Positions 1-64,000 of a stretch of DNA of 64,000 bases are shown here, piece by piece. The position numbers and the translations under genes were made by a program. The stretch is from IMG/VR virus record IMGVR_UViG_3300008216_002531, positions 41,626 to 105,625 of that record; one strand, 5' to 3'. The notes below the pieces were generated by a model. The model had not been told where the DNA came from. It saw only the letters and a program-made list of their open reading frames with translations, and did no database searches. Positions within the stretch are counted from its first letter, which is position 1, and each line of letters opens with the position of its first letter. This DNA comes from a virus.

Positions 1-3000
1 TTAGATTTGTGCGAAGCCTGCTTGGGGGATTGTTGGACTGACGCCAAGATAGTAGGGGCCAAACCTTGGTGTTGTGGGCATTGTGATGAAGGAGATCATT
101 CTAGCGACTGGGGCTGTGACGGAAAGTGGCCCGGAATTTTCCCATTTTTGTATTATCATCCACCTGAAGATATATTTTGTCCGTATGGAGAATATTTTCC
201 AGCTATAAGCTGTCCTACTGTGCCCAATTCTCCAGCAGCTACTATGCTTGGTCAATCAGGACAGTTATATTATCCCGGTAATATTACTAAAAAGTGGACC
301 TCTTGTTGTGGTAATCAGCCAGCGGGCTGTGAATGCTGTTATCCGTGTGGACACCCAGCCTACGATCCTACCTGTCGGATAAGAAACTTAATTAGTGGAA
401 ATATTTGTGATATTTGTTGGGAGTGCATGTGTAATAATAGTAAGTCCGAGGGAATTAATGCTAATCAAGTTTATATGTCCAACGACTGTCCAAACGGTTG
501 CCAGCAACCAGATTGGCCAGCGCCACCTGCTTCTTTGACAACAGGGACTATTCAGTGTAGTAGTGGTATGGATGTGGTATTTGCTATTGATATCACCGGC
601 AGCATGGTGAGCCAAGTTGAAGCCATTAGAGCAGATGTTGACAGATATGTAAATATTATTGACGAGGCTTCCGATGGTAATTACAGGCTTGGCTTGGTAA
701 CTTTCAAAGAAGACTCAGCCGATACGATCACGCACACCTCTTTGGGTTATGAAAACGCTATATCTTTTGAGCAAGCCCTAGATTCTCTTGAGCCTGCCGG
801 TGGTAGCGGCTCTCTAGCAGAGGCTCATGTCGATGGTGTTCGGTCGATTCTTGATGGAGATGTTGGAAGTTGGATCGAGAAGGAAGATCATCGTAAGATT
901 ATTATTGTTATGACAGATGTTGAGCCGAATGAGGGTTATGAAGCAGCAGATGTGCAAGCTCAACGCGCTAAAGAGCAGGGCGTTATAATAAGCTCTATTC
1001 TTTTCATTCCTATCTCCGGCGAGGATGAAGACGAGGCTGCACGATCTCTTGAAAATTATGCAACAGTTACCGGTGGTGTATTTGGAAAATCTACCGCGAG
1101 GGGCACTGGGGACGCAATTCAACATTCTCTTTCTATGTGTCAGGGTGTAACCTTAGCCGCCACCTCTTCAGCCGGTGGGGGCGAACCCACCGGACAGTGC
1201 ATTCAGGTTGTCCAAGACGGCGGTGGAGAGGTTGCGGGTTGTGGACAATTTATGCAAGAGATGGGAGACATACCAGAAACGTGTCCTGCCCCCATCTACT
1301 GTCCAGAGGGTCTTATTCCGTACAACAAATATGGAGGCGGATATTGCCATGAAGGCGATTTTTGTTGTCAATGCTTGAGAGAAAAGAGCCATTGGCTCGC
1401 CGTACCGGCCACGAGGCGAATTGGCCCCACAACGAACCAGCTTGGTTGGAAGTTAGGAGCACCCGTCCTGTATGATATGGCTTGGTATCCTCTTAAAGAA
1501 GCCGTGTGTATACTAGAGCCGTGCGGGATGGGAGAATCTGGAGAGGGTGAACAACCCGGTGGTGGCCCCGGAGAGCCGCCTGTTTTGTATGATAAAGGAT
1601 CTATAAAAGTTTCTGTGACCCTAATGAGAGAGGGGACTTCTACAGAAGTAGGCGAAGCCTTAAAAATACACGATCATCAATCTACAGGAGAAATTATTGG
1701 CGTTACTGGAAAGGGACAACCTGTTAAAATTACTTCCAGAATACAGGTTGGTCAACTAGAGATTAACCTAGCTCCGGGGGATCCTGTTTTTATAGGGATT
1801 ATGAATGACACCCAAGGCAAGCCGTTTGGCTCTAAGGTGGGGGGCAATAATGCAGCTAATGGGCAATTTGTAGTTCTTGCTGTTTCTGGAAATGAGTTTA
1901 CTATAGCGTTACCCGGTGGTGGACCGGTAATAGGCGATGGCGATTGGACGGATGGTGGCACTTGGCATTATTACGACCCCAATGATGCTGGTGCTAGTTG
2001 CACTGGCCCACATCAACAATGTGCGTATAGTTTTGAGTTTGATCGGGGTGGTGTAAACGTTGGGACTTCTCCAAAAGTACTTCCCGAAGCTTTGTTTATT
2101 GAGTGTGTAGAGGAAGCGTTTGTTGAATGGTCTAATATCTTAGAAAGCCTATGGTCTCCTCGCGCAGATTACACCGCTACAGGTAGAAGACATGGTAGTT
2201 GGGCCAGTGGCGGTTCGTCACCTTCGGATCCTCAACATCCATTCCCCGGTAGTCACAATATAAATCCCGGCCTGACCCCCCAAGGATCGCCGGGACCACA
2301 AGCCAACAGCCACCAGTTGAGAGCTAGATTTATAAATCTAGGCCATGAACCAGCCATTAGTAATGAGGTTCCTAGTAATAAAGTAGATCGATATAACGTT
2401 GCAGAATGGAGCAGGGCGACCAACTACCCACTGGTTGGTAGGTGTGTTACAAGGCTTCCCGGTGGAGATACAGCGGGTGGCGTAGTCCCAGAAAGAAGAT
2501 GGGAAAACATGGCTTCTTGTATAACAAACGGGCATTGTTATGCTAAAGGCTGTTCTGCCAATGATATGAGAGCTACCTCTGTGCAGCTATCTAGTAGTAA
2601 TAAGTGCGAGGAAATGGCTCATGCCGCCAGTGGAACGTCCTACGACAACCCCAAAGACTGCTTATCGACAAAATACTATGCATGTCTTACTCACCCAAAA
2701 ATAGAAGTCCTGCGATGGATTTCAGGGGAAGCGTTTGGGGATCCAGTAGATTCCGACGCCGATGGCGCTGCGGATTTGTTTCCAGACGTACCTTTGAGGT
2801 GGTATCTAGATCCAAAATATGTGCGAGAAGATATCGGAGACGAAGATTGTTGTAATCACGTAGATGGTTATTGGGAGGAGATTGAAGGGGACTGGTCTTC
2901 TGACTTTGGAAATGGACAGGGGATATTTAATCCCGGTTTTTCAGAATTATTTCCGTGCATACCGAAAAGTGCAGAGTGTTGTCAAGGCACGGTTTCTTGC

Positions 3001-5736
3001 GTGTCTCCAGCGGGAGATCATTTTCTCACCCCGACCAACACTTATGTTCCCTCCTCATGTTGTAAAGAGTATGAGCAGAAATACGGCCAATGTCTTGGTG
3101 ACTATAATTTAGATGGCATTATGGATGAGATGGCGGGGTGTGACTACGACTGTTGTGGGTTTGGACTCGCTGGCTGGTGTGTCGACAAAAACGACCCCAA
3201 TAACATATATTGGTCTACTGCAAGTTGTCCCGGTTGCGGAGGTAAAGACGCTTGCGATAAAGGAAGCGGATTAGCCCGTCGAGGATGCACAGAAACATTG
3301 TCAGTATGCGGCGATGGCAAACCGACAACCGTTGGAACAGATGCTCAAACTTGCGCACCATTGCGATGGCAACAGACCCAGAGAGTCCTTAAAAATGATA
3401 TCGGCACAGCGGGAAGTTTCGAAATAGCATTAAGATTCCCCGGTTCAAATATTGGAGACCCCCTTGAGAGAACTGACTGTGATCTTACTGATTCACTCCT
3501 GTTTGCAGTAGGGGACTTTATAAAAATTGGCAATGAGTATATGGAGGTTACTTCTTCTAATCTTACCACCAACAAACTGTCTGTGACTAGGGGTGTTGGT
3601 GGGTTTGGCGCGGATCCGTCGTCATCCTTTCGAACAGGACACTCGGCAGGAGACAGCATTTATCTCTGGCTAAATGATACCCCCGGCACAGAAAACTGCG
3701 ATGATGTTGCCCACTGTGTAGACAATGACGGCTATCTAATTGGCGACGCTAACGAAGGAATTGGTTATTTCCCGATAGATAATAGAAGCTTATATCATCT
3801 TTGTCGAGACGGAGATCGACGGTCAGTATATTCTGATACATGTGGTACTGGGGGATCGTGTTGGATAGCGGGAGAAGCTGGAACAGGATCTTCTAGAGGA
3901 GTCCCCATTGGAATATCTAGCCTATATAATAGCGTCTCTTCTAGTGATACGATAATAACCATAACAGAAATTGACAACACTGGAAATCTTTTTGTTGACG
4001 ACGGGAATGATGTTCATAATCCTAGTATTATAGCTACGCCGGAAAAATTTAAGCTGAAGATTGGCGACATTATTAGAATTGAAGCTGAAAACATGGAAGT
4101 TGTTGCGGTTAGAAAAACTTCTGAATTTCACGCTAGTGTTAAAGGTGATTGTACCGCTGACGTTAAACTCAACGGTTTATTTGGAGCGCCAACCAACGGT
4201 GTTCCTGAATGCGAATTTATCGATTGTGATGGGGGTGATCGACAGACCGATTGTAGACATTGGTACAGAAAAGATCATGATCAGGCGATTGGTTGGTCAA
4301 ACTGCATCGGAGCGCCTCTTGGCGACATAGAATGGCCAGACAAGATTGTGTCTCTCTATGAGATAACAGTTAGAAGAGGAGAAGATGGTACTTCGGCAGT
4401 CGATCATGATGCCAATAAATGGGTAAGAAAAAAATACGGCAACGTTATTAATGATTGCAGACAATGTGAAGATAATTTGATGGGTACTGCTTATCGACAC
4501 GAATGGGTCGGAACCGGAACCGCTGGGCCGACTAACCCAGCCGGTTCTATATGGCGTCGTGCCCGATGGTATCCTAAATTTGATTGGACGGCCAACATTT
4601 GGGAGGCTAAGATATCGCTCGACACACCTTTCTATGGGAAGACCGGAGGCGAGTGTTTAGAATGGCCAGAAAAAGACGATTGTTGTCCGAGAATTGGTCA
4701 GGTAAGAGTAGGGATGGTAAATTGGTACGACGCCCTGAGAGAAAGATGGGCCAATGAAGGCAAGGGGCAGTGTTATGATTGTAATACGGGGGTTATTATT
4801 GGAAACCAAACTAAATTTGGGCCAAACAGTGTGGAGCTACATGGAGAATGTCTACGGTATAATGAAGACAGGTATGATAAACTCTTAATAGGTTCTACGT
4901 CTGATTCTCAGGACGATTGCCTTGATTTGAATTGCAACCAGCCATTAAATAGTTGTGGTGGCGTGTGCATAAATAGCCAAAATCAAGAGATTACGACTTA
5001 TACCACTGAAGAAGATTGTATATCCAACAATCTAATATGGGCGACTTGGACGTGGAGCGCTTATGTTAATAAAGACGTTTGTAATAATGCTGGACACTGT
5101 TGGGATTATAGAGATCCCCCGCTAGTTCCCGCAAGTGGAAATCCATTTGCTTGTGGGTATATGGGTGGGATGAAATGTATGAGGCAACTCCCAGATGGGG
5201 TTTGGGTAAGTTGCTTACCGAGGGCTGGTGCGCCATATGGAAAAGCTAATAATATGATTGGTGTTGATCGTGATCTTGAGTTAATGTATCCCGAATTGGG
5301 CAAAAACTGCGTAGGTTTTCGCCCGCAGGTTGGCGGCAATGTTATTCCGGCGCAACCCGGAGGAGGAGATCCTCCAGACGCTCCTTCTACTGGTGGGGAG
5401 CCGTGCAAATGTATAACAGAAGGTAAAGAAGGCATAGCGGGAGATCTGTATATTGACAGTTCTGTAAAATGGCGCCCAGACTGGGTTCCAGAATACGATA
5501 AGCCGGGAGCTTACAGTATTAAAAGGGTTCTCATGAAACAAATTGGGCATATGTTGGGATTGCCAGCAGGACAGGATGTGATGGGTCCAATAACAGGCCC
5601 AGCAGACGATGCTGTGCCAATAGGGCGTTCTACTTACAATAAGTTAGTTGAAATGTATGAGCCTAGGTGGTGGAATAGGGGTGGAAGAAATGATTACTGG
5701 TGGGTTTCTGGAGTATACGCTGGGGATTTTAAGTAG
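1..5736 (+). CDS. Giant Cys-rich virion/adhesin-like protein with vWA domain and degenerate matrixin-like domain (5'-partial)
   Basis: Frame is open from base 1. vWA MIDAS-like DVVFAIDITGS...IIVMTD; two GDxIxIxxExMEV...VxRG repeats typical of phage virion proteins; C-terminal GDLYID...KQIGHMLGL...M resembling M10 peptidase; very many Cys. Confidence 0.6.
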   Translation, partial: LDLCEACLGDCWTDAKIVGAKPWCCGHCDEGDHSSDWGCDGKWPGIFPFLYYHPPEDIFCPYGEYFPAISCPTVPNSPAATMLGQSGQLYYPGNITKKWTSCCGNQPAGCECCYPCGHPAYDPTCRIRNLISGNICDICWECMCNNSKSEGINANQVYMSNDCPNGCQQPDWPAPPASLTTGTIQCSSGMDVVFAIDITGSMVSQVEAIRADVDRYVNIIDEASDGNYRLGLVTFKEDSADTITHTSLGYENAISFEQALDSLEPAGGSGSLAEAHVDGVRSILDGDVGSWIEKEDHRKIIIVMTDVEPNEGYEAADVQAQRAKEQGVIISSILFIPISGEDEDEAARSLENYATVTGGVFGKSTARGTGDAIQHSLSMCQGVTLAATSSAGGGEPTGQCIQVVQDGGGEVAGCGQFMQEMGDIPETCPAPIYCPEGLIPYNKYGGGYCHEGDFCCQCLREKSHWLAVPATRRIGPTTNQLGWKLGAPVLYDMAWYPLKEAVCILEPCGMGESGEGEQPGGGPGEPPVLYDKGSIKVSVTLMREGTSTEVGEALKIHDHQSTGEIIGVTGKGQPVKITSRIQVGQLEINLAPGDPVFIGIMNDTQGKPFGSKVGGNNAANGQFVVLAVSGNEFTIALPGGGPVIGDGDWTDGGTWHYYDPNDAGASCTGPHQQCAYSFEFDRGGVNVGTSPKVLPEALFIECVEEAFVEWSNILESLWSPRADYTATGRRHGSWASGGSSPSDPQHPFPGSHNINPGLTPQGSPGPQANSHQLRARFINLGHEPAISNEVPSNKVDRYNVAEWSRATNYPLVGRCVTRLPGGDTAGGVVPERRWENMASCITNGHCYAKGCSANDMRATSVQLSSSNKCEEMAHAASGTSYDNPKDCLSTKYYACLTHPKIEVLRWISGEAFGDPVDSDADGAADLFPDVPLRWYLDPKYVREDIGDEDCCNHVDGYWEEIEGDWSSDFGNGQGIFNPGFSELFPCIPKSAECCQGTVSCVSPAGDHFLTPTNTYVPSSCCKEYEQKYGQCLGDYNLDGIMDEMAGCDYDCCGFGLAGWCVDKNDPNNIYWSTASCPGCGGKDACDKGSGLARRGCTETLSVCGDGKPTTVGTDAQTCAPLRWQQTQRVLKNDIGTAGSFEIALRFPGSNIGDPLERTDCDLTDSLLFAVGDFIKIGNEYMEVTSSNLTTNKLSVTRGVGGFGADPSSSFRTGHSAGDSIYLWLNDTPGTENCDDVAHCVDNDGYLIGDANEGIGYFPIDNRSLYHLCRDGDRRSVYSDTCGTGGSCWIAGEAGTGSSRGVPIGISSLYNSVSSSDTIITITEIDNTGNLFVDDGNDVHNPSIIATPEKFKLKIGDIIRIEAENMEVVAVRKTSEFHASVKGDCTADVKLNGLFGAPTNGVPECEFIDCDGGDRQTDCRHWYRKDHDQAIGWSNCIGAPLGDIEWPDKIVSLYEITVRRGEDGTSAVDHDANKWVRKKYGNVINDCRQCEDNLMGTAYRHEWVGTGTAGPTNPAGSIWRRARWYPKFDWTANIWEAKISLDTPFYGKTGGECLEWPEKDDCCPRIGQVRVGMVNWYDALRERWANEGKGQCYDCNTGVIIGNQTKFGPNSVELHGECLRYNEDRYDKLLIGSTSDSQDDCLDLNCNQPLNSCGGVCINSQNQEITTYTTEEDCISNNLIWATWTWSAYVNKDVCNNAGHCWDYRDPPLVPASGNPFACGYMGGMKCMRQLPDGVWVSCLPRAGAPYGKANNMIGVDRDLELMYPELGKNCVGFRPQVGGNVIPAQPGGGDPPDAPSTGGEPCKCITEGKEGIAGDLYIDSSVKWRPDWVPEYDKPGAYSIKRVLMKQIGHMLGLPAGQDVMGPITGPADDAVPIGRSTYNKLVEMYEPRWWNRGGRNDYWWVSGVYAGDFK

Positions 5737-5737
5737 A

Positions 5738-5761
5738 TGGACGGTATGATAGTACGGGAGG
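5738..5761 (+). promoter_or_regulatory. Candidate phage promoter motif TGGACGGTATGAT-N6-GGAGG
   Basis: Intergenic; near-identical motif with the same spacing to the RBS at 54332-54355 (-). Confidence 0.45.
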
Positions 5762-5771
5762 ATGTGCAAAT

Positions 5772-6383
5772 ATGATGCAAAAAAGAACCAAATGTCAGTG
5801 TGACATTAATGGGTCTCCTAAACAGTGGTGTCAAAGACATCAATGCTATAAGAACCCTATAGAAATTAGACAGTGTCAGATATCAATTCCCAACTTTGTG
5901 GCGTGGGAGAATTGTCAAGGAGCAGGGCAGAATGAAGACTGTTCTCCTGTTCCTATTGATAAAGACGAAGAGCTACCTAATTTGCTAGATTCTTCTTTAG
6001 GCAACGCACGTTCATATGTTAATAGAGATCAGGTTGCAGAAGAAGCTAAAAAGGGGTGTTCAAGTTGTGGGAAAAACAAGTCCGTAGAGCCTCCCTCTAA
6101 AACAACAGACGGGGTATCTTCTATTGAAACGCCGGAACAGAATCTTAACGCTCCCAATTTGATGACTCAGGGTTGGAGTTTTGCAAAGGCCGTTGGGGCC
6201 TATGTTAAAAGCGGAATGAAGAATATAGGTGAAGAAGACTATGCCGAAAGAATGCGCATATGCGATACTTGTGAGTGGAGATCTGGCGGAAGATGTATGA
6301 AATGTGGCTGTTTTATCGACAGAAAGGCCGGTTGGGCTTCAGCAGACTGCCCAATAGGAAAATGGCCGAAAGCGGGTCGTTAA
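5772..6383 (+). CDS. Cys-rich protein with C-terminal DUF6171-like domain
   Basis: ERMRICDTC...RCMKCGCF...K......CPIGKW pattern; GGAGG RBS. Confidence 0.6.
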   Translation: MMQKRTKCQCDINGSPKQWCQRHQCYKNPIEIRQCQISIPNFVAWENCQGAGQNEDCSPVPIDKDEELPNLLDSSLGNARSYVNRDQVAEEAKKGCSSCGKNKSVEPPSKTTDGVSSIETPEQNLNAPNLMTQGWSFAKAVGAYVKSGMKNIGEEDYAERMRICDTCEWRSGGRCMKCGCFIDRKAGWASADCPIGKWPKAGR

Positions 6384-6428
6384 TGGTGTATAATACTGTA
6401 GAAGATATCCTATGAGGGAGATTTTAAT

Positions 6429-7142
6429 ATGGCGACTATTACCTTCTATGCTGGCAATGGCACAGCCCTCCAAAACTTGTCCGGGTCTGGACTAGGGTTT
6501 TTCGGAGGAGCTTTTGGTCAGTCAGTAGAATTAAATAAATATCAAGACACAACTTTTATTACTAACAGTAACGGAACTTCTGAGGGCACATCTTCTGATA
6601 ACGTAAAGTATGTTAATGATGGTAGTGGATATGTTACTAGTATCACCCCAGCTACTGGTTTAAAATTCATCCCAAATAACAGGGCTTCTTTAAATATTCG
6701 TTTTAGTCATGGAAGTGCTGTTAAAACTCAAAATACTAAATTGCGTATTTTTGATAGAGTAGCTGCAAACAATCCCGCTAGTGGAGTTTGGACCAAGGTA
6801 GCCCAACTTATTCATCCTTGGAACACGTTTGGTAGTGCTGCCACTCCCGCAGGGCTAGGGTCTGGAGATGAGTTCTGGTGGGGTTCTGCTCTACACACAA
6901 GCACTCCTACTCTTGGCAATCAAGATGTAAGACTTCCAAACAACTCATTTACTGTTGGTGGAAGTGGTATTATAGTCGACCTAGCCAAAGCTCCCGGTCC
7001 TAGCGGTGAATATGCTAAGGACGGGACTGGAAGTACATTCCAGAGCGTGCAACACGACTGGTATCTAGCCTTAAGCGCGTCTCCAAAGAGCATTGGATCA
7101 AAGACTCAGTACGGACTGTACGTTAGTCTAGAATATCTCTAG
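6429..7142 (+). CDS. Putative virion structural protein
   Basis: Gly/Ser/Thr-rich with beta-strand character; GGGAG RBS; GTGTATAAT upstream; last gene of + strand block. Confidence 0.5.
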   Translation: MATITFYAGNGTALQNLSGSGLGFFGGAFGQSVELNKYQDTTFITNSNGTSEGTSSDNVKYVNDGSGYVTSITPATGLKFIPNNRASLNIRFSHGSAVKTQNTKLRIFDRVAANNPASGVWTKVAQLIHPWNTFGSAATPAGLGSGDEFWWGSALHTSTPTLGNQDVRLPNNSFTVGGSGIIVDLAKAPGPSGEYAKDGTGSTFQSVQHDWYLALSASPKSIGSKTQYGLYVSLEYL

Positions 7143-7186
7143 GGAAACCCACGGCAAATTTAATTGCCATCGCCTTGGGAGGTGAC

Positions 7187-7225
7187 AAAAAAAAGCCCCG
7201 GCGGCGTAATGCTACCGGGGCTTTT
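7187..7225. terminator. Bidirectional rho-independent terminator
   Basis: A8-GCCCCGG...CCGGGGC-T4 hairpin between convergent genes. Confidence 0.85.
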
Positions 7226-7248
7226 ATCTTAAAGAAGTGAGCCTTAGA

Positions 7249-7584
7249 TTAAACTAAAGCGCCCTTCTCTTTGTCCCACTTGACCCATCCGTTATCGGGG
7301 AGCCAGTTACCTTCCTTGTCCTTCCTGCGCGGGAACAGCTTCCCGCCCTGTTTCATAGAGCCAAACTCCAGTCTGGCCCCACAATCCAAACACCTGATTT
7401 CGTAGTATTGATTTTCATCAACAGTCCTCACTACAAATCTCAGGTTCTCCGACGCGCACTTTCCACAAGATAGCTCGTCAAAGATTTCTTGAAAATCAGA
7501 CAATTGCTGAAAAGCATCTCTCTGAGTTTCAGCATCAAGCTCTACCGAAATTCTGCCACTACGTGATGTGTAGTTAATCTTCAT
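7249..7584 (-). CDS. Hypothetical zinc-ribbon protein
   Basis: CGKC...CLDC; likely start MKINY at 7584. Confidence 0.55.
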   Translation of the reverse strand: MKINYTSRSGRISVELDAETQRDAFQQLSDFQEIFDELSCGKCASENLRFVVRTVDENQYYEIRCLDCGARLEFGSMKQGGKLFPRRKDKEGNWLPDNGWVKWDKEKGALV

Positions 7585-7588
7585 TACT

Positions 7589-8482
7589 CTACTCTCTCCA
7601 ATCAGATTCGTAACCTTGGATTTGCTCTGGAATACTACCATTCTGTTGGTAATCATTCAACTGTCGTAGCATCTTCTGTGCTGTGTCTCTTGTTACATCG
7701 CTCACACTTTCATATTTCTTAGACCCCATATTAACAAACTTACGGACATCAATATCTAGCTGTTTACACTTATTATTAACAAAAGTCACTTGTTGATTAC
7801 TAATAGTATCTTCAGGGTTCCAGTCAGCATTTGTGGTTGTGGATTGAACAATACTAACAATATCCTTTTTGGCTAATTCTTCCGCCGCCAAAGCTCGAAT
7901 CTTCAGGGCTTTTCTTAGCGCGCGCCCCTCTGCTCTAGTACTAGCGGTAGCAACTGGGTGGGCACAAAATAGATCATCTGTATTTCCATGCCAAACATCA
8001 GCTACTTCTCGAAAGACTTTGTAGGCTCCGGTGTTCATCCAATCAATAATGATCTTGTAAACGACGGTTGCTCTTCCCGGCTTTCCACTTTCAGTAGCGG
8101 GGAATACTTGCTCTGGCCCTGTTTCCACAATAGTTCCAAGCAATAGTTCTGCTACTCGACGCAGTCCTGCGCAAACAGGATTACCGTCTATTAGTTCGTT
8201 GGGCTGAAAGTGAGACATAACGTAGTCTGCCCATTCAGCAGATACGTAAGATGGGGCCTCTGGATTTAACTGTGCTTGAAGGGGGCTTTCGTTTTCATAG
8301 ATTTCATTTTTAACCTCTTCAAACTCTTCGTCCATGTTTACGCGATCTAACATGCTAGTATTTTGTTTATGCAAATCTATTAGTTCCTTTTTACTGAGAC
8401 TATCAATTGCTTCTTTCGATAAACCAATGTCTACCAGATCCTGTTTTAGTTCTAATACTTTGATTTTAGAATAATTTACCAT
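7589..8482 (-). CDS. Rad52/Sak-like single-strand annealing protein (putative)
   Basis: ATASTRAEGRALRKAL helix motif typical of Rad52-fold phage SSAPs. Confidence 0.5.
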   Translation of the reverse strand: MVNYSKIKVLELKQDLVDIGLSKEAIDSLSKKELIDLHKQNTSMLDRVNMDEEFEEVKNEIYENESPLQAQLNPEAPSYVSAEWADYVMSHFQPNELIDGNPVCAGLRRVAELLLGTIVETGPEQVFPATESGKPGRATVVYKIIIDWMNTGAYKVFREVADVWHGNTDDLFCAHPVATASTRAEGRALRKALKIRALAAEELAKKDIVSIVQSTTTNADWNPEDTISNQQVTFVNNKCKQLDIDVRKFVNMGSKKYESVSDVTRDTAQKMLRQLNDYQQNGSIPEQIQGYESDWRE

Positions 8483-9264
8483 TAGGCTTCAATCTCCAAA
8501 AACCGTTTTGATTTGTCTGGAAATTGCTTTTCCACGTCTTCCAAAATTTCTACAACTCTTGCTAATAGATCTCTTTGCTTTTTCCCTGAAAAGTTCTTTG
8601 TTATATTCTTAATTCTTAAAACTACATATCCAGATTGTAACAGTAGTCCAGATTTATGAGCGTCAGATTTAATTGTCTTCTGAAGGTTTTCTTCTCCCCA
8701 TATTGGAAAGAAGTGCGACGGGCCGTCGACCTCGATGGCAACTTTCGAATCTGGGAGGAACAAATCAATTTCTAGCTTCTGGTTTGCGACGAGACCCATT
8801 TTATGAAATATAACACTTCGTCCGGTTTTTGTCAATCCCTTTCTGAGAAATTTTTCCATTTTCGACCCCTCTTTAGCAGCCCTTCTGACGGCCTCTGCTG
8901 CCGCTCTACGGAGATTGGATCGTTCTTCTTCCGACATACCCTCCCATTGTTTTTTAGCCATTTCAGAGCGGTTTAGCCGCTCCTCATCGCTCATATGGCT
9001 CCAATGAGAAAACATCCCCTCGCTAATTTTGATTTTGTCGGCTTCCGATCTCTCGGTTCCTTTTGTTGGATGTTTATGTCGTCCACTTTGGATAGCTGTT
9101 GCCTGAGCCTTACTTTTGTCTCGTAGTTTTATTCCGAGCCTAACGAGAGTTCTTCTTACTTTGTTTGGGTATGTTCCCAGAGATTCAGATATTTCATAAG
9201 TACTCTTATTCTTTTTTACATACTCGTCCACAATAAACTTTTCTTGATTTTTAGTCAGAGACAT
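8482..9264 (-). CDS. Vsr/DUF559-like endonuclease with HTH and NUMOD3-like region; possible free-standing homing endonuclease
   Basis: N-terminal HTH (STYEISESLG), KGTERSEADKIKISE motif, EIDLFLP...AIEVDGPSH...D...GYVVLRI. Confidence 0.6.
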   Translation of the reverse strand: MSLTKNQEKFIVDEYVKKNKSTYEISESLGTYPNKVRRTLVRLGIKLRDKSKAQATAIQSGRHKHPTKGTERSEADKIKISEGMFSHWSHMSDEERLNRSEMAKKQWEGMSEEERSNLRRAAAEAVRRAAKEGSKMEKFLRKGLTKTGRSVIFHKMGLVANQKLEIDLFLPDSKVAIEVDGPSHFFPIWGEENLQKTIKSDAHKSGLLLQSGYVVLRIKNITKNFSGKKQRDLLARVVEILEDVEKQFPDKSKRFLEIEA

Positions 9265-9724
9265 TATTAATCACCTCGTATAGTTGTTTCATATTAAAAT
9301 CCTCTACCACCCCGTAAACATCCCTGTTACAGTAATTTTTAATAGCCAGAGCGTGCTCCGAGCTTCTAGCTATTAGTTTAACTTGGGGGTTGTTGAACGC
9401 TTTCACCATATATTGGAAATCTTTTCCGTGTGGTCTCATCCATTCAAGATCCCAAACATAAAAGAACTTCTTGGCGGGGTTTGCTGCTTTTGATAAGTGT
9501 AGCGCGGTAGAGGCAGACGTAGCCACCAGAGTTCCATCGAAACTCCAAATTTCATTTATTCCCATTATGGCAAAGCTTGGCGGAATAATATGATTGGTAA
9601 TATTTTCTACAAAGGCTACGAAATCGTTATTGCTTTTTTCGCATTCTTCATTAAGCTTAGTAACCACATTAAATGATAATTGGGAAGCTCCCAAATCACT
9701 AAGCATGACTCCTATTTTTTGCAT
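9251..9724 (-). CDS. Hypothetical glycosyltransferase-associated protein
   Basis: Resembles a GT-B N-terminal-like fragment (FFYVWDLEW); last gene of glycan cluster. Confidence 0.35.
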   Translation of the reverse strand: MQKIGVMLSDLGASQLSFNVVTKLNEECEKSNNDFVAFVENITNHIIPPSFAIMGINEIWSFDGTLVATSASTALHLSKAANPAKKFFYVWDLEWMRPHGKDFQYMVKAFNNPQVKLIARSSEHALAIKNYCNRDVYGVVEDFNMKQLYEVINNVSD

Positions 9725-10116
9725 ACCATCCTCTCGAATTCGTTTATATCTTCTATATAATCTGATTTATCATATTCTGTAGAACACAGGGACAACATTA
9801 TGTCTGTTCCGGTTTCGTATGTCTGTGAATCCCAAATCATTCTATCAACAAAAACGCTTTCGTGCTGCCTCATTACAAGCGTTTCTGTTTTGTAACCATC
9901 GTATAAATGAACCGATATTTTCCCTTGCACACAAATCAAAAGTTGTTGTGTTTTATAATGCGCGTGGTGTCCACGTTGATCTCCCGCTGGAACTCCAGCC
10001 ACATAGAATACTCTTTTCGGAGCAAAGGTGAGTTCCGAAAAGTCTATGGGCACTAGCGTTCCGTTATCTTCAACGCACTGCCTTAAGCACCCGTCTAGCT
10101 TTACGGACTTGCTCAA
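9712..10116 (-). CDS. FdtA/QdtA-family sugar 3,4-ketoisomerase (cupin)
   Basis: KRVFYV...RGHHAH...QLLICVQG...W...YI motifs. Confidence 0.85.
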   Translation of the reverse strand: MSKSVKLDGCLRQCVEDNGTLVPIDFSELTFAPKRVFYVAGVPAGDQRGHHAHYKTQQLLICVQGKISVHLYDGYKTETLVMRQHESVFVDRMIWDSQTYETGTDIMLSLCSTEYDKSDYIEDINEFERMVCKK

Positions 10117-11023
10117 TTACATACTCCACATTTTCGTTGGTGAGGTTTTCATGAAAAGGAATACTCGCTGTTGTCTTGGCGTCTTTCTTGGATTTCTTAA
10201 AATACTTATACGCGGTTTGTTCTTTATGGGCGTTATAGACAGGGCGTAAGTGACATGCTTGGTAATGTACTCCGCAGAATATGAGCTTCTCTCGCATCTC
10301 ATCTATAAAGCTGTCCCTATCCTTAACGTTTATTCTATATAAATGACTGCTCTTATTAGCCTTGTTAAATCCCTTATTGTAAGCCTTTCTTATTTCCGCC
10401 AATCTTTCGTTCTTTTCTTCTAGCCTGTGCAGGTTTTTTCGAGCGATGTGAGCTTGGATAGAATTCATGTTCATCTTCCATCCGGGGAATATCAACTCGC
10501 GATCCCAAGAGTCGTTCGAGGCTGTTGAACCATTCATAACCGCCTTGCGAAACCAGTCTATCTTCTCCCTATCGTCAGACACGACCATCCCACCATCACA
10601 ACTTCCAACCGGCTTTGTAGGGTAGAAGCTAAAAACCATTAAGTCTTCCGGGCTTGCCTCTTTTTTGAATAGATCTTTTTCAACCTGCTGGGCTGAATCA
10701 TAAATGGAATAATCTTTAAACATATGCAGCCTGTATACATTTCCGACCCAGCGTGTGTCATCGCGAAAGTTTAGGTAGTTCCCTGACCTAATGATAGCGT
10801 TTGGAACCACTATAGGTATCACGCTAGGTATTGTAACCGTCTCTCCTTTGTTCCACAAGGCAAGAGTGATTAGGCTGGTGGCACTGTTGGCCGAACAGGC
10901 GTAGCCAGCGCCCACATACTTTGCAAACTCCTCTTCAAATTCTGCGACTACTCTATCGTGTAAGAGATGTGAAAAATCTCTTGTGTCTATTTTGTAGTCT
11001 TCAATGTTGAACAGGCGAATCAT
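10070..11023 (-). CDS. DegT/DnrJ/EryC1/StrS sugar aminotransferase
   Basis: FEEEFAKYVG...NSAT, DSAQ, FSFYPTKPVGSCDGG (PLP lysine), GVHY, SIPFH. Confidence 0.85.
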   Translation of the reverse strand: MIRLFNIEDYKIDTRDFSHLLHDRVVAEFEEEFAKYVGAGYACSANSATSLITLALWNKGETVTIPSVIPIVVPNAIIRSGNYLNFRDDTRWVGNVYRLHMFKDYSIYDSAQQVEKDLFKKEASPEDLMVFSFYPTKPVGSCDGGMVVSDDREKIDWFRKAVMNGSTASNDSWDRELIFPGWKMNMNSIQAHIARKNLHRLEEKNERLAEIRKAYNKGFNKANKSSHLYRINVKDRDSFIDEMREKLIFCGVHYQACHLRPVYNAHKEQTAYKYFKKSKKDAKTTASIPFHENLTNENVEYVIEQVRKARRVLKAVR

Positions 11024-11454
11024 TTGTTTTCTGTTTCCCAGTCCTCCCCAAACGCACCAACCTCTGCTCTTAGCTCGTCGTTTGGGTCGTACTGTTCTGA
11101 TAAGTAGTACAACATAATAGATCCGGGTTCCAAGGCTTTGTACCCATGATAGACTCCCGGCGGAATTACCAAGACTCTGGGGTTCTTGTCAGATAGATAC
11201 TCAAACTTTGTGTCGAAGTATTGTCCACCCTCTCCCGGTACTCCCGGTATTTCTTCTGCCAGACCAACCTTGAATGACCCTTTAATGCAGAACCAATAGT
11301 CTGTCTGGATGTTGTGTTTATGCCACGCTACAACGTGTTGGGTTGAGTTGACATAGGATATGTTGATTTGCCCACCATTGAGATATTTAAAGACATTCAT
11401 CGCCCGTTGAGCGCGGTCATCTTCATGAAACTGAATGTCGTCGAAACTAATCAT
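11020..11454 (-). CDS. rmlC: dTDP-4-dehydrorhamnose 3,5-epimerase-like cupin
   Basis: HEDDR, AWHKH..QTD...KG, IPPGVYHGY; likely start MISFD. Confidence 0.7.
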   Translation of the reverse strand: MISFDDIQFHEDDRAQRAMNVFKYLNGGQINISYVNSTQHVVAWHKHNIQTDYWFCIKGSFKVGLAEEIPGVPGEGGQYFDTKFEYLSDKNPRVLVIPPGVYHGYKALEPGSIMLYYLSEQYDPNDELRAEVGAFGEDWETENK

Positions 11455-11458
11455 CCAA

Positions 11459-12079
11459 CTATTCCCTGTCAAGAACTGAAAGAGAGTCGGTAATAATATT
11501 GTCAAATTCAAAGAGGGTGATAAATCTTACTTCTTCTCTCACTGGATTTAACTCAGCTATGTCGTGATTATCAAGCCAATACCCAGAATTCGCCCGTCCA
11601 ACAAAAGCGTCTCTATACACACCCCCACCCTCAAAGCAAACTACGGCTCCGTTGTCTATGTGGGATTGACATTTTTGCCTCAACAGCTTTATTGTTTGTT
11701 GTGTGTTTCCCACATCCACATAGAGGAAATCAAACTCATCTCCTTTAAGGGGCTGTTCCATCCACTGGTAATAATCTGCTATCTCAAAGTTGATATATTT
11801 TTCAACATCCATCCTATCTATCTCTGAATACAGTCCTATGTGTTCGCTTTTTTTTGTCAAAGGAGCGCTTATAATTTGGTTTCCAATATCATAACTAGTT
11901 ACTGTCCCCTCTCCTCCAGAATCTCTTAGTGCCATTGCCATGCAAACAGCCGTCCACCCGCCAAAACTTCCAAACTCTATAATCTTTTTAGATTTGTTTT
12001 TTAAAATTAACTCATATAAGGTTTTTCCAATTGTTTCGTCCTCGTAAGAGGAAGGAATTTGGGGGTGTTCCCATGTCAT
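11459..12079 (-). CDS. Class I SAM-dependent methyltransferase
   Basis: IIEFGSFGGWT, YD, FDFLYVD. Confidence 0.7.
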   Translation of the reverse strand: MTWEHPQIPSSYEDETIGKTLYELILKNKSKKIIEFGSFGGWTAVCMAMALRDSGGEGTVTSYDIGNQIISAPLTKKSEHIGLYSEIDRMDVEKYINFEIADYYQWMEQPLKGDEFDFLYVDVGNTQQTIKLLRQKCQSHIDNGAVVCFEGGGVYRDAFVGRANSGYWLDNHDIAELNPVREEVRFITLFEFDNIITDSLSVLDRE

Positions 12080-12777
12080 ATTATGCTTTCTAACTTACTA
12101 ATATCCATAGAAGAATCCACGCCCATAGCAACATCCTCGACATCTTTGAGGAATGCTTTTCCAACATTTGGGTTCTCCCGTTGCGCGAATTCGTATACTG
12201 TCTCAGCCCTTCCTCCTACGTTTATTATACCCGTCTCGTCCAAAAGTTGCAACGTAATTTTCGCCGCTTCGTCGTCGTAGATAAAACTCTTGGTTACATC
12301 TGCTAGAGCGTTCTTGTGGGGGAACGGCTTGTTTGCCATGCACATTCTCAATATTAGGCTGTTGTCGTAGATGTGTACAGCGCACTCTCCTCCCAGTTTA
12401 GACCATCCGTATTTTGTGAAAGGAAGTAGAGCATCTTCCTCAGAGTAATCACCATCGTCTCCGGGGTAGACGTAATCAGTGGAAATGTAAATAAGCTTTA
12501 TCTTATGCTTCATACAAGACAAGACAACATTACTAGTTCCAACAATATTTGTGGTAATACTGGTATGCGGATTTTCTTCGTGAAGGGACATGGGTCTGGT
12601 TAAGGCCGCAGCATGAATGAAATAGTCTGGCTTGACCATTTCAATAAGATAGTCTACCTGTTCAAGGTTCTGTACGTCCATTACGTTCTTGGGGGGCGCG
12701 AGAACATCAAAGTCTTTTGACTCTTTCAGCTTGCTGGCAAACTTACCGTCACCGCCTGATACTAATACTGTCTTCAT
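12076..12777 (-). CDS. rmlD: dTDP-4-dehydrorhamnose reductase-like SDR
   Basis: VSGGDGK, HAAA, YISTDYVY.G, YGWSKLGGE. Confidence 0.75.
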   Translation of the reverse strand: MKTVLVSGGDGKFASKLKESKDFDVLAPPKNVMDVQNLEQVDYLIEMVKPDYFIHAAALTRPMSLHEENPHTSITTNIVGTSNVVLSCMKHKIKLIYISTDYVYPGDDGDYSEEDALLPFTKYGWSKLGGECAVHIYDNSLILRMCMANKPFPHKNALADVTKSFIYDDEAAKITLQLLDETGIINVGGRAETVYEFAQRENPNVGKAFLKDVEDVAMGVDSSMDISKLESII

Positions 12778-12905
12778 TAGAACTTCCTAGATATTGTCCT
12801 TCTTCCCTTGCGGGCTGTGGCCCAGTTTTGTTTTTTTCTCTTCCTACCCCCTCTAGCCACACGCATCCATGCTGGTTTTCTTTTTCTTGATTTCTTTTTT
12901 GTCAT
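12777..12905 (-). CDS. Small extremely basic peptide (42 aa), not in ORF track
   Basis: MTKKKSRKRKPAWMRVARGGRKRKKQNWATARKGRRTISRKF; fills the gap exactly with ATGA and TAATG overlaps. Confidence 0.65.
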   Translation of the reverse strand: MTKKKSRKRKPAWMRVARGGRKRKKQNWATARKGRRTISRKF

Positions 12906-13822
12906 TTGTTTATCCACCCTAGAAGCTTCAGGGTTTTAAAGATTTCGTCAAGCATGTTGTCTTTCGGATAGAAACCCCCCGCCTTAAGTCTTTGGTTGCT
13001 CACAATATACGAACATTGATTAAGCAGGGGGGTGTCTACCATCTCAATTTCCACGCCCACCATCTTGTCAAGAAAGTCTACTATGTCCCTAGTTTTTACA
13101 TTCTCTGTTAGGACGTTATATATTTTATTCCTGTGTCGATCTTCATGAACACCCCTCTTTTTTAGGAAATGGTCAATAGCACAACAGGCATCGTTAATTC
13201 CTAGATACGGTCTAGCTTTGTCGTAGTTATCTTTCCATACAGTTAGTGGCCGACCTAAAGCCGCCTGATAGCAGAATTTATTAACTGCCGTATGGAACCT
13301 CATACCGGGACTAGGACCAAAGATAGTGCCAAGTCTGAGTATTAGGTATTTGCAAGATTCGCCCAATCTTTGTTGAATGGTTTCTTCAATCTCTAGTTTT
13401 GATTCTGCATAGGGACTTTGGGGGTTCAGATACTGATCGTCGTCCTCGAACACCACGTCTGCTGACACGCCATACACACTCGTAGAAGATGGGAACACGA
13501 ATAGCCCTACGCCAGAGTCCTTGCACCTCTTGATGAAGCTCTGAGTGTCCCTGACGTTGACCTTCTCGATCTCCTTCCTGTTCCCGAAGCTGCTGGCGGC
13601 GTCTGTGATTGCTGCCAAATGGATGACGGTGTCTATTCCATCTAGACTAACATCCTTAAATGAACCCTCTATAAACTTAACCGGTTGATTAAAGCTAAAC
13701 AGAGAACAATATCTCTGCGTGAGTAGATTGTCTACTACGGTGACAGAGTAGTCCGGGGCCAGCTTTTTTACCAGCGCAGATCCTATGTGACCTAACCCGC
13801 CAGTGACAAGCACGTTTTTCAT
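12902..13822 (-). CDS. NAD-dependent sugar epimerase/dehydratase
   Basis: VTGGLGHIGS, IHLAA, SSTSVYG, YAESK. Confidence 0.85.
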   Translation of the reverse strand: MKNVLVTGGLGHIGSALVKKLAPDYSVTVVDNLLTQRYCSLFSFNQPVKFIEGSFKDVSLDGIDTVIHLAAITDAASSFGNRKEIEKVNVRDTQSFIKRCKDSGVGLFVFPSSTSVYGVSADVVFEDDDQYLNPQSPYAESKLEIEETIQQRLGESCKYLILRLGTIFGPSPGMRFHTAVNKFCYQAALGRPLTVWKDNYDKARPYLGINDACCAIDHFLKKRGVHEDRHRNKIYNVLTENVKTRDIVDFLDKMVGVEIEMVDTPLLNQCSYIVSNQRLKAGGFYPKDNMLDEIFKTLKLLGWINK

Positions 13823-15015
13823 ACGTTGGCCGGTTCCCCTCTACAAACACGCACTTCTGGGACGTGTGTGATAAATTGCCCACCACGTCTCAGGAACTTG
13901 CTTTCCTTCTTTGTGATCTCTTCCAGATAATTCCACGCTCCTAAGAAAGCATAATCCACGGAGTCGTCAAACCCTTCCTCTGGAGATACCACTGGGATGT
14001 GTACGCCGGGAGACAGCTTACCCTGTTTGTCCGGGGTTGTATCTGTAATGTAGTCAATCAAGTCCGGGCCAACTCCACAGTAATTAAATACAGACGTGGA
14101 CTTGGAGGTAGCGCCATAACTTATAATTTTATTTCCACCATCCTTAATGTCGTGTAGAAGCTCTAGCAGCTTTGTTTTGGAGTTTTTTACTCTCTTGGCA
14201 AAGGCGGTGTAAGTTTTCACCTCGTTTAGACCGGCCAAGTTTTCCTGTTCTAGCTCTAACTCTAAGGCTCCATCGTGTGGGTGTGGGCCTCCCTCCTTTT
14301 GTGCGTAGATTCTATTAGACCCACCGTGGACCTGCGTTTTGTCTATACTAAAAATTTCCATTCCCGCTTCTTTTAACAGATTGTTTAAAGCCGTTACAGA
14401 AAATATGTGGGCGTGTTCATCATAAATTTGATCGTATGAATTTCTCTCAATCATTTCTAATAGAGAAGGGTCTTCAAAGATAAAGACGCCATTGTCGTCT
14501 AGGGCAAAATATATAGCTTCAAGAGTTTCTTTGATATTTGGGATATGGCAGATGCAGTTTGCAGAATATATTGTATAGAACCTTCCGTGCCTACCCACTA
14601 TTTCTACAGAAAGCTTATTGTTCCAGAAATCACTATAGGTCATAAATCCCATTTGTCTAGTAAATTCAGCAAAGTTTTCACAAGGCTCAATACCCATTCC
14701 GTGGGCTATACCAAAGTGTCTTAGAAATGTACCGTCATTGCTTCCAATCTCTAAAACTCTATCAGGGCCAAATCTTTCCTGTATCATTTTTGCCGTTTCT
14801 TTAAAATGTTTAATCATAGTTTTAGAGCTAGACGTATTATATACATAGCTATCATTAAACATCAATATCGGATCAACAAAATCCATGTGAGAAACAAGCT
14901 TAGTTTCTTTATCGAAACCAACATTTAGATCGTAGAAGAATTCATCTTGGTCTTCGCCGGGGGTGATAAATGCATTTGCTATCGGCTGTTTGCCAAGGCT
15001 TAAGAATTTTTTCAT
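13819..15015 (-). CDS. NDP-hexose C-methyltransferase
   Basis: LGKQPIANAF, EIGSNDG, YDQIYDEH, HGGS.R, YGATSK, KQGKLSPGVHIP, AWNY. Confidence 0.85.
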   Translation of the reverse strand: MKKFLSLGKQPIANAFITPGEDQDEFFYDLNVGFDKETKLVSHMDFVDPILMFNDSYVYNTSSSKTMIKHFKETAKMIQERFGPDRVLEIGSNDGTFLRHFGIAHGMGIEPCENFAEFTRQMGFMTYSDFWNNKLSVEIVGRHGRFYTIYSANCICHIPNIKETLEAIYFALDDNGVFIFEDPSLLEMIERNSYDQIYDEHAHIFSVTALNNLLKEAGMEIFSIDKTQVHGGSNRIYAQKEGGPHPHDGALELELEQENLAGLNEVKTYTAFAKRVKNSKTKLLELLHDIKDGGNKIISYGATSKSTSVFNYCGVGPDLIDYITDTTPDKQGKLSPGVHIPVVSPEEGFDDSVDYAFLGAWNYLEEITKKESKFLRRGGQFITHVPEVRVCRGEPANV

Positions 15016-16037
15016 ACTTTATCCGCCATAGTCCAGTTAACAAAGGTTTCTTTTGGTGCTTCAATAGCGCACATTCCACAAACGCTATTCCTTACATCGT
15101 AGCTCAGATAAACCGATTGCACCGGCAAGTCATAATCCAAAGAATAAACATGGACAGAAGCCGGTGACGTTCCTACAATCACATGATCCTTAGTTAGTAC
15201 CATGCCTCTGGTATACCCGACTCTAGCATGATCGTCATAAGAGAAGTTTGTGATCGGCTTCGGATATGCTGGAGTCCTCCAGTGTTTTACTAATTCGTTA
15301 TCTACCTGATAGGAGGTGTCACTTTCAACAGACCTATTAAACACAACACCATCTTTCCAAGGTTGCGCATTATGGGTCATGGGAAAATGCAACTTTTGAG
15401 CTAGATGTTGAAGGCTTTTTATATTTAAAGCGTATAAATGATCCACTTTAGATCCAGAATAGTACAGCCAGTCATCATGTATGGATAAGCTATCTAAGTG
15501 CATCGTGTCATCTTTAGGGAGCATCTCCCACTTGGGTATAGTAGGATCGTTTTCGTCTGCAATTACATCTCCACTCTCGTCAAACACAGGAACCATTGGT
15601 GACTCTGTGTCGAAAACTCCCACCGGCTTATTCAGAGTAGTTTTGAGACCAAACAGCCACTCTCTGGTCTTCAGGTCAAAAATCATAATTACGTCATATT
15701 CATTTGATATACTAAAGAGCATATCTTTGTATATGCATATTTCATGTGTTCCCGCAAGCAAGTTGTGTCTATATTGTCTGACAAGCTCGTAATCTTTATT
15801 GAAGACAAATATAGCCCTTGCTCCAGCGGCGTAAAGCTCACCCCCATAAAAGGCCAGTCCTCTCAGCCCCCTGTCTCCCCCGCCGCTATCCCAATTGATG
15901 TGGTCGTACTTCCAATCAAGGACTTGTTCGTATGATCCTTGTTCTAGGTCTACGACATACAAACCCCCGTGGCTATCCCCCCTGTTGGTAGACCTTATCA
16001 CTGAAGATACTAAAATTTTGGGTAATTCACTCATCAC
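15012..16037 (-). CDS. Beta-propeller protein (DUF4915/arylsulfotransferase-like), paralog of 59720-60634
   Basis: SHGGLYVVD, GDRGLRGLA, HEI, HLDS, HNA, RG..IVGTSPA shared with paralog. Confidence 0.5.
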   Translation of the reverse strand: MMSELPKILVSSVIRSTNRGDSHGGLYVVDLEQGSYEQVLDWKYDHINWDSGGGDRGLRGLAFYGGELYAAGARAIFVFNKDYELVRQYRHNLLAGTHEICIYKDMLFSISNEYDVIMIFDLKTREWLFGLKTTLNKPVGVFDTESPMVPVFDESGDVIADENDPTIPKWEMLPKDDTMHLDSLSIHDDWLYYSGSKVDHLYALNIKSLQHLAQKLHFPMTHNAQPWKDGVVFNRSVESDTSYQVDNELVKHWRTPAYPKPITNFSYDDHARVGYTRGMVLTKDHVIVGTSPASVHVYSLDYDLPVQSVYLSYDVRNSVCGMCAIEAPKETFVNWTMADKV

Positions 16038-16563
16038 TAAAGACTATCCCTCTGGTTCTTAGAGCTTTTATATTGTTGTTATCGCAGTGTTCCAATAGAG
16101 GGTCTACATAGTCTGAATACAATTTAGAAGGAGACACTCCGTTATTTATCAGCGATGTGTGCAAATCGTCGTGATCTATCATAATGATTTTTTCTGTCTT
16201 TATACCAGACATTATTTCGTCAATGTTTTCTACTCCAGCAATACTTTCAATTTTGGGAACAAGAATTGGCCGGGCGCCAAACATCTGGTAGTTATCTAGC
16301 TGGGAAGATTTTTCCACGTTCGAAATAGCAAGATATCTTACATTTACCCTTTCGGTAAAGAGGGGATATAGCTTTTCTAAGCTGTACTTGTTGCTTGGGG
16401 GTTTTGTTCTTCCAGACGGGATATCAATAAAAAAGTCGTTGGGGTAACTGTCAAGATTTTCTATTAGATCATCAAGGGAAAATGTCCATGCTAGATTTAC
16501 CCGTATCACGTAGTGATCAGGTATCTTCATGTAGTTTCTAAGATTATTAGATATTAGTATCAT
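16027..16563 (-). CDS. Miniature pyruvate kinase/HpcH-like barrel protein
   Basis: RVN, IDIP.GRTK, ISNVE, PKIESIAGVENIDEI, IMIDHDDL parallel PK barrel motifs. Confidence 0.55.
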   Translation of the reverse strand: MILISNNLRNYMKIPDHYVIRVNLAWTFSLDDLIENLDSYPNDFFIDIPSGRTKPPSNKYSLEKLYPLFTERVNVRYLAISNVEKSSQLDNYQMFGARPILVPKIESIAGVENIDEIMSGIKTEKIIMIDHDDLHTSLINNGVSPSKLYSDYVDPLLEHCDNNNIKALRTRGIVFSDE

Positions 16564-17285
16564 GCCTTAACCATAACAACTACAGAATCATAAAAATGCA
16601 TTGACTCTAAGCTAGCGTTAATTCCATCGATAGGTTCAATTACTTTAGCATGAATATAAGGATTGTCGGAATTCTTAAGTTCCATGTATTCCGCATAGTC
16701 AGCGTCCCACATTGTATCCCTGCCCGTGTGTATTGCGTGTAGGTTATCAATAAACGACTTTAATAGATCCACGGTGGTGATCTGGATCTGACCGGGCGAT
16801 TGAACCTTCATGTTGGGACCATGGATGCTTCCACCAAAGTGTGCCCAATAAGAAGTATGAGTGTCTTCAATAATGTACTGGCCCTCTGGGTTGACAGAGT
16901 TCCACAGCAAGAGAACTGAGTTGATTTGTTGATACATCTGGTGGCCACCGCTATCGATAATAATATCGAATCCACCTCCGGTTTCTTCTAGAAAAGAGGC
17001 GATAAAATCTGGATCACCTTGATCCCCAATGTGAACCTCAACCCTCTCTTCTTCGAACTCCTTGCACTCTGGTCTAATATCCATGGCAAAGATCTCAGCA
17101 TTGGGAAAGTACTCTTTCCACATCTTGACACAGCCGCCCTTGCCGATCCCGATCAACAAGAATCTGATCTTCTCTTGTCTAACTTCCGCAAAGAATTTAT
17201 CGTAAACCTCCGTATAATGCAGTACGGGGGCTTCAAGCATCGTGTGATCGGGGGTGTCCAGAGCTATCTCCTTCAGGCTCTTCAT
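16560..17285 (-). CDS. Sugar O-methyltransferase (MycE/OleY-like)
   Basis: HYTEVY, WKEYFPNA, GDQGD, FDIIIDSGGH, YIIEDTHTSYW. Confidence 0.75.
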   Translation of the reverse strand: MKSLKEIALDTPDHTMLEAPVLHYTEVYDKFFAEVRQEKIRFLLIGIGKGGCVKMWKEYFPNAEIFAMDIRPECKEFEEERVEVHIGDQGDPDFIASFLEETGGGFDIIIDSGGHQMYQQINSVLLLWNSVNPEGQYIIEDTHTSYWAHFGGSIHGPNMKVQSPGQIQITTVDLLKSFIDNLHAIHTGRDTMWDADYAEYMELKNSDNPYIHAKVIEPIDGINASLESMHFYDSVVVMVKA

Positions 17286-17397
17286 CTGTTTCTTCCTTTG
17301 GCTTTGGAATAATAATTTTAGGATCGTGTTTGTGGTATTCTATATGTGGTAGTGGATGGATTTTATCCATATACTTTTTTACGTCTTCTGGATTCAT
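17233..17397 (-). CDS. Small hypothetical protein (54 aa), not in ORF track
   Basis: MNPEDVKKYMDKIHPLPHIEYHKHDPK...; ATGA overlap with upstream stop. Confidence 0.45.
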   Translation of the reverse strand: MNPEDVKKYMDKIHPLPHIEYHKHDPKIIIPKPKEETDEEPEGDSSGHPRSHDA

Positions 17398-18347
17398 TGT
17401 ACTGAGCTTTTAATAGATCGATAAATTTCGTTCTCTAACTCCAGCCTGTCTTCATGCCCAGTTGAAACATATCCGTATAAGGTGTGTAGGGCTAAGCCTT
17501 TTCTAATAAACCCAAAACGAAGATCGTTTTCTTGCGCATAAATATTCATGGGGACTTCATCGTATGGCTCAAACGGACGAACATCTTCAATGTGTCTATA
17601 CATATCAGTTCTCATCATACAAGTGTCATTGCACAAATATGGCCTCCAAGTCTTATCTATACTATAGTCATTCTTTTCAAGAAAGGATGGCACATTATTT
17701 GTTACAACGTCGGCCAACATTTTCTGCGCCTCAAAATCAACTCTAACCGGATGTACGCCTTTTAGCTCAGACTCTATTTCGCCTACTGTTTTCCAGTATG
17801 CGTCTGGATTCCAAACGTCTGCTTCTAGAGTGTGTTTATTTAAAACGTCATAGCCTTTTTTACCCCACCTTTCTCCAGCCGTCTTTTCCATATCCTGAGA
17901 TAGAAACATTTTATGAAGAGTGCTCTTGTCCTCTTCGGAGCAAAAATCATCTATAAACATATCGCAGGTGGGAACACCAATATTTACTACTGGGGTAAGT
18001 AACAATACGTTGGGGTCTTCATATAGCAATTCTCTGTTTTCAATCATATAATCCCACACATGATTGCTCATGATAATGTCTTCATCAAACTTGACCGTGT
18101 ACTTACAATTTTCTTCAAGCATTCCCCACATTTTGGCCTTGTAGTTATTTGTAGGTTTCCTGCCACTAAAATACATTAGCTTGTATGGAACATCTGTTTC
18201 TAGATAGCTAAGATCTAGATTGTCTGTCATCATAAAGTTTATACTGAGAAGTTTTCTGTTCTCTGGCTTAATCTTATTGATGAAGTGTATGAACAGATCT
18301 ATGTAATCACGCCTGTGTTGTAAAAAGGTTATGCTAATCTCAGACAT
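17394..18347 (-). CDS. Putative GT-A fold glycosyltransferase
   Basis: VKFDEDI (DxD), YDE, late His; cluster context. Confidence 0.5.
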   Translation of the reverse strand: MSEISITFLQHRRDYIDLFIHFINKIKPENRKLLSINFMMTDNLDLSYLETDVPYKLMYFSGRKPTNNYKAKMWGMLEENCKYTVKFDEDIIMSNHVWDYMIENRELLYEDPNVLLLTPVVNIGVPTCDMFIDDFCSEEDKSTLHKMFLSQDMEKTAGERWGKKGYDVLNKHTLEADVWNPDAYWKTVGEIESELKGVHPVRVDFEAQKMLADVVTNNVPSFLEKNDYSIDKTWRPYLCNDTCMMRTDMYRHIEDVRPFEPYDEVPMNIYAQENDLRFGFIRKGLALHTLYGYVSTGHEDRLELENEIYRSIKSSVQ

Positions 18348-18780
18348 GTGATCCCCACTTTTGAATATAGTCGGAGCATATACCGTAGCAATTTTGTAGG
18401 GAGTCTGGAGAAGCTAGCTCAGGCTTCATACAAATGGTTCTAGAGGTTATGTCATAGCCGGGATAACTAACTATGTATCCGTTGCTGGTTACACTGTAGT
18501 GATCTTCTTGATGCCAAAAACAGTGTATGTTTGTGTGGATAAGCATCTTGTCTAGGGCGGCTAAATTTTTTGCGTGACAGAGAAGCTTGTTGTTCATAAG
18601 AAAGTCAATATCGACTTCGAACTGTGGGTCGTCGTGACCTAGTATCCAAGCTCCATTCAGGTTCCAAACATCAATCTCAACATGGTATCCCAATTTAAGG
18701 GCGTTCTTGATGTAGGATGGTCTATTTTCTTTTCCGGGGTCTGCGCCAATCAGATTTCCGCGATGTGATATAAGCTTCAT
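18340..18780 (-). CDS. Small PI-PLC/GDPD-like phosphodiesterase
   Basis: ISHRGN, EN, VEIDVW, LGHD, HAKN, FWHQED, GICSD. Confidence 0.7.
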   Translation of the reverse strand: MKLISHRGNLIGADPGKENRPSYIKNALKLGYHVEIDVWNLNGAWILGHDDPQFEVDIDFLMNNKLLCHAKNLAALDKMLIHTNIHCFWHQEDHYSVTSNGYIVSYPGYDITSRTICMKPELASPDSLQNCYGICSDYIQKWGSHV

Positions 18781-18781
18781 T

Positions 18782-20161
18782 CTACTTCTTTAGAAAAATT
18801 TCCAGATCTTCCGGGGTTCCCAAACCCCACATATTTTCTATTGGGAATATTCTAACCTTTTTATCGTCCTTTATAGCCTCATTGAAAACAGGGCAAACGT
18901 AGAATTCGTTATTCACACGCCTGTCTGCTGCTATCATCTGCTCTGCATATTTAACGTAGTCGCTACCCTTGGCCCAGTAGTATATTCCAACCGTTGCGTT
19001 ATTGCTGATAGGCTTCTTCTCTGCCACCTCTGTTACGAATCCGCTGTCGTCAACTTTGGCAAAGCTCCATTTGGGATGCACGGAGTCGAACGTAAGTATT
19101 CCGCCGTCCACGCCGTCTGCTTGCATAGCATACAAAAACTCATTACTGTCCCAGTCTACGAATTGGTCTGAATTGGCTGTCAAGAGAGGCTCATCATTGT
19201 CAATAAACTCTTTGGCGAGCAACGTAGTGCACGCTGCCCCCTCTGTTATACCATCCACCTGTACAATTTGGCAACTTGGAGAAATTAGGTGTAACAAATA
19301 TTGCAAATTATATTTTTCGTAGTGTTCTTTTTGCACAATAAATATGTGCTCGGCGTCTACGTTGATGTTTTCTACCACAAGCTGGATCATTGGTTTTCCG
19401 CCCACCTCTATGAGTGGTTTTGGAAAGGTGTATCCTGCCTGTTCAAATCTCGAACCAGCCCCCGCCATTGGGATTAGAACCTTCATATTGCCCCCCTGCC
19501 ATTTAGGTTTTAGGAATCTAGATTTATTTGTTTTGTTAGCCTTCGCTATGCTGTTGTTAATATTTTCCTGCGTTACATCTTCTAAACCCTTCACACCCAT
19601 AACATGGGCACCAGATTCGCTAGCCGCTTTTCTGCCGACATGAGAATCTTCTATAATCAGGCATTCTTTTGGGTTGACTCCCGCTTTTACCATACAGAGC
19701 AAGTAAATCTCTGAGTGGGGCTTAGGAGACTGCACATCTTCGTTTGAGAAGTATTCATCGATATGCTCCATGTATCCGGCGCATAGAAGCATAAGCTTTA
19801 CACTATGTCTGATAGAATTAGAGGCGCAGTATATCTGATAGCCTTTTCTTTTTAATACCTCTAATACTTTAGTAATACGCTTGTGGTCGCTTATTTCAAC
19901 TTTTTCCTTTATAACATCGGCGGTACATTCTTGTTTTCTTTGCCATATTTCTTTATAAGTTTCTTTTGGCAAACCTTTCTCTTTAGTCAATATCTCTAGT
20001 TTTTTTCTTGTGGGTAGACCATCATAGGTGGAGAGGTGTTCTTCTCTACTAATGATATATTGGTCATCGATGGAAGCTAGCGCTCTATTGAAAGCGTGAT
20101 AGTGTATATCTCTAGCTTCTACTAGAACACCATCCAAATCGAAAATAACCAGTTTAATCAT
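18782..20161 (-). CDS. HAD phosphatase fused to sugar-phosphate nucleotidyltransferase
   Basis: FDLDGVL...KPH...IEDS; then IPMAGAGSRF...PKPLI...EKKPIS...LGTPEDL. Confidence 0.85.
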   Translation of the reverse strand: MIKLVIFDLDGVLVEARDIHYHAFNRALASIDDQYIISREEHLSTYDGLPTRKKLEILTKEKGLPKETYKEIWQRKQECTADVIKEKVEISDHKRITKVLEVLKRKGYQIYCASNSIRHSVKLMLLCAGYMEHIDEYFSNEDVQSPKPHSEIYLLCMVKAGVNPKECLIIEDSHVGRKAASESGAHVMGVKGLEDVTQENINNSIAKANKTNKSRFLKPKWQGGNMKVLIPMAGAGSRFEQAGYTFPKPLIEVGGKPMIQLVVENINVDAEHIFIVQKEHYEKYNLQYLLHLISPSCQIVQVDGITEGAACTTLLAKEFIDNDEPLLTANSDQFVDWDSNEFLYAMQADGVDGGILTFDSVHPKWSFAKVDDSGFVTEVAEKKPISNNATVGIYYWAKGSDYVKYAEQMIAADRRVNNEFYVCPVFNEAIKDDKKVRIFPIENMWGLGTPEDLEIFLKK

Positions 20162-20901
20162 GTAGATAGATCTCTTCTAATATAAGTATTGCTCATCAAA
20201 TAATGAGCAATCGCAGGAAGAATCGGATCTTTATAATGTGTTAGTTCTACGGCGGAATGAGTATTCATTACGTACTTGTACTTTTCTCTTATTCTGTCAG
20301 ACCACTCGACATCCTCTGCCTGACCCCACACCACGTCCTCGTTTAGAGGTTCTTCTTGCATTACATGTTTCTTAGCAACCCAATATCCGCCAGAAATATA
20401 CATGTATTTAGTATCTTTATAATCATACGGCGGAAAAAATGATCGCCCTTCTCTTATTTTTCCTCCCGGTGGACACCACGGCTCCTTTTGAACCCATCCG
20501 GGCTTAACTCTTGGATCGTCTAGCACCACCCAGTCTCTGTATCTAGCCCCATTGTAATTTTTGACGACGTTCATAGCGATGTCCCAGTCGTCACCAAATT
20601 TTAGCCACCCTTTGTAGAATCCTCGCACCGGCCTGATATAGTCATGTGTGTATACAATAATATCATGCTTGGCTTCTTCTGTGATTATATTTTTTTTGCG
20701 AGTGATCCAACCCTTCTTAACAGTTTCATCAAATTTTATTACGCGGGTATTTTTTCTCTCCCATGCAAAATCGCCAACAATAATAATCTCATATTCGGGT
20801 ATATTTTCTTCTTCGATAGCGTCAATGATTTGGTTTACTTTCGGGACATTGTCTGTTCCATCGTGACCGCTGTATGTAACAATCCCGAATGTTAGTTTCA
20901 T
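20158..20901 (-). CDS. Glycosyltransferase (GT-A like)
   Basis: GWITRKKN, HDY, EDVEWS. Confidence 0.65.
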   Translation of the reverse strand: MKLTFGIVTYSGHDGTDNVPKVNQIIDAIEEENIPEYEIIIVGDFAWERKNTRVIKFDETVKKGWITRKKNIITEEAKHDIIVYTHDYIRPVRGFYKGWLKFGDDWDIAMNVVKNYNGARYRDWVVLDDPRVKPGWVQKEPWCPPGGKIREGRSFFPPYDYKDTKYMYISGGYWVAKKHVMQEEPLNEDVVWGQAEDVEWSDRIREKYKYVMNTHSAVELTHYKDPILPAIAHYLMSNTYIRRDLST

Positions 20902-21959
20902 ACTTCAATCCCCATCATCTTTTTTACCTGTTCGTATACCGCCAGACATCTCTCTGATTCATCTTCTAGGCCAAACTCGCGAAGCATCTTGGACACCCTG
21001 TGAAAATATGTGTGATCATTCATAACGGTTTTATATCCTCTTCTGATATAAGGAAGTCTTTCATCGGGATATCTCACAAAATGGTCAACAAGCTCGTGAA
21101 ATTCTTCGGCGGTGTCTGCAAAAACAATTTCGTCGTTGGTGAAAATATCATCCTTCATTGATTGAACATGGTCAGAAATACAAAAAGACCTATTAGACAA
21201 AATCTTGAAAGTTCTTTCGTTTATATCAAAGCCGAAGTCTGTGGCATGTGGCTCACTGACGTTTGGACAGATTTTAGAAGAAGACAAAAGATGTTTGACC
21301 TGATCATCATTAATCCAACCCATATAGTGGGCACCGGGCCATCCTTGGTTTCCAAAAAACTTTACATTGTACTTGCCGACCGGGTGGGTTAAAGGCATCA
21401 GATACCTGTCTATGTTCTGCGCTTTGTAGGGCCAATACCCACCAACAAACGACACGTCGCATTCATATTCTGGCTTGAATACGCCTCTGGTATACATAAA
21501 TATATCAGCGCCATTCATTATGGATACTGTCCTACAGCCAGCTTCCTCCCACCCATTGTGTGTTTTTCCCACCCAGTTGTCGTGATAATAGATGTGTAAG
21601 AAGTCGGGCTTTCCCGTTTCCGTTTTCAGTTTTTCTACAAGCTTTTTCTCTTCTTCATTAGCAAACAAAACGCCATATTGGTCAGGATTTATTTCGTTTT
21701 GCATATCACCCCAGTCAGAGCCTTTCATCATGACTTTTAGGTGCGGCCTTTCTTTTATGCATTTATATAAGGCGTCATCTAAATTGTATGTCTGCCCAAA
21801 GAACATGTCTGGTTCGAATTCGTCAAAAGCATCAAAAGCATTTTTTTTATGTATGTCCCATAAAGTTGCCTCATACCCCATGGAGTCAAAAACCTTGCCC
21901 CACCCCATTCTAATATGGTAGTGTGCGTGAGGGCCATCGCTTGAAATCATTACTTTCAT
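20898..21959 (-). CDS. CgeB-family glycosyltransferase
   Basis: DVSFVGG, SSKICPN, NERTF, HTYFHR. Confidence 0.75.
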   Translation of the reverse strand: MKVMISSDGPHAHYHIRMGWGKVFDSMGYEATLWDIHKKNAFDAFDEFEPDMFFGQTYNLDDALYKCIKERPHLKVMMKGSDWGDMQNEINPDQYGVLFANEEEKKLVEKLKTETGKPDFLHIYYHDNWVGKTHNGWEEAGCRTVSIMNGADIFMYTRGVFKPEYECDVSFVGGYWPYKAQNIDRYLMPLTHPVGKYNVKFFGNQGWPGAHYMGWINDDQVKHLLSSSKICPNVSEPHATDFGFDINERTFKILSNRSFCISDHVQSMKDDIFTNDEIVFADTAEEFHELVDHFVRYPDERLPYIRRGYKTVMNDHTYFHRVSKMLREFGLEDESERCLAVYEQVKKMMGIEV

Positions 21960-21960
21960 T

Positions 21961-22692
21961 TTATTTATCCCAGCGCGGAATATCTTTTATAGAATCCACT
22001 TCTGTTATTTGCATTCCCTTTGGTTCATCCGCCAGTATGCGTCCACCATTTTCAATTACCATGTTTAATATTTCGAATGTATACCTTTTATTATTTTCCC
22101 TATCGTTGCAAAATGTCGTAAAAAGATCCAGTTCTTTACCCGTTAGGTAGACTATTTGCGCCCATTTGGCAGGCAGCCCGTATGAAAAATGCACGACGCT
22201 GTCTTCGACAATCGTGACTCCTATCTCGTTTTTTTGAAATCTGCTTTGTGTGTCTATTAAAGCGCAAGACCCACATTGTGTAAGATTTTGCAAAGTAAAA
22301 ACATTGAATATCAAATCCCCATTGATAATTATAATATCGTTATTCACGGCATTATTTAATGATAGCCTTATGCTTTCTACCATATTTGTTTCAGAATAAA
22401 GCTGGTTTTCAACAATTCTAACCTCTTTTGAAACAGCCTTTACCACTCTGTCAGATTCAAAGCCGGTAGCTACAATTATTTCACAATGAGGATATACCTT
22501 TTTAACGTTGCTAATTATCTTGTTTAGAATGGTGGATCCGTTTGATGTAGGAAGCAAACACTTTGGCCCATAGGATTTCATCCTACTCCCTAGCCCGGCG
22601 GCGGGTATTATTACACTTACAAGCTTGTGTTCTGATTTTCCAGCGTCTAACGCTCTAGCGGGAGCTATGAATCGAGAATTTTTTTTAACCAT
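21961..22692 (-). CDS. Nucleotidyltransferase (LicC/cytidylyltransferase-like)
   Basis: IIPAAGLGSRM...PKCLL, N..Y.ETN, NGDLIF, EVD. Confidence 0.75.
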   Translation of the reverse strand: MVKKNSRFIAPARALDAGKSEHKLVSVIIPAAGLGSRMKSYGPKCLLPTSNGSTILNKIISNVKKVYPHCEIIVATGFESDRVVKAVSKEVRIVENQLYSETNMVESIRLSLNNAVNNDIIIINGDLIFNVFTLQNLTQCGSCALIDTQSRFQKNEIGVTIVEDSVVHFSYGLPAKWAQIVYLTGKELDLFTTFCNDRENNKRYTFEILNMVIENGGRILADEPKGMQITEVDSIKDIPRWDK

Positions 22693-23506
22693 TCATCCTC
22701 TTGTTCATTTTAGACATCATATACTGGAAATTATTATAGAACACCTCGGGCGTGACGTTTGTGGTTTGGTTATACCCTGTGATAGTTGCCTTAGCCAAAG
22801 ATTCCGGTATGTGGACAATCATAAATTGTTCGCTTATTCTAATCCATAAATCGTAGTCTTCTGAACAACCTATGAATTCTCCTGTTGCTGGCCCATGAAG
22901 ATTAACATCGTAAAATCCCGTTGCTTCGTTTGTAGCGGCAAGCGCCAACTTATTTATGAGAGCATTGCTGTGAACAATACATTCACTCATAAGAACATCT
23001 TTGTTGTAGGGCTGTTTATACTCCCTTACAATTTTTCCAGTACTTAGGTCGTGTATATCGTAGTCTGCATAGACCACTCCAATTTTTACAGGATCTTCTA
23101 AAAGCTTTTGCGCCATACGGCTGACTTTGTTTGGATAATATTCGTCATCAGCGTCAAGTATTGCAAATGCATGCGTTTCTTCCCAAGCATATTGTATCCC
23201 CGTGTTTCTTGCCGAGCTAGCCCCTTTATTTTCTTGATGGATAGCAATAAACTTTTGATTCGGATGGTCTCCTTCAGACTCTATTACCAGCATATCGTCT
23301 ACAGTTTTTACTTCTCCACCAACTCTTTTTTGTATGATTTCCCAAGAATCATCTGTGGAGCCATCATTAACTATACATATTTGTAGTTTGCCGGGATAAT
23401 TTTGACCAGCGGCGCTATTTATAGCTGTCTCTACGTGGTTGCCGTAATTATAATTTGCAATTACGATTGTTATAACGGGTAGATCGTTTTCATTCATAGT
23501 ATTCAT
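22685..23506 (-). CDS. GT2 glycosyltransferase
   Basis: IANYNY, VNDGSTD, GASSARN, LDADD, EDYDLW. Confidence 0.9.
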   Translation of the reverse strand: MNTMNENDLPVITIVIANYNYGNHVETAINSAAGQNYPGKLQICIVNDGSTDDSWEIIQKRVGGEVKTVDDMLVIESEGDHPNQKFIAIHQENKGASSARNTGIQYAWEETHAFAILDADDEYYPNKVSRMAQKLLEDPVKIGVVYADYDIHDLSTGKIVREYKQPYNKDVLMSECIVHSNALINKLALAATNEATGFYDVNLHGPATGEFIGCSEDYDLWIRISEQFMIVHIPESLAKATITGYNQTTNVTPEVFYNNFQYMMSKMNKRMNG

Positions 23507-24278
23507 TCCAAGACTTTACGAATGATTCGCGATCTGTATCTTTTGCGAACATCTCTATCTTTTCTAGTATAGACATCTTACTGTTACTGCCACGTAGGAA
23601 TTTATGAACTACGCACTGTATTGTTAAGCCATTTAAATCGTCTTTAGGCTTAATCATACTGATTGCTTCAAGGTTGAAATTTACTGCTTCATTTAGTTTG
23701 AGTATAAAATTATGGGGAATGCTCGACCCAGATCTGAATACTGAGTAATATCCATTTGTACACTTTATAAAAGCTTCGTCTATCATGGCTAGTTCTTCGC
23801 TCTTACTTTCAATCATTGTCACAATATAAAACGAAACATCAACCCTGTCAAGATATTCATGTGTTTTATGTCTAACATCAAATCCGTCTTTAATCTCTGG
23901 GTCTTGCACTACTACGATTACAGAAGCTGGCTTGTTGGATTGGGACGCGATGTCGGTCAGCGTTTTTTCTAGATCTTCCATAGTCGATTCTACTAGATGT
24001 AGGACTATGAAATTGACTGGAATAGAAGTTTCTAACAATATTTGCTGTTTTGGATCATCAACACTGTCGCCCCACTGGGAATCCCTGTAGCACTGACAAA
24101 ACCTATCTATAATGTAGAATTCTTCAGATTCGTCTTCTGCTTCTTTTACTATCGCCCCCGCGTTCTTAAAAACCTCAAGCTTATTCAATTCACAACCAAT
24201 CTGCGTGATACCAATTTTTTGAGCAAAAAAACATCCTTTACAGGACGATATCATTTTATTATCGCTAATATCTGTCAT
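23490..24278 (-). CDS. Hypothetical protein (degenerate GT-A like, N-terminal Cys cluster)
   Basis: CKGC...C...C; LEKTL..I..Q..KP..VIVV. Confidence 0.35.
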   Translation of the reverse strand: MTDISDNKMISSCKGCFFAQKIGITQIGCELNKLEVFKNAGAIVKEAEDESEEFYIIDRFCQCYRDSQWGDSVDDPKQQILLETSIPVNFIVLHLVESTMEDLEKTLTDIASQSNKPASVIVVVQDPEIKDGFDVRHKTHEYLDRVDVSFYIVTMIESKSEELAMIDEAFIKCTNGYYSVFRSGSSIPHNFILKLNEAVNFNLEAISMIKPKDDLNGLTIQCVVHKFLRGSNSKMSILEKIEMFAKDTDRESFVKSWNEYYE

Positions 24279-24745
24279 GGTCTAACCGCCTCTACTATCA
24301 TTTTGAACCCGCTGACTCTCTTTTTCAGAATCTTTAAACCGTGTTCTTCTAGAGTTTTTGCCAAGTCAGTAGCGGTGGTGTGGCTCGCCTTAAACTCCCA
24401 AGGGTTATTTTGTTTCCCGTGTAGGACGTTAGAGATTTCTTCTGCGCTAATTCCCTGTTGAGATATGATTTTAGCTATTTCATAAATATCATGACCACCT
24501 ATGGCTATTCTCCCCTTGTGTCTCAATTTTGTAACCCAGTGGCCAATAGCTTTAGCAACCACCTCTTTAGGAAGATAGTCGATAACATCTCCCGCTAAAA
24601 TTTCAGTAGCTTCTGCATCTCCCACTATATCATTTAGATCGGTGATATCGCCATTAACAACATCCTCTTTGTCATAGCTGTGCGGATCTACATTGGTATA
24701 ACCAGAAAGAGGACTTCCATTGCCCCACATCAAATTTATCCTCAT
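24275..24745 (-). CDS. Methyltransferase-like protein
   Basis: INL.WG....GYTNVD...GDI...EILA.DVIDYL. Confidence 0.5.
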   Translation of the reverse strand: MRINLMWGNGSPLSGYTNVDPHSYDKEDVVNGDITDLNDIVGDAEATEILAGDVIDYLPKEVVAKAIGHWVTKLRHKGRIAIGGHDIYEIAKIISQQGISAEEISNVLHGKQNNPWEFKASHTTATDLAKTLEEHGLKILKKRVSGFKMIVEAVRP

Positions 24746-25467
24746 TGATTTCTCCTTATCGCAGCCAGCGCGTTAAATGGACTCGTTTTACCTCTAACCC
24801 ACGTCTTTAAATTTGTTTCTTTAAAATGTAGAATATCCTTCTTGACTGGTATATTAACCAGACTAAAATCTTGATTGTTTTCTAGTATGTAAGATACCGC
24901 TTCGTCTAATCTAAAGTCTTCATGATCGTTTTGAAATAATTCATCATAATCGTGTTTTTCGGATATGCTATCTGTTAAACGGGGTGAGACATCGTGAAAC
25001 GCAATTGTCGCATCTTCTGTTAACCAAGGCAGGACTTTATTAAAATCATTTACAACCTGTTTGAAAGAATGAAACCCATCTATAAAAACAAAACTTAGCG
25101 GATTTCCATTATAATGTTCTTCTAGATTATTGCTGTCGCATTCAATCTTTTTAGAGACCATTGAAAACCCGCCCATTTTATATACATTCTTATCAAACAT
25201 TCCATACTTGTCAAAATCACAATCTACAGAATATACAGTTGGGTGGTTTTCAACAAGCATCCGTCTTGCTAGGCACATTAGAACCGCTGATCCTCCGCAG
25301 AACGACCCAATTTCCATCCAGTCGGCTCGTGGGCTGGAGTTTAAAGTCAGCCATAAAAGACACTCCTGTTCATTAGGCCACAGGCCAATAGCATTAGGCA
25401 TCCAATGAGAAAGTATTCCAAATCTCTTGAACTGATAGATCAAAGTAAAAATTTTATCTTCATGCAT
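24742..25467 (-). CDS. Class I SAM methyltransferase (Methyltransf_24-like)
   Basis: MEIGSFCGGS, FIDGFHSF...D, IAFHD. Confidence 0.8.
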   Translation of the reverse strand: MHEDKIFTLIYQFKRFGILSHWMPNAIGLWPNEQECLLWLTLNSSPRADWMEIGSFCGGSAVLMCLARRMLVENHPTVYSVDCDFDKYGMFDKNVYKMGGFSMVSKKIECDSNNLEEHYNGNPLSFVFIDGFHSFKQVVNDFNKVLPWLTEDATIAFHDVSPRLTDSISEKHDYDELFQNDHEDFRLDEAVSYILENNQDFSLVNIPVKKDILHFKETNLKTWVRGKTSPFNALAAIRRNQ

Positions 25468-26461
25468 CTACTATGTTCCAGAATACATTGTTCCATTCAG
25501 AAACGAATCTATCCATACTGAATTTTTCTTTTATGGTTTGTCTTGCGGCCTGTCCTAGTTTTCTACAAAGATCAGGATCATTAAGCAATAAGACCATGTA
25601 TTCGCGCATTTCATTTTCATCGTTTGTGCAAAAACCATTTACGCCATTTTCAATAATTTCTGGTATGAGGCAGGTGGCGGTAGACACTATGGCGCACCCA
25701 CAAGCCATAGCTTCTAACAGAGAGCAAGGAACTGGAGAATGAGTAGATGTATTAACAAATATTTGGGATTCAGAATAATCTTGCCTGAGAGCCTCTAGTG
25801 ACTCAGCCGGTACAGACAATCCGGGGGTGTCTCCAACCACATGACATGGCAGCCCATTTGCCGTTCTTTCCCAAATTTTATAACCGCAACACCAATCTCT
25901 ATTCACCCAATCATTGACAACAGACATCATTCTTTGTTGTCGTTCAGAATCTGTAGGTTTCCAAAAATCAACATCTACCCCGTGATATACTGTTGTCGCA
26001 TTGTTTACACTGTCACCCCAAGCGTCTTGATTGTAGTCAGATATAAAAACGCTTAAGTCGCAGGGTAGGTTGCTATAAAAATTAATCTCTTCTGGTGCCC
26101 AAACGGTGGGAGGTAAAGTGTGCCACAAGTTAATCAAAGGCACTCGAAAGAACCCAGCCAATTGGCTGGCTAGGGAATATTGAGCCATAACATTTTGACA
26201 AAGAACCAGATCAATATCGATGTGGAGAGGGATGGGATTCTCGTTGACATCCGAATTTAAAATATGGTAGTTGTCTGGTATTTTGGCGTATTGTGTCTTC
26301 CAACTCCTGATCCCCTCTCCAGACAAGGAATAAAACTCGTGTCCGGTCTTGCACAAGTTTGGCTCATATCTTTCATGGGTAACAAAAGTTAATATATTGA
26401 GAGGCTCGCCATCTTGTCTGGTTGCGGCTCTCGTGATAGTAGATAAAGGGCTAACCGGCAT
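25460..26461 (-). CDS. GT4 glycosyltransferase
   Basis: HGVD, FVNTS, SLLEAMACG, EIIENGVNG. Confidence 0.85.
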   Translation of the reverse strand: MPVSPLSTITRAATRQDGEPLNILTFVTHERYEPNLCKTGHEFYSLSGEGIRSWKTQYAKIPDNYHILNSDVNENPIPLHIDIDLVLCQNVMAQYSLASQLAGFFRVPLINLWHTLPPTVWAPEEINFYSNLPCDLSVFISDYNQDAWGDSVNNATTVYHGVDVDFWKPTDSERQQRMMSVVNDWVNRDWCCGYKIWERTANGLPCHVVGDTPGLSVPAESLEALRQDYSESQIFVNTSTHSPVPCSLLEAMACGCAIVSTATCLIPEIIENGVNGFCTNDENEMREYMVLLLNDPDLCRKLGQAARQTIKEKFSMDRFVSEWNNVFWNIVDA

Positions 26462-27584
26462 TTTCTAATTCTTTTTTAATGAGAAGTCCTACGTTTTTAT
26501 AAGAGTACTGCTCCGCTGACAATCTTCCTTGTTTTTTAGCTTCCGAATAGGCGGCTTTGTCATTTTTCCACATTTCAAACACGCCTCTCATTTCCTTTTG
26601 TAAAGCCCTAATATCAATCCCCCACCAGTTTTCATGTCCTGTATAGATGTCTGAAAAAGTTTCTAGCATACCAAAAACTGGTTCTTTTCTAGTCGGAACC
26701 AAGGAGCCACCACCATTTTTCATAAACTCTGACGGACCTCCTACGTCTGAGCATATAGGAGTATTGCCAAAGCCCATGGCGTCAAAGGCGGGTATGCACC
26801 AAGCCTCTCCATAGCTAGGCATCACGAAGCAGTCGCACGTATTGTGCAGGCTAAGAAGTTCTTCTTCTGTTATATGGTCTGTTACTATTAATTCATACTT
26901 ATACTTATCAATAGACGGGTATAGCTTGAGATTTTCTTTTATCCTGTTACACATGCTTTTAACATGTTCCATAGTTTCTGTTGGCTCTGTGTTGTATTTT
27001 GTAGCCTTGATCATCAGGGAAACGTCTTCTGATATATCAAATTCTAGGTGGAAGGCTTTAATTAAAGCGACCAGATTTTTTCTTCTGACCAGATCTCCAA
27101 TAAAATAAAATGAAAACGTATTATTTAAATCTGGGATATTGAAAACTGGGCGAGCTTGATCAAATTTACTAGTGTCGGAGGCACACGGAATGGTTTTGAT
27201 GGGTATTGAGACACCACTATTTCGTGAGGCCTGAGCCATTTGGTCGCAGGCGACCCAAGCTTCATCCATCATATTAATTCTCTGTGGCCAAACAGAGTTA
27301 GTAAACGAGTCTGTTTCAGTGAAGTACATCGCTATGTTTTTATCAAAATGGCCGTTATAATCAAGGTAGTGCGGGAGAACATTTTGTATGCAAATATTAG
27401 CCCCTCTGAGCGGCTTCTGTTCAAGCTCAATTATTCTTTCGGGGATTTCGTAATTATTCTCGTTAAGTTTTATGGGGCGACACACCACATCTAGACCCAC
27501 ATGATCCATTGCTAGAATGTAATCAATCGCTGCTTGACCCCAGCCAGTGCCATCTCTATAACAGCCTATAAATAATACTTTCAT
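26451..27584 (-). CDS. GT4 glycosyltransferase
   Basis: TGWG, RKN, DCFVMPSYGEAWCIP..DAM..G. Confidence 0.85.
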   Translation of the reverse strand: MKVLFIGCYRDGTGWGQAAIDYILAMDHVGLDVVCRPIKLNENNYEIPERIIELEQKPLRGANICIQNVLPHYLDYNGHFDKNIAMYFTETDSFTNSVWPQRINMMDEAWVACDQMAQASRNSGVSIPIKTIPCASDTSKFDQARPVFNIPDLNNTFSFYFIGDLVRRKNLVALIKAFHLEFDISEDVSLMIKATKYNTEPTETMEHVKSMCNRIKENLKLYPSIDKYKYELIVTDHITEEELLSLHNTCDCFVMPSYGEAWCIPAFDAMGFGNTPICSDVGGPSEFMKNGGGSLVPTRKEPVFGMLETFSDIYTGHENWWGIDIRALQKEMRGVFEMWKNDKAAYSEAKKQGRLSAEQYSYKNVGLLIKKELENAG

Positions 27585-27597
27585 TTCTTCTATCTAT

Positions 27598-27882
27598 CTA
27601 AAAGTCAAAAAAAGCTACGCACTGTTCGCCTTCTTCTGTGAACCGCATACTGCAAGACTTGTTCATGAATTTAAGAAGCTCTTCGGGCGATAAACCTTTA
27701 ATGATGTAGCTACCTTCAGTATACTTTTTCTCAAAACTTGTGACGTGTAAATCTCCAGTTTTGGAGTGAGAAGCTCTTGCAGAAGCAAGATCGCTACTGA
27801 AAGAATTCCATTCTACAGAAACTGTTACTTCGTTGTCAAACGTTATTTCAAATCCGGTCTTGTCTTTAAACACTTGAAACAT
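27598..27882 (-). CDS. Hypothetical protein
   Basis: ORF fits operon packing. Confidence 0.45.
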   Translation of the reverse strand: MFQVFKDKTGFEITFDNEVTVSVEWNSFSSDLASARASHSKTGDLHVTSFEKKYTEGSYIIKGLSPEELLKFMNKSCSMRFTEEGEQCVAFFDF

Positions 27883-29578
27883 TGTTGGGCATCCATGGTG
27901 GTCTTGGCTCTTGAATCATTCCTGTTCGTCTTTGTTCCCAATAATTTTTGCGATCACGAATTTCTGATAATTGATTATAGGCCTCTTGCAAGTTGAATTC
28001 CCTAAACGCCGGTCGTCCGTATGCATAAGAATCTTCGTTAAAGTACAAACTACTGGTTCCTTCTATAAATACTCCATAATTCAGATCTCTAATCAATCTT
28101 GCTTCAAGATAAGTATCAAGTTGTTCTGGCTCTCCTAAAACATTGATAATGAGCCATTTAGCTAAATCTCTATTATTCAGATCACTTGGGACCGAGTTAG
28201 ACGGAGAGTGCAGTCTGGGTGGAGATTCCCAGATACCTTCTTTAATTGGGACTGAGTCAAAATGGTCTGCCCATTTTTTTGCTGTATCATCGTATTGATA
28301 ATGTTTTATGAATCGTTTTCTGGTTTTTTTCCCAAGCGAGGATTGCTTTTCATCCGTTAATTCAAAAAATTCTTGGAACTTTTTAGCAGTATAGTCATTG
28401 TCTGGAATAGCCCTTATGCAACCAGTTTCTAATTCCAGATATTTTGTTTTTAGTTTAAGAGGTTCTCCTCCGAGCTTTCTTATGACACTATGCATTGCGG
28501 AATAATCCACAGACATCACTGGGACTCCGCAAGCGGCAGCTTCTACTTGGGGAAGACCGAACCCTTCGCTGTTCGCATACTGTACGTATAAATCAAACGT
28601 ATTTATTATCTTAGCCAAAAACTCTGGAGATGCCCCTCTTTGTACATTAGCCAATCCAGATTTGAATTCTCCACACCGTGAGCATTTAGAAACCGCGTCG
28701 TGGAAAAACGATGGAAAAATATGCCCACAGGCCTCACAAACGTAAGTAAAAATTACTTTGCTACAAAGACCATATTGTTTTAATAGCTTGGGAATATCCC
28801 AGCCAACGTCAGGATAGCTAGTGTGACAATATAGAAAAACGTCGCTATTGTTGTACGAATCTAGAAACTTCCTAAAGGCATCAAACAAATCTGGAAACAG
28901 CTTTCGTCGCTGATTCCTCATTATAGTGCCTATTATTTTTGCGTCTGGGCTTAAATCCAGAGATTGCCTATTTTGGATTTTGTCTACAGTAGGCTTGTAC
29001 ACTTCGTCAGCAGAAGGTGGAGCGCTACCTAAGCAACTGATGGAACCCCCTCCTTCTTTAGCTAGAGTTTTCACCGCCCAATCAGAATATGTAAATACCG
29101 CGTCGGCATTAGCATAAGTAGTTAGCCATTGTTCATTTTGGCCTTCCGCGTCTACCGTTGGCATTATGGCCCAATGAAACAAATTGCGGAAAGGAGATCT
29201 TTCCTCAAATTCTAACATCCAGAAGTCTCTTATGTCAAAAACAATATCCGGCTTAAAGTCTAAAAGAACTTCTTCAAATCGCCATTCGCCAAATTGGTAT
29301 ACTCCGTTTGAGTTATACTTATTGGTAGCTTCACGGTTGTCGGGAAGTGGAGCGTTGGGATATGTTGTCCAAGGAATCTCTTGTAGGCGAGGTTCTTTTG
29401 GATGCGCATATATAGATAGCTCCGCAAGCTCGTACTTGTCGGAGCTATACAATCTTTTCATAACCTCTCGGCCATACGTAGCGTAGCCTGTGTTTAAAAA
29501 CGAGGCTTCGTTACATAGAAGTATCCTCTTTTTCCTCACGATAATATTTTCTCGTTCTTTGTATGATTTTTCGAACAA
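27866..29578 (-). CDS. GT4 glycosyltransferase with zinc-ribbon insertion
   Basis: TGYA, RNQRRK, EGFGLPQVEAAACG; CEACG...CSRCG insert; true start probably GTG at 29539. Confidence 0.85.
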   Translation of the reverse strand: MFEKSYKERENIIVRKKRILLCNEASFLNTGYATYGREVMKRLYSSDKYELAELSIYAHPKEPRLQEIPWTTYPNAPLPDNREATNKYNSNGVYQFGEWRFEEVLLDFKPDIVFDIRDFWMLEFEERSPFRNLFHWAIMPTVDAEGQNEQWLTTYANADAVFTYSDWAVKTLAKEGGGSISCLGSAPPSADEVYKPTVDKIQNRQSLDLSPDAKIIGTIMRNQRRKLFPDLFDAFRKFLDSYNNSDVFLYCHTSYPDVGWDIPKLLKQYGLCSKVIFTYVCEACGHIFPSFFHDAVSKCSRCGEFKSGLANVQRGASPEFLAKIINTFDLYVQYANSEGFGLPQVEAAACGVPVMSVDYSAMHSVIRKLGGEPLKLKTKYLELETGCIRAIPDNDYTAKKFQEFFELTDEKQSSLGKKTRKRFIKHYQYDDTAKKWADHFDSVPIKEGIWESPPRLHSPSNSVPSDLNNRDLAKWLIINVLGEPEQLDTYLEARLIRDLNYGVFIEGTSSLYFNEDSYAYGRPAFREFNLQEAYNQLSEIRDRKNYWEQRRTGMIQEPRPPWMPNNVSSV

Positions 29579-30005
29579 TATGCTTAATTTGTCCTTTTGG
29601 ACAAGACAGTTTTTCGGCTATCTCTTTGTGTGTATAGTTTTCGGACTTCATTTTTAGTACCAATTTTTCTTTTTCGCTCAGGCAATCTGGTATTAATTCC
29701 CACAACTCTTCTTTTGTTGTATACCAGTTATCTTTTTTGAATGAGGCATTTACAGACTTCTTTTTGTTTTTCCTCATATACCTAAAGATTTCATTCCTTA
29801 CGCAAACAGTGGCAAAAGTAGAAAATTGGCTTTTTTCGGAATCATAATTTCTTATGGCTTTTATAAGACCTATGAAGCCCACTTGCATGTAGTCTTCTAG
29901 ATCGTTTTTGTGAGAAGCCAATCGAATAGCCTGAGAAACAACCAGCCCATAATGCTTATTGACTAGCTGACTCTCAGGATCTTCGACTGGATTTTCATAT
30001 GTCAT
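29511..30005 (-). CDS. Phage sigma-70 family sigma factor
   Basis: Region 2 EDYMQVGFIGLIKAIRNYD..KSQFSTFA; region 4 LSEKEK...YTHKEIAEKL. Confidence 0.85.
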   Translation of the reverse strand: MTYENPVEDPESQLVNKHYGLVVSQAIRLASHKNDLEDYMQVGFIGLIKAIRNYDSEKSQFSTFATVCVRNEIFRYMRKNKKKSVNASFKKDNWYTTKEELWELIPDCLSEKEKLVLKMKSENYTHKEIAEKLSCPKGQIKHIVRKIIQRTRKYYREEKEDTSM

Positions 30006-30392
30006 TTAAAATGGGGCGGCGTCAGATCGCGCTTGTGAAGTTACTGGTTCTCGCTCTTCATTATCGTTTTGAAATCTATTATTGAAAAGCTTGAATTTAT
30101 TTACTCGAAACTTAATCTTAGATCTACGATTTCCATCCTTATCCGTCCACTTGTCTTGGCGAGCGCAAGCCATTACAGCTATTTCGTCTCCCTTTGAGCA
30201 GTATCTATCAATTGTAGTCGCTCCGCTATCCCAAGCCTCAAAATCAAGATAATCGACTTTCTTGCTCTTTTCTCCATCTTTTGATTTACGATACTCGTTA
30301 ACAGCGAGGGTGAACCTAACTACCGAAGTTTCATTAACATCGGTAAGCTCTGGGTCTTGAACCAAGCGACCTATAAAGTGACAATTATTCAT
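30006..30392 (-). CDS. ssb: Single-stranded DNA-binding protein
   Basis: N...FIGRLVQDPEL, FTLAVN, KGD, W.DKDG; C-terminal APF. Confidence 0.9.
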   Translation of the reverse strand: MNNCHFIGRLVQDPELTDVNETSVVRFTLAVNEYRKSKDGEKSKKVDYLDFEAWDSGATTIDRYCSKGDEIAVMACARQDKWTDKDGNRRSKIKFRVNKFKLFNNRFQNDNEEREPVTSQARSDAAPF

Positions 30393-30395
30393 TCT

Positions 30396-30971
30396 CTAAA
30401 GTCCTTCCATTAAAAAAGCCAAGTGGATTAACTCGTAACCCTTAGATACATTCTCTTTGTCTGCTAGATCTAAAAACTCATTCGTAAACTCTGGGTAAGC
30501 CGCATAAAATATGTCTACTAATTTTTCCTCCAGCAACACTTGTTTTTCGTCATTTGGTGGTTTGATTAAATCAATAAAAGTTGAGTCAGGACCAAGTTCT
30601 TCTCCTTCTACATTGTAGTAGATAATAAACTTCGTCGAGAGTTTTAATCTCTCTGTTTTCATCAGAATGTCTTGAAAAATAATTATTCTAGAGGCATAGG
30701 CAGGACAGTCGATGAATACTGGCTTGGTGCTTTCTGAAGAATAATAATGTACGCCTGAAGGCAGAGGGTCTTCTTGAATCTGATATATGCAAATAGTTTC
30801 TTGTTCGTCTTGATCAACAGTTTTTTTAAGAGGGAAAGTAACAGCGCACCCAATGCCATCAAAATCAGAGGCGACGACTTTGACAACATAGTCGTGTTCT
30901 TTGAAGAAATTTACGAGCGCCTGATTATCCATCCTGTAACCTATAAAACGCGCAAGGGGCGTTTTTTGCAC
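30396..30971 (-). CDS. Hypothetical protein
   Basis: ORF coupled to dnaE-C stop. Confidence 0.5.
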   Translation of the reverse strand: MQKTPLARFIGYRMDNQALVNFFKEHDYVVKVVASDFDGIGCAVTFPLKKTVDQDEQETICIYQIQEDPLPSGVHYYSSESTKPVFIDCPAYASRIIIFQDILMKTERLKLSTKFIIYYNVEGEELGPDSTFIDLIKPPNDEKQVLLEEKLVDIFYAAYPEFTNEFLDLADKENVSKGYELIHLAFLMEGL

Positions 30972-32656
30972 TATATTTGGGAAACTTTTTGCACAATAAA
31001 ACCGTCGTCGATCTGGTATCGCCTCTTACCACGAGACAATTCCCCGGAGGACTTTCCGTAAAGCAAAACTGTATTGCCCTCATACAAAAGCCCTTTGTGT
31101 TTTTTCCATTCGTCGCAAAACACAGTCACTGTTTCTAGACATCCGGTATTGTCCTCCACAACCAAGAACCCCATAGGGCTTCCTTTTGACCGTCCATTTT
31201 TTACAACATACTCATTAACATTAGAAACTTGCACTGCTAAAATTATATTACCACGTTTGCCGTCAAAAAACTCTTTACATGTGGAATTTGACCCGCTCGC
31301 ATCACAAGAGTCTACTTCGCTGTAGCTTAGCGCTATTCCCAAAGTTTCTTTTTCTATATTGGACACCCACCCCGGACTATCTTCCAAGGAATAAGGAGGA
31401 TTTTTCAATAGCAGAACTAGACTTTCAACAATAGAGTTTCTTGTGGTGTTAAATGTTCCACCTCCATTCTTTTTGGTGGGAGACAGTTTAGACAAAGCGT
31501 CGGCTAGACACTCCCACTCCTCCTGTCTCTCAACCACCCACTCTTTCTCCTTATCTGTTAGTTTCTGCCATGTTTCAAATTCGTACAACATCCTGCTCCT
31601 ACTCATGCCAAAATGGGACATGGACCCCACAGACACAAGAGAAACCATTATGTTTTTATTGATTTTATGAGACGTATTGACTAAAAATTGATACCATGAC
31701 CAGTCTGCTATTGGTTTTGATAGACTGCTCTCCACGGAGTCTATTACTTGTATCAATTTTTCCACATGTTTTTCTCCAACAGATTTTATATCGTTGAATC
31801 CAAAGTTTATGACTTTATTTCTAATGCTAAACTTGGAATCCATATTGACGACAGAAGGAGGGGAAACTTGTATGCCTGATATTTTAGCATCCCTTATTAG
31901 ATCTCTGACTTCAGACTGGGGATCTTGTTTTCCATTAGCGTAAAATAAATAGTTACAGTAGAAATTTATAGGAAAATGGGCCTTGGCGTAGGCTGACCAG
32001 TAGGCGCAAACAGCATAAGAAACTGCGTGGCTTTTGTTAAAAGCATACCGGTTGGACTTTTCAATCCATCCAAAAATTTCTTCGGTCACTTCGCTAGTAA
32101 CGATTCCTTTACTAGAGGCTCCTTCTAGGAAAGACTCCTTTACTTCTGACATGAGGCCAGCTTGTTTTTTGCCGATAGCTTTTCTCAAGCCGTCTGCTTG
32201 TTGCAAATCAAAGCCCGCTATAACCTGAGCTATTTGCATGCTTTGTTCTTGATATACTAGCACCCCTTGAGTAGACTTTAGGATAGGCTCCAAGGAATCG
32301 TGTAAATATGAAACCTCTTCCGATCCATTTTTTCTGTCTACATAGTGCTGTGTCATTGACTTGCCGTCAATAATAGCTTTTAGACATCCCGGTCTAATAA
32401 GAGCAATAAGAGCGGCTAACTCCTCAATGTTTTTAGGGCGGATTCTTTTTGCCCAAGATTTTCCCAAATTACTTTCTAGTTGAAATACACCTTTGGTTCT
32501 CCCGGTAGATATCAAATCCCAAGTCTTGTCACAATCGTAACCGCATTGGCTGATGTCAAAGCGAGTAGACGGCAATCCGGTTTGCGACAACGTGGTCGGG
32601 TGATCTGGGTCTAGAACTTCAAAAGAACACCCGCAATCAAATTCGTAGTTTTTCAT
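30971..32656 (-). CDS. dnaE: DNA polymerase III alpha, C-terminal half (fingers, HhH, OB)
   Basis: GVFQLES, ALIRPG, VYQEQ, ADGLRKAIGKK, YAFNKSHA, IKSVG, EKETLG; likely start MKNYEF. Confidence 0.92.
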   Translation of the reverse strand: MKNYEFDCGCSFEVLDPDHPTTLSQTGLPSTRFDISQCGYDCDKTWDLISTGRTKGVFQLESNLGKSWAKRIRPKNIEELAALIALIRPGCLKAIIDGKSMTQHYVDRKNGSEEVSYLHDSLEPILKSTQGVLVYQEQSMQIAQVIAGFDLQQADGLRKAIGKKQAGLMSEVKESFLEGASSKGIVTSEVTEEIFGWIEKSNRYAFNKSHAVSYAVCAYWSAYAKAHFPINFYCNYLFYANGKQDPQSEVRDLIRDAKISGIQVSPPSVVNMDSKFSIRNKVINFGFNDIKSVGEKHVEKLIQVIDSVESSLSKPIADWSWYQFLVNTSHKINKNIMVSLVSVGSMSHFGMSRSRMLYEFETWQKLTDKEKEWVVERQEEWECLADALSKLSPTKKNGGGTFNTTRNSIVESLVLLLKNPPYSLEDSPGWVSNIEKETLGIALSYSEVDSCDASGSNSTCKEFFDGKRGNIILAVQVSNVNEYVVKNGRSKGSPMGFLVVEDNTGCLETVTVFCDEWKKHKGLLYEGNTVLLYGKSSGELSRGKRRYQIDDGFIVQKVSQI

Positions 32657-33317
32657 CGGCCAGAGCCTTTTCAAATTTTACCTTGGGAGCAAAATGTCTA
32701 TACAGCTTAAGAAATTTTATCAGGACAGACGCGGTATCTTTCACGTCTTGCAGAGCGTCGTGCGCATTGTCTTTAGGCATTCCCATCCAATCTCTAATAG
32801 AATCCATGCTGACGCTTCTTATATCTGGATTGTTTTCAGTCCACATGAATACATTATTCATTAAGTCCATACTATGGATAGTGTGAAACAACCCCTGCTG
32901 GTTTCTTTTTTTATTCATAGGACCGTATTCTCTACATAAACGATTTGCGATAATCATATCGAAATTATTTATATTGTGTCCGGCGGGTATTGGAGCCGTC
33001 CAACTACCCTTTTTATAATTAAACCTGTCTACGAATTTAGTAAATCTATCCCACACCGTTTTTAAATGTGGGGCTTTTGCTAATTCGGCTCTAGTTTTTC
33101 CATTTACAGCTAGGGCCTCTTCTTCTAAGGGGTCTAATCCAGCAGCTACCGCTTTTTCATCCCCTAGTGGCTTGATCAGAGATTCAAAATATCCATTAGG
33201 TTGTACAGACAGTCTACGACCGTGTATCATTACGGCGGCAATTTGTACTGGTTGAGTTGTCAGTGGGTTTCTACTGCCTGTTTCAAAATCAAACACACAG
33301 ATATCATTATAATTCAT
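32637..33317 (-). CDS. DEDDh 3'-5' exonuclease (DnaQ-like)
   Basis: FDFETG, GHNI.NFD, HDALQD. Confidence 0.85.
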   Translation of the reverse strand: MNYNDICVFDFETGSRNPLTTQPVQIAAVMIHGRRLSVQPNGYFESLIKPLGDEKAVAAGLDPLEEEALAVNGKTRAELAKAPHLKTVWDRFTKFVDRFNYKKGSWTAPIPAGHNINNFDMIIANRLCREYGPMNKKRNQQGLFHTIHSMDLMNNVFMWTENNPDIRSVSMDSIRDWMGMPKDNAHDALQDVKDTASVLIKFLKLYRHFAPKVKFEKALADEKLRI

Positions 33318-34407
33318 CTACAGAGTCCTCTTCTTTTTCAACTAAAAATTCCATCTTATTATTGAAATCTTCAAACGATAGATCTCCATATCTTAGTGTT
33401 TGGCGAGAAAATAATTTGTCATATTTTCCTTCTGCAATAAGCGAGGCCGCACAAGCAGCGCCATATCCTGTGCAACGCTGCATGGCTGAAAAGTTTTCGT
33501 CTGGCGGAACGAGTAGTTCTTGAATTTTTTCATCAATAGATATGTAGATAATAACACAGTCTTCTACTTGATGTTTTGCACAACTTTTTGTGAAGATCTT
33601 TTTAAGAGTTGGTCGATCCAGTTCGCATTCTTCGATTAGCAACTTAATGGTTTTGAGATGTCCCGGCCACCTAAGAGTCTTATATGAAACATGAGTAGCT
33701 CCCAAGTTTTTAAGGCTGTGGACGCTATAAGATGATCCCCCGCTTGTATAAAAAGCTTCTAAAACCCCCAAGCTCTGAGTGGAAACAGTTTCATAGCCTT
33801 CTAGAGACTTAACAGAAGTTATCTCTCCGTTATTTAAGATTGTAGAGTTTTCTGTGTATTCATTAATAAGGCCATCAAGAGACCAGCTACAAAAATAATT
33901 AAAATGATCGTCTTTAGAAGCTCTTCGAGGTAGTCCTCCAACCATTATATTTACTGTTTTTGGTTTTTTTTCATCTTCTTCGGCAATCTGCTTGTATAGA
34001 TTTTCTGTAAGTATGTTTGCTAATCCGGGGGCCAAGCCTAAATCTGTCATTACTGGTTTAGATCCGTTGCTGACAGCAAAGCTATTAATATATTCGCTTA
34101 CTTCTTCATTGCCACCAAGATCACAATATCTAATTCCATTCTTTATGCAATATCTAGCAACATCTTTGTTGTTGTAATATGGGAGAGCAGAAATCACAAC
34201 GTCTGGAAAGGGTCGGGATATTGATTTTGATATGTGGCCTTCTAATTTTGGGATACAATGTGTTTTTGCCGATTGGCTTAAAAAAGAATTGCATTTGTCC
34301 AATGCTTCTTGAGATAGGTCTACTAGTTCTAGCTCGTAGCCAAGTCTTTCCATAGCCCAAGCCGTAGATTGACCCATTCTTCCAGCACCAAAAATAATAG
34401 CTCTCAT
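33307..34407 (-). CDS. Lysine 6-dehydrogenase / saccharopine dehydrogenase family
   Basis: GAGRMG, SALPY, DLGGN, GLAPG, VGGLP, WS.DGLINEY, LEAFYTSGG, YKTLRWPGH, AMQRCTG. Confidence 0.85.
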   Translation of the reverse strand: MRAIIFGAGRMGQSTAWAMERLGYELELVDLSQEALDKCNSFLSQSAKTHCIPKLEGHISKSISRPFPDVVISALPYYNNKDVARYCIKNGIRYCDLGGNEEVSEYINSFAVSNGSKPVMTDLGLAPGLANILTENLYKQIAEEDEKKPKTVNIMVGGLPRRASKDDHFNYFCSWSLDGLINEYTENSTILNNGEITSVKSLEGYETVSTQSLGVLEAFYTSGGSSYSVHSLKNLGATHVSYKTLRWPGHLKTIKLLIEECELDRPTLKKIFTKSCAKHQVEDCVIIYISIDEKIQELLVPPDENFSAMQRCTGYGAACAASLIAEGKYDKLFSRQTLRYGDLSFEDFNNKMEFLVEKEEDSVDEL

Positions 34408-35243
34408 TGTACCGCTCTCCCCTTAAGTTCTTCCCAATCTTTTTCTGGCCTAACCACCAAGTTGGTGTCCCACGCCCCAATTAGAGTGTTGGGAGATATT
34501 CCAAAGTCTGCTGCGTGTTTTATGATAGCGTTGAGATCTTTTGGAAAACAACTTCCGCCGAACCCCAGACTTCCATCTGGGCCGGGAACCGACCAGTGAG
34601 AGCCTCCCAGTCTCTCGTCGTGTATAGCATACTCAATCACCTTGTCGTAGTCAACTCCGTTCGCTTCGCACATAGCGGAGAATTCGTTTGCTAGCGACAC
34701 TTTAGCCGCTAAGAAGCAATTGGTAAGATACTTAACATACTCTGCTATAGTTGAGTCTGTTTTTATAATAGAAGCCTTCGGAAAGATGTTGGCGTAAAAT
34801 TGCTTTAGTCTTGTGGTGGCTGGTCTAGGGCCACCCAGAATAACACGGGTAGTGTTACGAAAATCTTCCGCCGCGTTTCTTTCTAGTAAGAATTCTGGGT
34901 TGAATACTACTTGAGAGTCTTGGCACATCTCATTAATAAAGGAGGTGGTGCCCGGAGGAACTGTAGATTTAATAACTATGATATTTTGTCTGCCAGTTCC
35001 ACACGCTTCCAAACAAACAGTTTTTACGATTGAGGTATCGCACGATCCATCTAGCTTCATTGGTGTTGGAACACATACAAACACCACGTCGCAATCATGG
35101 GATAAGTCTGTTATTGTTTTATGCGTTGATAGATCTGCATGTGCTTTATCATAAGTGTATACCTTATTGTAACAAGAGAAGACTTCGGTCAGCGCCGACC
35201 CTACAAACCCCTGTCCTATTATTCCTATTGCTCTTATTTTCAT
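34404..35243 (-). CDS. UDP-glucose/GDP-mannose dehydrogenase family, short form
   Basis: GQGFVG, CVPTP, KSTVPPG, FNPEFL, GFGGSCFPKD; lacks C-terminal domain; start MKIRA by ATGA overlap. Confidence 0.85.
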   Translation of the reverse strand: MKIRAIGIIGQGFVGSALTEVFSCYNKVYTYDKAHADLSTHKTITDLSHDCDVVFVCVPTPMKLDGSCDTSIVKTVCLEACGTGRQNIIVIKSTVPPGTTSFINEMCQDSQVVFNPEFLLERNAAEDFRNTTRVILGGPRPATTRLKQFYANIFPKASIIKTDSTIAEYVKYLTNCFLAAKVSLANEFSAMCEANGVDYDKVIEYAIHDERLGGSHWSVPGPDGSLGFGGSCFPKDLNAIIKHAADFGISPNTLIGAWDTNLVVRPEKDWEELKGRAVQ

Positions 35244-36448
35244 AGATTTTCTACAGCCTCTTTTATATATTGACACGCTACATCCGCGTCCTCTTTAGAG
35301 AATGTAAGAGCGGGTCTAAGTCTAATTGATCTACTGCCGCATTTTAATACGAGCATATTTTCTTGTAACAACTCTACCATTCTATCTCGAAGTTCTGAGG
35401 ATGGCAGATCAAACGCTATCATGAGTCCTCGCCCCCTTACATTGTCTATTTCGCTTATACTTCTAAGACACCATAATAAATGAGAGCCTACATCGCTAAC
35501 ATCAGCAATCAAATCTTCCCTGTTGATGGCATCTACTATATAGTTAAATCTAACCATATCAACTATATTGCCACCCCATGTAGAATTTATTCTGCCACTA
35601 GTATTGAAGACGTTGTGTTTTACTTCATCAATTCGTTCAGTAGAGCAGAAACCACACACCTGAGTCTTTTTGCCAAAGCACATCATGTCAGGAACAACGT
35701 CGAAATGTTCGTAGGCCCACATCTTGCCAGTTAGCCCCATGCCAGTCTGCACTTCGTCAAATATAAGAAGACACTCGCGCTCATCAGCTATGCGTCTTAG
35801 ATTTTTGAAAAACGCTACCGGAAAATGATTATCTCCACCCTCACCCTGTATCGGCTCTATGATAATCGCAGCAACTTCTTCGTGGACACGGCGTTCGATG
35901 TCTTCCCAATCAGGCTCTACGGTAGTCCATCTAAACTTTGGGAACAGGGCGGTCTTTTCTGGGGTTGTATTGGTCAAAGAGAGTGTGTAGCCTGTCCTGC
36001 CATGAAAAGCGTTCTTGAGATGGAACACATCTAGGTTGTTAATATCAACCGTATGGATATATTTTAGTTTCTTGGCCTTCCAGTCAAATGCGGCTTTGAG
36101 GGCGTTTTCTACCCCAAGAGCGCCACCATCAATGAAAAAGTAGTGTTTAAAATCAGGAGTAATTTCAGAGAATTTCTCTACAAATTCAGCATAAGTACTG
36201 GAATACATATCACTATTAGCAAGCTTAACTCTTCCAGCCACGCCCATTTCGTTTTGTGCTTTTATTAATGCAGAATGTCCCCACCCCAATGGCTGACTGG
36301 CAAATTGTGAATAGCAGTCTAAGTATTTCTTTCCTGTGTTTAAGTCTATAATATAAGAACCAAGGCTCTTCTGTTGGTCTACGACTACATGAAAACCGTC
36401 AACAAGTATGTGGTTCTTTAGCGTGTCTATAGCTTTAATGTCAGGCAT
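35240..36448 (-). CDS. lat: L-lysine 6-aminotransferase (class III PLP)
   Basis: HILVDG, ANSD.YS, GALGVENALKAAFDWK, AFHGRTGYTLSLTNT, EPIQGEGGD, DEVQTG, FGKKTQVCG, INSTWGG. Confidence 0.9.
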   Translation of the reverse strand: MPDIKAIDTLKNHILVDGFHVVVDQQKSLGSYIIDLNTGKKYLDCYSQFASQPLGWGHSALIKAQNEMGVAGRVKLANSDMYSSTYAEFVEKFSEITPDFKHYFFIDGGALGVENALKAAFDWKAKKLKYIHTVDINNLDVFHLKNAFHGRTGYTLSLTNTTPEKTALFPKFRWTTVEPDWEDIERRVHEEVAAIIIEPIQGEGGDNHFPVAFFKNLRRIADERECLLIFDEVQTGMGLTGKMWAYEHFDVVPDMMCFGKKTQVCGFCSTERIDEVKHNVFNTSGRINSTWGGNIVDMVRFNYIVDAINREDLIADVSDVGSHLLWCLRSISEIDNVRGRGLMIAFDLPSSELRDRMVELLQENMLVLKCGSRSIRLRPALTFSKEDADVACQYIKEAVENL

Positions 36449-37227
36449 TTAACCGCTCCTCCCGATTTCATAAATTCTGACATATCGCATATAGATGTCT
36501 TTTTACCAGAAAACGATAAGGAAAACATATCTGATGGGGTCACAACCGTCTTATTTATTTCAATACTGTTACAAAGAAAGTCTTGCGCTTGCTCTTCATG
36601 AACATTTAATACGTCAAGAACTCCTATTTCATGGCCGATCTCCATTAGCTTTTCCAAAATTCTTTCTTGGCTGAACCTAGAAAAGGCTTGTTGATGATAA
36701 ACAACTCTATTTTTCAAAGGAAGAAAACATGTGTCCAAATGATAGAATCTTGGATCAACTAATTCACAGGACACGACATCAACTTTGAGAGTTTTTGAGA
36801 TAATTTCGTGGGCTTCCGGGTCAGTTCTAAATCCATAGCCCATGAACAGGGTATTTTCAAAAAATAGGGCGTCTCCCTCTCCCTCAAAGCAAATGTGGTC
36901 TGGGATTTCAATTACTCTATAGCCGTGTTTTAGAAACCAATCTTTAAAGAACCACTTCTCGTCTCGTCTTTCCTGATGTCTAAAATTTGATAATATCACT
37001 GTGTCTCGGTATACTAGTCCTGCGTTTGCGGTAAATACCATGTCGGGGTATCCACGCTCAGGCTCAATAAAGCTCAGTCTGGCTCCCGTTTTAGACAAAA
37101 GATCAACCATTTTCTCCCACTGGGAAAGAGCTAGGGCGGGATCGATATCATTATCAATATCCATCCAAGGATTGATTTCGTAGTCTATATTAAAATATGT
37201 TGGTTTACACAGTAAAAGATCTGTCAT
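36427..37227 (-). CDS. Amidinotransferase/guanidino-modifying enzyme, ArgZ/AgrE arginine dihydrolase-like
   Basis: YEINPWM, PDMVFTANAG, ER..E, FEGEGD, GYGFRT, FYHLDTCF, EFMKSGGAVKCLT; start MTDLL by ATGA overlap. Confidence 0.85.
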   Translation of the reverse strand: MTDLLLCKPTYFNIDYEINPWMDIDNDIDPALALSQWEKMVDLLSKTGARLSFIEPERGYPDMVFTANAGLVYRDTVILSNFRHQERRDEKWFFKDWFLKHGYRVIEIPDHICFEGEGDALFFENTLFMGYGFRTDPEAHEIISKTLKVDVVSCELVDPRFYHLDTCFLPLKNRVVYHQQAFSRFSQERILEKLMEIGHEIGVLDVLNVHEEQAQDFLCNSIEINKTVVTPSDMFSLSFSGKKTSICDMSEFMKSGGAVKCLTLKL

Positions 37228-38714
37228 TTGCTCCCGGTGCTCATACCTTGTGGAAAGTTCAGAGAGTCTCCATGATTGACCGTCCAAGCCACTTCATGAG
37301 TAACGGACCTGAATGTACGAGCGGCGCTGGGCTGTCCGTTTCCAGACTTTTTCACCCCTCCAAATCCAAGATGAGATTCAGCAGCAATACTGCCGCCATT
37401 CCAGTAGCCAAGACCAAAATCACATTCGTTGCGAATGCGTCGAGCAACCTTAAAACTTTCTGTTACTACGCCAAGAGCAAGCCCATAGTCAGTGTCATTG
37501 TAAATCCTAATAGCATTATCAATTGTATCGTAAGGAATAATTGACACATGCGGCCCGAATACTTCTTGCTTAAGATATGGAACATCTCTCCACTCCGTTT
37601 GATATACCGTGGGTGTTAAAAACAAGCTATCGCCATCTCTCTCTCCCATTAGCAGAACATCCGCCTCTGGGTCCGCTTCGACCATCTTGTTAAACTCTAT
37701 GACTCTTTCGAGTTGCTTTTCATTAATAAGAGGGCCGTAGAAGGTGTTGTCGTCGAATGGGTCTCCAGTCTGTAGATCACCACTTCTATTGGCAAATTCG
37801 TCTGCAAATTTGTTGTATAGAGAACGATGAACAATTAGCCTGCTAGCAGACACACAACGTTGACCAGATAGTTTGTAAGCACTAGCCAAGCACGCGGCCA
37901 TTGCCATGTCATAATTCGCATCTTCATGAACAATTACTGCCGATTTACTTCCCATCTCACAAGAACAGGTTTTGTGCCAGCTTTCCGCACAGACTTTACG
38001 AACATGCATTCCTACGTCGGCGCTTCCAGTGAAGCAAATATGATCCACGTCTTCGTGAATTAGATCATCTCCGACTTGTCCATCCCCATGAATCATATTG
38101 AAAACGCCCGGCGGAAAACCAGCTTCTCTGTAAAGCTCCGCAGTAATCTGGCCAACCCAAGGTACATCCTCGCTCGGCTTAAGAATTACAGTATTCCCTT
38201 CAACAAGAGCAGGAGCAGCGCACCAAAAACCACCAATCGCAAAAGGAAAATTAAAAGGCGCAATGATCGCAACGACCCCTTTTGGCTTCCTAAGCATAAA
38301 CGCATCTTTTTCTGGCAACTCCGAAGCAATCGCTTCACCATAAGGCATCCTCCCTGTACTAAAGGCATACTGAGCCATGTGCAACGCTTCGTTAACTTCG
38401 GCAACAGACTCGTTAAAAACTTTTCCTGTTTCTGTGCTTATAATTTCTGCAATATGGTCTTTGTTTTCTTCGATTAACTTTGCAACCTTAAGAAAATATT
38501 CTGCTCGTTGAAATCTGCTAAGACTTCTCCATTCACCAAAGGCCTTCTTAGCGGACATATAAGCGGTTTCTACGTCCAGCAGAGATGCTTGCGGAAAAGC
38601 CCCCACGATTGTTCCTGTGGCCGGATTAATACTGTCAAAAAGAGACTCTTCGTCTCCATCAATGAATTGACCATCAATGTAATGTAATCCCTTTACGATT
38701 TGATAAGTTGTCAT
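37224..38714 (-). CDS. Aldehyde dehydrogenase (aminoadipate/glutamate semialdehyde type)
   Basis: PFNFP, KPSE, FTGS, EMGSK, SGQRC, EVFGP, FGGVKKSGNG. Confidence 0.9.
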   Translation of the reverse strand: MTTYQIVKGLHYIDGQFIDGDEESLFDSINPATGTIVGAFPQASLLDVETAYMSAKKAFGEWRSLSRFQRAEYFLKVAKLIEENKDHIAEIISTETGKVFNESVAEVNEALHMAQYAFSTGRMPYGEAIASELPEKDAFMLRKPKGVVAIIAPFNFPFAIGGFWCAAPALVEGNTVILKPSEDVPWVGQITAELYREAGFPPGVFNMIHGDGQVGDDLIHEDVDHICFTGSADVGMHVRKVCAESWHKTCSCEMGSKSAVIVHEDANYDMAMAACLASAYKLSGQRCVSASRLIVHRSLYNKFADEFANRSGDLQTGDPFDDNTFYGPLINEKQLERVIEFNKMVEADPEADVLLMGERDGDSLFLTPTVYQTEWRDVPYLKQEVFGPHVSIIPYDTIDNAIRIYNDTDYGLALGVVTESFKVARRIRNECDFGLGYWNGGSIAAESHLGFGGVKKSGNGQPSAARTFRSVTHEVAWTVNHGDSLNFPQGMSTGSK

Positions 38715-39235
38715 TTTGAGTCCTTTGTAGATTCCATTAAATTTTTCACTGAGTTTTGACAGAAGCCCTTTTGGCCTCGCTCTATTAGCTCTATGATTAC
38801 CCCGCCTAGATGTGGCAGAGGTTTTGTAAATATTTGCCTGAGTTCATCTTCAGGACAGTCAATAATTTCTTCCGTGAGAAATTCTACCCCATTATCTCGC
38901 CAGTCTTTTACTACGCGGTCTATTCCAAACACTTGATATGCAAAATGGTGCACTCCTCCAACGCCTCCCCTGTCGGCCACCCATTGCCCCACAATCGAGT
39001 TCTCGTCCCCGTCTGATATAAACACTTCTGGAGCAACATGTCTGTGTCCTCCAGCCTCTATGGTGGGAACATTGTTCATTTTTTCTTTAGGGGTCATCGC
39101 AATACATTCAGCCTTGGAGCCGTCATCGAAAACGATATCGAACTCAGTTCCAATTTTATACTGGAGTATTGCGCTGAGAAAGCTAGCGGTTTTTTGTCTA
39201 TCTGAAACTCTATAGGCTATATGATCCAATCTCAT
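38711..39235 (-). CDS. VOC-family protein resembling HPPD C-terminal catalytic domain
   Basis: LDHIAY, GVHHFAY.V, GVEFL, LRQIFT.P, IELIER...GF. Confidence 0.7.
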   Translation of the reverse strand: MRLDHIAYRVSDRQKTASFLSAILQYKIGTEFDIVFDDGSKAECIAMTPKEKMNNVPTIEAGGHRHVAPEVFISDGDENSIVGQWVADRGGVGGVHHFAYQVFGIDRVVKDWRDNGVEFLTEEIIDCPEDELRQIFTKPLPHLGGVIIELIERGQKGFCQNSVKNLMESTKDSK

Positions 39236-39459
39236 CTATATAGCTTCCTTTTTATATCTACGTACTGTTCTACAGCTTTGTTAAGATCTTCGTATAATTG
39301 ACTGAACTTAAATCTATAATCGTCGCAGTCCACTTGATATCGGGCGCCTCGGGCGCCTGAATTGCGCAAGTAGTCATTTATGCAGCACAATGACAGTCTA
39401 TTGCACTCAACTGATGATCCATCTTCTAGCACTCTTGTATAAATATCTGTTTTGGTCAT
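39232..39459 (-). CDS. Hypothetical protein
   Basis: ATGA-coupled on both sides. Confidence 0.6.
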   Translation of the reverse strand: MTKTDIYTRVLEDGSSVECNRLSLCCINDYLRNSGARGARYQVDCDDYRFKFSQLYEDLNKAVEQYVDIKRKLYR

Positions 39460-41375
39460 TTGATTATTCCGGTAGATAATTGATTAGATACTCCCATGAT
39501 TTTATCCAGAAAACTGATGCCAAGAATATCAAATTTAACATGGCCCATCGCCTCCAAATCTTGCATCTCCAAACCCGCGATCTTTTCAGATCCTCTTTTT
39601 TCCCTAACCATTGGACACACTTCGCTTAAGTTTTTAGAAGAAATCACTACGCCAGCCGCATGCTTACCTTGAGATTTATATGTTCCTTCAAGCCTAATAG
39701 CTTGCCCAAACAATCTGCTTAATTCCCCGCTAAGACTGCCATCGTCTTCTATACGACACCATTCTTTAAGTTGTTCTGGTTGGTTTATCAAAGCCCATCT
39801 TATAATAGAAGGGTCTTCCATTTCTTGTAATTGGTCTGAAATTTCTGCTTCAGATGGAATATTTTTGGTGATATAGTTCATCTCTTCAAAACTGCAAGCG
39901 TCGTGTACGCGCAGAACTTCTTTCAGAGATGTGCGACCTTGCATTCGCCCAAGCGTCACCATTTGCCCCACATTCTCTTTGCCGTATTTTTGACGCATAT
40001 ACTCAATAACGCGCGCTCTTTTTTCGGTGGGGACATCAATATCAATATCTGGAAGAGAAACATGGTCTTCGGTATTACGCCCAGCATTGTAAAATCTTTC
40101 AAAGATTAGACCGTACTCTATTGGGTCTACCTCTGTTATACCAATCAAGTGTGAAATAAGGCAACCTGCGGCAGAACCTCTTCCCGGTCCCGGCAGCCAG
40201 CCCTGCTCCCTTACATGGTTTACTATGTCTTGAACTATAAGAAAATATCCTGACAAATTTGCATCCTGTATAACCGAGAGTTCCTCTTTGATTCTTTCGG
40301 CATATAATTTCGAATTAGTTTCTTCTGACGCCTTGCCAGTGTCGGCTATTTTACTTTGCCAGCCATGTCTGCATAAAGATCGTAAATATTCATCTTCAGA
40401 CATATTGTCCGGGCAAGAAAATTTAGGGAGCATGGGTTTGCCTAATATGTTGTATTCTTCGCACATATCAGCAATTAGCTTGGTGTTGTAGATTTCCTCG
40501 TCAGTATTTATAACTTGAATTTCTTCTTCTGAGGGGATGTGATATTTGTTTGAGCAAAAGAAACCGCCTAAGCCAACGTCTTCAGAATTGTTAAGCTTTT
40601 GCTCTACCTTCTTTAGAGTTGTCCGCATCGCAGAACACAAGAGCACTCTTTGGTCTGGGGCGTCTTCAGAGGAGCAATAGTGAGAGTCTGCCGTAGCTAT
40701 ACAGGGTATGCCGGTTTTCTTGCTGATATACCTTAAGGCTTCAGCGGTTATTCTTTGGGAGGGACACTGGTCTTGATCTATCAATTGTATTTCTAAAAAG
40801 AAATTGTCCTTGCCGAAAATGTCTCTATATTTTTCAGCCAGCAGAGTAGTTTTGCTAAGCCAGTCTACATCAATATATTGTTTCGCCTCTTCGTAAGTAG
40901 CCGCACCATAGGCAGACTTTTTGTCAGCAAATATGATATCTGCAAGTTGGCTTCCTATATGTCCAGAAAAGCTAATTAAATTTCCGTCACAGTATTCGGC
41001 CAGTGTGTCCAGATCTAATCGTGGCTTGTGGTAAAAGACTTCCTCGTCATTGCTGGCAGAGGTAGCTTCTATCAGCTTTGTCCAACCCTCTAGATTCTTA
41101 GCCAGAACTACCAGATGACTAAGCTTCCTATTGGTTTTATCTTTTACGCAGGGGTCTTGGTCACATAAATAAAACTCGCAACCTAAAATGGGTTTTATAT
41201 TTTTTTCTTTCATCGCCCTGACAAACGAGACGGCCCCTGAGATCGTCCCATGATCGGTCACGGCGCATGCATCGTACCCAAGGTTCGAGCAGCGTTCTGC
41301 GACCTGTGAGGGCTTCGAGAGACCGTCCAGCAAACTGTAGTGGGTGTGCAAGTGTAGAGGAGTCCAAATTGGCAT
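39456..41375 (-). CDS. dnaE: DNA polymerase III alpha, N-terminal half (PHP + palm/thumb)
   Basis: HLHTHYSLLDG, TDHG, GCEFY, DSHY, GRGSAAG, FERF, PDIDID, HAAGVVI, KFDILG. Confidence 0.93.
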   Translation of the reverse strand: MPIWTPLHLHTHYSLLDGLSKPSQVAERCSNLGYDACAVTDHGTISGAVSFVRAMKEKNIKPILGCEFYLCDQDPCVKDKTNRKLSHLVVLAKNLEGWTKLIEATSASNDEEVFYHKPRLDLDTLAEYCDGNLISFSGHIGSQLADIIFADKKSAYGAATYEEAKQYIDVDWLSKTTLLAEKYRDIFGKDNFFLEIQLIDQDQCPSQRITAEALRYISKKTGIPCIATADSHYCSSEDAPDQRVLLCSAMRTTLKKVEQKLNNSEDVGLGGFFCSNKYHIPSEEEIQVINTDEEIYNTKLIADMCEEYNILGKPMLPKFSCPDNMSEDEYLRSLCRHGWQSKIADTGKASEETNSKLYAERIKEELSVIQDANLSGYFLIVQDIVNHVREQGWLPGPGRGSAAGCLISHLIGITEVDPIEYGLIFERFYNAGRNTEDHVSLPDIDIDVPTEKRARVIEYMRQKYGKENVGQMVTLGRMQGRTSLKEVLRVHDACSFEEMNYITKNIPSEAEISDQLQEMEDPSIIRWALINQPEQLKEWCRIEDDGSLSGELSRLFGQAIRLEGTYKSQGKHAAGVVISSKNLSEVCPMVREKRGSEKIAGLEMQDLEAMGHVKFDILGISFLDKIMGVSNQLSTGIIK

Positions 41376-41376
41376 T

Positions 41377-41928
41377 TCAGCGTCCTACTGGGTCAAGATC
41401 CTTGTATGGCATGTTGTAACAATCTGTGGAAGGTTTCCACCTATTAGAATGATCCATGTCATCCTTTACCCAAAAGCGGGCCTGTTCAAAGTATTCCTTT
41501 GCGTCCTTTTGTCCACAAATCCAAGCCCTGACAGGCTTGTTGTTCTTAAATTGTATACTGGTAAAGATGTATATATCCGGTTTTTGATGCGCGCTGGTTT
41601 CTGCTACAGAAGCATCGTAATGATCTAGAGGAGGCACAGACCTTCTTTTAGATTTGACTTCAATTTTTTTACCGTCCTTTATCAAATCATGATTGTACTT
41701 CTCCTCACCCTCATTATTGCTGATTATCTCGGCTTGGATGTAATCGGCAACGATCTCCTCCCCGAGATAGCCAGCAAAATTCCCCTTGCCCTCAAGGATG
41801 GAATTATTTATCACACCTAAATTATCAGCCTTAACCTTACAACTCTCTACCATTTCATCGGTAAAGTAGACTTGAACAATATTACTTTTTTTTGTTGAAC
41901 TTTTCATAAATGTATCGTGCTGTCGCAA
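41377..41928 (-). CDS. Hypothetical PD-(D/E)XK-like phage protein
   Basis: GYLGE...YNHDL...IEVKSK; start uncertain. Confidence 0.45.
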   Translation of the reverse strand: MRQHDTFMKSSTKKSNIVQVYFTDEMVESCKVKADNLGVINNSILEGKGNFAGYLGEEIVADYIQAEIISNNEGEEKYNHDLIKDGKKIEVKSKRRSVPPLDHYDASVAETSAHQKPDIYIFTSIQFKNNKPVRAWICGQKDAKEYFEQARFWVKDDMDHSNRWKPSTDCYNMPYKDLDPVGR

Positions 41929-42835
41929 CGTCCTCTATCGCTAGTCCTGTGGCGTCGAATAGTGTTGTCCTACATCCGCTAGTTTCTACCCTGCCCTGAA
42001 TCACTTCTGCTATCGGACACCATATTTGAGAAATCTTATTCTTTTTAGCATACTGTATTTCTCCAGAATGGGAGCACTGTGCCCACTCATCATACGCAAC
42101 TAGATCAACATTTTCAAGAACGCACGGATGCAGTTCTCTTTTTCCTTCTGCGTCTGCTCCAACAGCATTAATATGAACTACAGGTTTGAGATATCTATAC
42201 TCAATAAATGGTTGACGTGAAGGGGTTAGCGTTGTAATTATATCCACGTCCCACAAACAATTTTCAAGATCATTATGAACTTCTATTTCTACAGGGCTTC
42301 CCTGCCTAACTTCTAAATAATTCAATTCATCTTTTAACTTATTTGCTCGTTCTTCACTGAGGTCAAATAATCGAACAACCTCAATGTCTCTTACGGCAAG
42401 GACCGCTTCTATCTGCCTGAGTGTTTGATTTCCGCAGCCGATAAACGCTGCTTTTTTGGAATACTTGGGGGATAAGTATCTGGTTGCCACTCCAGTCACT
42501 GCGGCGGTACGAATGGCGGTAAGAGTTTCTCCGTCTAAGATTGCTAATAGTTTTCCAGAAGCCACATCGTTTATAAGAACCTTAGCGAATATGTTAATTT
42601 TGCGCTTTGTTCCTGTTTCGTCTAGGTGTACTCCACACCATTTAATCCCCGCCGTATCTCCTACAACCGCTGGCATAGATCTGAAATCGCCATTAGGTAT
42701 GTCCATATACACTTTTGGCGGCATCTGTGTGTTTTCAATGTTTATAAATAAGTCTTCAACAACTTCTATGCATTCTGGAACTGATAGTATCTGCGCTACT
42801 TCGTCGTTTGTAAAGTATTTAACCGGGAGCATCAT
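41882..42835 (-). CDS. Ornithine cyclodeaminase / mu-crystallin family
   Basis: MPPK, FRSMPA, GIKW, TAIRTAA, GCGNQ, HINAVGAD..GKREL, FDATGLAIED. Confidence 0.88.
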   Translation of the reverse strand: MMLPVKYFTNDEVAQILSVPECIEVVEDLFINIENTQMPPKVYMDIPNGDFRSMPAVVGDTAGIKWCGVHLDETGTKRKINIFAKVLINDVASGKLLAILDGETLTAIRTAAVTGVATRYLSPKYSKKAAFIGCGNQTLRQIEAVLAVRDIEVVRLFDLSEERANKLKDELNYLEVRQGSPVEIEVHNDLENCLWDVDIITTLTPSRQPFIEYRYLKPVVHINAVGADAEGKRELHPCVLENVDLVAYDEWAQCSHSGEIQYAKKNKISQIWCPIAEVIQGRVETSGCRTTLFDATGLAIEDVATARYIYEKFNKKK

Positions 42836-43841
42836 AATACCCTATATTGAAGTCTGGTTTGGTACACTCTGCGCTTGTCCTTTCAATACCATTCTTTTTG
42901 ATATGATCTTGCACATATCTACAGATGTTGGTATCTGTACCTTCCCAGTTATTCTTATAATAATCGCAAAGCTTAGTGCACTTCCAATGCGACTGGCTCT
43001 GTGACAATAATTTAGGGCTTTTATTGTTCTTGATTTCGTTAAATCTTTTTCTGAGCATCTTAAGAAATAATTCTTTAGACCCATCATCAAAGCACAGAGA
43101 AAATGGTCCTCCATCTTTTACATAGAAAATGGTCATTATCGCCTGATCGTAATCAGGATACAGCTTGGATATGGCGTAGTAATAGAGAAGCAATTGCGGG
43201 TCACTCTCTAATTTATTATAGTCCTTTTCTTCGCCTGTGGCCCAATTAATTCTTCTACCAGTCTTCCAATCTACAACTTCTATAACTCCGTCTTCGGCTT
43301 CTGTAACTAAATCTATAGTTCCTTTTATGGCCAGCTTACCCTTTAACTTTGTGCCGTCATCAAGAGTGTAGTCGTACTCTGCCCAAGGCTCATCTATCTC
43401 TATGTCGAAGTGAGGCTCAGTGTCTACAATCTTTCTGTTTCTGGGGTCAAACTGACCATCATTATAATGCAGACCCAGCCACGTCCATTTGCGGCATTCG
43501 TTTTTTTCTTTGTCTGTATATTCATGGACGCAGTTGGAGGTGTAGTGTTCGAAACTTTTATCTACTATTTTGTTAACAAACTCTTCTGAGTATAGTTTGC
43601 TACTAGTGAATGTAATCCTTCCAAGTGCGTCGTCTGTGACGCTCATAAGCCCAGACTCTGGAAGGCTCTGGAGCCTTTTTTTGCACGACGCCAGACACTC
43701 CATCACCTTATGGACGATGGTTCCCTGCTGGGCTTTTTTACCTGACGTTGAGGGGAAACCCAAGACATAATTTATGTAATACTGCTGCTGACAGTAATCA
43801 TAACTATTATATGACGAACTTCGTATATAAGCTACGAGCAT
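42819..43841 (-). CDS. PD-(D/E)XK exonuclease, Cas4/AddB-like
   Basis: N-terminal C, GTIVH, GTIDLV, DWKTG, QLLLY, C..LC....C. Confidence 0.8.
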
Positions 43842-44464
43842 TTATTCCACTCCAAGGCTTCTGATATGATTGGGAATTCTTCCCTAAAGAGGCCCTTGAT
43901 TTCATTTGCAATGTCCTGATGCTCTTTCTGAGTTGATAGGTCTGTTCGCAGTTTTATATAATGAATCCAGCTTCTAACTGTTCCATTCATATACATGCGA
44001 GTCTTGGTGCTCAACGGCAATAAAAATCTAGCGCTTTCTTTGGCTATCCCTCTCTCTAATGCTTCTTCGTACAAGTCGTGTGTTGCATCTTGTATTCTTT
44101 GATGTGTGTATTCAAACCAAGTCTTGGTATTTTCAGACAGATCGTCAAAAGAGTTTTGCCTGTTCTTGGTGTCTTGTCTTCTTGGCTTGACATATTCAAA
44201 CCCCTGCGCCTTTGCGTATCTTTGACTGAATTCCTGAAAAGAGAAGCTGCGATGTCTGAGGATTTGAGCAGCTATTCCTCTAGTTGTGTTGATTTCAACA
44301 ACCATGTTTGCCATTTCAAAAATAGACCAGTGTCCATGTTTGATACAGAACTTAAGTAAACCAGACACCTCTGGGTTGTCTTGATTTTTAGGGTTGCTCA
44401 CTCTGGCGCAGTAACCAATGGTTTCTTCTGCGTCAGGAGTAATGGAAATAAGCTTAACTTTCAT
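43832..44464 (-). CDS. thyX: Flavin-dependent thymidylate synthase
   Basis: [29 protein letters not shown]; start MKVKL. Confidence 0.95.
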
Positions 44465-45183
44465 ACAGGCTCTAGCCATCCCCATCCTGCGAGAATGTTT
44501 AGTAGCTCCTTTGACTGTTCTTCAATGGCCATGTCTTGGTTATCGATTACGGCGTCAAACCCCTCGTAAGTATCGAGAGCAATTTCACTAGCGTGAGAAT
44601 CGTCATGGGGCGCTCTGGTAAGGCGAATTACTTTGCCGCCAGCCTCTTGTATCGCTTCTACCTCGTCTGGAAACCTACAGTCTCCCACAAGAGCCAGAGC
44701 GCTCTGTTCTGATTGAATTTGATTGATGCAAAAATCCACCCATACGTCTTCTTTGAGCGATCTGCAAACATCAGTACCAAAGTATTGAAGAAACTCTCTG
44801 GCTGTAAAATCTTTAATCGGAGATGGAGTATTCTTTTGTTTTTCAGACCCATAGCATTGTTCGTATTTTAGTCCGAAAAAATTAATGGCTATAGACTTTA
44901 GAGAATCAGCAAAGTTATAGGCTTTAACAAAAGGCCACACATTCATAGAGCAGTATTGAACAAATCTGGGTTCTCTATTGTTGAGATCTAGTACTCCCAT
45001 CTGTTGAATTTCTTCGCCCTTCTCATCCATAAACGTAGCGTTTACAGACAACTGGCCTCTGTCATCTAAGAGAAACTTTTCAATTACTTGATTTCTCTGC
45101 AACTCATAGCCATGCAGGAAGTTTATACATGTGGTTTTACCGGCTCTTTTATGACCGCTGATGGCTAGGATTTTTTGAGACAT
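44461..45183 (-). CDS. Deoxynucleoside monophosphate kinase
   Basis: [37 protein letters not shown]. Confidence 0.85.
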
Positions 45184-45184
45184 T

Positions 45185-45361
45185 TTATCTTCCTTTTCGG
45201 ATGTCGTACCAGATAAAGCAATTGAGAGACACCCATAGCAGAAGCTCGGTTAAAAACGCTGGTTTAAAGCCCTCTATGATAGCTGAAATCAATGCCGCCC
45301 ACATAAACACTAGCGCGGCAGTTCTAGCCGTGAATTGTAGCCCCATGTCAAGCCTAGACAT
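45185..45361 (-). CDS. Small two-TM membrane protein (58 aa), not in ORF track
   Basis: MSRLDMGLQFTARTAALVFMWAALISAIIEGFKPAFLTELLLWVSLNCFIWYDIRKGR fills the gap. Confidence 0.55.
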   Translation of the reverse strand: MSRLDMGLQFTARTAALVFMWAALISAIIEGFKPAFLTELLLWVSLNCFIWYDIRKGR

Positions 45362-45366
45362 ATGTT

Positions 45367-45981
45367 TTACTTTTTTCGGGTTTCTTCTTTAAAATCTTCC
45401 AAGTCAATTTTCTGTTGCATTTCTTCATTCAAAGCTTCGTGACGCGCGGCCTGTACCGCTCTTCTTTCACTGTTCTTATATTCCTCAAGTTTTTTTGGAT
45501 TGTTGTATCCCTTTCCTTTTTTTCTCCGTTCCCGTTTATTTTTTTTCTTGTTGCGTGCTTTTATTTCGTCTTGTTGTTGTCTGGTTCTGTGAGGTCTTCT
45601 CTTGTGCTTCTTTTCCGTAGCTCGATCTGCTATTATAGAACTAAGAACACCATTCGCTTGGGCTAAAGTTCTTTTCACCCCTTTTCCGAAAAATTCGATC
45701 CTGACATGACAGCTTTTACACAGGACTAATAAGCCATCTAAGCTTTTTCCAGATAGGTTTGATTCATCGTAGTGGTAGTGGTGTATTTGGGCTTGTTTGC
45801 TCTTTAAAGGTTTTGCACCACAAGCAACACATTCGTTACCTTCATCTTTAATCAGCCGGGATCTTATATCTTTCCACAAGGAGCTTCGTAGGTACTGTTT
45901 ATAACTGTCAAACCCCAACCATTCTAGAGTTTGGTCTCTAAGGTAATACTCATTGCATATATGATTTATTTTCGTAGCCAT
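45367..45981 (-). CDS. HNH endonuclease with basic C-terminal tail
   Basis: YL.S..W..IR, CVACG, IHH, LCKSCH. Confidence 0.75.
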   Translation of the reverse strand: MATKINHICNEYYLRDQTLEWLGFDSYKQYLRSSLWKDIRSRLIKDEGNECVACGAKPLKSKQAQIHHYHYDESNLSGKSLDGLLVLCKSCHVRIEFFGKGVKRTLAQANGVLSSIIADRATEKKHKRRPHRTRQQQDEIKARNKKKNKRERRKKGKGYNNPKKLEEYKNSERRAVQAARHEALNEEMQQKIDLEDFKEETRKK

Positions 45982-45989
45982 TTACTTTT

Positions 45990-47051
45990 TTATAACTGCG
46001 GCCTTACGTAAGTCTTGATTTCTTCTACACTCATATCGCCTACGTCTTTTTGTGGGAGATCAACGAATTGAATATTGTACATTCTTTCACACTGCTTAGC
46101 GATTTTCTCTCTCGCGTGCGTACCGGCCTCGTCCGAATCGGTCATAATGACCAGCTTCAAGGCTCCAGACCTCTCTAGAATAAGTCGCTGTTGTTCTGCT
46201 AATGAGCAGCCAAACATTCCCACTACATTATATATACCAGCCTCGTCCAATCTCCACACATCTCCTTGTCCCTCAACCAAAATAGCCGTACTGCTTTCCA
46301 GAATGTGATCTTTAGCATGCCAATAATTATATAGAGAAGCGCCAGAATTGAAACCCTTGCTATTTAACCACTTGGGATTAATATTAGGGCTTGTAGCCCT
46401 GCCCACACATCCTATCATGTGTTGATGATTGTTATCATACACAGGGACAACGATCCTGTTGGACATTGGCTTGTTTGGTGTTGTACATAACCCAACGTCA
46501 AACTTTTCTAATGTTTCAGATAAAAAGCCTCTACTAATGTAATAAGGCGCTGGTATTTGTATCCTACTCCTTATTTCCTCTCTGCTTATACCTTCTCTAT
46601 ACTCTATTTTTTTCTCAAAAACTTTATTTGCCAATTCTGTAAAAGTAACAATATTGGCTTCATACTTCTCAAGATTATCGAAAGAAGACTGTAGAAAGTC
46701 ACAGGCGAATTTAATTGTTTGACCAAAGGTTACATCTTCTTCTGTAGTAGAACTTAATACACCCTGCAAGAATCCTAGTATGTCTTGCTTGTATTCAGTT
46801 TCGCAATGGTGAGTAAAGCATTGCCAATTTCCAATAATCGAATCCCCGGTCGTGAATATGCTTACGGCTGTGGGGTTGTCCCCACCGTGTACAGGACAGG
46901 CAAATGTAACTCTATTATCAAATTGTTCGTATTCTATCTCAAAATACGACAATAGGTCGGTTATACGTTCTACCAAGCCATTTGAAATAGCCGTTATTTT
47001 TCTTCTGTCAGTATTATGTTGCGAATGGAATTTGTTCGTTGTCGTTTTCAT
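45990..47051 (-). CDS. dnaG: DNA primase
   Basis: CPVH...C...C zinc finger, VEGQGD, DSDEAG, KDVGD. Confidence 0.88.
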   Translation of the reverse strand: MKTTTNKFHSQHNTDRRKITAISNGLVERITDLLSYFEIEYEQFDNRVTFACPVHGGDNPTAVSIFTTGDSIIGNWQCFTHHCETEYKQDILGFLQGVLSSTTEEDVTFGQTIKFACDFLQSSFDNLEKYEANIVTFTELANKVFEKKIEYREGISREEIRSRIQIPAPYYISRGFLSETLEKFDVGLCTTPNKPMSNRIVVPVYDNNHQHMIGCVGRATSPNINPKWLNSKGFNSGASLYNYWHAKDHILESSTAILVEGQGDVWRLDEAGIYNVVGMFGCSLAEQQRLILERSGALKLVIMTDSDEAGTHAREKIAKQCERMYNIQFVDLPQKDVGDMSVEEIKTYVRPQL

Positions 47052-48477
47052 CTACAATAAACCCTTGGTCTTGCTTCTTATTGCCTTTTTTCAATTCGTT
47101 TCTAGTGCAACCTTCATCTATCTTGGACACATCCCCTTTCATGGACATATTTATATAATCTCCATCGCTCAAACCCGCCCCGTGTCTAGAAACCAATGGG
47201 ACTAATTTTTTATTTCCATTGTCTTCTCCGTCTTCTGCAACTTCTTCTTCTGATTTATTTTTGAAAATGGAGAAGCTGGTACACAGCCATATAAGCCTAT
47301 CGGAGCCGCTAACGACATCAGTCGATTCTTTAGTTATGCCGTCTCTGTTTAGCTGCACAAACGACAGACACGGACAATCATATTGAACACAGAAGTTGTG
47401 TAGAGAGGTAATTTGAAAACCAAGAACTTGGAATTCTTGTAGGCCAGAAGACATATTATCCGAGGTCATCAGCTTCAAATAATCATACACAATCAGGCAG
47501 TCGTTAGTTCTTCCATTTTCATCAAACCCTACTTTTTGAGCAATCCACCTTCTCATCACGGAGAGGGTTTCTTCAAAAGGTTTTCCGGCGATGCTGATGT
47601 AGTCATAAGGCACATCTTTTAAAGCTTCAGAGGCCTTGTGTATTTTTTCTTTTTCTATAGCGCTATTGGCAAATTTTCCCGTGGATATTGTATTTATGGG
47701 AACTTTACTTATATTTGAAATAATACGATTGACATGATCCTCTTTAGACATTTCTGTGTCTAACATAAGAACTGGTATATTAAGCTCTTTGGAGACATGC
47801 AGGGCAACATTATCTCCAAACATGCTTTTTCCCACCTTTGGCCTAGCGGCTATAAGGTCGACACACTTTCTTCTAAATCCTCCTCCTATAGCAGTATCAT
47901 ATCGTTGATATCCACTGCTGATGCCCAGTATATCCACTGGGTTATCTTCTAGATGTTGAATGTAATCCTCAACGTCGTCTCCAAGGGCGGCTGGGCGATC
48001 ATCCCCTCCCTGTTTTATGGAGTTAGAAAGCTCAAAGATGGGATTTTCAGCAAGCGAAATAATTTCATTTACTGTTTCTTCTCCAGTAATTTCAGACAGG
48101 CTAGTATATGCTTGCTTTATATTTTTTTGTACGGTTCTGGCAAATTCTAGTTTTCTTATCTTGACTGCGTGCTTTCGCACGTTTTCAAGATGTATCGGAA
48201 AATTAAAAACAGATCTTAGATATTCAAGCTCTTTTTTAGAGTTCAAAATCTCATGAAAGTTCAGTTCTGTTGCGCTAGAAAGAATGGACGATATGTCAAC
48301 CTGATCGCTACTTTCAAGAATCTTACTAAGGCATTTGTAGATTATTTGGTTAGACTCATGAACAAAAGTATTAGCTGTTATTACGTCGTCTACATCTACA
48401 AACGCTTGTGAGCCATATTGACATACTCCTGATAACACGGCCCTTTCCGCCGCAGTGTCACTGAGTATTTGATTCAT
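47014..48477 (-). CDS. dnaB: Replicative DNA helicase
   Basis: AERAVL, ARPKVGKS, EMS, DYL, QLNR. Confidence 0.9.
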   Translation of the reverse strand: MNQILSDTAAERAVLSGVCQYGSQAFVDVDDVITANTFVHESNQIIYKCLSKILESSDQVDISSILSSATELNFHEILNSKKELEYLRSVFNFPIHLENVRKHAVKIRKLEFARTVQKNIKQAYTSLSEITGEETVNEIISLAENPIFELSNSIKQGGDDRPAALGDDVEDYIQHLEDNPVDILGISSGYQRYDTAIGGGFRRKCVDLIAARPKVGKSMFGDNVALHVSKELNIPVLMLDTEMSKEDHVNRIISNISKVPINTISTGKFANSAIEKEKIHKASEALKDVPYDYISIAGKPFEETLSVMRRWIAQKVGFDENGRTNDCLIVYDYLKLMTSDNMSSGLQEFQVLGFQITSLHNFCVQYDCPCLSFVQLNRDGITKESTDVVSGSDRLIWLCTSFSIFKNKSEEEVAEDGEDNGNKKLVPLVSRHGAGLSDGDYINMSMKGDVSKIDEGCTRNELKKGNKKQDQGFIVDENDNEQIPFAT

Positions 48478-48484
48478 ACTTTTT

Positions 48485-48979
48485 TTAACCTTTGCAACAA
48501 GCGCTGCATCTATAGTGCTCTCTTTTGAGGGATGGCGGAATCATATCTGATTTACCGCACAGATGGCAGGTGATGCTCATTAGCCCTTCGGATGGTTTTC
48601 TCGACCGCTCAACGGGCTTTGTTGCCGAGTCATCAATCAGGCTTGCTCCAGCTTCTTCCACTCCTATAGTGCCATCATCATTAAACTGGTTTTTTCTACT
48701 TTTCAAATTTAGAGGCTCTCCTTTTGTGAGGCGCTGTCTGGAGTTTTCAACATCGTCTGACACCGGCATGGTAAAATCATCCGTATCTTTTTTTATCGTC
48801 TCGCCTACCTCTTTTTCGCCGTCAGACTCTTTCTCAATCTCCTTTACGCTCATTCCCGCCAATTCTTCCCCCATAAATTCCTCAAGACTGTCTTTGATTA
48901 ATTCAATATCGTTTGTTAGCACTCCTTGTTTCACACCGTCTGTAAATGTCTTTATGGCGTCCATCCACTTAGGTGGCAT
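48485..48979 (-). CDS. Hypothetical protein with C-terminal zinc finger
   Basis: CHLC...CSAC. Confidence 0.55.
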   Translation of the reverse strand: MPPKWMDAIKTFTDGVKQGVLTNDIELIKDSLEEFMGEELAGMSVKEIEKESDGEKEVGETIKKDTDDFTMPVSDDVENSRQRLTKGEPLNLKSRKNQFNDDGTIGVEEAGASLIDDSATKPVERSRKPSEGLMSITCHLCGKSDMIPPSLKREHYRCSACCKG

Positions 48980-49448
48980 TATCTACCCTCCGTTTGCTTC
49001 TTTGTAGTTCTATAAGAGCGTTGCTCATTGATTGTATCCTACCAGACATATATGACAATCTGTCTGACACTGCTTGGGCATAAGATAGTATTTCGTTTAG
49101 CTTAAGTGCGTGTTCATTACTAATAACAACTGCGTGCTCTTTCTCTTCGTATTTCATATAACGATCAAACTGTCCTGAGTTTTGTGCTATAATATTCTTA
49201 ATGTTGTTTTTAGCCCAATTTATTCTGGCCGTCTGTTCATTTATTTGTTGCTGCATATATAGAGAATATTGAGCTAGGGAAAAAGCTAGCTCTCCACACT
49301 CCGCACTCGTAAGAGCCTTAAGCTCAAAGCTTTTCATTTGTAATACTCTGAGGGCTTCTTCATTATATTCAACCTTATGTATTCCGCGCTTGGCTAAATA
49401 GTCATCAATTAGTTGTTCAAAGCGAGATAGCTTGTCTTTAGCTGTCAT
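48969..49448 (-). CDS. Coiled-coil protein, possibly UvsY-like recombination mediator
   Basis: Helical heptads; between RecA and DnaB; likely start MTAKD. Confidence 0.35.
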   Translation of the reverse strand: MTAKDKLSRFEQLIDDYLAKRGIHKVEYNEEALRVLQMKSFELKALTSAECGELAFSLAQYSLYMQQQINEQTARINWAKNNIKNIIAQNSGQFDRYMKYEEKEHAVVISNEHALKLNEILSYAQAVSDRLSYMSGRIQSMSNALIELQRSKRRVDNAT

Positions 49449-49842
49449 CGAAGATTCTGGTTCTCCACTCATCGTCACTCTCTGTGTGTGGTAGTTCTAT
49501 GAACGTGATGTTGTTTATGCTAGCCCAATTAGCCTTTTGTCTGTCTCTCGCCTGAGCTTTATAAAAGTCGGCCTTGCTCTTAAAGAAAAACGAATTGAAC
49601 TCATAATGCTGAGATCCATGAACCTCAATCATTAGTGTTCTCTTGGGGATATAGAAATCCGCGAAAAGGCCGCACCCCGGCAGGGGAACCTCCTCCAATA
49701 TTCTATCGTAGGGAAACTCCCGAGTCAAGAGGGCTTTTGCGCGTACATGATGTTGTGAGCGTGGCCTACTGTCGTCTTTGTATGGAACATGATTGGCAAG
49801 GTTCCATGTGTAAGTTTTGCCGTCTAATCCAGTTATTTTCAT
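49438..49842 (-). CDS. DUF559/Vsr-like endonuclease
   Basis: ADFYIP...IEVHGSQH...RD..K. Confidence 0.7.
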   Translation of the reverse strand: MKITGLDGKTYTWNLANHVPYKDDSRPRSQHHVRAKALLTREFPYDRILEEVPLPGCGLFADFYIPKRTLMIEVHGSQHYEFNSFFFKSKADFYKAQARDRQKANWASINNITFIELPHTESDDEWRTRIFDDS

Positions 49843-50873
49843 AGCATGGCTTTAATGTCAGATTCTAGTAATTTTAACAGATCGGGATTTCTTTGCAGGA
49901 ATTGATATAACTTCTCCTGTCCTTGAAATTTAGTAGTGGGATCAAAGTCCATAGCCTTGGCTTCTTCTTCGTGGTTCTCCATAAAGTTACACGTAAACCA
50001 AGCTCCAGCTTTAGAAATCAGCCCAAAATCTGCTCCTAAATTGATCCACTCACAAACACTATCAATACCTTTGCCATATCTAAGATAGCTATCTACTACT
50101 GCTCCCGGTGGACCCAAGGCAGAATGCTCTACGGTCCAAGAAATTATCTGTCCAATTGGAGCGTCGGAGTTTCCAACATTCCATTTCTTGACCCCCTTGG
50201 CTCTTAGCTTGATGTCAGACTGGTATTTGATTTTCTGTCCACCATCTTCAATATAAGCTTTTCCATATCCACTGGTATTGGCGATTAAGTGTTGGATAAT
50301 AATAATGATGGTGTTTTGAATAGGAACAACGGTTCCCATTTGTTTGCAAAACGAAGATAATAGTTTGGGAGTACCCGCTCTGGTTTGACCGTTGATCTCG
50401 TTGAGCATCTCTTTTTCTGGAGACAAAGCAGAGGCGGAATCTATTATTACTACGCAGCCCGGATGGTCCTTGATGATGTTGGTTGCGATAGTCAAGAAGT
50501 CTTCTGCTGTTAAGATGTTGCCCTGAGTGGACTGTATTAGTTTTAACTTGTCAGGATTTAACCCCTCTACACCGCTTAGGTTCATTTTTTTGAATCTGCC
50601 CTCGGCGTTTAAATAGTATACCATCCTCCCGCCAGCTTCTTCGGTTTGGCAGTTCGCAGCTATTTGCAAAGCCGTCGTGGTCTTCCCGCATTTTGGCGCG
50701 CCAGACAGAATAACCCAGCTACCTTCTGGGATTCCTCCGTTCAACCCAATGTCTATTGCAGGACTGACAGGGATGGTGAAAATATCTTCTTCTATAACAA
50801 GATTAGAATCAATCATAATCTCGCCATACTTTTTAACGATATCTTTTTCTACCTTGTCGTAATATTCATTCAT
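49839..50873 (-). CDS. recA: RecA/UvsX recombinase
   Basis: D..LNGGIPEG, GAPKCGKTT, IIDS, GG...K, GAWF, QG. Confidence 0.9.
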   Translation of the reverse strand: MNEYYDKVEKDIVKKYGEIMIDSNLVIEEDIFTIPVSPAIDIGLNGGIPEGSWVILSGAPKCGKTTTALQIAANCQTEEAGGRMVYYLNAEGRFKKMNLSGVEGLNPDKLKLIQSTQGNILTAEDFLTIATNIIKDHPGCVVIIDSASALSPEKEMLNEINGQTRAGTPKLLSSFCKQMGTVVPIQNTIIIIIQHLIANTSGYGKAYIEDGGQKIKYQSDIKLRAKGVKKWNVGNSDAPIGQIISWTVEHSALGPPGAVVDSYLRYGKGIDSVCEWINLGADFGLISKAGAWFTCNFMENHEEEAKAMDFDPTTKFQGQEKLYQFLQRNPDLLKLLESDIKAML

Positions 50874-51307
50874 TGGTCTAAGTCTCTTAGTTTGGAAATA
50901 GTGCTCTTGCTTCCAAAGGGCTTTCTTGGCTTACTATCTGTTTCTATATCTTCTACGCTAATAGAGCCTTGTGCGTCTGATCGTTGTAGAACTTGTTCTT
51001 CTTTTATGATTAGATCTTCTAGTCCGGGGAATCTTAGAGAATATATAGACTTCCCTCTGCCGCTGTTCAGAGCCTTTATGATTGCTCTCTCGTCATGTTT
51101 TTTGACAAGGCGGTTGGCCAGAATGATTTGATGAGTGTAGGATTTTTTCCATTTTTCTGTGTTCCAAAATTTATAGGCAGGGGTTCCAACATTGTCCTTC
51201 TCTGCCTGTCTTTGGCAGACTATTTCAGCTATGTACTGTGCTGCCGTGCAATATTCTCCAGTGGACGGGGATTTATATTTGCTTTTGTCACTTCTTTTTC
51301 TCGTCAC
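50870..51307 (-). CDS. Hypothetical protein
   Basis: Coupled to recA. Confidence 0.55.
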   Translation of the reverse strand: MTRKRSDKSKYKSPSTGEYCTAAQYIAEIVCQRQAEKDNVGTPAYKFWNTEKWKKSYTHQIILANRLVKKHDERAIIKALNSGRGKSIYSLRFPGLEDLIIKEEQVLQRSDAQGSISVEDIETDSKPRKPFGSKSTISKLRDLDQ

Positions 51308-51749
51308 TTAGTACACCCTGTCTGGCTATCAAGCAAATTGTGTTTTCGTCTGGATCTCTAGTCTCTGTGAATTGCGTTGTTAATTCTGGAACATTGTAAG
51401 CGGAAATAAGTAAAATATCTTTTTCCAAAACTCCGCAAATATATGAATGATGAGTTAGTCCTCCACCATACAAGAAACCCCCAGCGCCTTTGCAAAAATA
51501 ATATCCGTCGTAATTCTTACCAATCTCTACTTTGTTTGTCCCGTTCTGTATATACATATCCACAACATAAACGCCGGTTTTTTCACAGTGGATACCCAAG
51601 CGCTCCCAAGCGCTTTCTGGCTCTACCCCTTCTCTTTCGTCGTCTTGGTATACAATTAAACCATCCGACAAAGTGGCCACCCAAACGGTGCCCTTCTCAA
51701 ATAAGCTAGCTGTATACAAATCTGGCTCTGTACATATAAAGACCATCAA
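51288..51749 (-). CDS. Hypothetical protein
   Basis: Operon packing. Confidence 0.55.
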   Translation of the reverse strand: MMVFICTEPDLYTASLFEKGTVWVATLSDGLIVYQDDEREGVEPESAWERLGIHCEKTGVYVVDMYIQNGTNKVEIGKNYDGYYFCKGAGGFLYGGGLTHHSYICGVLEKDILLISAYNVPELTTQFTETRDPDENTICLIARQGVLSDEKKK

Positions 51750-52072
51750 TCGTCCTTTATTTTATGCACCACGTTTGGGTCAAACTTATTCTTTTGCTGC
51801 GATGGCGTCTCTCCCGCCATGGAGGCTTCTTGTGTCATAACAGACACGCCATATTTCTCATTTTTAATCATCATATCTCCAACGCTTGGAGTGTCAGATT
51901 TAGATTTTGCAATATGTTCGGTGTCGTCAGGACTGAGCGCATCAAGATATTTCTGAATAGTTTTTTCTGTTCTCGACAGATCTGTAGCCAGTTCTTTAAC
52001 CGGTTGATTCTGATTATTGTCGATATAAAACTTTTCTACTTTGGTCAGCGGTCCTTTATTTTTGGTTACCAT
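51746..52072 (-). CDS. HTH-containing hypothetical protein
   Basis: VKELATDLSRTEKTIQKYL. Confidence 0.5.
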   Translation of the reverse strand: MVTKNKGPLTKVEKFYIDNNQNQPVKELATDLSRTEKTIQKYLDALSPDDTEHIAKSKSDTPSVGDMMIKNEKYGVSVMTQEASMAGETPSQQKNKFDPNVVHKIKDD

Positions 52073-52445
52073 CTATTATCATCCTTTCTGCCTGAGTTAA
52101 ATGTCTAGTAGACCTCGTTTTGAGATATTTGCAATACTGTTCAAATACTATAGAGCTAACCTTTCTCCAGTCCCAATCCCCGGTTCTTGTTCTATCGGCA
52201 TAAGTCCCCCAAGGGTCAAATATTCTTCCGCGTCCAAATTTAATATAGTACGTAGTCGACTTGGTGTTGTCTTCCGTACCTACGTTGGTTTTATTTACTA
52301 GTTTAGCATAGCTTTTATTACTGTCTTTTTTTACAGAATTTCCACCTTCTGTAAAATATGTAACCTCAGTAACAACTGGACTTGGGGCTTGAAAATCCAA
52401 CTTCTCATTTTCGTGTCTAGCCATTAGATAATTCTTTCGTTTCAA
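52056..52445 (-). CDS. Hypothetical protein
   Basis: Operon packing; likely start MARHE. Confidence 0.5.
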   Translation of the reverse strand: MKRKNYLMARHENEKLDFQAPSPVVTEVTYFTEGGNSVKKDSNKSYAKLVNKTNVGTEDNTKSTTYYIKFGRGRIFDPWGTYADRTRTGDWDWRKVSSIVFEQYCKYLKTRSTRHLTQAERMIIDGNQK

Positions 52446-52716
52446 TGATAAAGTTTTTATTATCGGCCGCGCTTGGCGCTTCGCTAAGTTGGACTCCTTC
52501 CAAGGGGACCATATAGAATGAACCCGAAACCTCTTTTACAAAACTAGAGTCTCCGCAAAAGCAACAGTTGGCTCGTATATTAACCGAGGTTGGAGCTTCT
52601 TTGACACGCATTACTTTAACTAGGGCCTTGCCACAACTAGAACAATCTAGCTGGATGGATTTTACCTCCACCGGAGGTTTAGCTTCTTCAGGCTCTTTAT
52701 GAAAAAAATCTACCAT
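52417..52716 (-). CDS. Zinc-ribbon hypothetical protein
   Basis: CSSCG...CCFCG. Confidence 0.55.
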   Translation of the reverse strand: MVDFFHKEPEEAKPPVEVKSIQLDCSSCGKALVKVMRVKEAPTSVNIRANCCFCGDSSFVKEVSGSFYMVPLEGVQLSEAPSAADNKNFIIETKELSNG

Positions 52717-52718
52717 GA

Positions 52719-52940
52719 TTATTGTCCGTCGTGAAATTCTTTGATTTTATTGATTAAATTTTTTACGCACTCGTATTTATTATTACCCTTAACAACCACA
52801 GGAACTTTTTCGGATTTAATTCCATATCTACTCATTTCCTCCAAAGACATTTTGTCTCCGGCGCATTCTCCCGTTTTGAGAACTTCGTGAATAGCTATAT
52901 CCATTGTTACAATGGCTTTATATGGCGCATCTCCAGCCAT
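52719..52940 (-). CDS. Hypothetical protein
   Basis: Operon packing. Confidence 0.5.
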   Translation of the reverse strand: MAGDAPYKAIVTMDIAIHEVLKTGECAGDKMSLEEMSRYGIKSEKVPVVVKGNNKYECVKNLINKIKEFHDGQ

Positions 52941-53287
52941 TATTTAGTTCCTTTTTCTATGTATCTCTTTTTTTGTTCGGGCGTCATTTTTCTGATTTCT
53001 TTTTTTGTAGCCCCCTTCGGTGTACTTCCAGCGGCTTTCTTCTTGGCCTCCTCCTGTGCTCCCTTTTTGTCTCCCAGTTCGTATCTTCCCATCTGTGCTG
53101 TGTTTCTTTCAGCCCAGTGTCCAATTGTTTGAGGCTCTCCTTTCGTAAAAATAAACGGAGTTCCAAAAACACGAGCCAGTTTATTTTTCTCACACTTTGG
53201 GCATTTTCTTTTTGCTCTGTCTTTCATCGATTGAACTATTTCAAAACCATGCCCACAAGAGGAACACTTATATTCATATGTTGGCAT
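52940..53287 (-). CDS. FmdB-family zinc-ribbon protein
   Basis: MPTYEYKCSSCGHGFE..QSM......CPKC. Confidence 0.8.
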   Translation of the reverse strand: MPTYEYKCSSCGHGFEIVQSMKDRAKRKCPKCEKNKLARVFGTPFIFTKGEPQTIGHWAERNTAQMGRYELGDKKGAQEEAKKKAAGSTPKGATKKEIRKMTPEQKKRYIEKGTK

Positions 53288-53586
53288 TAGACAATCTTTT
53301 CCAGATCTTCAATGATAGTCTTAGTCGCTCTAGAATTGTTCTTTTTTTGTGAGTCTACTAGTTGTAAAGACAGGAGTCTTATATTTATTAGTTGCTCGCA
53401 CAGATGCTCCACGATATTGCCACTTATCATAGGAGCTTTTTTAGACAGTGTAATAATTTCGTAATATTGTTCTTGTTTCATTAGTCGAAATGGTTTGCCA
53501 TCTTCAGTCGTTAAGCTATACTCTTTGTTCAAAGGTGAAAATATTTTTTCGGATAAAGATCCTAGCTCTAAGCCAAATAACTTCAT
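53287..53586 (-). CDS. Hypothetical protein
   Basis: Likely start MKLFG via ATGA overlap. Confidence 0.5.
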   Translation of the reverse strand: MKLFGLELGSLSEKIFSPLNKEYSLTTEDGKPFRLMKQEQYYEIITLSKKAPMISGNIVEHLCEQLINIRLLSLQLVDSQKKNNSRATKTIIEDLEKIV

Positions 53587-53918
53587 CGTTGCAGACTCCA
53601 TAAAACAAAGATTTGCATGAGTGCCACCCCAATAATGGAAGCCCAAGCCCAGAGTTTTTTCCAGTGATATAATATAACAAGGATTCCAAGAGCAAGCGTC
53701 GTCCCAACAGTCTTCACCCCCATAAACAAGGCTATATCCCCACCGTCTTCTCGTATGAGCCATCTGCCCACTGGATTAAGCTCAAGCTCTAACAAATATT
53801 CTTGTGTCTTTATAGACGTGTATATATCAACAGCAGAAGCAACCCCAATAAAAAGCCACAGTTGGGCGTATGCTGCTGTGTAGGCGTATTTGTTAAACAG
53901 CCTCGTGAAAGTTTTCAT
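53583..53918 (-). CDS. Membrane protein (DUF5658-like)
   Basis: Three hydrophobic segments, D...T...ELNP motif. Confidence 0.6.
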   Translation of the reverse strand: MKTFTRLFNKYAYTAAYAQLWLFIGVASAVDIYTSIKTQEYLLELELNPVGRWLIREDGGDIALFMGVKTVGTTLALGILVILYHWKKLWAWASIIGVALMQIFVLWSLQR

Positions 53919-54325
53919 GATTGTATTGGATTGCCATATCTGTCTTTACCTTCTAGATTAGACACTTCTTCCCAAACGTCTGACCAGCCAGATTCGTCGT
54001 CTGAACGAACCCTAGCGGCTTTGTCGTCTATATAGATGACGCCAGCGGGTTTGCCCATGTAGGCGTGATGATATTTAACGCCGTGGTCCTCCAGCCAGTC
54101 TGTCCACTCCCTATATCCGCGTCCATATTGACGATGGATGTTTCCCTTCTCTCTGTCTCCATACCTAGCGGTATATAACGTAATAACAAAACCCATGTCA
54201 TATAGCTTATTGACTTGATCTATGCCGTGTTGTAAAGGACCAGCCTTGCTATAGTCTCCACCGTGGTTTTTATCCGCTATTACACCATCACAGTCCACTA
54301 TTAGTGTCTTAAGTGAATCGGCCAT
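53915..54325 (-). CDS. Small HAD-family phosphatase (capsule biosynthesis phosphatase-like)
   Basis: DCDGVI, YTAR, GKP, YIDDKA. Confidence 0.8.
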   Translation of the reverse strand: MADSLKTLIVDCDGVIADKNHGGDYSKAGPLQHGIDQVNKLYDMGFVITLYTARYGDREKGNIHRQYGRGYREWTDWLEDHGVKYHHAYMGKPAGVIYIDDKAARVRSDDESGWSDVWEEVSNLEGKDRYGNPIQS

Positions 54326-54331
54326 TGTATC

Positions 54332-54355
54332 CCTCCTTTTATGTTATACCGTCCA
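54332..54355 (-). promoter_or_regulatory. Candidate phage promoter motif TGGACGGTATAAC-N6-GGAGG
   Basis: Matches 5738-5761 motif and spacing. Confidence 0.45.
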
Positions 54356-54372
54356 ATCGACGTGGATGCACG

Positions 54373-54446
54373 TACCCTCGGCAGGACTCGAACCTGCAAC
54401 CTACGGTTTAGAAGACCGTTGCTCTGTCCTGTTGAGCTACAAGGGC
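54373..54446 (-). tRNA. tRNA-Arg (anticodon UCU)
   Basis: GCCCTTG acceptor stem, D arm, ACGGT-CT TCT AA-ACCGT anticodon arm, GGTTCGAGTCC T arm; CCA not encoded. Confidence 0.93.
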
Positions 54447-55085
54447 TTATAACTTAGATAATATTGCAGATATAATTCTATTTCTAACAATATCATCTTC
54501 TGTTAACTCTACAATTCCCACTAAGTTTGTGTCTTCCAACCTGTCCAAACATCGCTCCAGTGCTCCTCTAGCATTTGGAGGTAAGTCGCTTTGGTCTATA
54601 TCTCCGTTGACGACCGCCTTGGATTTTCTGCCTATGCGGGTGATGAACATTTTAATTTGTTCATACGTTGTATTTTGGGCTTCATCCAAGATCATAAAGC
54701 AGTTGTGAAAGTTTCTACCCCTCATGTACTCCAGAGGAACAACTTCTATCGTGTCGTCATCAAGAAACTTTTTTATCTGCGCTTGTGTCAGATATAATTT
54801 CATTTCTTCTAGAATAGGTATCAGATACGGGTGTATCTTTTCTTTGAAACTTCCCGGCAAAAATCCCAGACCTGTTCTTCCAGACTCAACAACAGGTCTA
54901 GTTATTATTATTTTATGTACCCTGCCTTCTTTTAAATATTGACAAGCCAGCCCAACAGCTACGCTAGTTTTGCCAGACCCTGCTGGACCTTCGCAAAACG
55001 TAATGTCATTTTCTGCTATTGTTCTAATGTATTCAGCTTGATTAGGAGTTTTTGGTTTAAGGGTTCTTTTCGGGCCTCTTTTCAT
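54447..55085 (-). CDS. phoH: PhoH-like ATPase
   Basis: GPAGSGKT, TRPVVE, LGFLPG, YMRGR, DEAQN, TRIG, GD..QSDL, DIVR. Confidence 0.93.
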   Translation of the reverse strand: MKRGPKRTLKPKTPNQAEYIRTIAENDITFCEGPAGSGKTSVAVGLACQYLKEGRVHKIIITRPVVESGRTGLGFLPGSFKEKIHPYLIPILEEMKLYLTQAQIKKFLDDDTIEVVPLEYMRGRNFHNCFMILDEAQNTTYEQIKMFITRIGRKSKAVVNGDIDQSDLPPNARGALERCLDRLEDTNLVGIVELTEDDIVRNRIISAILSKL

Positions 55086-55096
55086 AAGTATTTTTT

Positions 55097-55537
55097 CTAT
55101 ATACCGGAACTACCAAAACCTTTGCCACCACGCTCAGTGTCCTCCAATGAATCCACTTCTCTTAAGAAGAAAGATGGCACCTCTTGTATAATAAGCTGAG
55201 CTATCTTGTCTCCTTCACTTATAGTATAACTTTCTTGAGAGGCGTTATGTATACACACTTTAATTTCGCCTCTATAGTCAGAATCTATTACGCCAGCAAA
55301 CCTGTGCAAACCCTTTACTCCCATGGAAGACCTGTCCCATATAAGGCCAGCATGCCCCCTTGGAATAGCCATGGCTATTCCAGTTCCAATCAATCTGGTT
55401 TCGCCAACTGGAATTGAACTATACTTTTCAGCATAAAGATCAAATCCAGCGTCTGTGTCATGGGCTTTCGACGGAAGTTTAGCGTTAGAGTTTACTTTTT
55501 TAACTCGTATTGATCCGATCTCCGGGTTACCTCCCAT
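55097..55537 (-). CDS. dut: Trimeric dUTPase
   Basis: AGFDL, RSS, GVIDSDYRGE, IAQL, RGGKGFGSSG; GGAGG RBS before ATG 55537. Confidence 0.93.
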   Translation of the reverse strand: MGGNPEIGSIRVKKVNSNAKLPSKAHDTDAGFDLYAEKYSSIPVGETRLIGTGIAMAIPRGHAGLIWDRSSMGVKGLHRFAGVIDSDYRGEIKVCIHNASQESYTISEGDKIAQLIIQEVPSFFLREVDSLEDTERGGKGFGSSGI

Positions 55538-55559
55538 TTCGTTTCCTCCTGTTGTCCAA

Positions 55560-57743
55560 TTAAATAATTTCACAAACGCCTCCTGCGCAAGCTAGTTCTT
55601 GCTCTGGGGTAGTATTATCTTGCTCCTCTATGCACTCGGTATAATCAACAGCAGAATAAGATCTTTTAATATCAACCCACTCTTTCCAATTGTACACATC
55701 TTTCATACAGTAGGTTAGCTTCTTGATGTCTCCATCCATATATTTATCGGCAAACCTTTGACATCTGTCTGCCCAAGTCTTCTTACCGTTGCCTTTTACT
55801 TTCTGTCCAAAGCCTAACAGCGAATCGCAAGCGGTCCAAAGGTTGTCTTCCCATAAATTAAGCGCCACTTCAATAAGGCCACTTACAAACATTGCGCCAT
55901 CTCCATAATGAGACACCATCTCGCTAGGGAGATACACAGTTGTAAAGGGAGCTTGAGGATAGTCCTTATCTCCGCTAAGGGGAAGAAGGGAAACCCCACA
56001 GAAATACTTTCTATTCTTATAAATAAACTTTTCTACCACATCCCATTCTTCTGGCTTAACATTAATGGTATTAGACACGTTGTGCTGTAAATAAGGTTGT
56101 GCACAAAGGCTATCGGTTCTACCTATCATTACCCAATTTTGTTGAGTACTTTTTACATAATCCAGAAGGCCAGTAGCCCCAACTTGATTCTTGAGTTTGG
56201 ACCCATCGGGAACTTCTATACAAAACGATACAACATCGTCGCTGTCATTTGCAGACCACACAGACTCTTCACAGGCTCGCGGATTCGTCTTCTTAAAATG
56301 TTGGTAGATGTCTTCCATCTTATTGGCCTGTACACGCCGGATATATCTCTTAGCGTGATGCGGATGAATACCTGAGCTAGTTCCAAGAATACAAGAAGCA
56401 GTACCTTCTGGCTTGACACAGGTGGCTCTGGCAGCTTGGTTGATACCAATCTTTTTAGCTATATTCTTATTGGTTCTCTTTACTTCTCTCGCTCCCTCTT
56501 TTTGTACATCGGGATCAAGACAAATATCGTGACGCTCCATGATGCCTGTCATAGAAACGCCCAGCAAAGCCTCGCGTCGAAGAATCTTCTCTGTGGTTTT
56601 CCCCAGATATGGCATGGACGTAAAGCCAGCCTGCAAAGTTCCAATAATGGAGGCCGCTCTACAAGATTCTAAGAACTCGTCTTTGGTTTTAATTTTAGCG
56701 CAATTGATTGTGCTTAGATTGCACGCTTGCCATCCTGTTTCACCGCTCTCATCATCAACAGGATATAGTCCAATTTCAACGCAGGGGTTAACTACGAACT
56801 CTGTGGAATCCGACCATACAAACCCCGGTTCTCCAAACTCCTTGACCGATTGCATCAATTCAGAAAATTGTTCAGGAGTCGTTGAATCCCGTAGTAAGAG
56901 AGCAGAATTATTAGACCGGCCACGTTGAGGATTATCGTGAAACCAATTACCAGTCTTTGCCAATGCCATCTCTTCATCGTCTGGCGAAAAAAGACAAATC
57001 GTAGCACTTCTGCGTACACCGCCAGATATAACAGCGTCAGCAGCATGCATAACAACATCGTAGACATCTATAGGTCTCAGCTTTCTATTTGAAAATAGAG
57101 CATCCTTTAACGCCTTGTCTAAAACTTTCTTAATATTCGTTAGGGCTTTTTTCAGAGGTTCTGCGCCGGGAGCCTTGCCAGAGCTTGAGCTTAGATATGA
57201 TCCGGCTGGTCTGATCTCGGAGTAATCAAAGGTTACATTTTTTCCTTCATACTCTGAAAACAGATCACATTTTTCAAAATAGCTGCTGACTAAAACACCA
57301 ACAGCATCAGACCATCCCTCTATTGTATCTGGAATGGTGAATTTCTTGCTGCCTTCTTTCTTATGGACCAGCTTGGGTAGCTTTTCTACATGGTGCTTCT
57401 GAACAGAGAATCCAGTGCCGCAGCCGCACAAGAGAAGATACATGCACTCCTGAAAGAACCTTGGGCGGTCTATAAAGGATGCTATACAGTTATAAACCCT
57501 AGCATTATGTTTTACAATTGGCGAGCCGCCAAATTGTAGTGCACGTTGAGAGCCTAACACCCTTTTGGTGTGCATCATATCATAAGCCCACTCAATATCC
57601 TTTTTAGCTTCAGGATACTGACCGAGCATCATTTGTTTGACACGATCAACCGACTCTTTCCAAGTTTCCCTTCTTTTTTTTTCTGGTATCCATCTTGCAT
57701 ATTTAGAAACAAACGTATAACTCTCTAGTTCTTTTACAGACAT
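55560..57743 (-). CDS. nrdJ: Class II (adenosylcobalamin) monomeric ribonucleotide reductase
   Basis: YNC, GCGTGFS, GGVRRSA, SNNS, NPCVEI, CNL, TCVKPEGT, C-terminal CAGGVC. Confidence 0.88.
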   Translation of the reverse strand: MSVKELESYTFVSKYARWIPEKKRRETWKESVDRVKQMMLGQYPEAKKDIEWAYDMMHTKRVLGSQRALQFGGSPIVKHNARVYNCIASFIDRPRFFQECMYLLLCGCGTGFSVQKHHVEKLPKLVHKKEGSKKFTIPDTIEGWSDAVGVLVSSYFEKCDLFSEYEGKNVTFDYSEIRPAGSYLSSSSGKAPGAEPLKKALTNIKKVLDKALKDALFSNRKLRPIDVYDVVMHAADAVISGGVRRSATICLFSPDDEEMALAKTGNWFHDNPQRGRSNNSALLLRDSTTPEQFSELMQSVKEFGEPGFVWSDSTEFVVNPCVEIGLYPVDDESGETGWQACNLSTINCAKIKTKDEFLESCRAASIIGTLQAGFTSMPYLGKTTEKILRREALLGVSMTGIMERHDICLDPDVQKEGAREVKRTNKNIAKKIGINQAARATCVKPEGTASCILGTSSGIHPHHAKRYIRRVQANKMEDIYQHFKKTNPRACEESVWSANDSDDVVSFCIEVPDGSKLKNQVGATGLLDYVKSTQQNWVMIGRTDSLCAQPYLQHNVSNTINVKPEEWDVVEKFIYKNRKYFCGVSLLPLSGDKDYPQAPFTTVYLPSEMVSHYGDGAMFVSGLIEVALNLWEDNLWTACDSLLGFGQKVKGNGKKTWADRCQRFADKYMDGDIKKLTYCMKDVYNWKEWVDIKRSYSAVDYTECIEEQDNTTPEQELACAGGVCEII

Positions 57744-57748
57744 TGTTC

Positions 57749-57925
57749 CTACTGTTTATTTTTGGAGTCCCTGCGGGGCCTTTTATTTTTTTTAGTTTTG
57801 TACTGATTGTCTCTGTTTTTCATATACCAAGCATGCATGGCGTCGCCGTCTTGGAAAGATTTTTCTTTTCCGTTAGCCAATTTAAGCGTAAATGGTTTAT
57901 CTCTCTTATTTCCTCTAAGATTCAT
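57749..57925 (-). CDS. Small basic protein (58 aa), not in ORF track
   Basis: MNLRGNKRDKPFTLKLANGKEKSFQDGDAMHAWYMKNRDNQYKTKKNKRPRRDSKNKQ; ATGA overlap. Confidence 0.55.
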   Translation of the reverse strand: MNLRGNKRDKPFTLKLANGKEKSFQDGDAMHAWYMKNRDNQYKTKKNKRPRRDSKNKQ

Positions 57926-58359
57926 TTGTTCTTAGTGGCCTTTCCAGCCTTTACCATAAGTTCCGACACGTCTTCCCCGCTTACAAATAGCCTTCCTAAA
58001 ACCCTGCTGAAAGTAAAATTGTCTTTAAGCTCTCCTTGCTCGTCTGCTGGGATGAAGAGAGTAATCTTTTTTTGTTTTCTAGCCGCAAGATCATTGTAAA
58101 AAACCTGTTTCAACAAATTGTGAAGGTGTTTTTTAGATTCATATCCCTTGGTTTTTTCTACCGGATCTAACGTGCGAGTTTCTGGCGCCCAGCAGTCAAT
58201 CAATCTAACACGAACTGTTCTCGTTATTTCTACATCTACCGTGTCTCCATCAATAACTCTTACGACTTTGCAGTCGGTCGTTATGCCTTTTGGTGGCTCT
58301 TGCATGACTTTCTTTCTCGCCCACAGAGGTGGACCATTATGAATTATTCTTGAGGCCAT
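57922..58359 (-). CDS. Thermonuclease (SNase) family nuclease
   Basis: VVRVIDGDTVDV, VRLIDCWAPE, RVLG, MVKAG. Confidence 0.8.
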   Translation of the reverse strand: MASRIIHNGPPLWARKKVMQEPPKGITTDCKVVRVIDGDTVDVEITRTVRVRLIDCWAPETRTLDPVEKTKGYESKKHLHNLLKQVFYNDLAARKQKKITLFIPADEQGELKDNFTFSRVLGRLFVSGEDVSELMVKAGKATKNK

Positions 58360-58819
58360 CTAAGATATTATACACTTTATCAGAGTCAAGATACGTGATT
58401 TCTAGACCGTTATCTATAAGATGGTCGTAAACGATTTTATCTTCCTCTGTTTCTCCGTGGGCCTTAGCTCCTTTTGGTACATACCACTCCATCACGCCGC
58501 TTTGCCATAGTAATTTTGCACAACTAGCACAGGGCAGGTGTGTTATATAAGCCTTGTACCAGTCGATCTGTTTAATCGCTAAATTGCTTATAGCGTTGGC
58601 TTCCGCGTGTACAATAAATGGATACTTGTCAGGTCTTGTGATGGGGAGATCGTCTTCTTTGACTCCCGAGCAGAATCCATTATATCCAATTCCAACAACC
58701 ACATTGGGGCTGCCGACTATGACACAACCCACCTTGGTTTGTGAATCATGGCTACGTATGGACGCATAACACGCCATACCCATAAAATACTCATCCCAGC
58801 TTGGCCGGTTGTGCGACAC
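58337..58819 (-). CDS. dCMP deaminase
   Basis: WDEYFM, RS.D..TKVG, GYNG, HAEANA, PCASC. Confidence 0.9.
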   Translation of the reverse strand: MSHNRPSWDEYFMGMACYASIRSHDSQTKVGCVIVGSPNVVVGIGYNGFCSGVKEDDLPITRPDKYPFIVHAEANAISNLAIKQIDWYKAYITHLPCASCAKLLWQSGVMEWYVPKGAKAHGETEEDKIVYDHLIDNGLEITYLDSDKVYNILDGLKNNS

Positions 58820-58898
58820 GTCTTTTCTGCCTTGCCTGTCTTTTCAGCTTCTGTTGACGCTTATCTTTTTTAGTTTGTTTGCGTATCGTTTTACCCAT
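58791..58898 (-). CDS. Small basic peptide (35 aa), not in ORF track
   Basis: MGKTIRKQTKKDKRQQKLKRQARQKRRVAQPAKLG; TAATG coupling to upstream stop. Confidence 0.5.
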   Translation of the reverse strand: MGKTIRKQTKKDKRQQKLKRQARQKRRVAQPAKLG

Positions 58899-59269
58899 TA
58901 GAAAGCCTTCAAAGAGTATTTAGCTCTAACATCCTTGATAAGACTAGAGTGTCCATTATTTCTAATTACACAGATATCAAATTCTTCTTCGGGTAATCTT
59001 GCTACATTGTCTGGTTTACACACTGTGTACTCTCCTCTGAAGCCCAAAATTTTTGCAGCTATTGACAAAGTGTTTACATCACTTTTATTGATTTCTAGAA
59101 TCTTTTTGATTCCATTGAAACCAAAGCAGCCGTATTTGGCATCGAGTTTTTTGAATAAGACTATGTCTTTTAACAAAGCCTGTTTTTTACCACCTTGAAA
59201 TCCAAAGTGATTTACTATTCTATTTACTGGTTTGTCCCAGTTACCTAGCTCTACTTCTGTAGTGTGCAT
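58898..59269 (-). CDS. Hypothetical protein
   Basis: GGAGG RBS, operon packing. Confidence 0.5.
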   Translation of the reverse strand: MHTTEVELGNWDKPVNRIVNHFGFQGGKKQALLKDIVLFKKLDAKYGCFGFNGIKKILEINKSDVNTLSIAAKILGFRGEYTVCKPDNVARLPEEEFDICVIRNNGHSSLIKDVRAKYSLKAF

Positions 59270-59723
59270 CTATCCTCCCAAGACCGGCAGCATAATTAGG
59301 AATTTTAGAAGATGATGTAACTGCCTTTTGTCTTTTGTCATAAATTTTAATAGTTCCATCTTCTAGAATATAAACACAGTCAGCGTCATGTATTGAAATT
59401 TGTTTAATATTGTCTCGGCGTTGAACCAACTGTCGGTATCCCTGTAAGTGCCCTTGGAAACTCAAATTGCTTCTGTAATAAACAGGCTGAGCTTGGATAG
59501 TCCATCCATGCGGAGTCCACACCCAAATCATTGGACGGGGTTGATAAAACTGATTAATATATAAATGAGAAGACTTGTTAAGTCTATGGGTATCGATAGA
59601 ATGTTCGATGTTACGCACAAAGATTTGAACATCGGCGGCTTCCGAAGTGTCAGTACCAATGAATGGAATAGTTGCAGCAGCCATAGCGCCGATCTTTAAA
59701 AACTCTCTACGTAGCATGATCAC
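59241..59723 (-). CDS. Tat-signal exported protein
   Basis: LRREFLKIGAMAAA...SEA twin-arginine signal. Confidence 0.6.
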   Translation of the reverse strand: MIMLRREFLKIGAMAAATIPFIGTDTSEAADVQIFVRNIEHSIDTHRLNKSSHLYINQFYQPRPMIWVWTPHGWTIQAQPVYYRSNLSFQGHLQGYRQLVQRRDNIKQISIHDADCVYILEDGTIKIYDKRQKAVTSSSKIPNYAAGLGRIDAHYRSRAR

Positions 59724-60634
59724 ACCTCTAAAATTTCTAAACCGTGAACACAGTGTTTAATGTCTTCCTCTATTTGCAATTGCTTGACAAATTCTTGCCT
59801 CTCTATGTCAAACACGAGCAGACGGGCAGGGGAAGACCCTATTATAGCATAATCCTTGTTTCTAGTCAAGCCTCTATTCCAGTTATTTTCTGCTATCTTA
59901 TCTACTGAAAATTTAGCATAATCAGTAGCTGGAATGGGAAAGAAGCTTGATTGTCCGTTCTTAATAATTCCTAAATGTTTTAAGCTGGTCATGTTAATCA
60001 TGGTGCAGTCGTTGTATTCATAAAAGTTGTGTTGAAAACTTTTGACTCCGTTTATGGATGGCATGGATTCTGCGACTTTCATGGTGTGAAAATCATACAG
60101 GTGAGTAATCAGGGCAGAGAATACCAGTCTGCCAGAAAAGGAAGAAATTGAGTTAATATGATATTTGTCATCTGGCACAGCTTCTTCAGGATCTATTTGT
60201 CTTTTACCTGTGAATACCTTGTGGTCTTCTTTGCTTTCTCCTAAGATTTCCCAAAACTCAGTGATGTTGAGGTCTAGGTCAAGCTTGACTATTGCATCAT
60301 ACCCAGTAGATGTCACCCATATATGATTATCGAAGTAGCAGATTTCGTGTATAGATTTGAAAAAATCTTTATCTTGTTTTTGGTTAGTTATTTCGTATGT
60401 TTGTTTGTCTAGTTCTAACAATCCGCTGGAATCAGCAACTATTATTTTGTCTTCTAAGACAGCTATGCCTCTTAACCCTCTCTCTCCACCCCTAGTATTC
60501 TCATTGTCGAAATCTCCAGCGTATGGAATATACTTGAGGATTTCATCATTGTTAATATCAATGACATATAATCCTCCGTGCACAGACCCTTGTTCAGCAG
60601 CCCGTATAACTGTTGAGCAAATTACTTTCATCAA
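59720..60634 (-). CDS. Beta-propeller protein (DUF4915/arylsulfotransferase-like), paralog of 15012-16037
   Basis: HGGLYVID, GERGLRGIA, IHEI, DKYHINS, FQHN, NRGL, IGSSPA. Confidence 0.5.
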   Translation of the reverse strand: MMKVICSTVIRAAEQGSVHGGLYVIDINNDEILKYIPYAGDFDNENTRGGERGLRGIAVLEDKIIVADSSGLLELDKQTYEITNQKQDKDFFKSIHEICYFDNHIWVTSTGYDAIVKLDLDLNITEFWEILGESKEDHKVFTGKRQIDPEEAVPDDKYHINSISSFSGRLVFSALITHLYDFHTMKVAESMPSINGVKSFQHNFYEYNDCTMINMTSLKHLGIIKNGQSSFFPIPATDYAKFSVDKIAENNWNRGLTRNKDYAIIGSSPARLLVFDIERQEFVKQLQIEEDIKHCVHGLEILEV

Positions 60635-61565
60635 ACCACTCTATAGTCCTTTTCAGCCCGTCGTGTAAATCTGTAGAAGCCTCAAAGCCGAAATAGGATT
60701 CTGCCATCTGAGTGTCGAGACACCTTCTAGGCTGACCATCTGGTTTGGACGTGTCAAAAACTATAGACCCATTAAAGCCAACAAGTTCAGCGATCAGTCC
60801 AACTAGTTTCTCAATTGTAATTTCTTTGCCGGTTCCTATATTAACTGGATATGGATCATTATATTTTTCCACAGCCGTGACTATAGCTTCCGCACAGTCA
60901 TCTACATACAGGAATTCTCTACTGGCTTTGCCACTACCCCAGACTACGACCTCTTTGTCATTATTGGCGATTGCCTGTTTGAATTTTAAAATTAGGGCTG
61001 GAATGACATGGCTACTGTTGGGATCAAAATTGTCTCCGGGGCCATACATATTGACTGGTATTAATGTAACACCATTCATTCCGTATTGATTTCTATAGGC
61101 TTGAAGCATTTCCATAAGAGCTTTTTTGGCAACCCCATAAGGCGCATTGGTCTCTTCTGGATATCCATTCCATATATCAGATTCTTTAAACGGGACGGGA
61201 GTGAATTTTGGGTAAGAACAAACTGTGCTAGTTAGCAAAAACTTTTCACAGTTATGTTTTCTTGCTTCTTCTATGAGATTAAGACCCATAGCCATGTTGT
61301 CGTAAAAAAACCTTCCGGGGTTCTCTTTATTCGCTCCAATACCACCAACCCTAGCAGCTAAATGTACTACTATATCAGGCTTATGATAGTTAAATAAATG
61401 CGCTACATCTACATACCTAGTAAGGTCAAGAGACATTGGCGCGCGAGAACCCGGAAGGTCTATTACGTTGCTGTATCCAGAAGCTTTTAATTTTCTACAT
61501 ACAACACGACCTAGAAATCCTTTTCCACCCGTAACTAAAATCTTACTTTTAGCTTTTATGCCCAT
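60594..61565 (-). CDS. fcl: GDP-L-fucose synthase
   Basis: TGGKGFLG, HLAARVGGIGAN, CSYPK, YGVAKK, PVNMYGPGDNF, SHVIPALI, VWGSG, REFLYVDD, KPDGQPR. Confidence 0.92.
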   Translation of the reverse strand: MGIKAKSKILVTGGKGFLGRVVCRKLKASGYSNVIDLPGSRAPMSLDLTRYVDVAHLFNYHKPDIVVHLAARVGGIGANKENPGRFFYDNMAMGLNLIEEARKHNCEKFLLTSTVCSYPKFTPVPFKESDIWNGYPEETNAPYGVAKKALMEMLQAYRNQYGMNGVTLIPVNMYGPGDNFDPNSSHVIPALILKFKQAIANNDKEVVVWGSGKASREFLYVDDCAEAIVTAVEKYNDPYPVNIGTGKEITIEKLVGLIAELVGFNGSIVFDTSKPDGQPRRCLDTQMAESYFGFEASTDLHDGLKRTIEWFDESNLLNSYTGC

Positions 61566-61574
61566 TTATATTCC

Positions 61575-61748
61575 TTACGCAGACCTTAGACTGTCTCCAA
61601 CAATCCAAGCGCCGCCTATTAGCACGATGTTGCTAACCTGCTCTGGATCTAGGTCGAGACCGAGAATGTTAGTGGTCGTCACTAGGACACCGCCAACAGC
61701 GACCCAAAATCGTCGAGACTTGATTAATAGTGATAGTTTTTCAGTCAT
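61575..61748 (-). CDS. Holin-like two-TM protein (57 aa), not in ORF track
   Basis: MTEKLSLLIKSRRFWVAVGGVLVTTTNILGLDLDPEQVSNIVLIGGAWIVGDSLRSA; GGAG RBS; KSRRFW motif. Confidence 0.55.
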   Translation of the reverse strand: MTEKLSLLIKSRRFWVAVGGVLVTTTNILGLDLDPEQVSNIVLIGGAWIVGDSLRSA

Positions 61749-61786
61749 CGTCTATTCTCCATAAAAAAAGTAATACGAAATCCATT

Positions 61787-62131
61787 TCAGAGAGGTCCAT
61801 CCTTAGTGATTCTATATCCCGTATTAGCACTATTGTTGCATTCGGGACACATAGGGATTTTCTGATTATGCATACCGAGTTGATGTTGAGTATTTAGAAG
61901 CTGTTGCAATAATATCGTGTCCCTCATAACGGCTTGCCTGTTCATGTTCTGTAGGCCCGCCGCAAGAGCGGCTACGTCTTGATTGGTTATAGATACGTTT
62001 TGAACTTCAGGAGTAGGCTCGGTTTTTTTAGGAGCCATATAGTAGTCAATTATAATAATATCTAGAACAATGAGTATGACTGCCGCGCACGCTACTTTAA
62101 GTACGAGGAGCGCTGATGGTCTTAGAGTCAT
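61787..62131 (-). CDS. Membrane-anchored hypothetical protein
   Basis: N-terminal TM, coiled region, H...CPEC. Confidence 0.5.
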   Translation of the reverse strand: MTLRPSALLVLKVACAAVILIVLDIIIIDYYMAPKKTEPTPEVQNVSITNQDVAALAAGLQNMNRQAVMRDTILLQQLLNTQHQLGMHNQKIPMCPECNNSANTGYRITKDGPL

Positions 62132-63056
62132 TATCTTCTCTAATTAGGGGAAGCACTGGAAATTTTACAGCGTCTTTAGTGGCCTTAGCGCCGGGCGTAG
62201 TCTTAGACTTTGGCCCTTCTGCTGATAAGGTCGCAAGCTCTTTAATAGAGGGGACTTTAACGTCTGTGTCAATAGCCCACAAAACACCCTCTGCCTTGGC
62301 ATAGGCTCTCATTCGCCTTACCGGAACGATCAGATTAAAAGTCTCTCCGGCTCCACGAACAAGCATGCCAACATACTGCCCGGCTTTTTCCTTGCTGCGT
62401 TCGCTAAGGAATACTCCACCGCCGCTAGACCCCGGAAATGCTGTTACTGTGGTTTGGTCGAAGACCACCCCGTCTCCAGTGCCAAGATCAAGAACTCTAC
62501 CAACTTGAGAACAAATTCCTCGCGTCATCGAGTTGCTGCCTACTTGGCCTAGTAAAGAGCCGACATGATATAGCTCAGTACCAATAGCGACTGGCTTACC
62601 AGAGTCTTTATAGAAAGTAGTGGTCTTGTCAATAAAACCCTTCTTTCTAACCATCAAGAGAGCCAAGTCTTCTCCGTTTTCAGCGTCGGAGTATTTAATT
62701 ACTTTGGCTTCCATCTTGAACTCGCCAACACGGCGACCATCCTCGACCAATTCTTTAACAATTTGAGCGTCCTTGAACTCAACAACTGTTTGAGGCTTCC
62801 CATCTTTGATGACAACTCTAACCGATCTAAGACCATCAACAACATGAGCAGCCGTCCAAACAAAATTAACCTTCTGCTTGACGTTTGGGGAGACTTCGAC
62901 TTCTCGCGTTACGATAATGCCAGAGCCTTCCCCACCTGCCGCCTTTACGGTAACAGAAACGTCTTGCAGATGTTGATAGAGTTGGTTGTCCTGAGCATTC
63001 ACAGTTGCAGCAAACATAGCCACAACTAGTGTAGCGATCCACACAGCCTTCTTCAT
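62097..63056 (-). CDS. Secreted trypsin-like serine protease
   Basis: Signal peptide; GSG, TAAHVV, DLALL, PGSSGGG catalytic triad. Confidence 0.85.
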   Translation of the reverse strand: MKKAVWIATLVVAMFAATVNAQDNQLYQHLQDVSVTVKAAGGEGSGIIVTREVEVSPNVKQKVNFVWTAAHVVDGLRSVRVVIKDGKPQTVVEFKDAQIVKELVEDGRRVGEFKMEAKVIKYSDAENGEDLALLMVRKKGFIDKTTTFYKDSGKPVAIGTELYHVGSLLGQVGSNSMTRGICSQVGRVLDLGTGDGVVFDQTTVTAFPGSSGGGVFLSERSKEKAGQYVGMLVRGAGETFNLIVPVRRMRAYAKAEGVLWAIDTDVKVPSIKELATLSAEGPKSKTTPGAKATKDAVKFPVLPLIREDNDSKTISAPRT

Positions 63057-63092
63057 CGGAATCCTTCCTTTGGGTCTTAGTATATATAGCAG

Positions 63093-63884
63093 TTAGTTAA
63101 CTACTTCGCCACCACCCTGCATACGTCTTTCAAGTTCACGCTGCGGAGAGTTTCCATCGTTCTCGACAACGCCGGGAGCGACTGGAACATTGTTGGTGGA
63201 AATAGGTCTAAGCTCATCTTCTGTAAACTCGCTACCGAGAGCAGGATGTTTAATCCATTCGATAGTGGGGATATGAGAGACATCATAGTTGTTAAAATGC
63301 TCTGATGTCAAGAAGAACGGAGCCACATTGTCAAAAACCTTTTCCGCATCGGCATAAGGAACCCTAAAGAGTTCTACGCACATAAGGCGATACGCTTCAC
63401 GGAATAGCTTCTTGATTTCGATGGCAGTAGACTCACTCCAGTCGTTCGACCAAGTATTCTCGCTAAGCTGAACAATATTGCTCATGCCCTGCAAGCAAAG
63501 CTCGATCCATCGACGGCAGTAGTCGTTTTTGACATCAAAATATCTAATGGGATAAACCTTGAATGCTCTACGCTCATGCGTAATATGATGAGCTTCAAGA
63601 CGCTCCACATTGTCTCTCTTGGTATTAACATCAATAAGGTCGTTCAGACGAACAAACATGTTATGATGGTGCTTAACGGCTCCAAGAGTCGGAGGGCCGG
63701 GAACAAAACAGTCTGTTCTAACTGAGAACGCCTGTAGATGCTCGCCAACCTTGTCAAACAACCTGCCTAGCGCTAGGTTGTGAGTTTCTTTGTTGTCCCC
63801 TACATTGGGGATAGCCCACTTAACTCCCTCAAACATGTGAGGAATAATTGCGTCGTGGGTTGGGGTTGCTAAGGTATCAGACAT
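63093..63884 (-). CDS. Hypothetical protein
   Basis: Strong AAGGAG RBS, long ORF. Confidence 0.6.
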   Translation of the reverse strand: MSDTLATPTHDAIIPHMFEGVKWAIPNVGDNKETHNLALGRLFDKVGEHLQAFSVRTDCFVPGPPTLGAVKHHHNMFVRLNDLIDVNTKRDNVERLEAHHITHERRAFKVYPIRYFDVKNDYCRRWIELCLQGMSNIVQLSENTWSNDWSESTAIEIKKLFREAYRLMCVELFRVPYADAEKVFDNVAPFFLTSEHFNNYDVSHIPTIEWIKHPALGSEFTEDELRPISTNNVPVAPGVVENDGNSPQRELERRMQGGGEVVN

Positions 63885-63896
63885 ATTATATCTCCT

Positions 63897-64000
63897 TTAC
63901 TCGATATTATACTTCTTCTTAAGTCTTTGTCGTAAAAGTGTGTCAATTTGAAAAGCAGTCATGGTGTGGTCGTCTCCGTACTCATTAACCAATTCTCCCA
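63897..64000 (-). CDS. 3' end of hypothetical protein (partial)
   Basis: Open frame ...GELVNEYGDDHTMTAFQIDTLLRQRLKKKYNIE*. Confidence 0.4.
   Translation of the reverse strand, partial: GELVNEYGDDHTMTAFQIDTLLRQRLKKKYNIE

Follow-up and report, generated by a model that had tools for sequence, protein, structure and literature searches.

Textbooks present Pol III alpha as the single-chain replicase of bacteria. In the stretch of DNA analysed here (hereafter the window, 64 kb in full), which comes from an uncultured marine phage, DnaE is not one continuous polypeptide: the reading frame stops after ...STGIIK and resumes 6.8 kb further on, from an ATG of its own. The locus raises the question of whether two gene products serve as one polymerase, and if so by what route. 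A sequence-only reading had proposed a DnaE split in two with about 6.8 kb of genes between the halves, and both open reading frames were indeed found on the minus strand, separated by eight ORFs that lie on the same strand throughout and abut or overlap. From N-half to C-half, the genes are as follows (positions in the window):

39456..41375, minus strand: DnaE N-half, 639 aa; PHP, palm with the presumed catalytic aspartates of PDIDID and KFD, thumb, first fingers helix
39232..39459, minus strand: orf75, a conserved microprotein
38711..39235, minus strand: cargo gene 1, glyoxalase/VOC-superfamily protein, 174 aa
37224..38714, minus strand: cargo gene 2, aldehyde dehydrogenase, 496 aa
36427..37287, minus strand: cargo gene 3, arginine dihydrolase / DDAH-like amidinotransferase-fold enzyme, 286 aa; below NCBIfam cut-offs
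35240..36448, minus strand: cargo gene 4, class-III aminotransferase, 402 aa; nearest to the L-lysine 6-transaminase family (468 bits against a cut-off of 521)
34404..35276, minus strand: cargo gene 5, truncated NDP-sugar dehydrogenase-like protein, 290 aa
33307..34407, minus strand: cargo gene 6, saccharopine dehydrogenase-like protein, 366 aa
32637..33317, minus strand: DnaQ-like DEDDh 3'-5' exonuclease, 226 aa; motifs DFE, NNFD and HDALQD
30971..32656, minus strand: DnaE C-half, 561 aa from ATG; Cys-bearing N-terminal extension of 32 residues, fingers with LRKAIGKK and FNKSH, HhH, OB fold

The TGA stop of the N-half shares an ATGA with the start of the next gene, and the final 20 nt of the exonuclease gene, the last in the gap, overlap the start of the C-half. 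This start was placed at the ATG at 32656 rather than at the TTG at 32674, six codons upstream, given by the ORF lister; the protein from that ATG reads MKNYEFDCGC...DKTWDLISTGRTKGVFQLES.

Pfam assigned PHP (PF02811) and DNA_pol3_alpha (PF07733) to the N-half, and DNA_pol3_finger (PF17657), HHH_6 (PF14579) and a weak OB match (PF01336) to the C-half, while positions 6-567 of the NCBIfam DnaE profile NF004226 fell on the N-half and 581-1046 on the C-half. By these profile matches, the two halves appear jointly to make up one DnaE in which the order PHP, palm, fingers, HhH, OB is kept. The features earlier ascribed to the N-half were all read in the sequence (SLPDIDIDVP, KFDILG and the terminus ...NQLSTGIIK*), with PHP recognized by Pfam. 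Among diverged homologues, PDIDID and KFD were invariant in 14 N-halves, and LRKAIGKK and FNKSH in 14 C-halves; we assume for these residues the catalytic-aspartate and nucleotide-binding roles of their counterparts in E. coli alpha. The halves were complementary when aligned to E. coli alpha, the N-half covering residues 5-563 and continuing for 15 residues more, and the C-half beginning at residue 584, so that the break falls near E. coli residues 578-583. The earlier placement of the break exactly at the palm-to-fingers linker needs correction, as this alignment puts the cut about 20 residues past that boundary, after the first fingers helix. Identity was about 36% to bacterial DnaE and 45-55% to fused phage relatives. 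The exonuclease matched PF00929 at 1e-12 and phrog_192 ('DNA polymerase exonuclease subunit'), and all three motifs of such enzymes can be read in it: Exo I (DxE) as VFDFETG, Exo II (NxxxD) as NINNFD and Exo III (Hx4D) as HDALQD.

The window derives from a metagenome assembly, and the architecture might accordingly be an assembly artefact or a pseudogene; misassembly had also been named in the sequence-only reading as a way for the split to fail. Both possibilities are countered by an identical N-half protein on 6 contigs and an identical 561-aa C-half on 14, all independent, by the presence of the stretch in 20 sequencing runs from 17 studies, by marine metagenome contigs of other runs that bridge both junctions with zero differences, and by an architecture common to hundreds of diverged relatives, and the probability of an artefact is negligible.

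About 250 related IMG/VR loci, drawn from partly overlapping samples, are broken at the same point and carry a DEDDh exonuclease gene between the halves (80/80 and 135/140 informative loci). In the first 28 loci, the break was the same in every informative one, except for the fused locus L018 and a fragment, L027, which shares its gene order with L018; a fused DnaE was found in only a few relatives. The DnaQ-like gene had been described as lying directly before the C-half, which holds here and in most relatives; however, in at least five contigs other genes intervene, so coupling between the exonuclease and the C-half is not obligatory. Both halves are under strong purifying selection: dN/dS was about 0.04-0.05 where dS was measurable, for the N-half against L001 and the C-half against L002, the only comparisons from which it was read because dS was saturated in other pairs. 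A megablast of the 10.4-kb stretch against GenBank phages returned no match and the best protein identity there was 35%, indicating that the window has no cultured relative.

Two conserved genes could nevertheless yield one chain if their finished products were joined covalently, the N-half tail and the C-half extension forming a cryptic split intein of very small size or some other means of ligation. The extension, of about 28 residues, is variable and Cys-rich, and relatives in the family do carry inteins, both of which speak for such joining; however, Pfam detects those inteins (PF14890) at five other sites and never at this break, and it found no intein or Hint family in either half at E<=0.01. 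The N-tail beyond the homologous linker and the extension together come to fewer than 45 residues, far short of a Hint fold, and the would-be junction lacks a conserved Asn/Gln followed by a conserved Cys/Ser/Thr. Moreover, the extension is missing throughout one split sub-clade, where the two ends of the break sum to 53-62 residues, against 49-59 for the normal linker. Covalent joining is thus very unlikely, and the original description of a split DnaE without an intein stands. The four Cys noted in the short extension are present in the window (C8, C10, C38 and C42), whereas neither the set nor the extension is conserved: only the CxC and one further Cys recur among relatives, C38 is missing in L001, the closest relative, and in L005, and the extension is also absent from about half of 75 further C-halves. 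A Cys4 zinc clasp was rejected as a conserved feature on these grounds.

Phage replication genes often contain introns or other intervening elements, and on that background a single-chain DnaE might be restored through an intron, through programmed excision or through ribosomal bypass, acting on the RNA or the DNA. An intron that rejoins the mRNA had been raised earlier as an objection to the split, but there was no Rfam intron match within 30000-42000 at E<=1. The gap consists of conserved, selected protein genes, the exonuclease among them; no recombinase and no junction-flanking repeats were found at the split locus; no contig in four DNA runs joined the N-half to the C-half; and every lineage has a stop of its own for the N-half and a separate start for the C-half. 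A homing endonuclease gene (HNH, GIY-YIG, LAGLIDADG or Vsr) was detected neither in this gap nor in the scanned gap ORFs of relatives. A lone 17/20 direct repeat between the end of the N-half and the C-half was considered as an excision or duplication scar and rejected, since it does not exceed chance, relatives do not have it, and it is the normal linker of fused relatives that the N-half tail aligns with. We regard rejoining as extremely unlikely.

Two separate chains would still leave the option that the proteins no longer form one polymerase, one or both having taken on separate roles or one being in decay, and that the genome is replicated by host Pol III. Two relatives rated 100% complete bear on this point. 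Each has a single DnaE palm domain and no second DnaE, and neither PolA nor PolB was found in them; no phage clamp was detected either, which favors replication by the host enzyme, and host replisome parts are probably used in any case. Against loss of function, all catalytic and nucleotide-binding motifs are kept down to about 40% identity under the strong purifying selection described above, the halves always co-occur in one operon-like block, and their predicted interface is that of the intact DnaE. That the two proteins have ceased to form one polymerase is therefore unlikely. The model of the complex of N-half and C-half, one of the checks proposed at the outset, gave an ipSAE of 0.79 against 0.01 for the best control, passing a mark reached by 58/80 solved complexes and 2/110 mismatched pairs, with at least 81% of contacts in agreement between runs and a partner pLDDT of at least 83. 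This pass may reflect resemblance to solved single-chain DnaE structures, so the model shows that the halves still resemble one DnaE, not that they bind.

Taken together, the lack of intein and intron matches, a break conserved in hundreds of contigs, purifying selection, complete relatives without another polymerase and a complex model that passes its controls support the earlier proposal of a non-covalent heterodimeric Pol III alpha. The phage's only replicative polymerase is very probably a DnaE of two chains assembled without covalent joining, where 'only' is read from complete relatives of a different sub-clade (53-55% identity) for a window of 64 kb. In such an enzyme, the N-half would contribute PHP, the three catalytic aspartates and the thumb, and the C-half the nucleotide-binding fingers, HhH and OB, so the active site would be complete only with both halves and neither would suffice alone. 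The N-half ends in a helix because the cut falls just after the first fingers helix, and this terminal helix (residues ~620-638) is predicted to dock in a groove of C-half helices 207-243, as a tether in the modelled physical assembly of the halves. All ten genes from N-half to C-half overlap or abut on one strand and are for that reason probably read as one transcript, with translation of the C-half probably coupled to that of the exonuclease. Scans for promoter and terminator consensus sites gave results near shuffled expectation, with every site inside coding sequence.

Among relatives the gap is usually about 0.9 kb, and the window's clade has the largest cargo seen, here six genes in addition to orf75 and the exonuclease. 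By their family assignments, these six appear to form an arginine/lysine-type catabolic cassette of amino-acid metabolism. Gaps of other lineages carry RCC1-repeat proteins, UDG, ThyX, a methyltransferase or glutamate dehydrogenase. The suggestion that the split point is a cargo-insertion hotspot is supported by this comparison of inter-half cargo, because unrelated extra genes occupy the same gap in many lineages. We propose that the gap is a stable slot because both halves are indispensable, and that it would act as a replication-timed site of expression filled differently by different lineages.

The microprotein orf75 lies ahead of the exonuclease gene both in split relatives and in L018, which is fused. 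Its AlphaFold model (pLDDT 86) has a helix, four strands and a helix, with no PDB fold match and no Pfam hit; an identity as Pol III theta (HolE/HOT), a three-helix bundle of ~76 residues, was ruled out by this predicted fold.

A single clade was rejected by AU tests for the split forms and for the fused forms alike, and with it one origin for either state. It is possible, though doubtful, that the split is ancestral in the whole aquatic-phage DnaE clade and has been healed at least twice, the gap serving as a hard-to-lose, replication-timed slot that repeatedly captured auxiliary genes, here the catabolic cassette, by which nitrogen and carbon release would be co-expressed with DNA synthesis. 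Each healing would expel the orf75-exonuclease unit, upstream in one fused clade and downstream in the other. With these tree results, the fission of an essential gene and its re-fusion become testable. More broadly, a very large aquatic-phage clade appears to replicate with a two-chain Pol III alpha whose active site is shared between chains, with the gene for the proofreading subunit nested in the cut of the polymerase gene. If confirmed biochemically, the locus would show where a C-family polymerase is split in nature without an intein, offer a system for studies of palm-fingers communication, and be a case of gene fission that opened a stable landing site in which auxiliary metabolic genes are expressed along with the replication operon.

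To our knowledge, the only well-described natural split of Pol III alpha until now is one repaired by an intein. Single-chain DnaE enzymes (E. coli 2HNH/5FKU, Taq 2HPI, M. tuberculosis 7PU7, and the fused phage DnaE at L018:9977-13411) have the same domain order and motifs, but here there are two polypeptides, cut near E. coli residue 580, with an exonuclease gene and cargo between them. Cyanobacterial DnaE likewise is a replicative DnaE in two genes, located at distant loci and, in the account of it given within PMC2677866, joined by protein trans-splicing through the Ssp/Npu split intein (Wu 1998; Caspi 2003); here the halves are in one gene block without an intein, and the cyanobacterial cut is about 170 residues deeper in the fingers, near C-half residue 205 (NF007079/NF005616 boundaries). 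The 'fractured genes' of marine metagenomes (Dassa et al. 2009, PMC2677866) are also phage-type replication genes, DnaE included, broken with another gene between; however, those genes contain split inteins, and what lies in their gap is a free-standing homing endonuclease, whereas here there is no intein and the scanned gap ORFs contain no endonuclease domain. T4-like jumbo phages have a minimal split Pol III alpha module predicted to reconstitute from two proteins (Iyer et al. 2021, PMC7824862), a stripped-down accessory without PHP and other domains, encoded by distant genes alongside PolB, while the DnaE described here is full-length and the sole detectable polymerase in complete relatives.

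A literature search found no paper on this split of DnaE. The closest counterparts in mechanism are the intein-free split phage enzymes, namely the gp43A/gp43B PolB of Aeromonas phages 25/44RR, NrdA of Aeh1 and the T4 gp39/gp60 topoisomerase (PMC2988022). As in the gp43A/B kind, an essential replication enzyme would consist of two non-covalently reassembling polypeptides with DNA inserted between their genes, and two conserved ORFs without splicing elements jointly cover the enzyme. The polymerase here is of family C rather than B, and the insert is its own proofreading subunit plus variable cargo instead of a homing endonuclease or untranslated spacer (PMC2988022); in further contrast to the gp43A/B kind, the split is the majority state of a very large clade.

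The window's DnaE (Pol III alpha) is encoded by two ORFs on the minus strand, which carries every gene of window 27.8-45 kb, and the gap between these halves is made up of eight ORFs overlapping by 4-64 nt with zero intergenic space.

41882-42835 (-): ornithine-cyclodeaminase/mu-crystallin-family gene, two genes upstream of the N-half
39456-41375 (-): DnaE N-half, 639 aa, with PHP (PF02811, 4e-38) and Pol III alpha palm (PF07733, 2e-70)
39232-39459 (-): gap ORF, microprotein gene orf75
33307-39235 (-): six gap ORFs of amino-acid-catabolism type, downstream of the N-half, named in the next six lines
gap ORF (-): VOC/glyoxalase protein
gap ORF (-): aldehyde dehydrogenase
gap ORF (-): arginine-dihydrolase/DDAH-like enzyme
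gap ORF (-): class-III aminotransferase, closest family lysine 6-transaminase
gap ORF (-): truncated NDP-sugar dehydrogenase
gap ORF (-): saccharopine-dehydrogenase-like protein
gap ORF (-): DnaQ-like exonuclease (exo), full set of DEDDh motifs, overlapping the C-half start by 20 nt
30971-32674 (-): DnaE C-half ORF, with fingers (PF17657, 1e-46), HhH (PF14579) and a weak OB match

In the N-half, ...SLPDIDIDVP...KFDILGISFLDKIMGVSNQLSTGIIK is followed by a stop codon. For the C-half, the ATG at 32656 is the most likely start (MKNYEFDCGCSF...), and gene callers recorded this form on 14 contigs. The halves cover positions 6-567 and 581-1046, respectively, of the NCBIfam DnaE profile NF004226. Against solved structures, the N-half aligned to E. 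coli alpha 5-563 with 15 further residues, and the C-half alignment began at E. coli 584 (C-half residue 33), thus placing the cut at approximately E. coli 578-583. The palm-to-fingers linker proposed in the sequence-only reading is therefore close by, but the cut lies just past the first fingers helix. The PHP domain of the N-half contains nine invariant His/Asp/Glu residues (H8, H10, D17, H42, E67, H87, H139, D230, and H232) spaced like the metal-binding PHP site of proofreading-competent DnaE1, and H8 to E67 follow M. tuberculosis numbering with a constant offset of 6; this spacing suggests that the window's DnaE may have PHP exonuclease activity besides its DnaQ-like partner.

Splicing, rejoining, and assembly artefact were excluded as explanations of the split. 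No intein/Hint family was found in either half (Pfam, E<=0.01), whereas the same Pfam intein family is on record for intein-bearing relatives, in which inteins occupy five other DnaE positions and never the break; two of these database proteins (P0043 and P0050) are N-halves with inteins elsewhere, yet end at the same break. Inserts at approximately five other DnaE sites were seen in seven relatives (P0005, P0011, P0027, P0032, P0043, P0044, and P0050), six with the recorded intein family and P0032 without intein annotation. The KFD-to-QLES spacing, summed over both ends, was 53-62 residues in split relatives lacking a C-half extension and 49-59 in fused relatives, so that the cut is a clean break within a linker of normal length, into which a Hint fold would not fit. 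As for an intron rejoining the mRNA, raised earlier as a possibility, Rfam gave zero matches in window 30000-42000 at E<=1, no gap-flanking repeats exceeded chance, and no contig joining N-half to C-half occurred among the run contigs examined. As for misassembly, also raised earlier, the stretch was present in 20 marine metagenome runs from 17 studies, both junctions were bridged by contigs of runs other than the likely source, which covered 30847-38229, 38334-40612, 38831-40849, and 32553-33806 with zero differences, and the exact N-half and C-half proteins were found on 6 and 14 contigs, respectively.

The split recurs in hundreds of relatives. GenBank held no close phage (best protein identity 35%), but IMG/VR held many relatives, sampled in three partly overlapping sets. 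In the first (28 loci, 50-90% N-half identity), all informative loci were split at the same break with exo in the gap, except L018, with a fused DnaE of 1144 aa and exo upstream, and L027, a short piece in which exo is likewise upstream. All 80 further loci found by C-half alignment were split with exo between the halves, as were 135 of 150 recruited by fused-protein alignments (5 fused, 10 incomplete). Stand-alone C-halves formed >120 protein-database clusters, for the most part of ENA and Tara marine origin, and fused relatives ∼47 clusters at 45-55% identity, followed by bacterial DnaE at ∼36%. In one contig (L024:3205-4927, also recovered as L059) the N-half matched as two pieces in different frames, which might reflect a frameshift, an error in sequencing, or a small insert with a stop codon.

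The usual gap is only ∼0.85-0.9 kb, holding the microprotein gene and exo (median ∼880 nt in 75 loci; 684-1000 nt in 110 of 135 loci found by fused-protein alignments). Larger gaps, up to 5.2 kb, occurred in many lineages with unrelated contents, in keeping with the cargo insertion at the split point suggested from the sequence; the gap of the window, at 6.8 kb, was the largest seen, and its six-gene metabolic cassette was found only there and in L001, L002, and L005, the three relatives nearest to it. Besides ORFs without known family, the cargo in other loci comprised:

RCC1-repeat proteins: L022, L104, L246
uracil-DNA glycosylase: L047, L123
glutamate dehydrogenase: L123
FkbM methyltransferase, DUF1559 pilin-like protein, ThyX: L155, L158

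No homing-endonuclease domain was found in the gap ORFs scanned. Extra genes separated the microprotein gene from exo in the window, L001, L002, L005, and L022, and exo from the C-half in L155, L158, L238, L257, and L258; the adjacency of exo and C-half noted in the window is thus common, but not obligatory. The gap DUF1559 proteins (L155:10969-11952; L158:10166-11239) carry a type-IV-pilin N-methylation motif; this family is typical of Planctomycetes and may hint at the host of these two phages. Tandem gap ORFs of 228 and 229 aa in L099 (8305-9690), the first an RNase_T-type exonuclease, may represent an exonuclease duplication.

The surroundings of the split dnaE are a phage replication and nucleotide-metabolism module, including PD-(D/E)XK nuclease, SSB, sigma factor, thymidylate synthase, dNMP kinase, primase, DnaB-like helicase, UvsX-like recombinase, and RNR genes. 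An HNH-endonuclease-like ORF (45367-45981 (-)) separates the dNMP kinase gene from the primase gene, and a 570-aa protein with zinc-ribbon and GT1 glycosyltransferase domains (27866-29578 (-)) is a conserved neighbor of SSB and sigma in almost every relative, whether its DnaE is split or fused. The metabolic gene set (41882-42835 and 33307-39235, both (-)) is itself broken up by up183, the N-half, and orf75; L003 has the cyclodeaminase gene and a gap without cargo.

Homologs of orf75 (∼60-80 aa, motif S-x-C-C/LSLCC) precede exo directly in the fused L018 (L018:7947-8195) as well as in split clade A, and the microprotein gene was always ahead of exo in split and fused relatives alike; microprotein and exo look like a unit. 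The orf75 model (pLDDT 86) consists of a helix, four strands, and a helix, with no PDB fold match; a theta subunit was rejected since the fold is unlike three-helix theta. The microprotein may be an accessory subunit of the exonuclease or polymerase. All four Cys residues reported for the C-half extension are present in the window (C8, C10, C38, and C42), but the set is variable: C8xC10 is shared by two split groups and by 32 of a further 75 C-halves, C42 is found in many fused relatives too, and C38 is missing in L001 and L005, making a conserved Cys4 site unlikely. Given this variation and one whole split sub-clade without the extension, the split does not depend on it.

Several lines of evidence point to a working two-piece polymerase. 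Catalytic and nucleotide-binding motifs did not vary among the 14 N-halves and the 14 C-halves aligned, with identities down to 41-55%, and where dS was unsaturated, dN/dS was 0.036 for the N-half against L001 and 0.047 for the C-half against L002; remaining pairs had dN of 0.11-0.23 with saturated dS. Two split relatives of 161.5 and 150 kb (CheckV 100% complete) each contained exactly one DnaE palm domain, with no PolA or PolB match and no detectable beta clamp. From what is established for E. coli alpha, we assign all three catalytic aspartates to the N-half and the nucleotide-holding fingers motifs to the C-half, so activity would require both chains. When N-half 320-639 was modelled with C-half 1-400, the complex reached an ipSAE of 0.79 (best control 0.01), a mark that 58 of 80 solved complexes attain, as do 2 of 110 mismatched pairs, with contact agreement between runs of at least 81% and partner pLDDT of at least 83; N-half 621-638 contacted C-half 207-243, and C-half 12-36 the N-half tail. 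Because the family includes solved single-chain structures, the pass may reflect memory of these; the model shows that the two parts still go together as a single DnaE, but does not show binding.

Phylogenetic analysis (69 rows) revealed two groups of split and two of fused forms. AU tests rejected a single split clade (p = 6e-6 overall, 7e-4 for the N part, 0.011 for the C part) and a single clade of fused phage forms (p = 2e-6), and a 139-row FastTree nested both fused clades among split clades. With bacterial DnaE as the root, the most parsimonious history would be one split and two re-fusions, a lead rather than a result, as topologies came from quick methods and basal order is weakly settled. 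Exo lies upstream of fused dnaE in L018 and L110-L112 and downstream in L029/L183 and L184, which fits two separate events.

Full-text literature searches returned no description of an intein-free split DnaE with exo in the gap, and surveys of bacterial C-family polymerases name only intein-split or fragmented genes. New here are the very large metabolic cargo of the window, an overview of what the gaps contain, and evidence for more than one change of split/fused state. The nearest analogues in mechanism are intein-free split phage enzymes, namely gp43A/B PolB, split NrdA, and T4 topoisomerase (PMC2988022). In contrast, cyanobacterial split DnaE carries an intein (PMC2677866), at a site that maps ∼170 residues farther along the chain, close to C-half residue 205 (NF007079 and NF005616 boundaries), and marine 'fractured genes' combine an intein with a homing endonuclease (PMC2677866), neither of which occurs in the window's split. 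T4-like jumbo phages have a minimal split Pol III module (PMC7824862), whereas the window's DnaE is full-length and apparently the sole polymerase.

Follow-up and report, generated by a model that had tools for sequence, protein, structure and literature searches.

A composite cassette of predicted arginine- and lysine-breakdown genes in the DNA polymerase operon of an uncultured marine phage

We analyzed a 64,000-nucleotide stretch (hereafter, the window) of an IMG/VR record from an uncultured marine phage with a lytic-type genome, and identified in its replication region a cassette of genes for amino acid-modifying enzymes. The reading that we favor, with confidence slightly better than even, is that the cassette encodes an auxiliary pathway that would turn arginine, ornithine, and lysine into ammonia, glutamate, and 2-aminoadipate during phage replication, as predicted from sequence. 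We find the cassette to be composite, an ArgZ–LAT pair having been inserted into an old and widespread trio (VOC, ALDH, and LysDH-like genes), with a UGDH-like gene and an independently placed OCD-family gene as separate additions. A literature search found no paper describing this set or any such viral arginine/lysine breakdown module, in agreement with an earlier reading of the sequence alone, which knew of no described phage carrying the whole set.

Results

Organization of the locus

All cassette genes are encoded on the minus strand (Table 1). The sequence-only reading had named six amino acid enzyme genes in this region; Pfam and PDB profile matches confirmed every one of them in place, and the family calls hold. 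It had overlooked orf75 and the gene for the 279-aa UGDH-like protein. It had also described an overlap at each junction from dnaE-N to dnaE-C, mostly of the ATGA type, and this proved correct: all nine junctions overlap, six of them by ATGA (dnaE-N>orf75, orf75>VOC, VOC>ALDH, ALDH>ArgZ with the ATG at 37227, LAT>UGDH-like with the ATG at 35243, and UGDH-like>LysDH-like). Longer overlaps are found at ArgZ>LAT (22 nt), LysDH-like>exonuclease (11 nt), and exonuclease>dnaE-C (20–38 nt). The 75-aa orf75 occupies an apparent 220-nt gap after dnaE-N and has orthologues in L119, L120, and L127, which are the three closest relatives; a family search with it returned no match.

Table 1 Features of the cassette and the adjoining replication genes.
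Feature	Position in window	Strand	Evidence or remark
OCD/mu-crystallin family NAD enzyme, 317 aa	41882..42835	minus	PF02423 E 5e-71
Replication-backbone protein, 176–183 aa	41377..41907	minus	kept next to PD-(D/E)XK/dnaE-N
dnaE N-terminal half (dnaE-N; PHP + Pol III alpha core)	39456..41375	minus	PF02811, PF07733
75-aa ORF (orf75)	39232..39459	minus	ATGA overlap at either end; orthologues in relatives
Single-domain VOC metalloenzyme, 174 aa, HPPD-like C-terminal helix	38711..39235	minus	Glyoxalase_4 (Pfam)
NAD(P) aldehyde dehydrogenase (ALDH), 496 aa	37224..38714	minus	PF00171 E 7e-129
ArgZ-type guanidino hydrolase, stand-alone, 266 aa from ATG 37227	36427..37227	minus	E 1e-60 to 6JV0
L-lysine 6-transaminase-like class III aminotransferase (LAT), 402 aa	35240..36448	minus	2CIN E 2e-102
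Truncated UDP-glucose/GDP-mannose dehydrogenase-like (UGDH-like), 279 aa	34404..35243	minus	PF03721 + PF00984 only
L-lysine 6-dehydrogenase-like (LysDH-like), saccharopine-DH family, 366 aa	33307..34407	minus	3ABI E 4e-39
DnaQ-like 3'-5' exonuclease	32637..33317	minus	between dnaE halves in relatives too
dnaE C-terminal half (dnaE-C)	30971..32656	minus	TIGR00594 E 5e-91, model positions 577–1020

The placement of the cassette inside the split dnaE stands for the stretch from the VOC to the LysDH-like gene but not for the OCD-family gene, which lies upstream of dnaE-N and is separated from it by the gene for the 176–183-aa protein. That protein had no match in Pfam or PHROG, and its gene is kept beside PD-(D/E)XK/dnaE-N in relatives without the cassette. 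Genes for ThyX, a dNMP kinase, a dUTPase, RNR, and PhoH are found nearby.

The contig is viral, as had been supposed, rather than cellular, and the cassette is neither chimeric nor an assembly artefact. Phage replication genes are present in the window, a cassette-bearing relative encodes RIIA (E 6e-134), and the junctions are bridged by contigs from other marine metagenome studies. More than 25 IMG/VR contigs are related to this one, and the CheckV estimates of the relatives point to a genome of ~150 kb. Pfam searches of three fragments detected no terminase or capsid gene.

Distribution and composite make-up

We surveyed 80 diverse IMG/VR contigs carrying the VOC gene. The ALDH gene directly follows it in ~51 of these contigs and a LysDH-like gene is present in ~42; the complete trio recurs in ~40–50. 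In ~29 contigs, the VOC gene has no neighboring ALDH. The ArgZ–LAT pair is set into the trio in at least 12 contigs, and the two genes were found together in all 11 loci having either one. The order VOC–ALDH–ArgZ–LAT–UGDHt(–LysDH-like) occupies the same site in the three closest relatives and other genomic sites in at least nine more IMG/VR contigs, establishing that the genes co-occur in related phages. The notion of one whole pathway unit did not survive this survey, which instead resolved the trio, the ArgZ–LAT pair, and the separate OCD-family and UGDH-like genes. The OCD-family gene is also linked to a LysDH-like gene in five loci (L124, L126, and L129–131). Two LAT-carrying contigs (84 and 119 kb) have no LysDH-like gene, which fits LAT replacing the LysDH-like enzyme in the same step; in this window, the two enzymes are redundant.

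The cassette genes are under purifying selection. In comparisons with unsaturated dS, dN/dS was at most 0.1 for all genes except the LysDH-like one, as in the replication genes; the LysDH-like gene gave 0.145 against L015, and its dS was saturated in the other two comparisons.

The ArgZ-like hydrolase and LAT

The ArgZ-like protein matched ArgZ (6JV0, from Synechocystis, and 6JUY) and AgrE (6LRF) with an E-value of 1e-60 and, when aligned to 6JV0 and 6JUZ, keeps the motifs FTAN, FYHLDTC, and KCLTL. It shares with cyanobacterial ArgZ (Sll1336) and AgrE (Alr4995) a guanidino-modifying fold that aligns end to end, the catalytic Cys and His motifs, and the FTAN Asn mutated in 6JUZ, which, from this N71S entry, we take to be needed for the second hydrolysis. 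Unlike them, it is a lone domain without the C-terminal cyclodeaminase-type domain, and its score against the Mtb-type DDAH model (233 bits vs. a cut-off of 300) comes close to that against the NCBIfam ArgZ equivalog NF052232 (Arg_dihydro; 249 bits vs. 450). As it is under both cut-offs, it may have DDAH or deiminase activity. Its best cellular relatives are only ~46% identical, and in bacteria, a few ArgZ-like genes lie next to one for a class III aminotransferase or next to LAT plus ALDH genes (L054, L073, and L106).

LAT resembles Mycobacterium tuberculosis LAT (PDB 2CIN), known from the LAT–Pcd route of lysine catabolism, over its full length, and keeps the PLP-lysine motif FGKKTQVCG and the Glu of QGEGG. 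In marine metagenomes, this 400–402-aa type makes up more than 120 clusters at 90%. The phage form differs from the M. tuberculosis enzyme in being ~45 aa shorter and always paired with an ArgZ-like gene. Together with its score narrowly below TIGR03251 (467.7 bits vs. 520.8), these features suggest that it may act on ornithine as well.

The LysDH-like enzyme, ALDH, and their bacterial counterparts

The closest solved relative of the LysDH-like protein is a Pyrococcus horikoshii protein (3ABI), an L-lysine 6-dehydrogenase, which its profile matched over the full length; the match was weaker to AASS (E 3e-19) and, confined to the Rossmann motif, to carboxyspermidine dehydrogenase (E 4e-4). Homologues were present in 35 of 401 sampled Pseudomonadota genomes. 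They adjoin an ALDH gene in 11 of the 20 loci inspected, and the four partner ALDHs tested all scored above the P6C-dehydrogenase equivalog cut-off (754–828 bits vs. 730); in two loci, HglS belongs to the same operon. This bacterial neighborhood appears to parallel the phage trio, in that a saccharopine-DH-family dehydrogenase, an ALDH, and a VOC-fold enzyme are found together (e.g., L239 and L255), whereas the phage gene order is reversed and its ALDH belongs to another subfamily.

The phage ALDH has the catalytic Cys of GQRC and Glu of EMGSK and is only 26–30% identical to the bacterial P6C dehydrogenases. Membership of the P6C/aminoadipate-semialdehyde dehydrogenase family was ruled out (NF050084, 271 bits vs. 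730), and the protein fits no curated subfamily, with every NCBIfam equivalog far below its cut-off.

The VOC, OCD-family, and UGDH-like proteins

The VOC family is almost entirely viral: its atlas clusters are 77–100% viral, and only one of the 401 sampled Pseudomonadota genomes gave a match. Foldseek searches with an AF2 model (pLDDT 87.8) returned methylmalonyl-CoA epimerase (MMCE) with the best E-value and the C-domain of hydroxymandelate synthase/HPPD with the best TM-score (0.71–0.74). The protein shares the VOC fold with both; it resembles the latter in its His, His, and Glu positions and in its C-terminal helix, and MMCE in its sequence profile and overall size. Its invariant residues (H5, E70, H96/H97, and E149) include a Glu that HPPD lacks, which takes a fourth metal position, an arrangement shared with MMCE and glyoxalase I, such that an MMCE-like H, E, H, E metal pattern stands alongside the HPPD-like features. 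We rejected an assignment as HPPD or hydroxymandelate synthase, considering that the protein is a single 174-aa domain rather than a two-domain enzyme such as HPPD (~350–390 aa), scores 38 bits against 277 for TIGR01263, and matches the C-domain only. HglS (PF07063) was likewise dismissed: the phage protein is unrelated to bacterial HglS in sequence, with no Pfam hit and an hhalign probability of 0.4%, and HglS was absent among the best 50 Foldseek matches listed.

A specific assignment as ornithine cyclodeaminase was not upheld. The OCD-family protein, which carries a GCGNQ dinucleotide motif, reaches PF02423 but not the OCD model NF005762 (131 bits vs. 350), and it is closer to the archaeal alanine dehydrogenase of A. 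fulgidus (1OMO, E 3e-52) and to Pyr2C reductase (6T3E, E 1e-35) than to ornithine (1U7H, E 3e-20) or lysine (E 8e-16) cyclodeaminase. Candidate activities are alanine dehydrogenase-like, ketimine reductase, or cyclodeaminase.

The UGDH-like protein has GxGxxG and the Cys of GGSCFPKD and lacks the C-terminal sugar-nucleotide-binding domain; its AF2 model (pLDDT 86) fits GMD/UGDH across the N-terminal and central domains only. Its atlas clusters are viral, elsewhere UGDH-like genes sit beside sugar epimerases, and the gene probably belongs to sugar metabolism.

Discussion

In the pathway that we propose, the ArgZ-like hydrolase would convert arginine to ornithine, two NH3, and CO2. The LAT-like and LysDH-like enzymes would act on lysine, and probably also on ornithine, by taking off the terminal amino group, giving aminoadipate semialdehyde/P6C or glutamate semialdehyde/P5C, with glutamate as the second product of LAT and NH3 and NAD(P)H as those of the dehydrogenase. 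This semialdehyde would then be oxidized by the ALDH, yielding 2-aminoadipate or glutamate. A later 2-oxo-acid step may fall to the small VOC enzyme, in a position analogous to that of HglS, with its 2-oxo acid perhaps coming from the OCD-family dehydrogenase; no homologue of the FAD-linked 2-hydroxyglutarate dehydrogenase was detected in the window or the fetched viral loci. Of the nitrogen-stripping pathway for basic amino acids put forward in the sequence-only reading, the family calls, the co-occurrence, and the viral origin are retained, but not the single unit or the OCD and P6C-dehydrogenase identities.

The same enzymes could instead be biosynthetic. Their product might be ornithine (destined for putrescine), 2-aminoadipate, or proline or pipecolate, and would serve the phage as a counter-ion for its DNA, as an osmolyte, or as a building block, for instance in its large glycosylation system. 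We consider this unlikely. A SpeD-like pyruvoyl decarboxylase gene directly precedes the LysDH-like gene in five related loci, and phage SpeD homologues have been reported as ornithine or arginine decarboxylases (PMC10407285); yet no SpeD-like gene was found in this window, and the likeness of the LysDH-like protein to carboxyspermidine dehydrogenase extends only over the Rossmann motif. Some OCD-family enzymes are ketimine reductases producing proline or pipecolate, whereas the ALDH reaction is an irreversible oxidation, as is typical of breakdown. A 20-kb glycosyltransferase/methyltransferase island does lie downstream, but every relative has it, the cassette being accessory.

There may also be no single pathway, the locus being a permissive island that gathers independent host-derived metabolic genes, each acting alone on host metabolism. 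Its variable content fits such an island (genes for ClpP, a SpeD-like protein, a class I aldolase, and HAD-like and UGDH-like proteins are interleaved in other phages, with GlmS nearby), as do its mosaic identities to L011 and L012 (76% and 86% for LAT, 86% and 65% for VOC), the VOC genes that often stand alone, the UGDH-like genes beside sugar epimerases, and the absence of the whole set from the cellular genomes searched. However, VOC–ALDH adjacency and ArgZ–LAT pairing are strict across distant phages, bacterial LysDH–P6CDH(–HglS) operons mirror the trio, and start and stop codons overlap throughout the block; we hold this explanation, too, to be improbable. Very unlikely, in our judgment, is manipulation of the host, in which depletion of arginine and lysine or altered 2-oxoglutarate/glutamate would shut down host translation or stress signaling, or exclude competing phages. 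LAT consumes 2-oxoglutarate, a nitrogen-status signal, and the cassette lies in the early/replication region, but nothing resembling a regulator or an effector was detected, and in cells these enzymes serve catabolism.

The favored breakdown pathway resembles the known phage AMGs for nitrogen and nucleotide supply, in which a host-like metabolic function is encoded beside nucleotide-metabolism genes in a lytic-type phage genome, and differs from them in that several consecutive predicted steps of amino acid breakdown are encoded together. As the cassette lies inside a transcription unit for replication and nucleotide metabolism, its enzymes are expected to be produced during DNA replication, and their net effect would be to free the nitrogen of arginine and lysine, in the form of NH3 and glutamate, to feed nucleotide synthesis.

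Gene organization between the dnaE halves

From 7.2 to 64 kb of the window, every gene lies on the minus strand, in a series headed by RNR in the direction of transcription. Between dnaE-N and dnaE-C all nine junctions overlap, six of them as ATGA, so the sequence-only reading was correct in describing overlaps throughout this stretch. The enzyme genes it had named are also present, but its inventory omitted two members of the series, a 75-aa ORF and a UGDH-like gene. The ORF occupies the seeming gap behind dnaE-N, forms ATGA overlaps with both dnaE-N and the VOC gene, is kept only in the three closest relatives and matches no family. Small ORFs upstream of VOC in different phage groups showed no detectable relationship to one another.

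A DnaQ-like exonuclease separates the dnaE halves in most of about 25 relatives (loci L011-L036), including those that lack the cassette; in one locus, L028, the halves abut and the exonuclease lies upstream. Since the split also occurs in relatives without the cassette, it predates the cassette's insertion. Matches to promoter and terminator consensus sequences were weak and lay inside coding sequence, with counts approximately 2-3 sd above shuffled controls.

The glycosylation island encodes GT1/GT2 glycosyltransferases, methyltransferases (including a sugar C-methyltransferase), nucleotidyltransferases and a nucleotide-sugar epimerase, and its first glycosyltransferase is kept in nearly all relatives. 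Of the two HNH/homing-endonuclease-like genes, no relative has a counterpart of the one at 45367-45981, suggesting that this gene is a mobile insertion.

Features of the window, with the minus-strand series in order of transcription
Feature	Position	Strand	Remark
RNR	55560-57743	-	head of the series
dUTPase, PhoH		-	
tRNA-Arg (anticodon TCT)	54372-54446	-	between PhoH and HAD-like gene
HAD-like protein, 136 aa	53915-54325		phrog_1238, annotated phosphoheptose isomerase
UvsX-like recombinase, DnaB helicase, primase		-	
HNH, dNMP kinase, ThyX		-	
PD-(D/E)XK nuclease	42819-43841	-	
OCD-family gene	41882-42835	-	followed by an unknown 176-183-aa gene
dnaE-N	39456-41375	-	
75-aa ORF	39232-39459	-	
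VOC	38711-39235	-	
ALDH	37224-38714	-	
ArgZ-like	36427-37227	-	
LAT-like	35240-36448	-	
UGDH-like	34404-35243	-	truncated, 279 aa
LysDH-like	33307-34407	-	
DnaQ-like exonuclease	32637-33317	-	
dnaE-C	30971-32656	-	
SSB, sigma factor		-	
Glycosyltransferase/methyltransferase island	8000-29600; 60594-61565	-	20-kb part past the sigma factor
HNH/homing-endonuclease-like genes	45367-45981; 8482-9264		n = 2

Viral origin and integrity of the locus

The backbone of recombinase, helicase, primase, PD-(D/E)XK nuclease, dnaE-N, exonuclease, dnaE-C, SSB, sigma factor and glycosyltransferase is common to more than 25 IMG/VR contigs, and a 119-kb cassette-bearing relative has a gene for RIIA (phrog_612, E 6e-134). 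Near-identical DNA is contained in marine metagenomes from many studies. In the metagenome sequencing run X3, one contig is identical to the window across 30847-38229 and a second covers 38334-40612, while contigs of runs X4 and X6 (2025) bridge the dnaE-N/VOC, LAT/UGDH-like/LysDH-like and exonuclease/LysDH-like junctions. Because contigs from other runs span its junctions, the insertion is not an assembly chimera. The shared phage backbone, the RIIA-encoding relative and the bridging contigs together bear out that the contig is viral and non-chimeric.

Terminase (PF03237, PF03354) and HK97 capsid (PF05065) gave no Pfam match in three related viral records, which are fragments of 51-79% completeness, and the giant plus-strand proteins went unrecognised by PHROGs. 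INPHARED contained no close cultured relative (dnaE-N below 35% identity, helicase below 28%) and no phage with the whole gene set; the VOC gene was found there only in two huge uncultured phages.

A composite block in viral contigs

Among 80 IMG/VR contigs with the VOC gene, ALDH lies directly downstream of it in approximately 51, and a LysDH-like gene follows ALDH, often directly adjacent, in approximately 42. ArgZ and LAT occurred together in all 11 of 11 loci, always behind ALDH, and this pair is present in at least 12 contigs besides the window. The three closest relatives are alone in having the block between dnaE-N and the exonuclease; in contig 3300025274_001348 (L003/L030) some 30 kb separate it from dnaE. 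A search for synteny in IMG/VR confirmed that the cassette genes co-occur, both in these three relatives and in other viral contigs. The sequence-only reading had treated them as one set: the VOC-ALDH-LysDH-like trio and the ArgZ-LAT pair are indeed recurrent, but rather than a single unit they form a composite, to which the OCD-family gene is a separate addition. The LysDH-like gene is absent from two LAT-bearing contigs (84 and 119 kb), which fits LAT and the LysDH-like enzyme performing the same step.

Genes interleaved with the block in other phages encode ClpP, a SpeD-like decarboxylase, a class I aldolase and a HAD-like protein. Between ALDH and the LysDH-like gene, other marine phages carry a SpeD-like pyruvoyl decarboxylase (L147, L150, L178, L179, L181) or a ClpP-like protease (L142, L147, L156, L161, L174, L175), and in L124, L126, L129-131 and L194 the LysDH-like gene comes after that of a class I fructose-bisphosphate aldolase. 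Homologues of the HAD-like protein are found within or beside the trio in about 25 other viral contigs; in the window the gene is 15 kb off.

Synonymous sites were saturated between relatives. Where dS was computable, dN/dS was at most 0.1 for the enzyme genes except the LysDH-like gene (0.145, computable against locus L015 only), and the replication genes behaved alike. Identity varies from gene to gene in a mosaic fashion, a sign of recombination.

Predicted enzyme functions

The alignment of the ArgZ-like protein with Synechocystis ArgZ and Anabaena AgrE (E 1e-60) runs from one end to the other, with the Cys, His and Asn motifs conserved; unlike those enzymes, the phage protein is a stand-alone domain. 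It scores below the curated ArgZ cut-off, with an Mtb-type DDAH model scoring nearly equally, and its nearest cellular relatives (approximately 46% identical) come from Verrucomicrobiota, Nitrospirota and Planctomycetota. The LAT-like protein resembles M. tuberculosis LAT (E 2e-102) and falls in a large marine clade whose members are 400-402 aa long and make up more than 120 sequence clusters from marine metagenomes. The LysDH-like family profile matches PDB entry 3ABI over its full length (E 4e-39), with saccharopine reductases weaker; an assignment as carboxyspermidine dehydrogenase was rejected, as that match was limited to the Rossmann motif. The ALDH has intact catalytic residues and fits no curated subfamily. 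For the OCD-family protein, the nearest solved relative is an archaeal alanine dehydrogenase; its gene occurs in one relative lacking the cassette (L013) and elsewhere is associated, in different arrangements, with the LysDH-like gene.

The remaining two enzymes point to virus-specific families, a minimal HPPD/MMCE-like VOC and a truncated UGDH-like dehydrogenase. Nearly all members of the VOC family are viral, with invariant residues H5, E70, H96/H97 and E149. Its fold was predicted confidently (pLDDT 87.8); by E-value the model favours methylmalonyl-CoA epimerase, and by TM-score the C-terminal domain of hydroxymandelate synthase/HPPD. In the UGDH-like protein the NAD motif and catalytic Cys are intact, and the entire C-terminal, sugar-nucleotide-binding domain is missing; Atlas clusters of this family are 83-100% viral. 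Since other marine phages also have short versions, once beside a nucleotide-sugar epimerase, it probably lies outside the pathway, in sugar metabolism.

A bacterial parallel

LysDH-like homologues were present in 35 of 401 sampled Pseudomonadota genomes, a tally that includes the unpublished genome G391, from which no locus was used. The homologue adjoins an ALDH in 11 of the 20 bacterial loci inspected, and all four neighbouring ALDHs tested scored above the curated L-piperideine-6-carboxylate dehydrogenase (P6CDH) cut-off. Two loci carry HglS, the bacterial 2-oxoadipate dioxygenase/decarboxylase, in the same operon, one of them together with an FAD-linked oxidase. These operons offer a template for the phage trio: lysine dehydrogenase, semialdehyde dehydrogenase and a VOC-fold 2-oxoadipate enzyme. 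Neither the phage ALDH nor the phage VOC is orthologous to its bacterial counterpart, so only position and fold point to the VOC step.

The cassette was absent from all 80 bacterial loci bearing an ArgZ-like gene (0/80), a few of which (L054, L073, L106) have a class III aminotransferase or LAT plus ALDH nearby. The closest cellular approximation found to the ArgZ-LAT-ALDH set was L054, in the Verrucomicrobiales MAG UBA11399, where LAT, which shares 45% identity with the phage LAT, and ALDH lie within 6 kb of the ArgZ-like gene. Herbaspirillum chlorophenolicum (G004) has a LysDH-HglS-P6CDH operon (L255) and, elsewhere in the genome, an ArgZ-like gene directly behind a class III aminotransferase (L106), unlinked cellular counterparts of both cassette halves.

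Proposed role of the cassette

The most economical explanation, towards which we lean slightly, is that the cassette is a putative system for salvaging nitrogen from basic amino acids during replication. Arginine would be converted to ornithine and two NH3, lysine and ornithine to semialdehydes with release of glutamate or NH3, and the semialdehydes would be oxidised to 2-aminoadipate or glutamate; steps beyond these products are uncertain. Alternatively, the genes could serve biosynthesis of ornithine, polyamines or pipecolate, could manipulate the host, or could form an island of unlinked genes.

A bolder reading, which we consider rather unlikely, is that the 174-190-aa virus-specific VOC takes the place of HglS as a minimal Fe(II) 2-oxo-acid dioxygenase of a new type. 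In that case marine phages would possess a complete route of their own from lysine (and, via ArgZ-LAT, arginine) to 2-hydroxyglutarate/2-oxoglutarate, glutamate and ammonia, made up of parts non-orthologous to the bacterial pathway.

Phage auxiliary genes redirect host photosynthesis, phosphate and nucleotide metabolism. The cassette belongs with these known auxiliary metabolic genes, and a conserved multi-step breakdown of nitrogen-rich amino acids is a function not previously described among them; our searches of the literature turned up no account of a viral module of this kind. The trio is found in dozens of viral contigs and the LAT type in its many marine clusters. If active, the cassette would give ocean phages a common means of drawing nitrogen for DNA synthesis from the arginine and lysine of their hosts, and would affect how nitrogen moves through infected cells.
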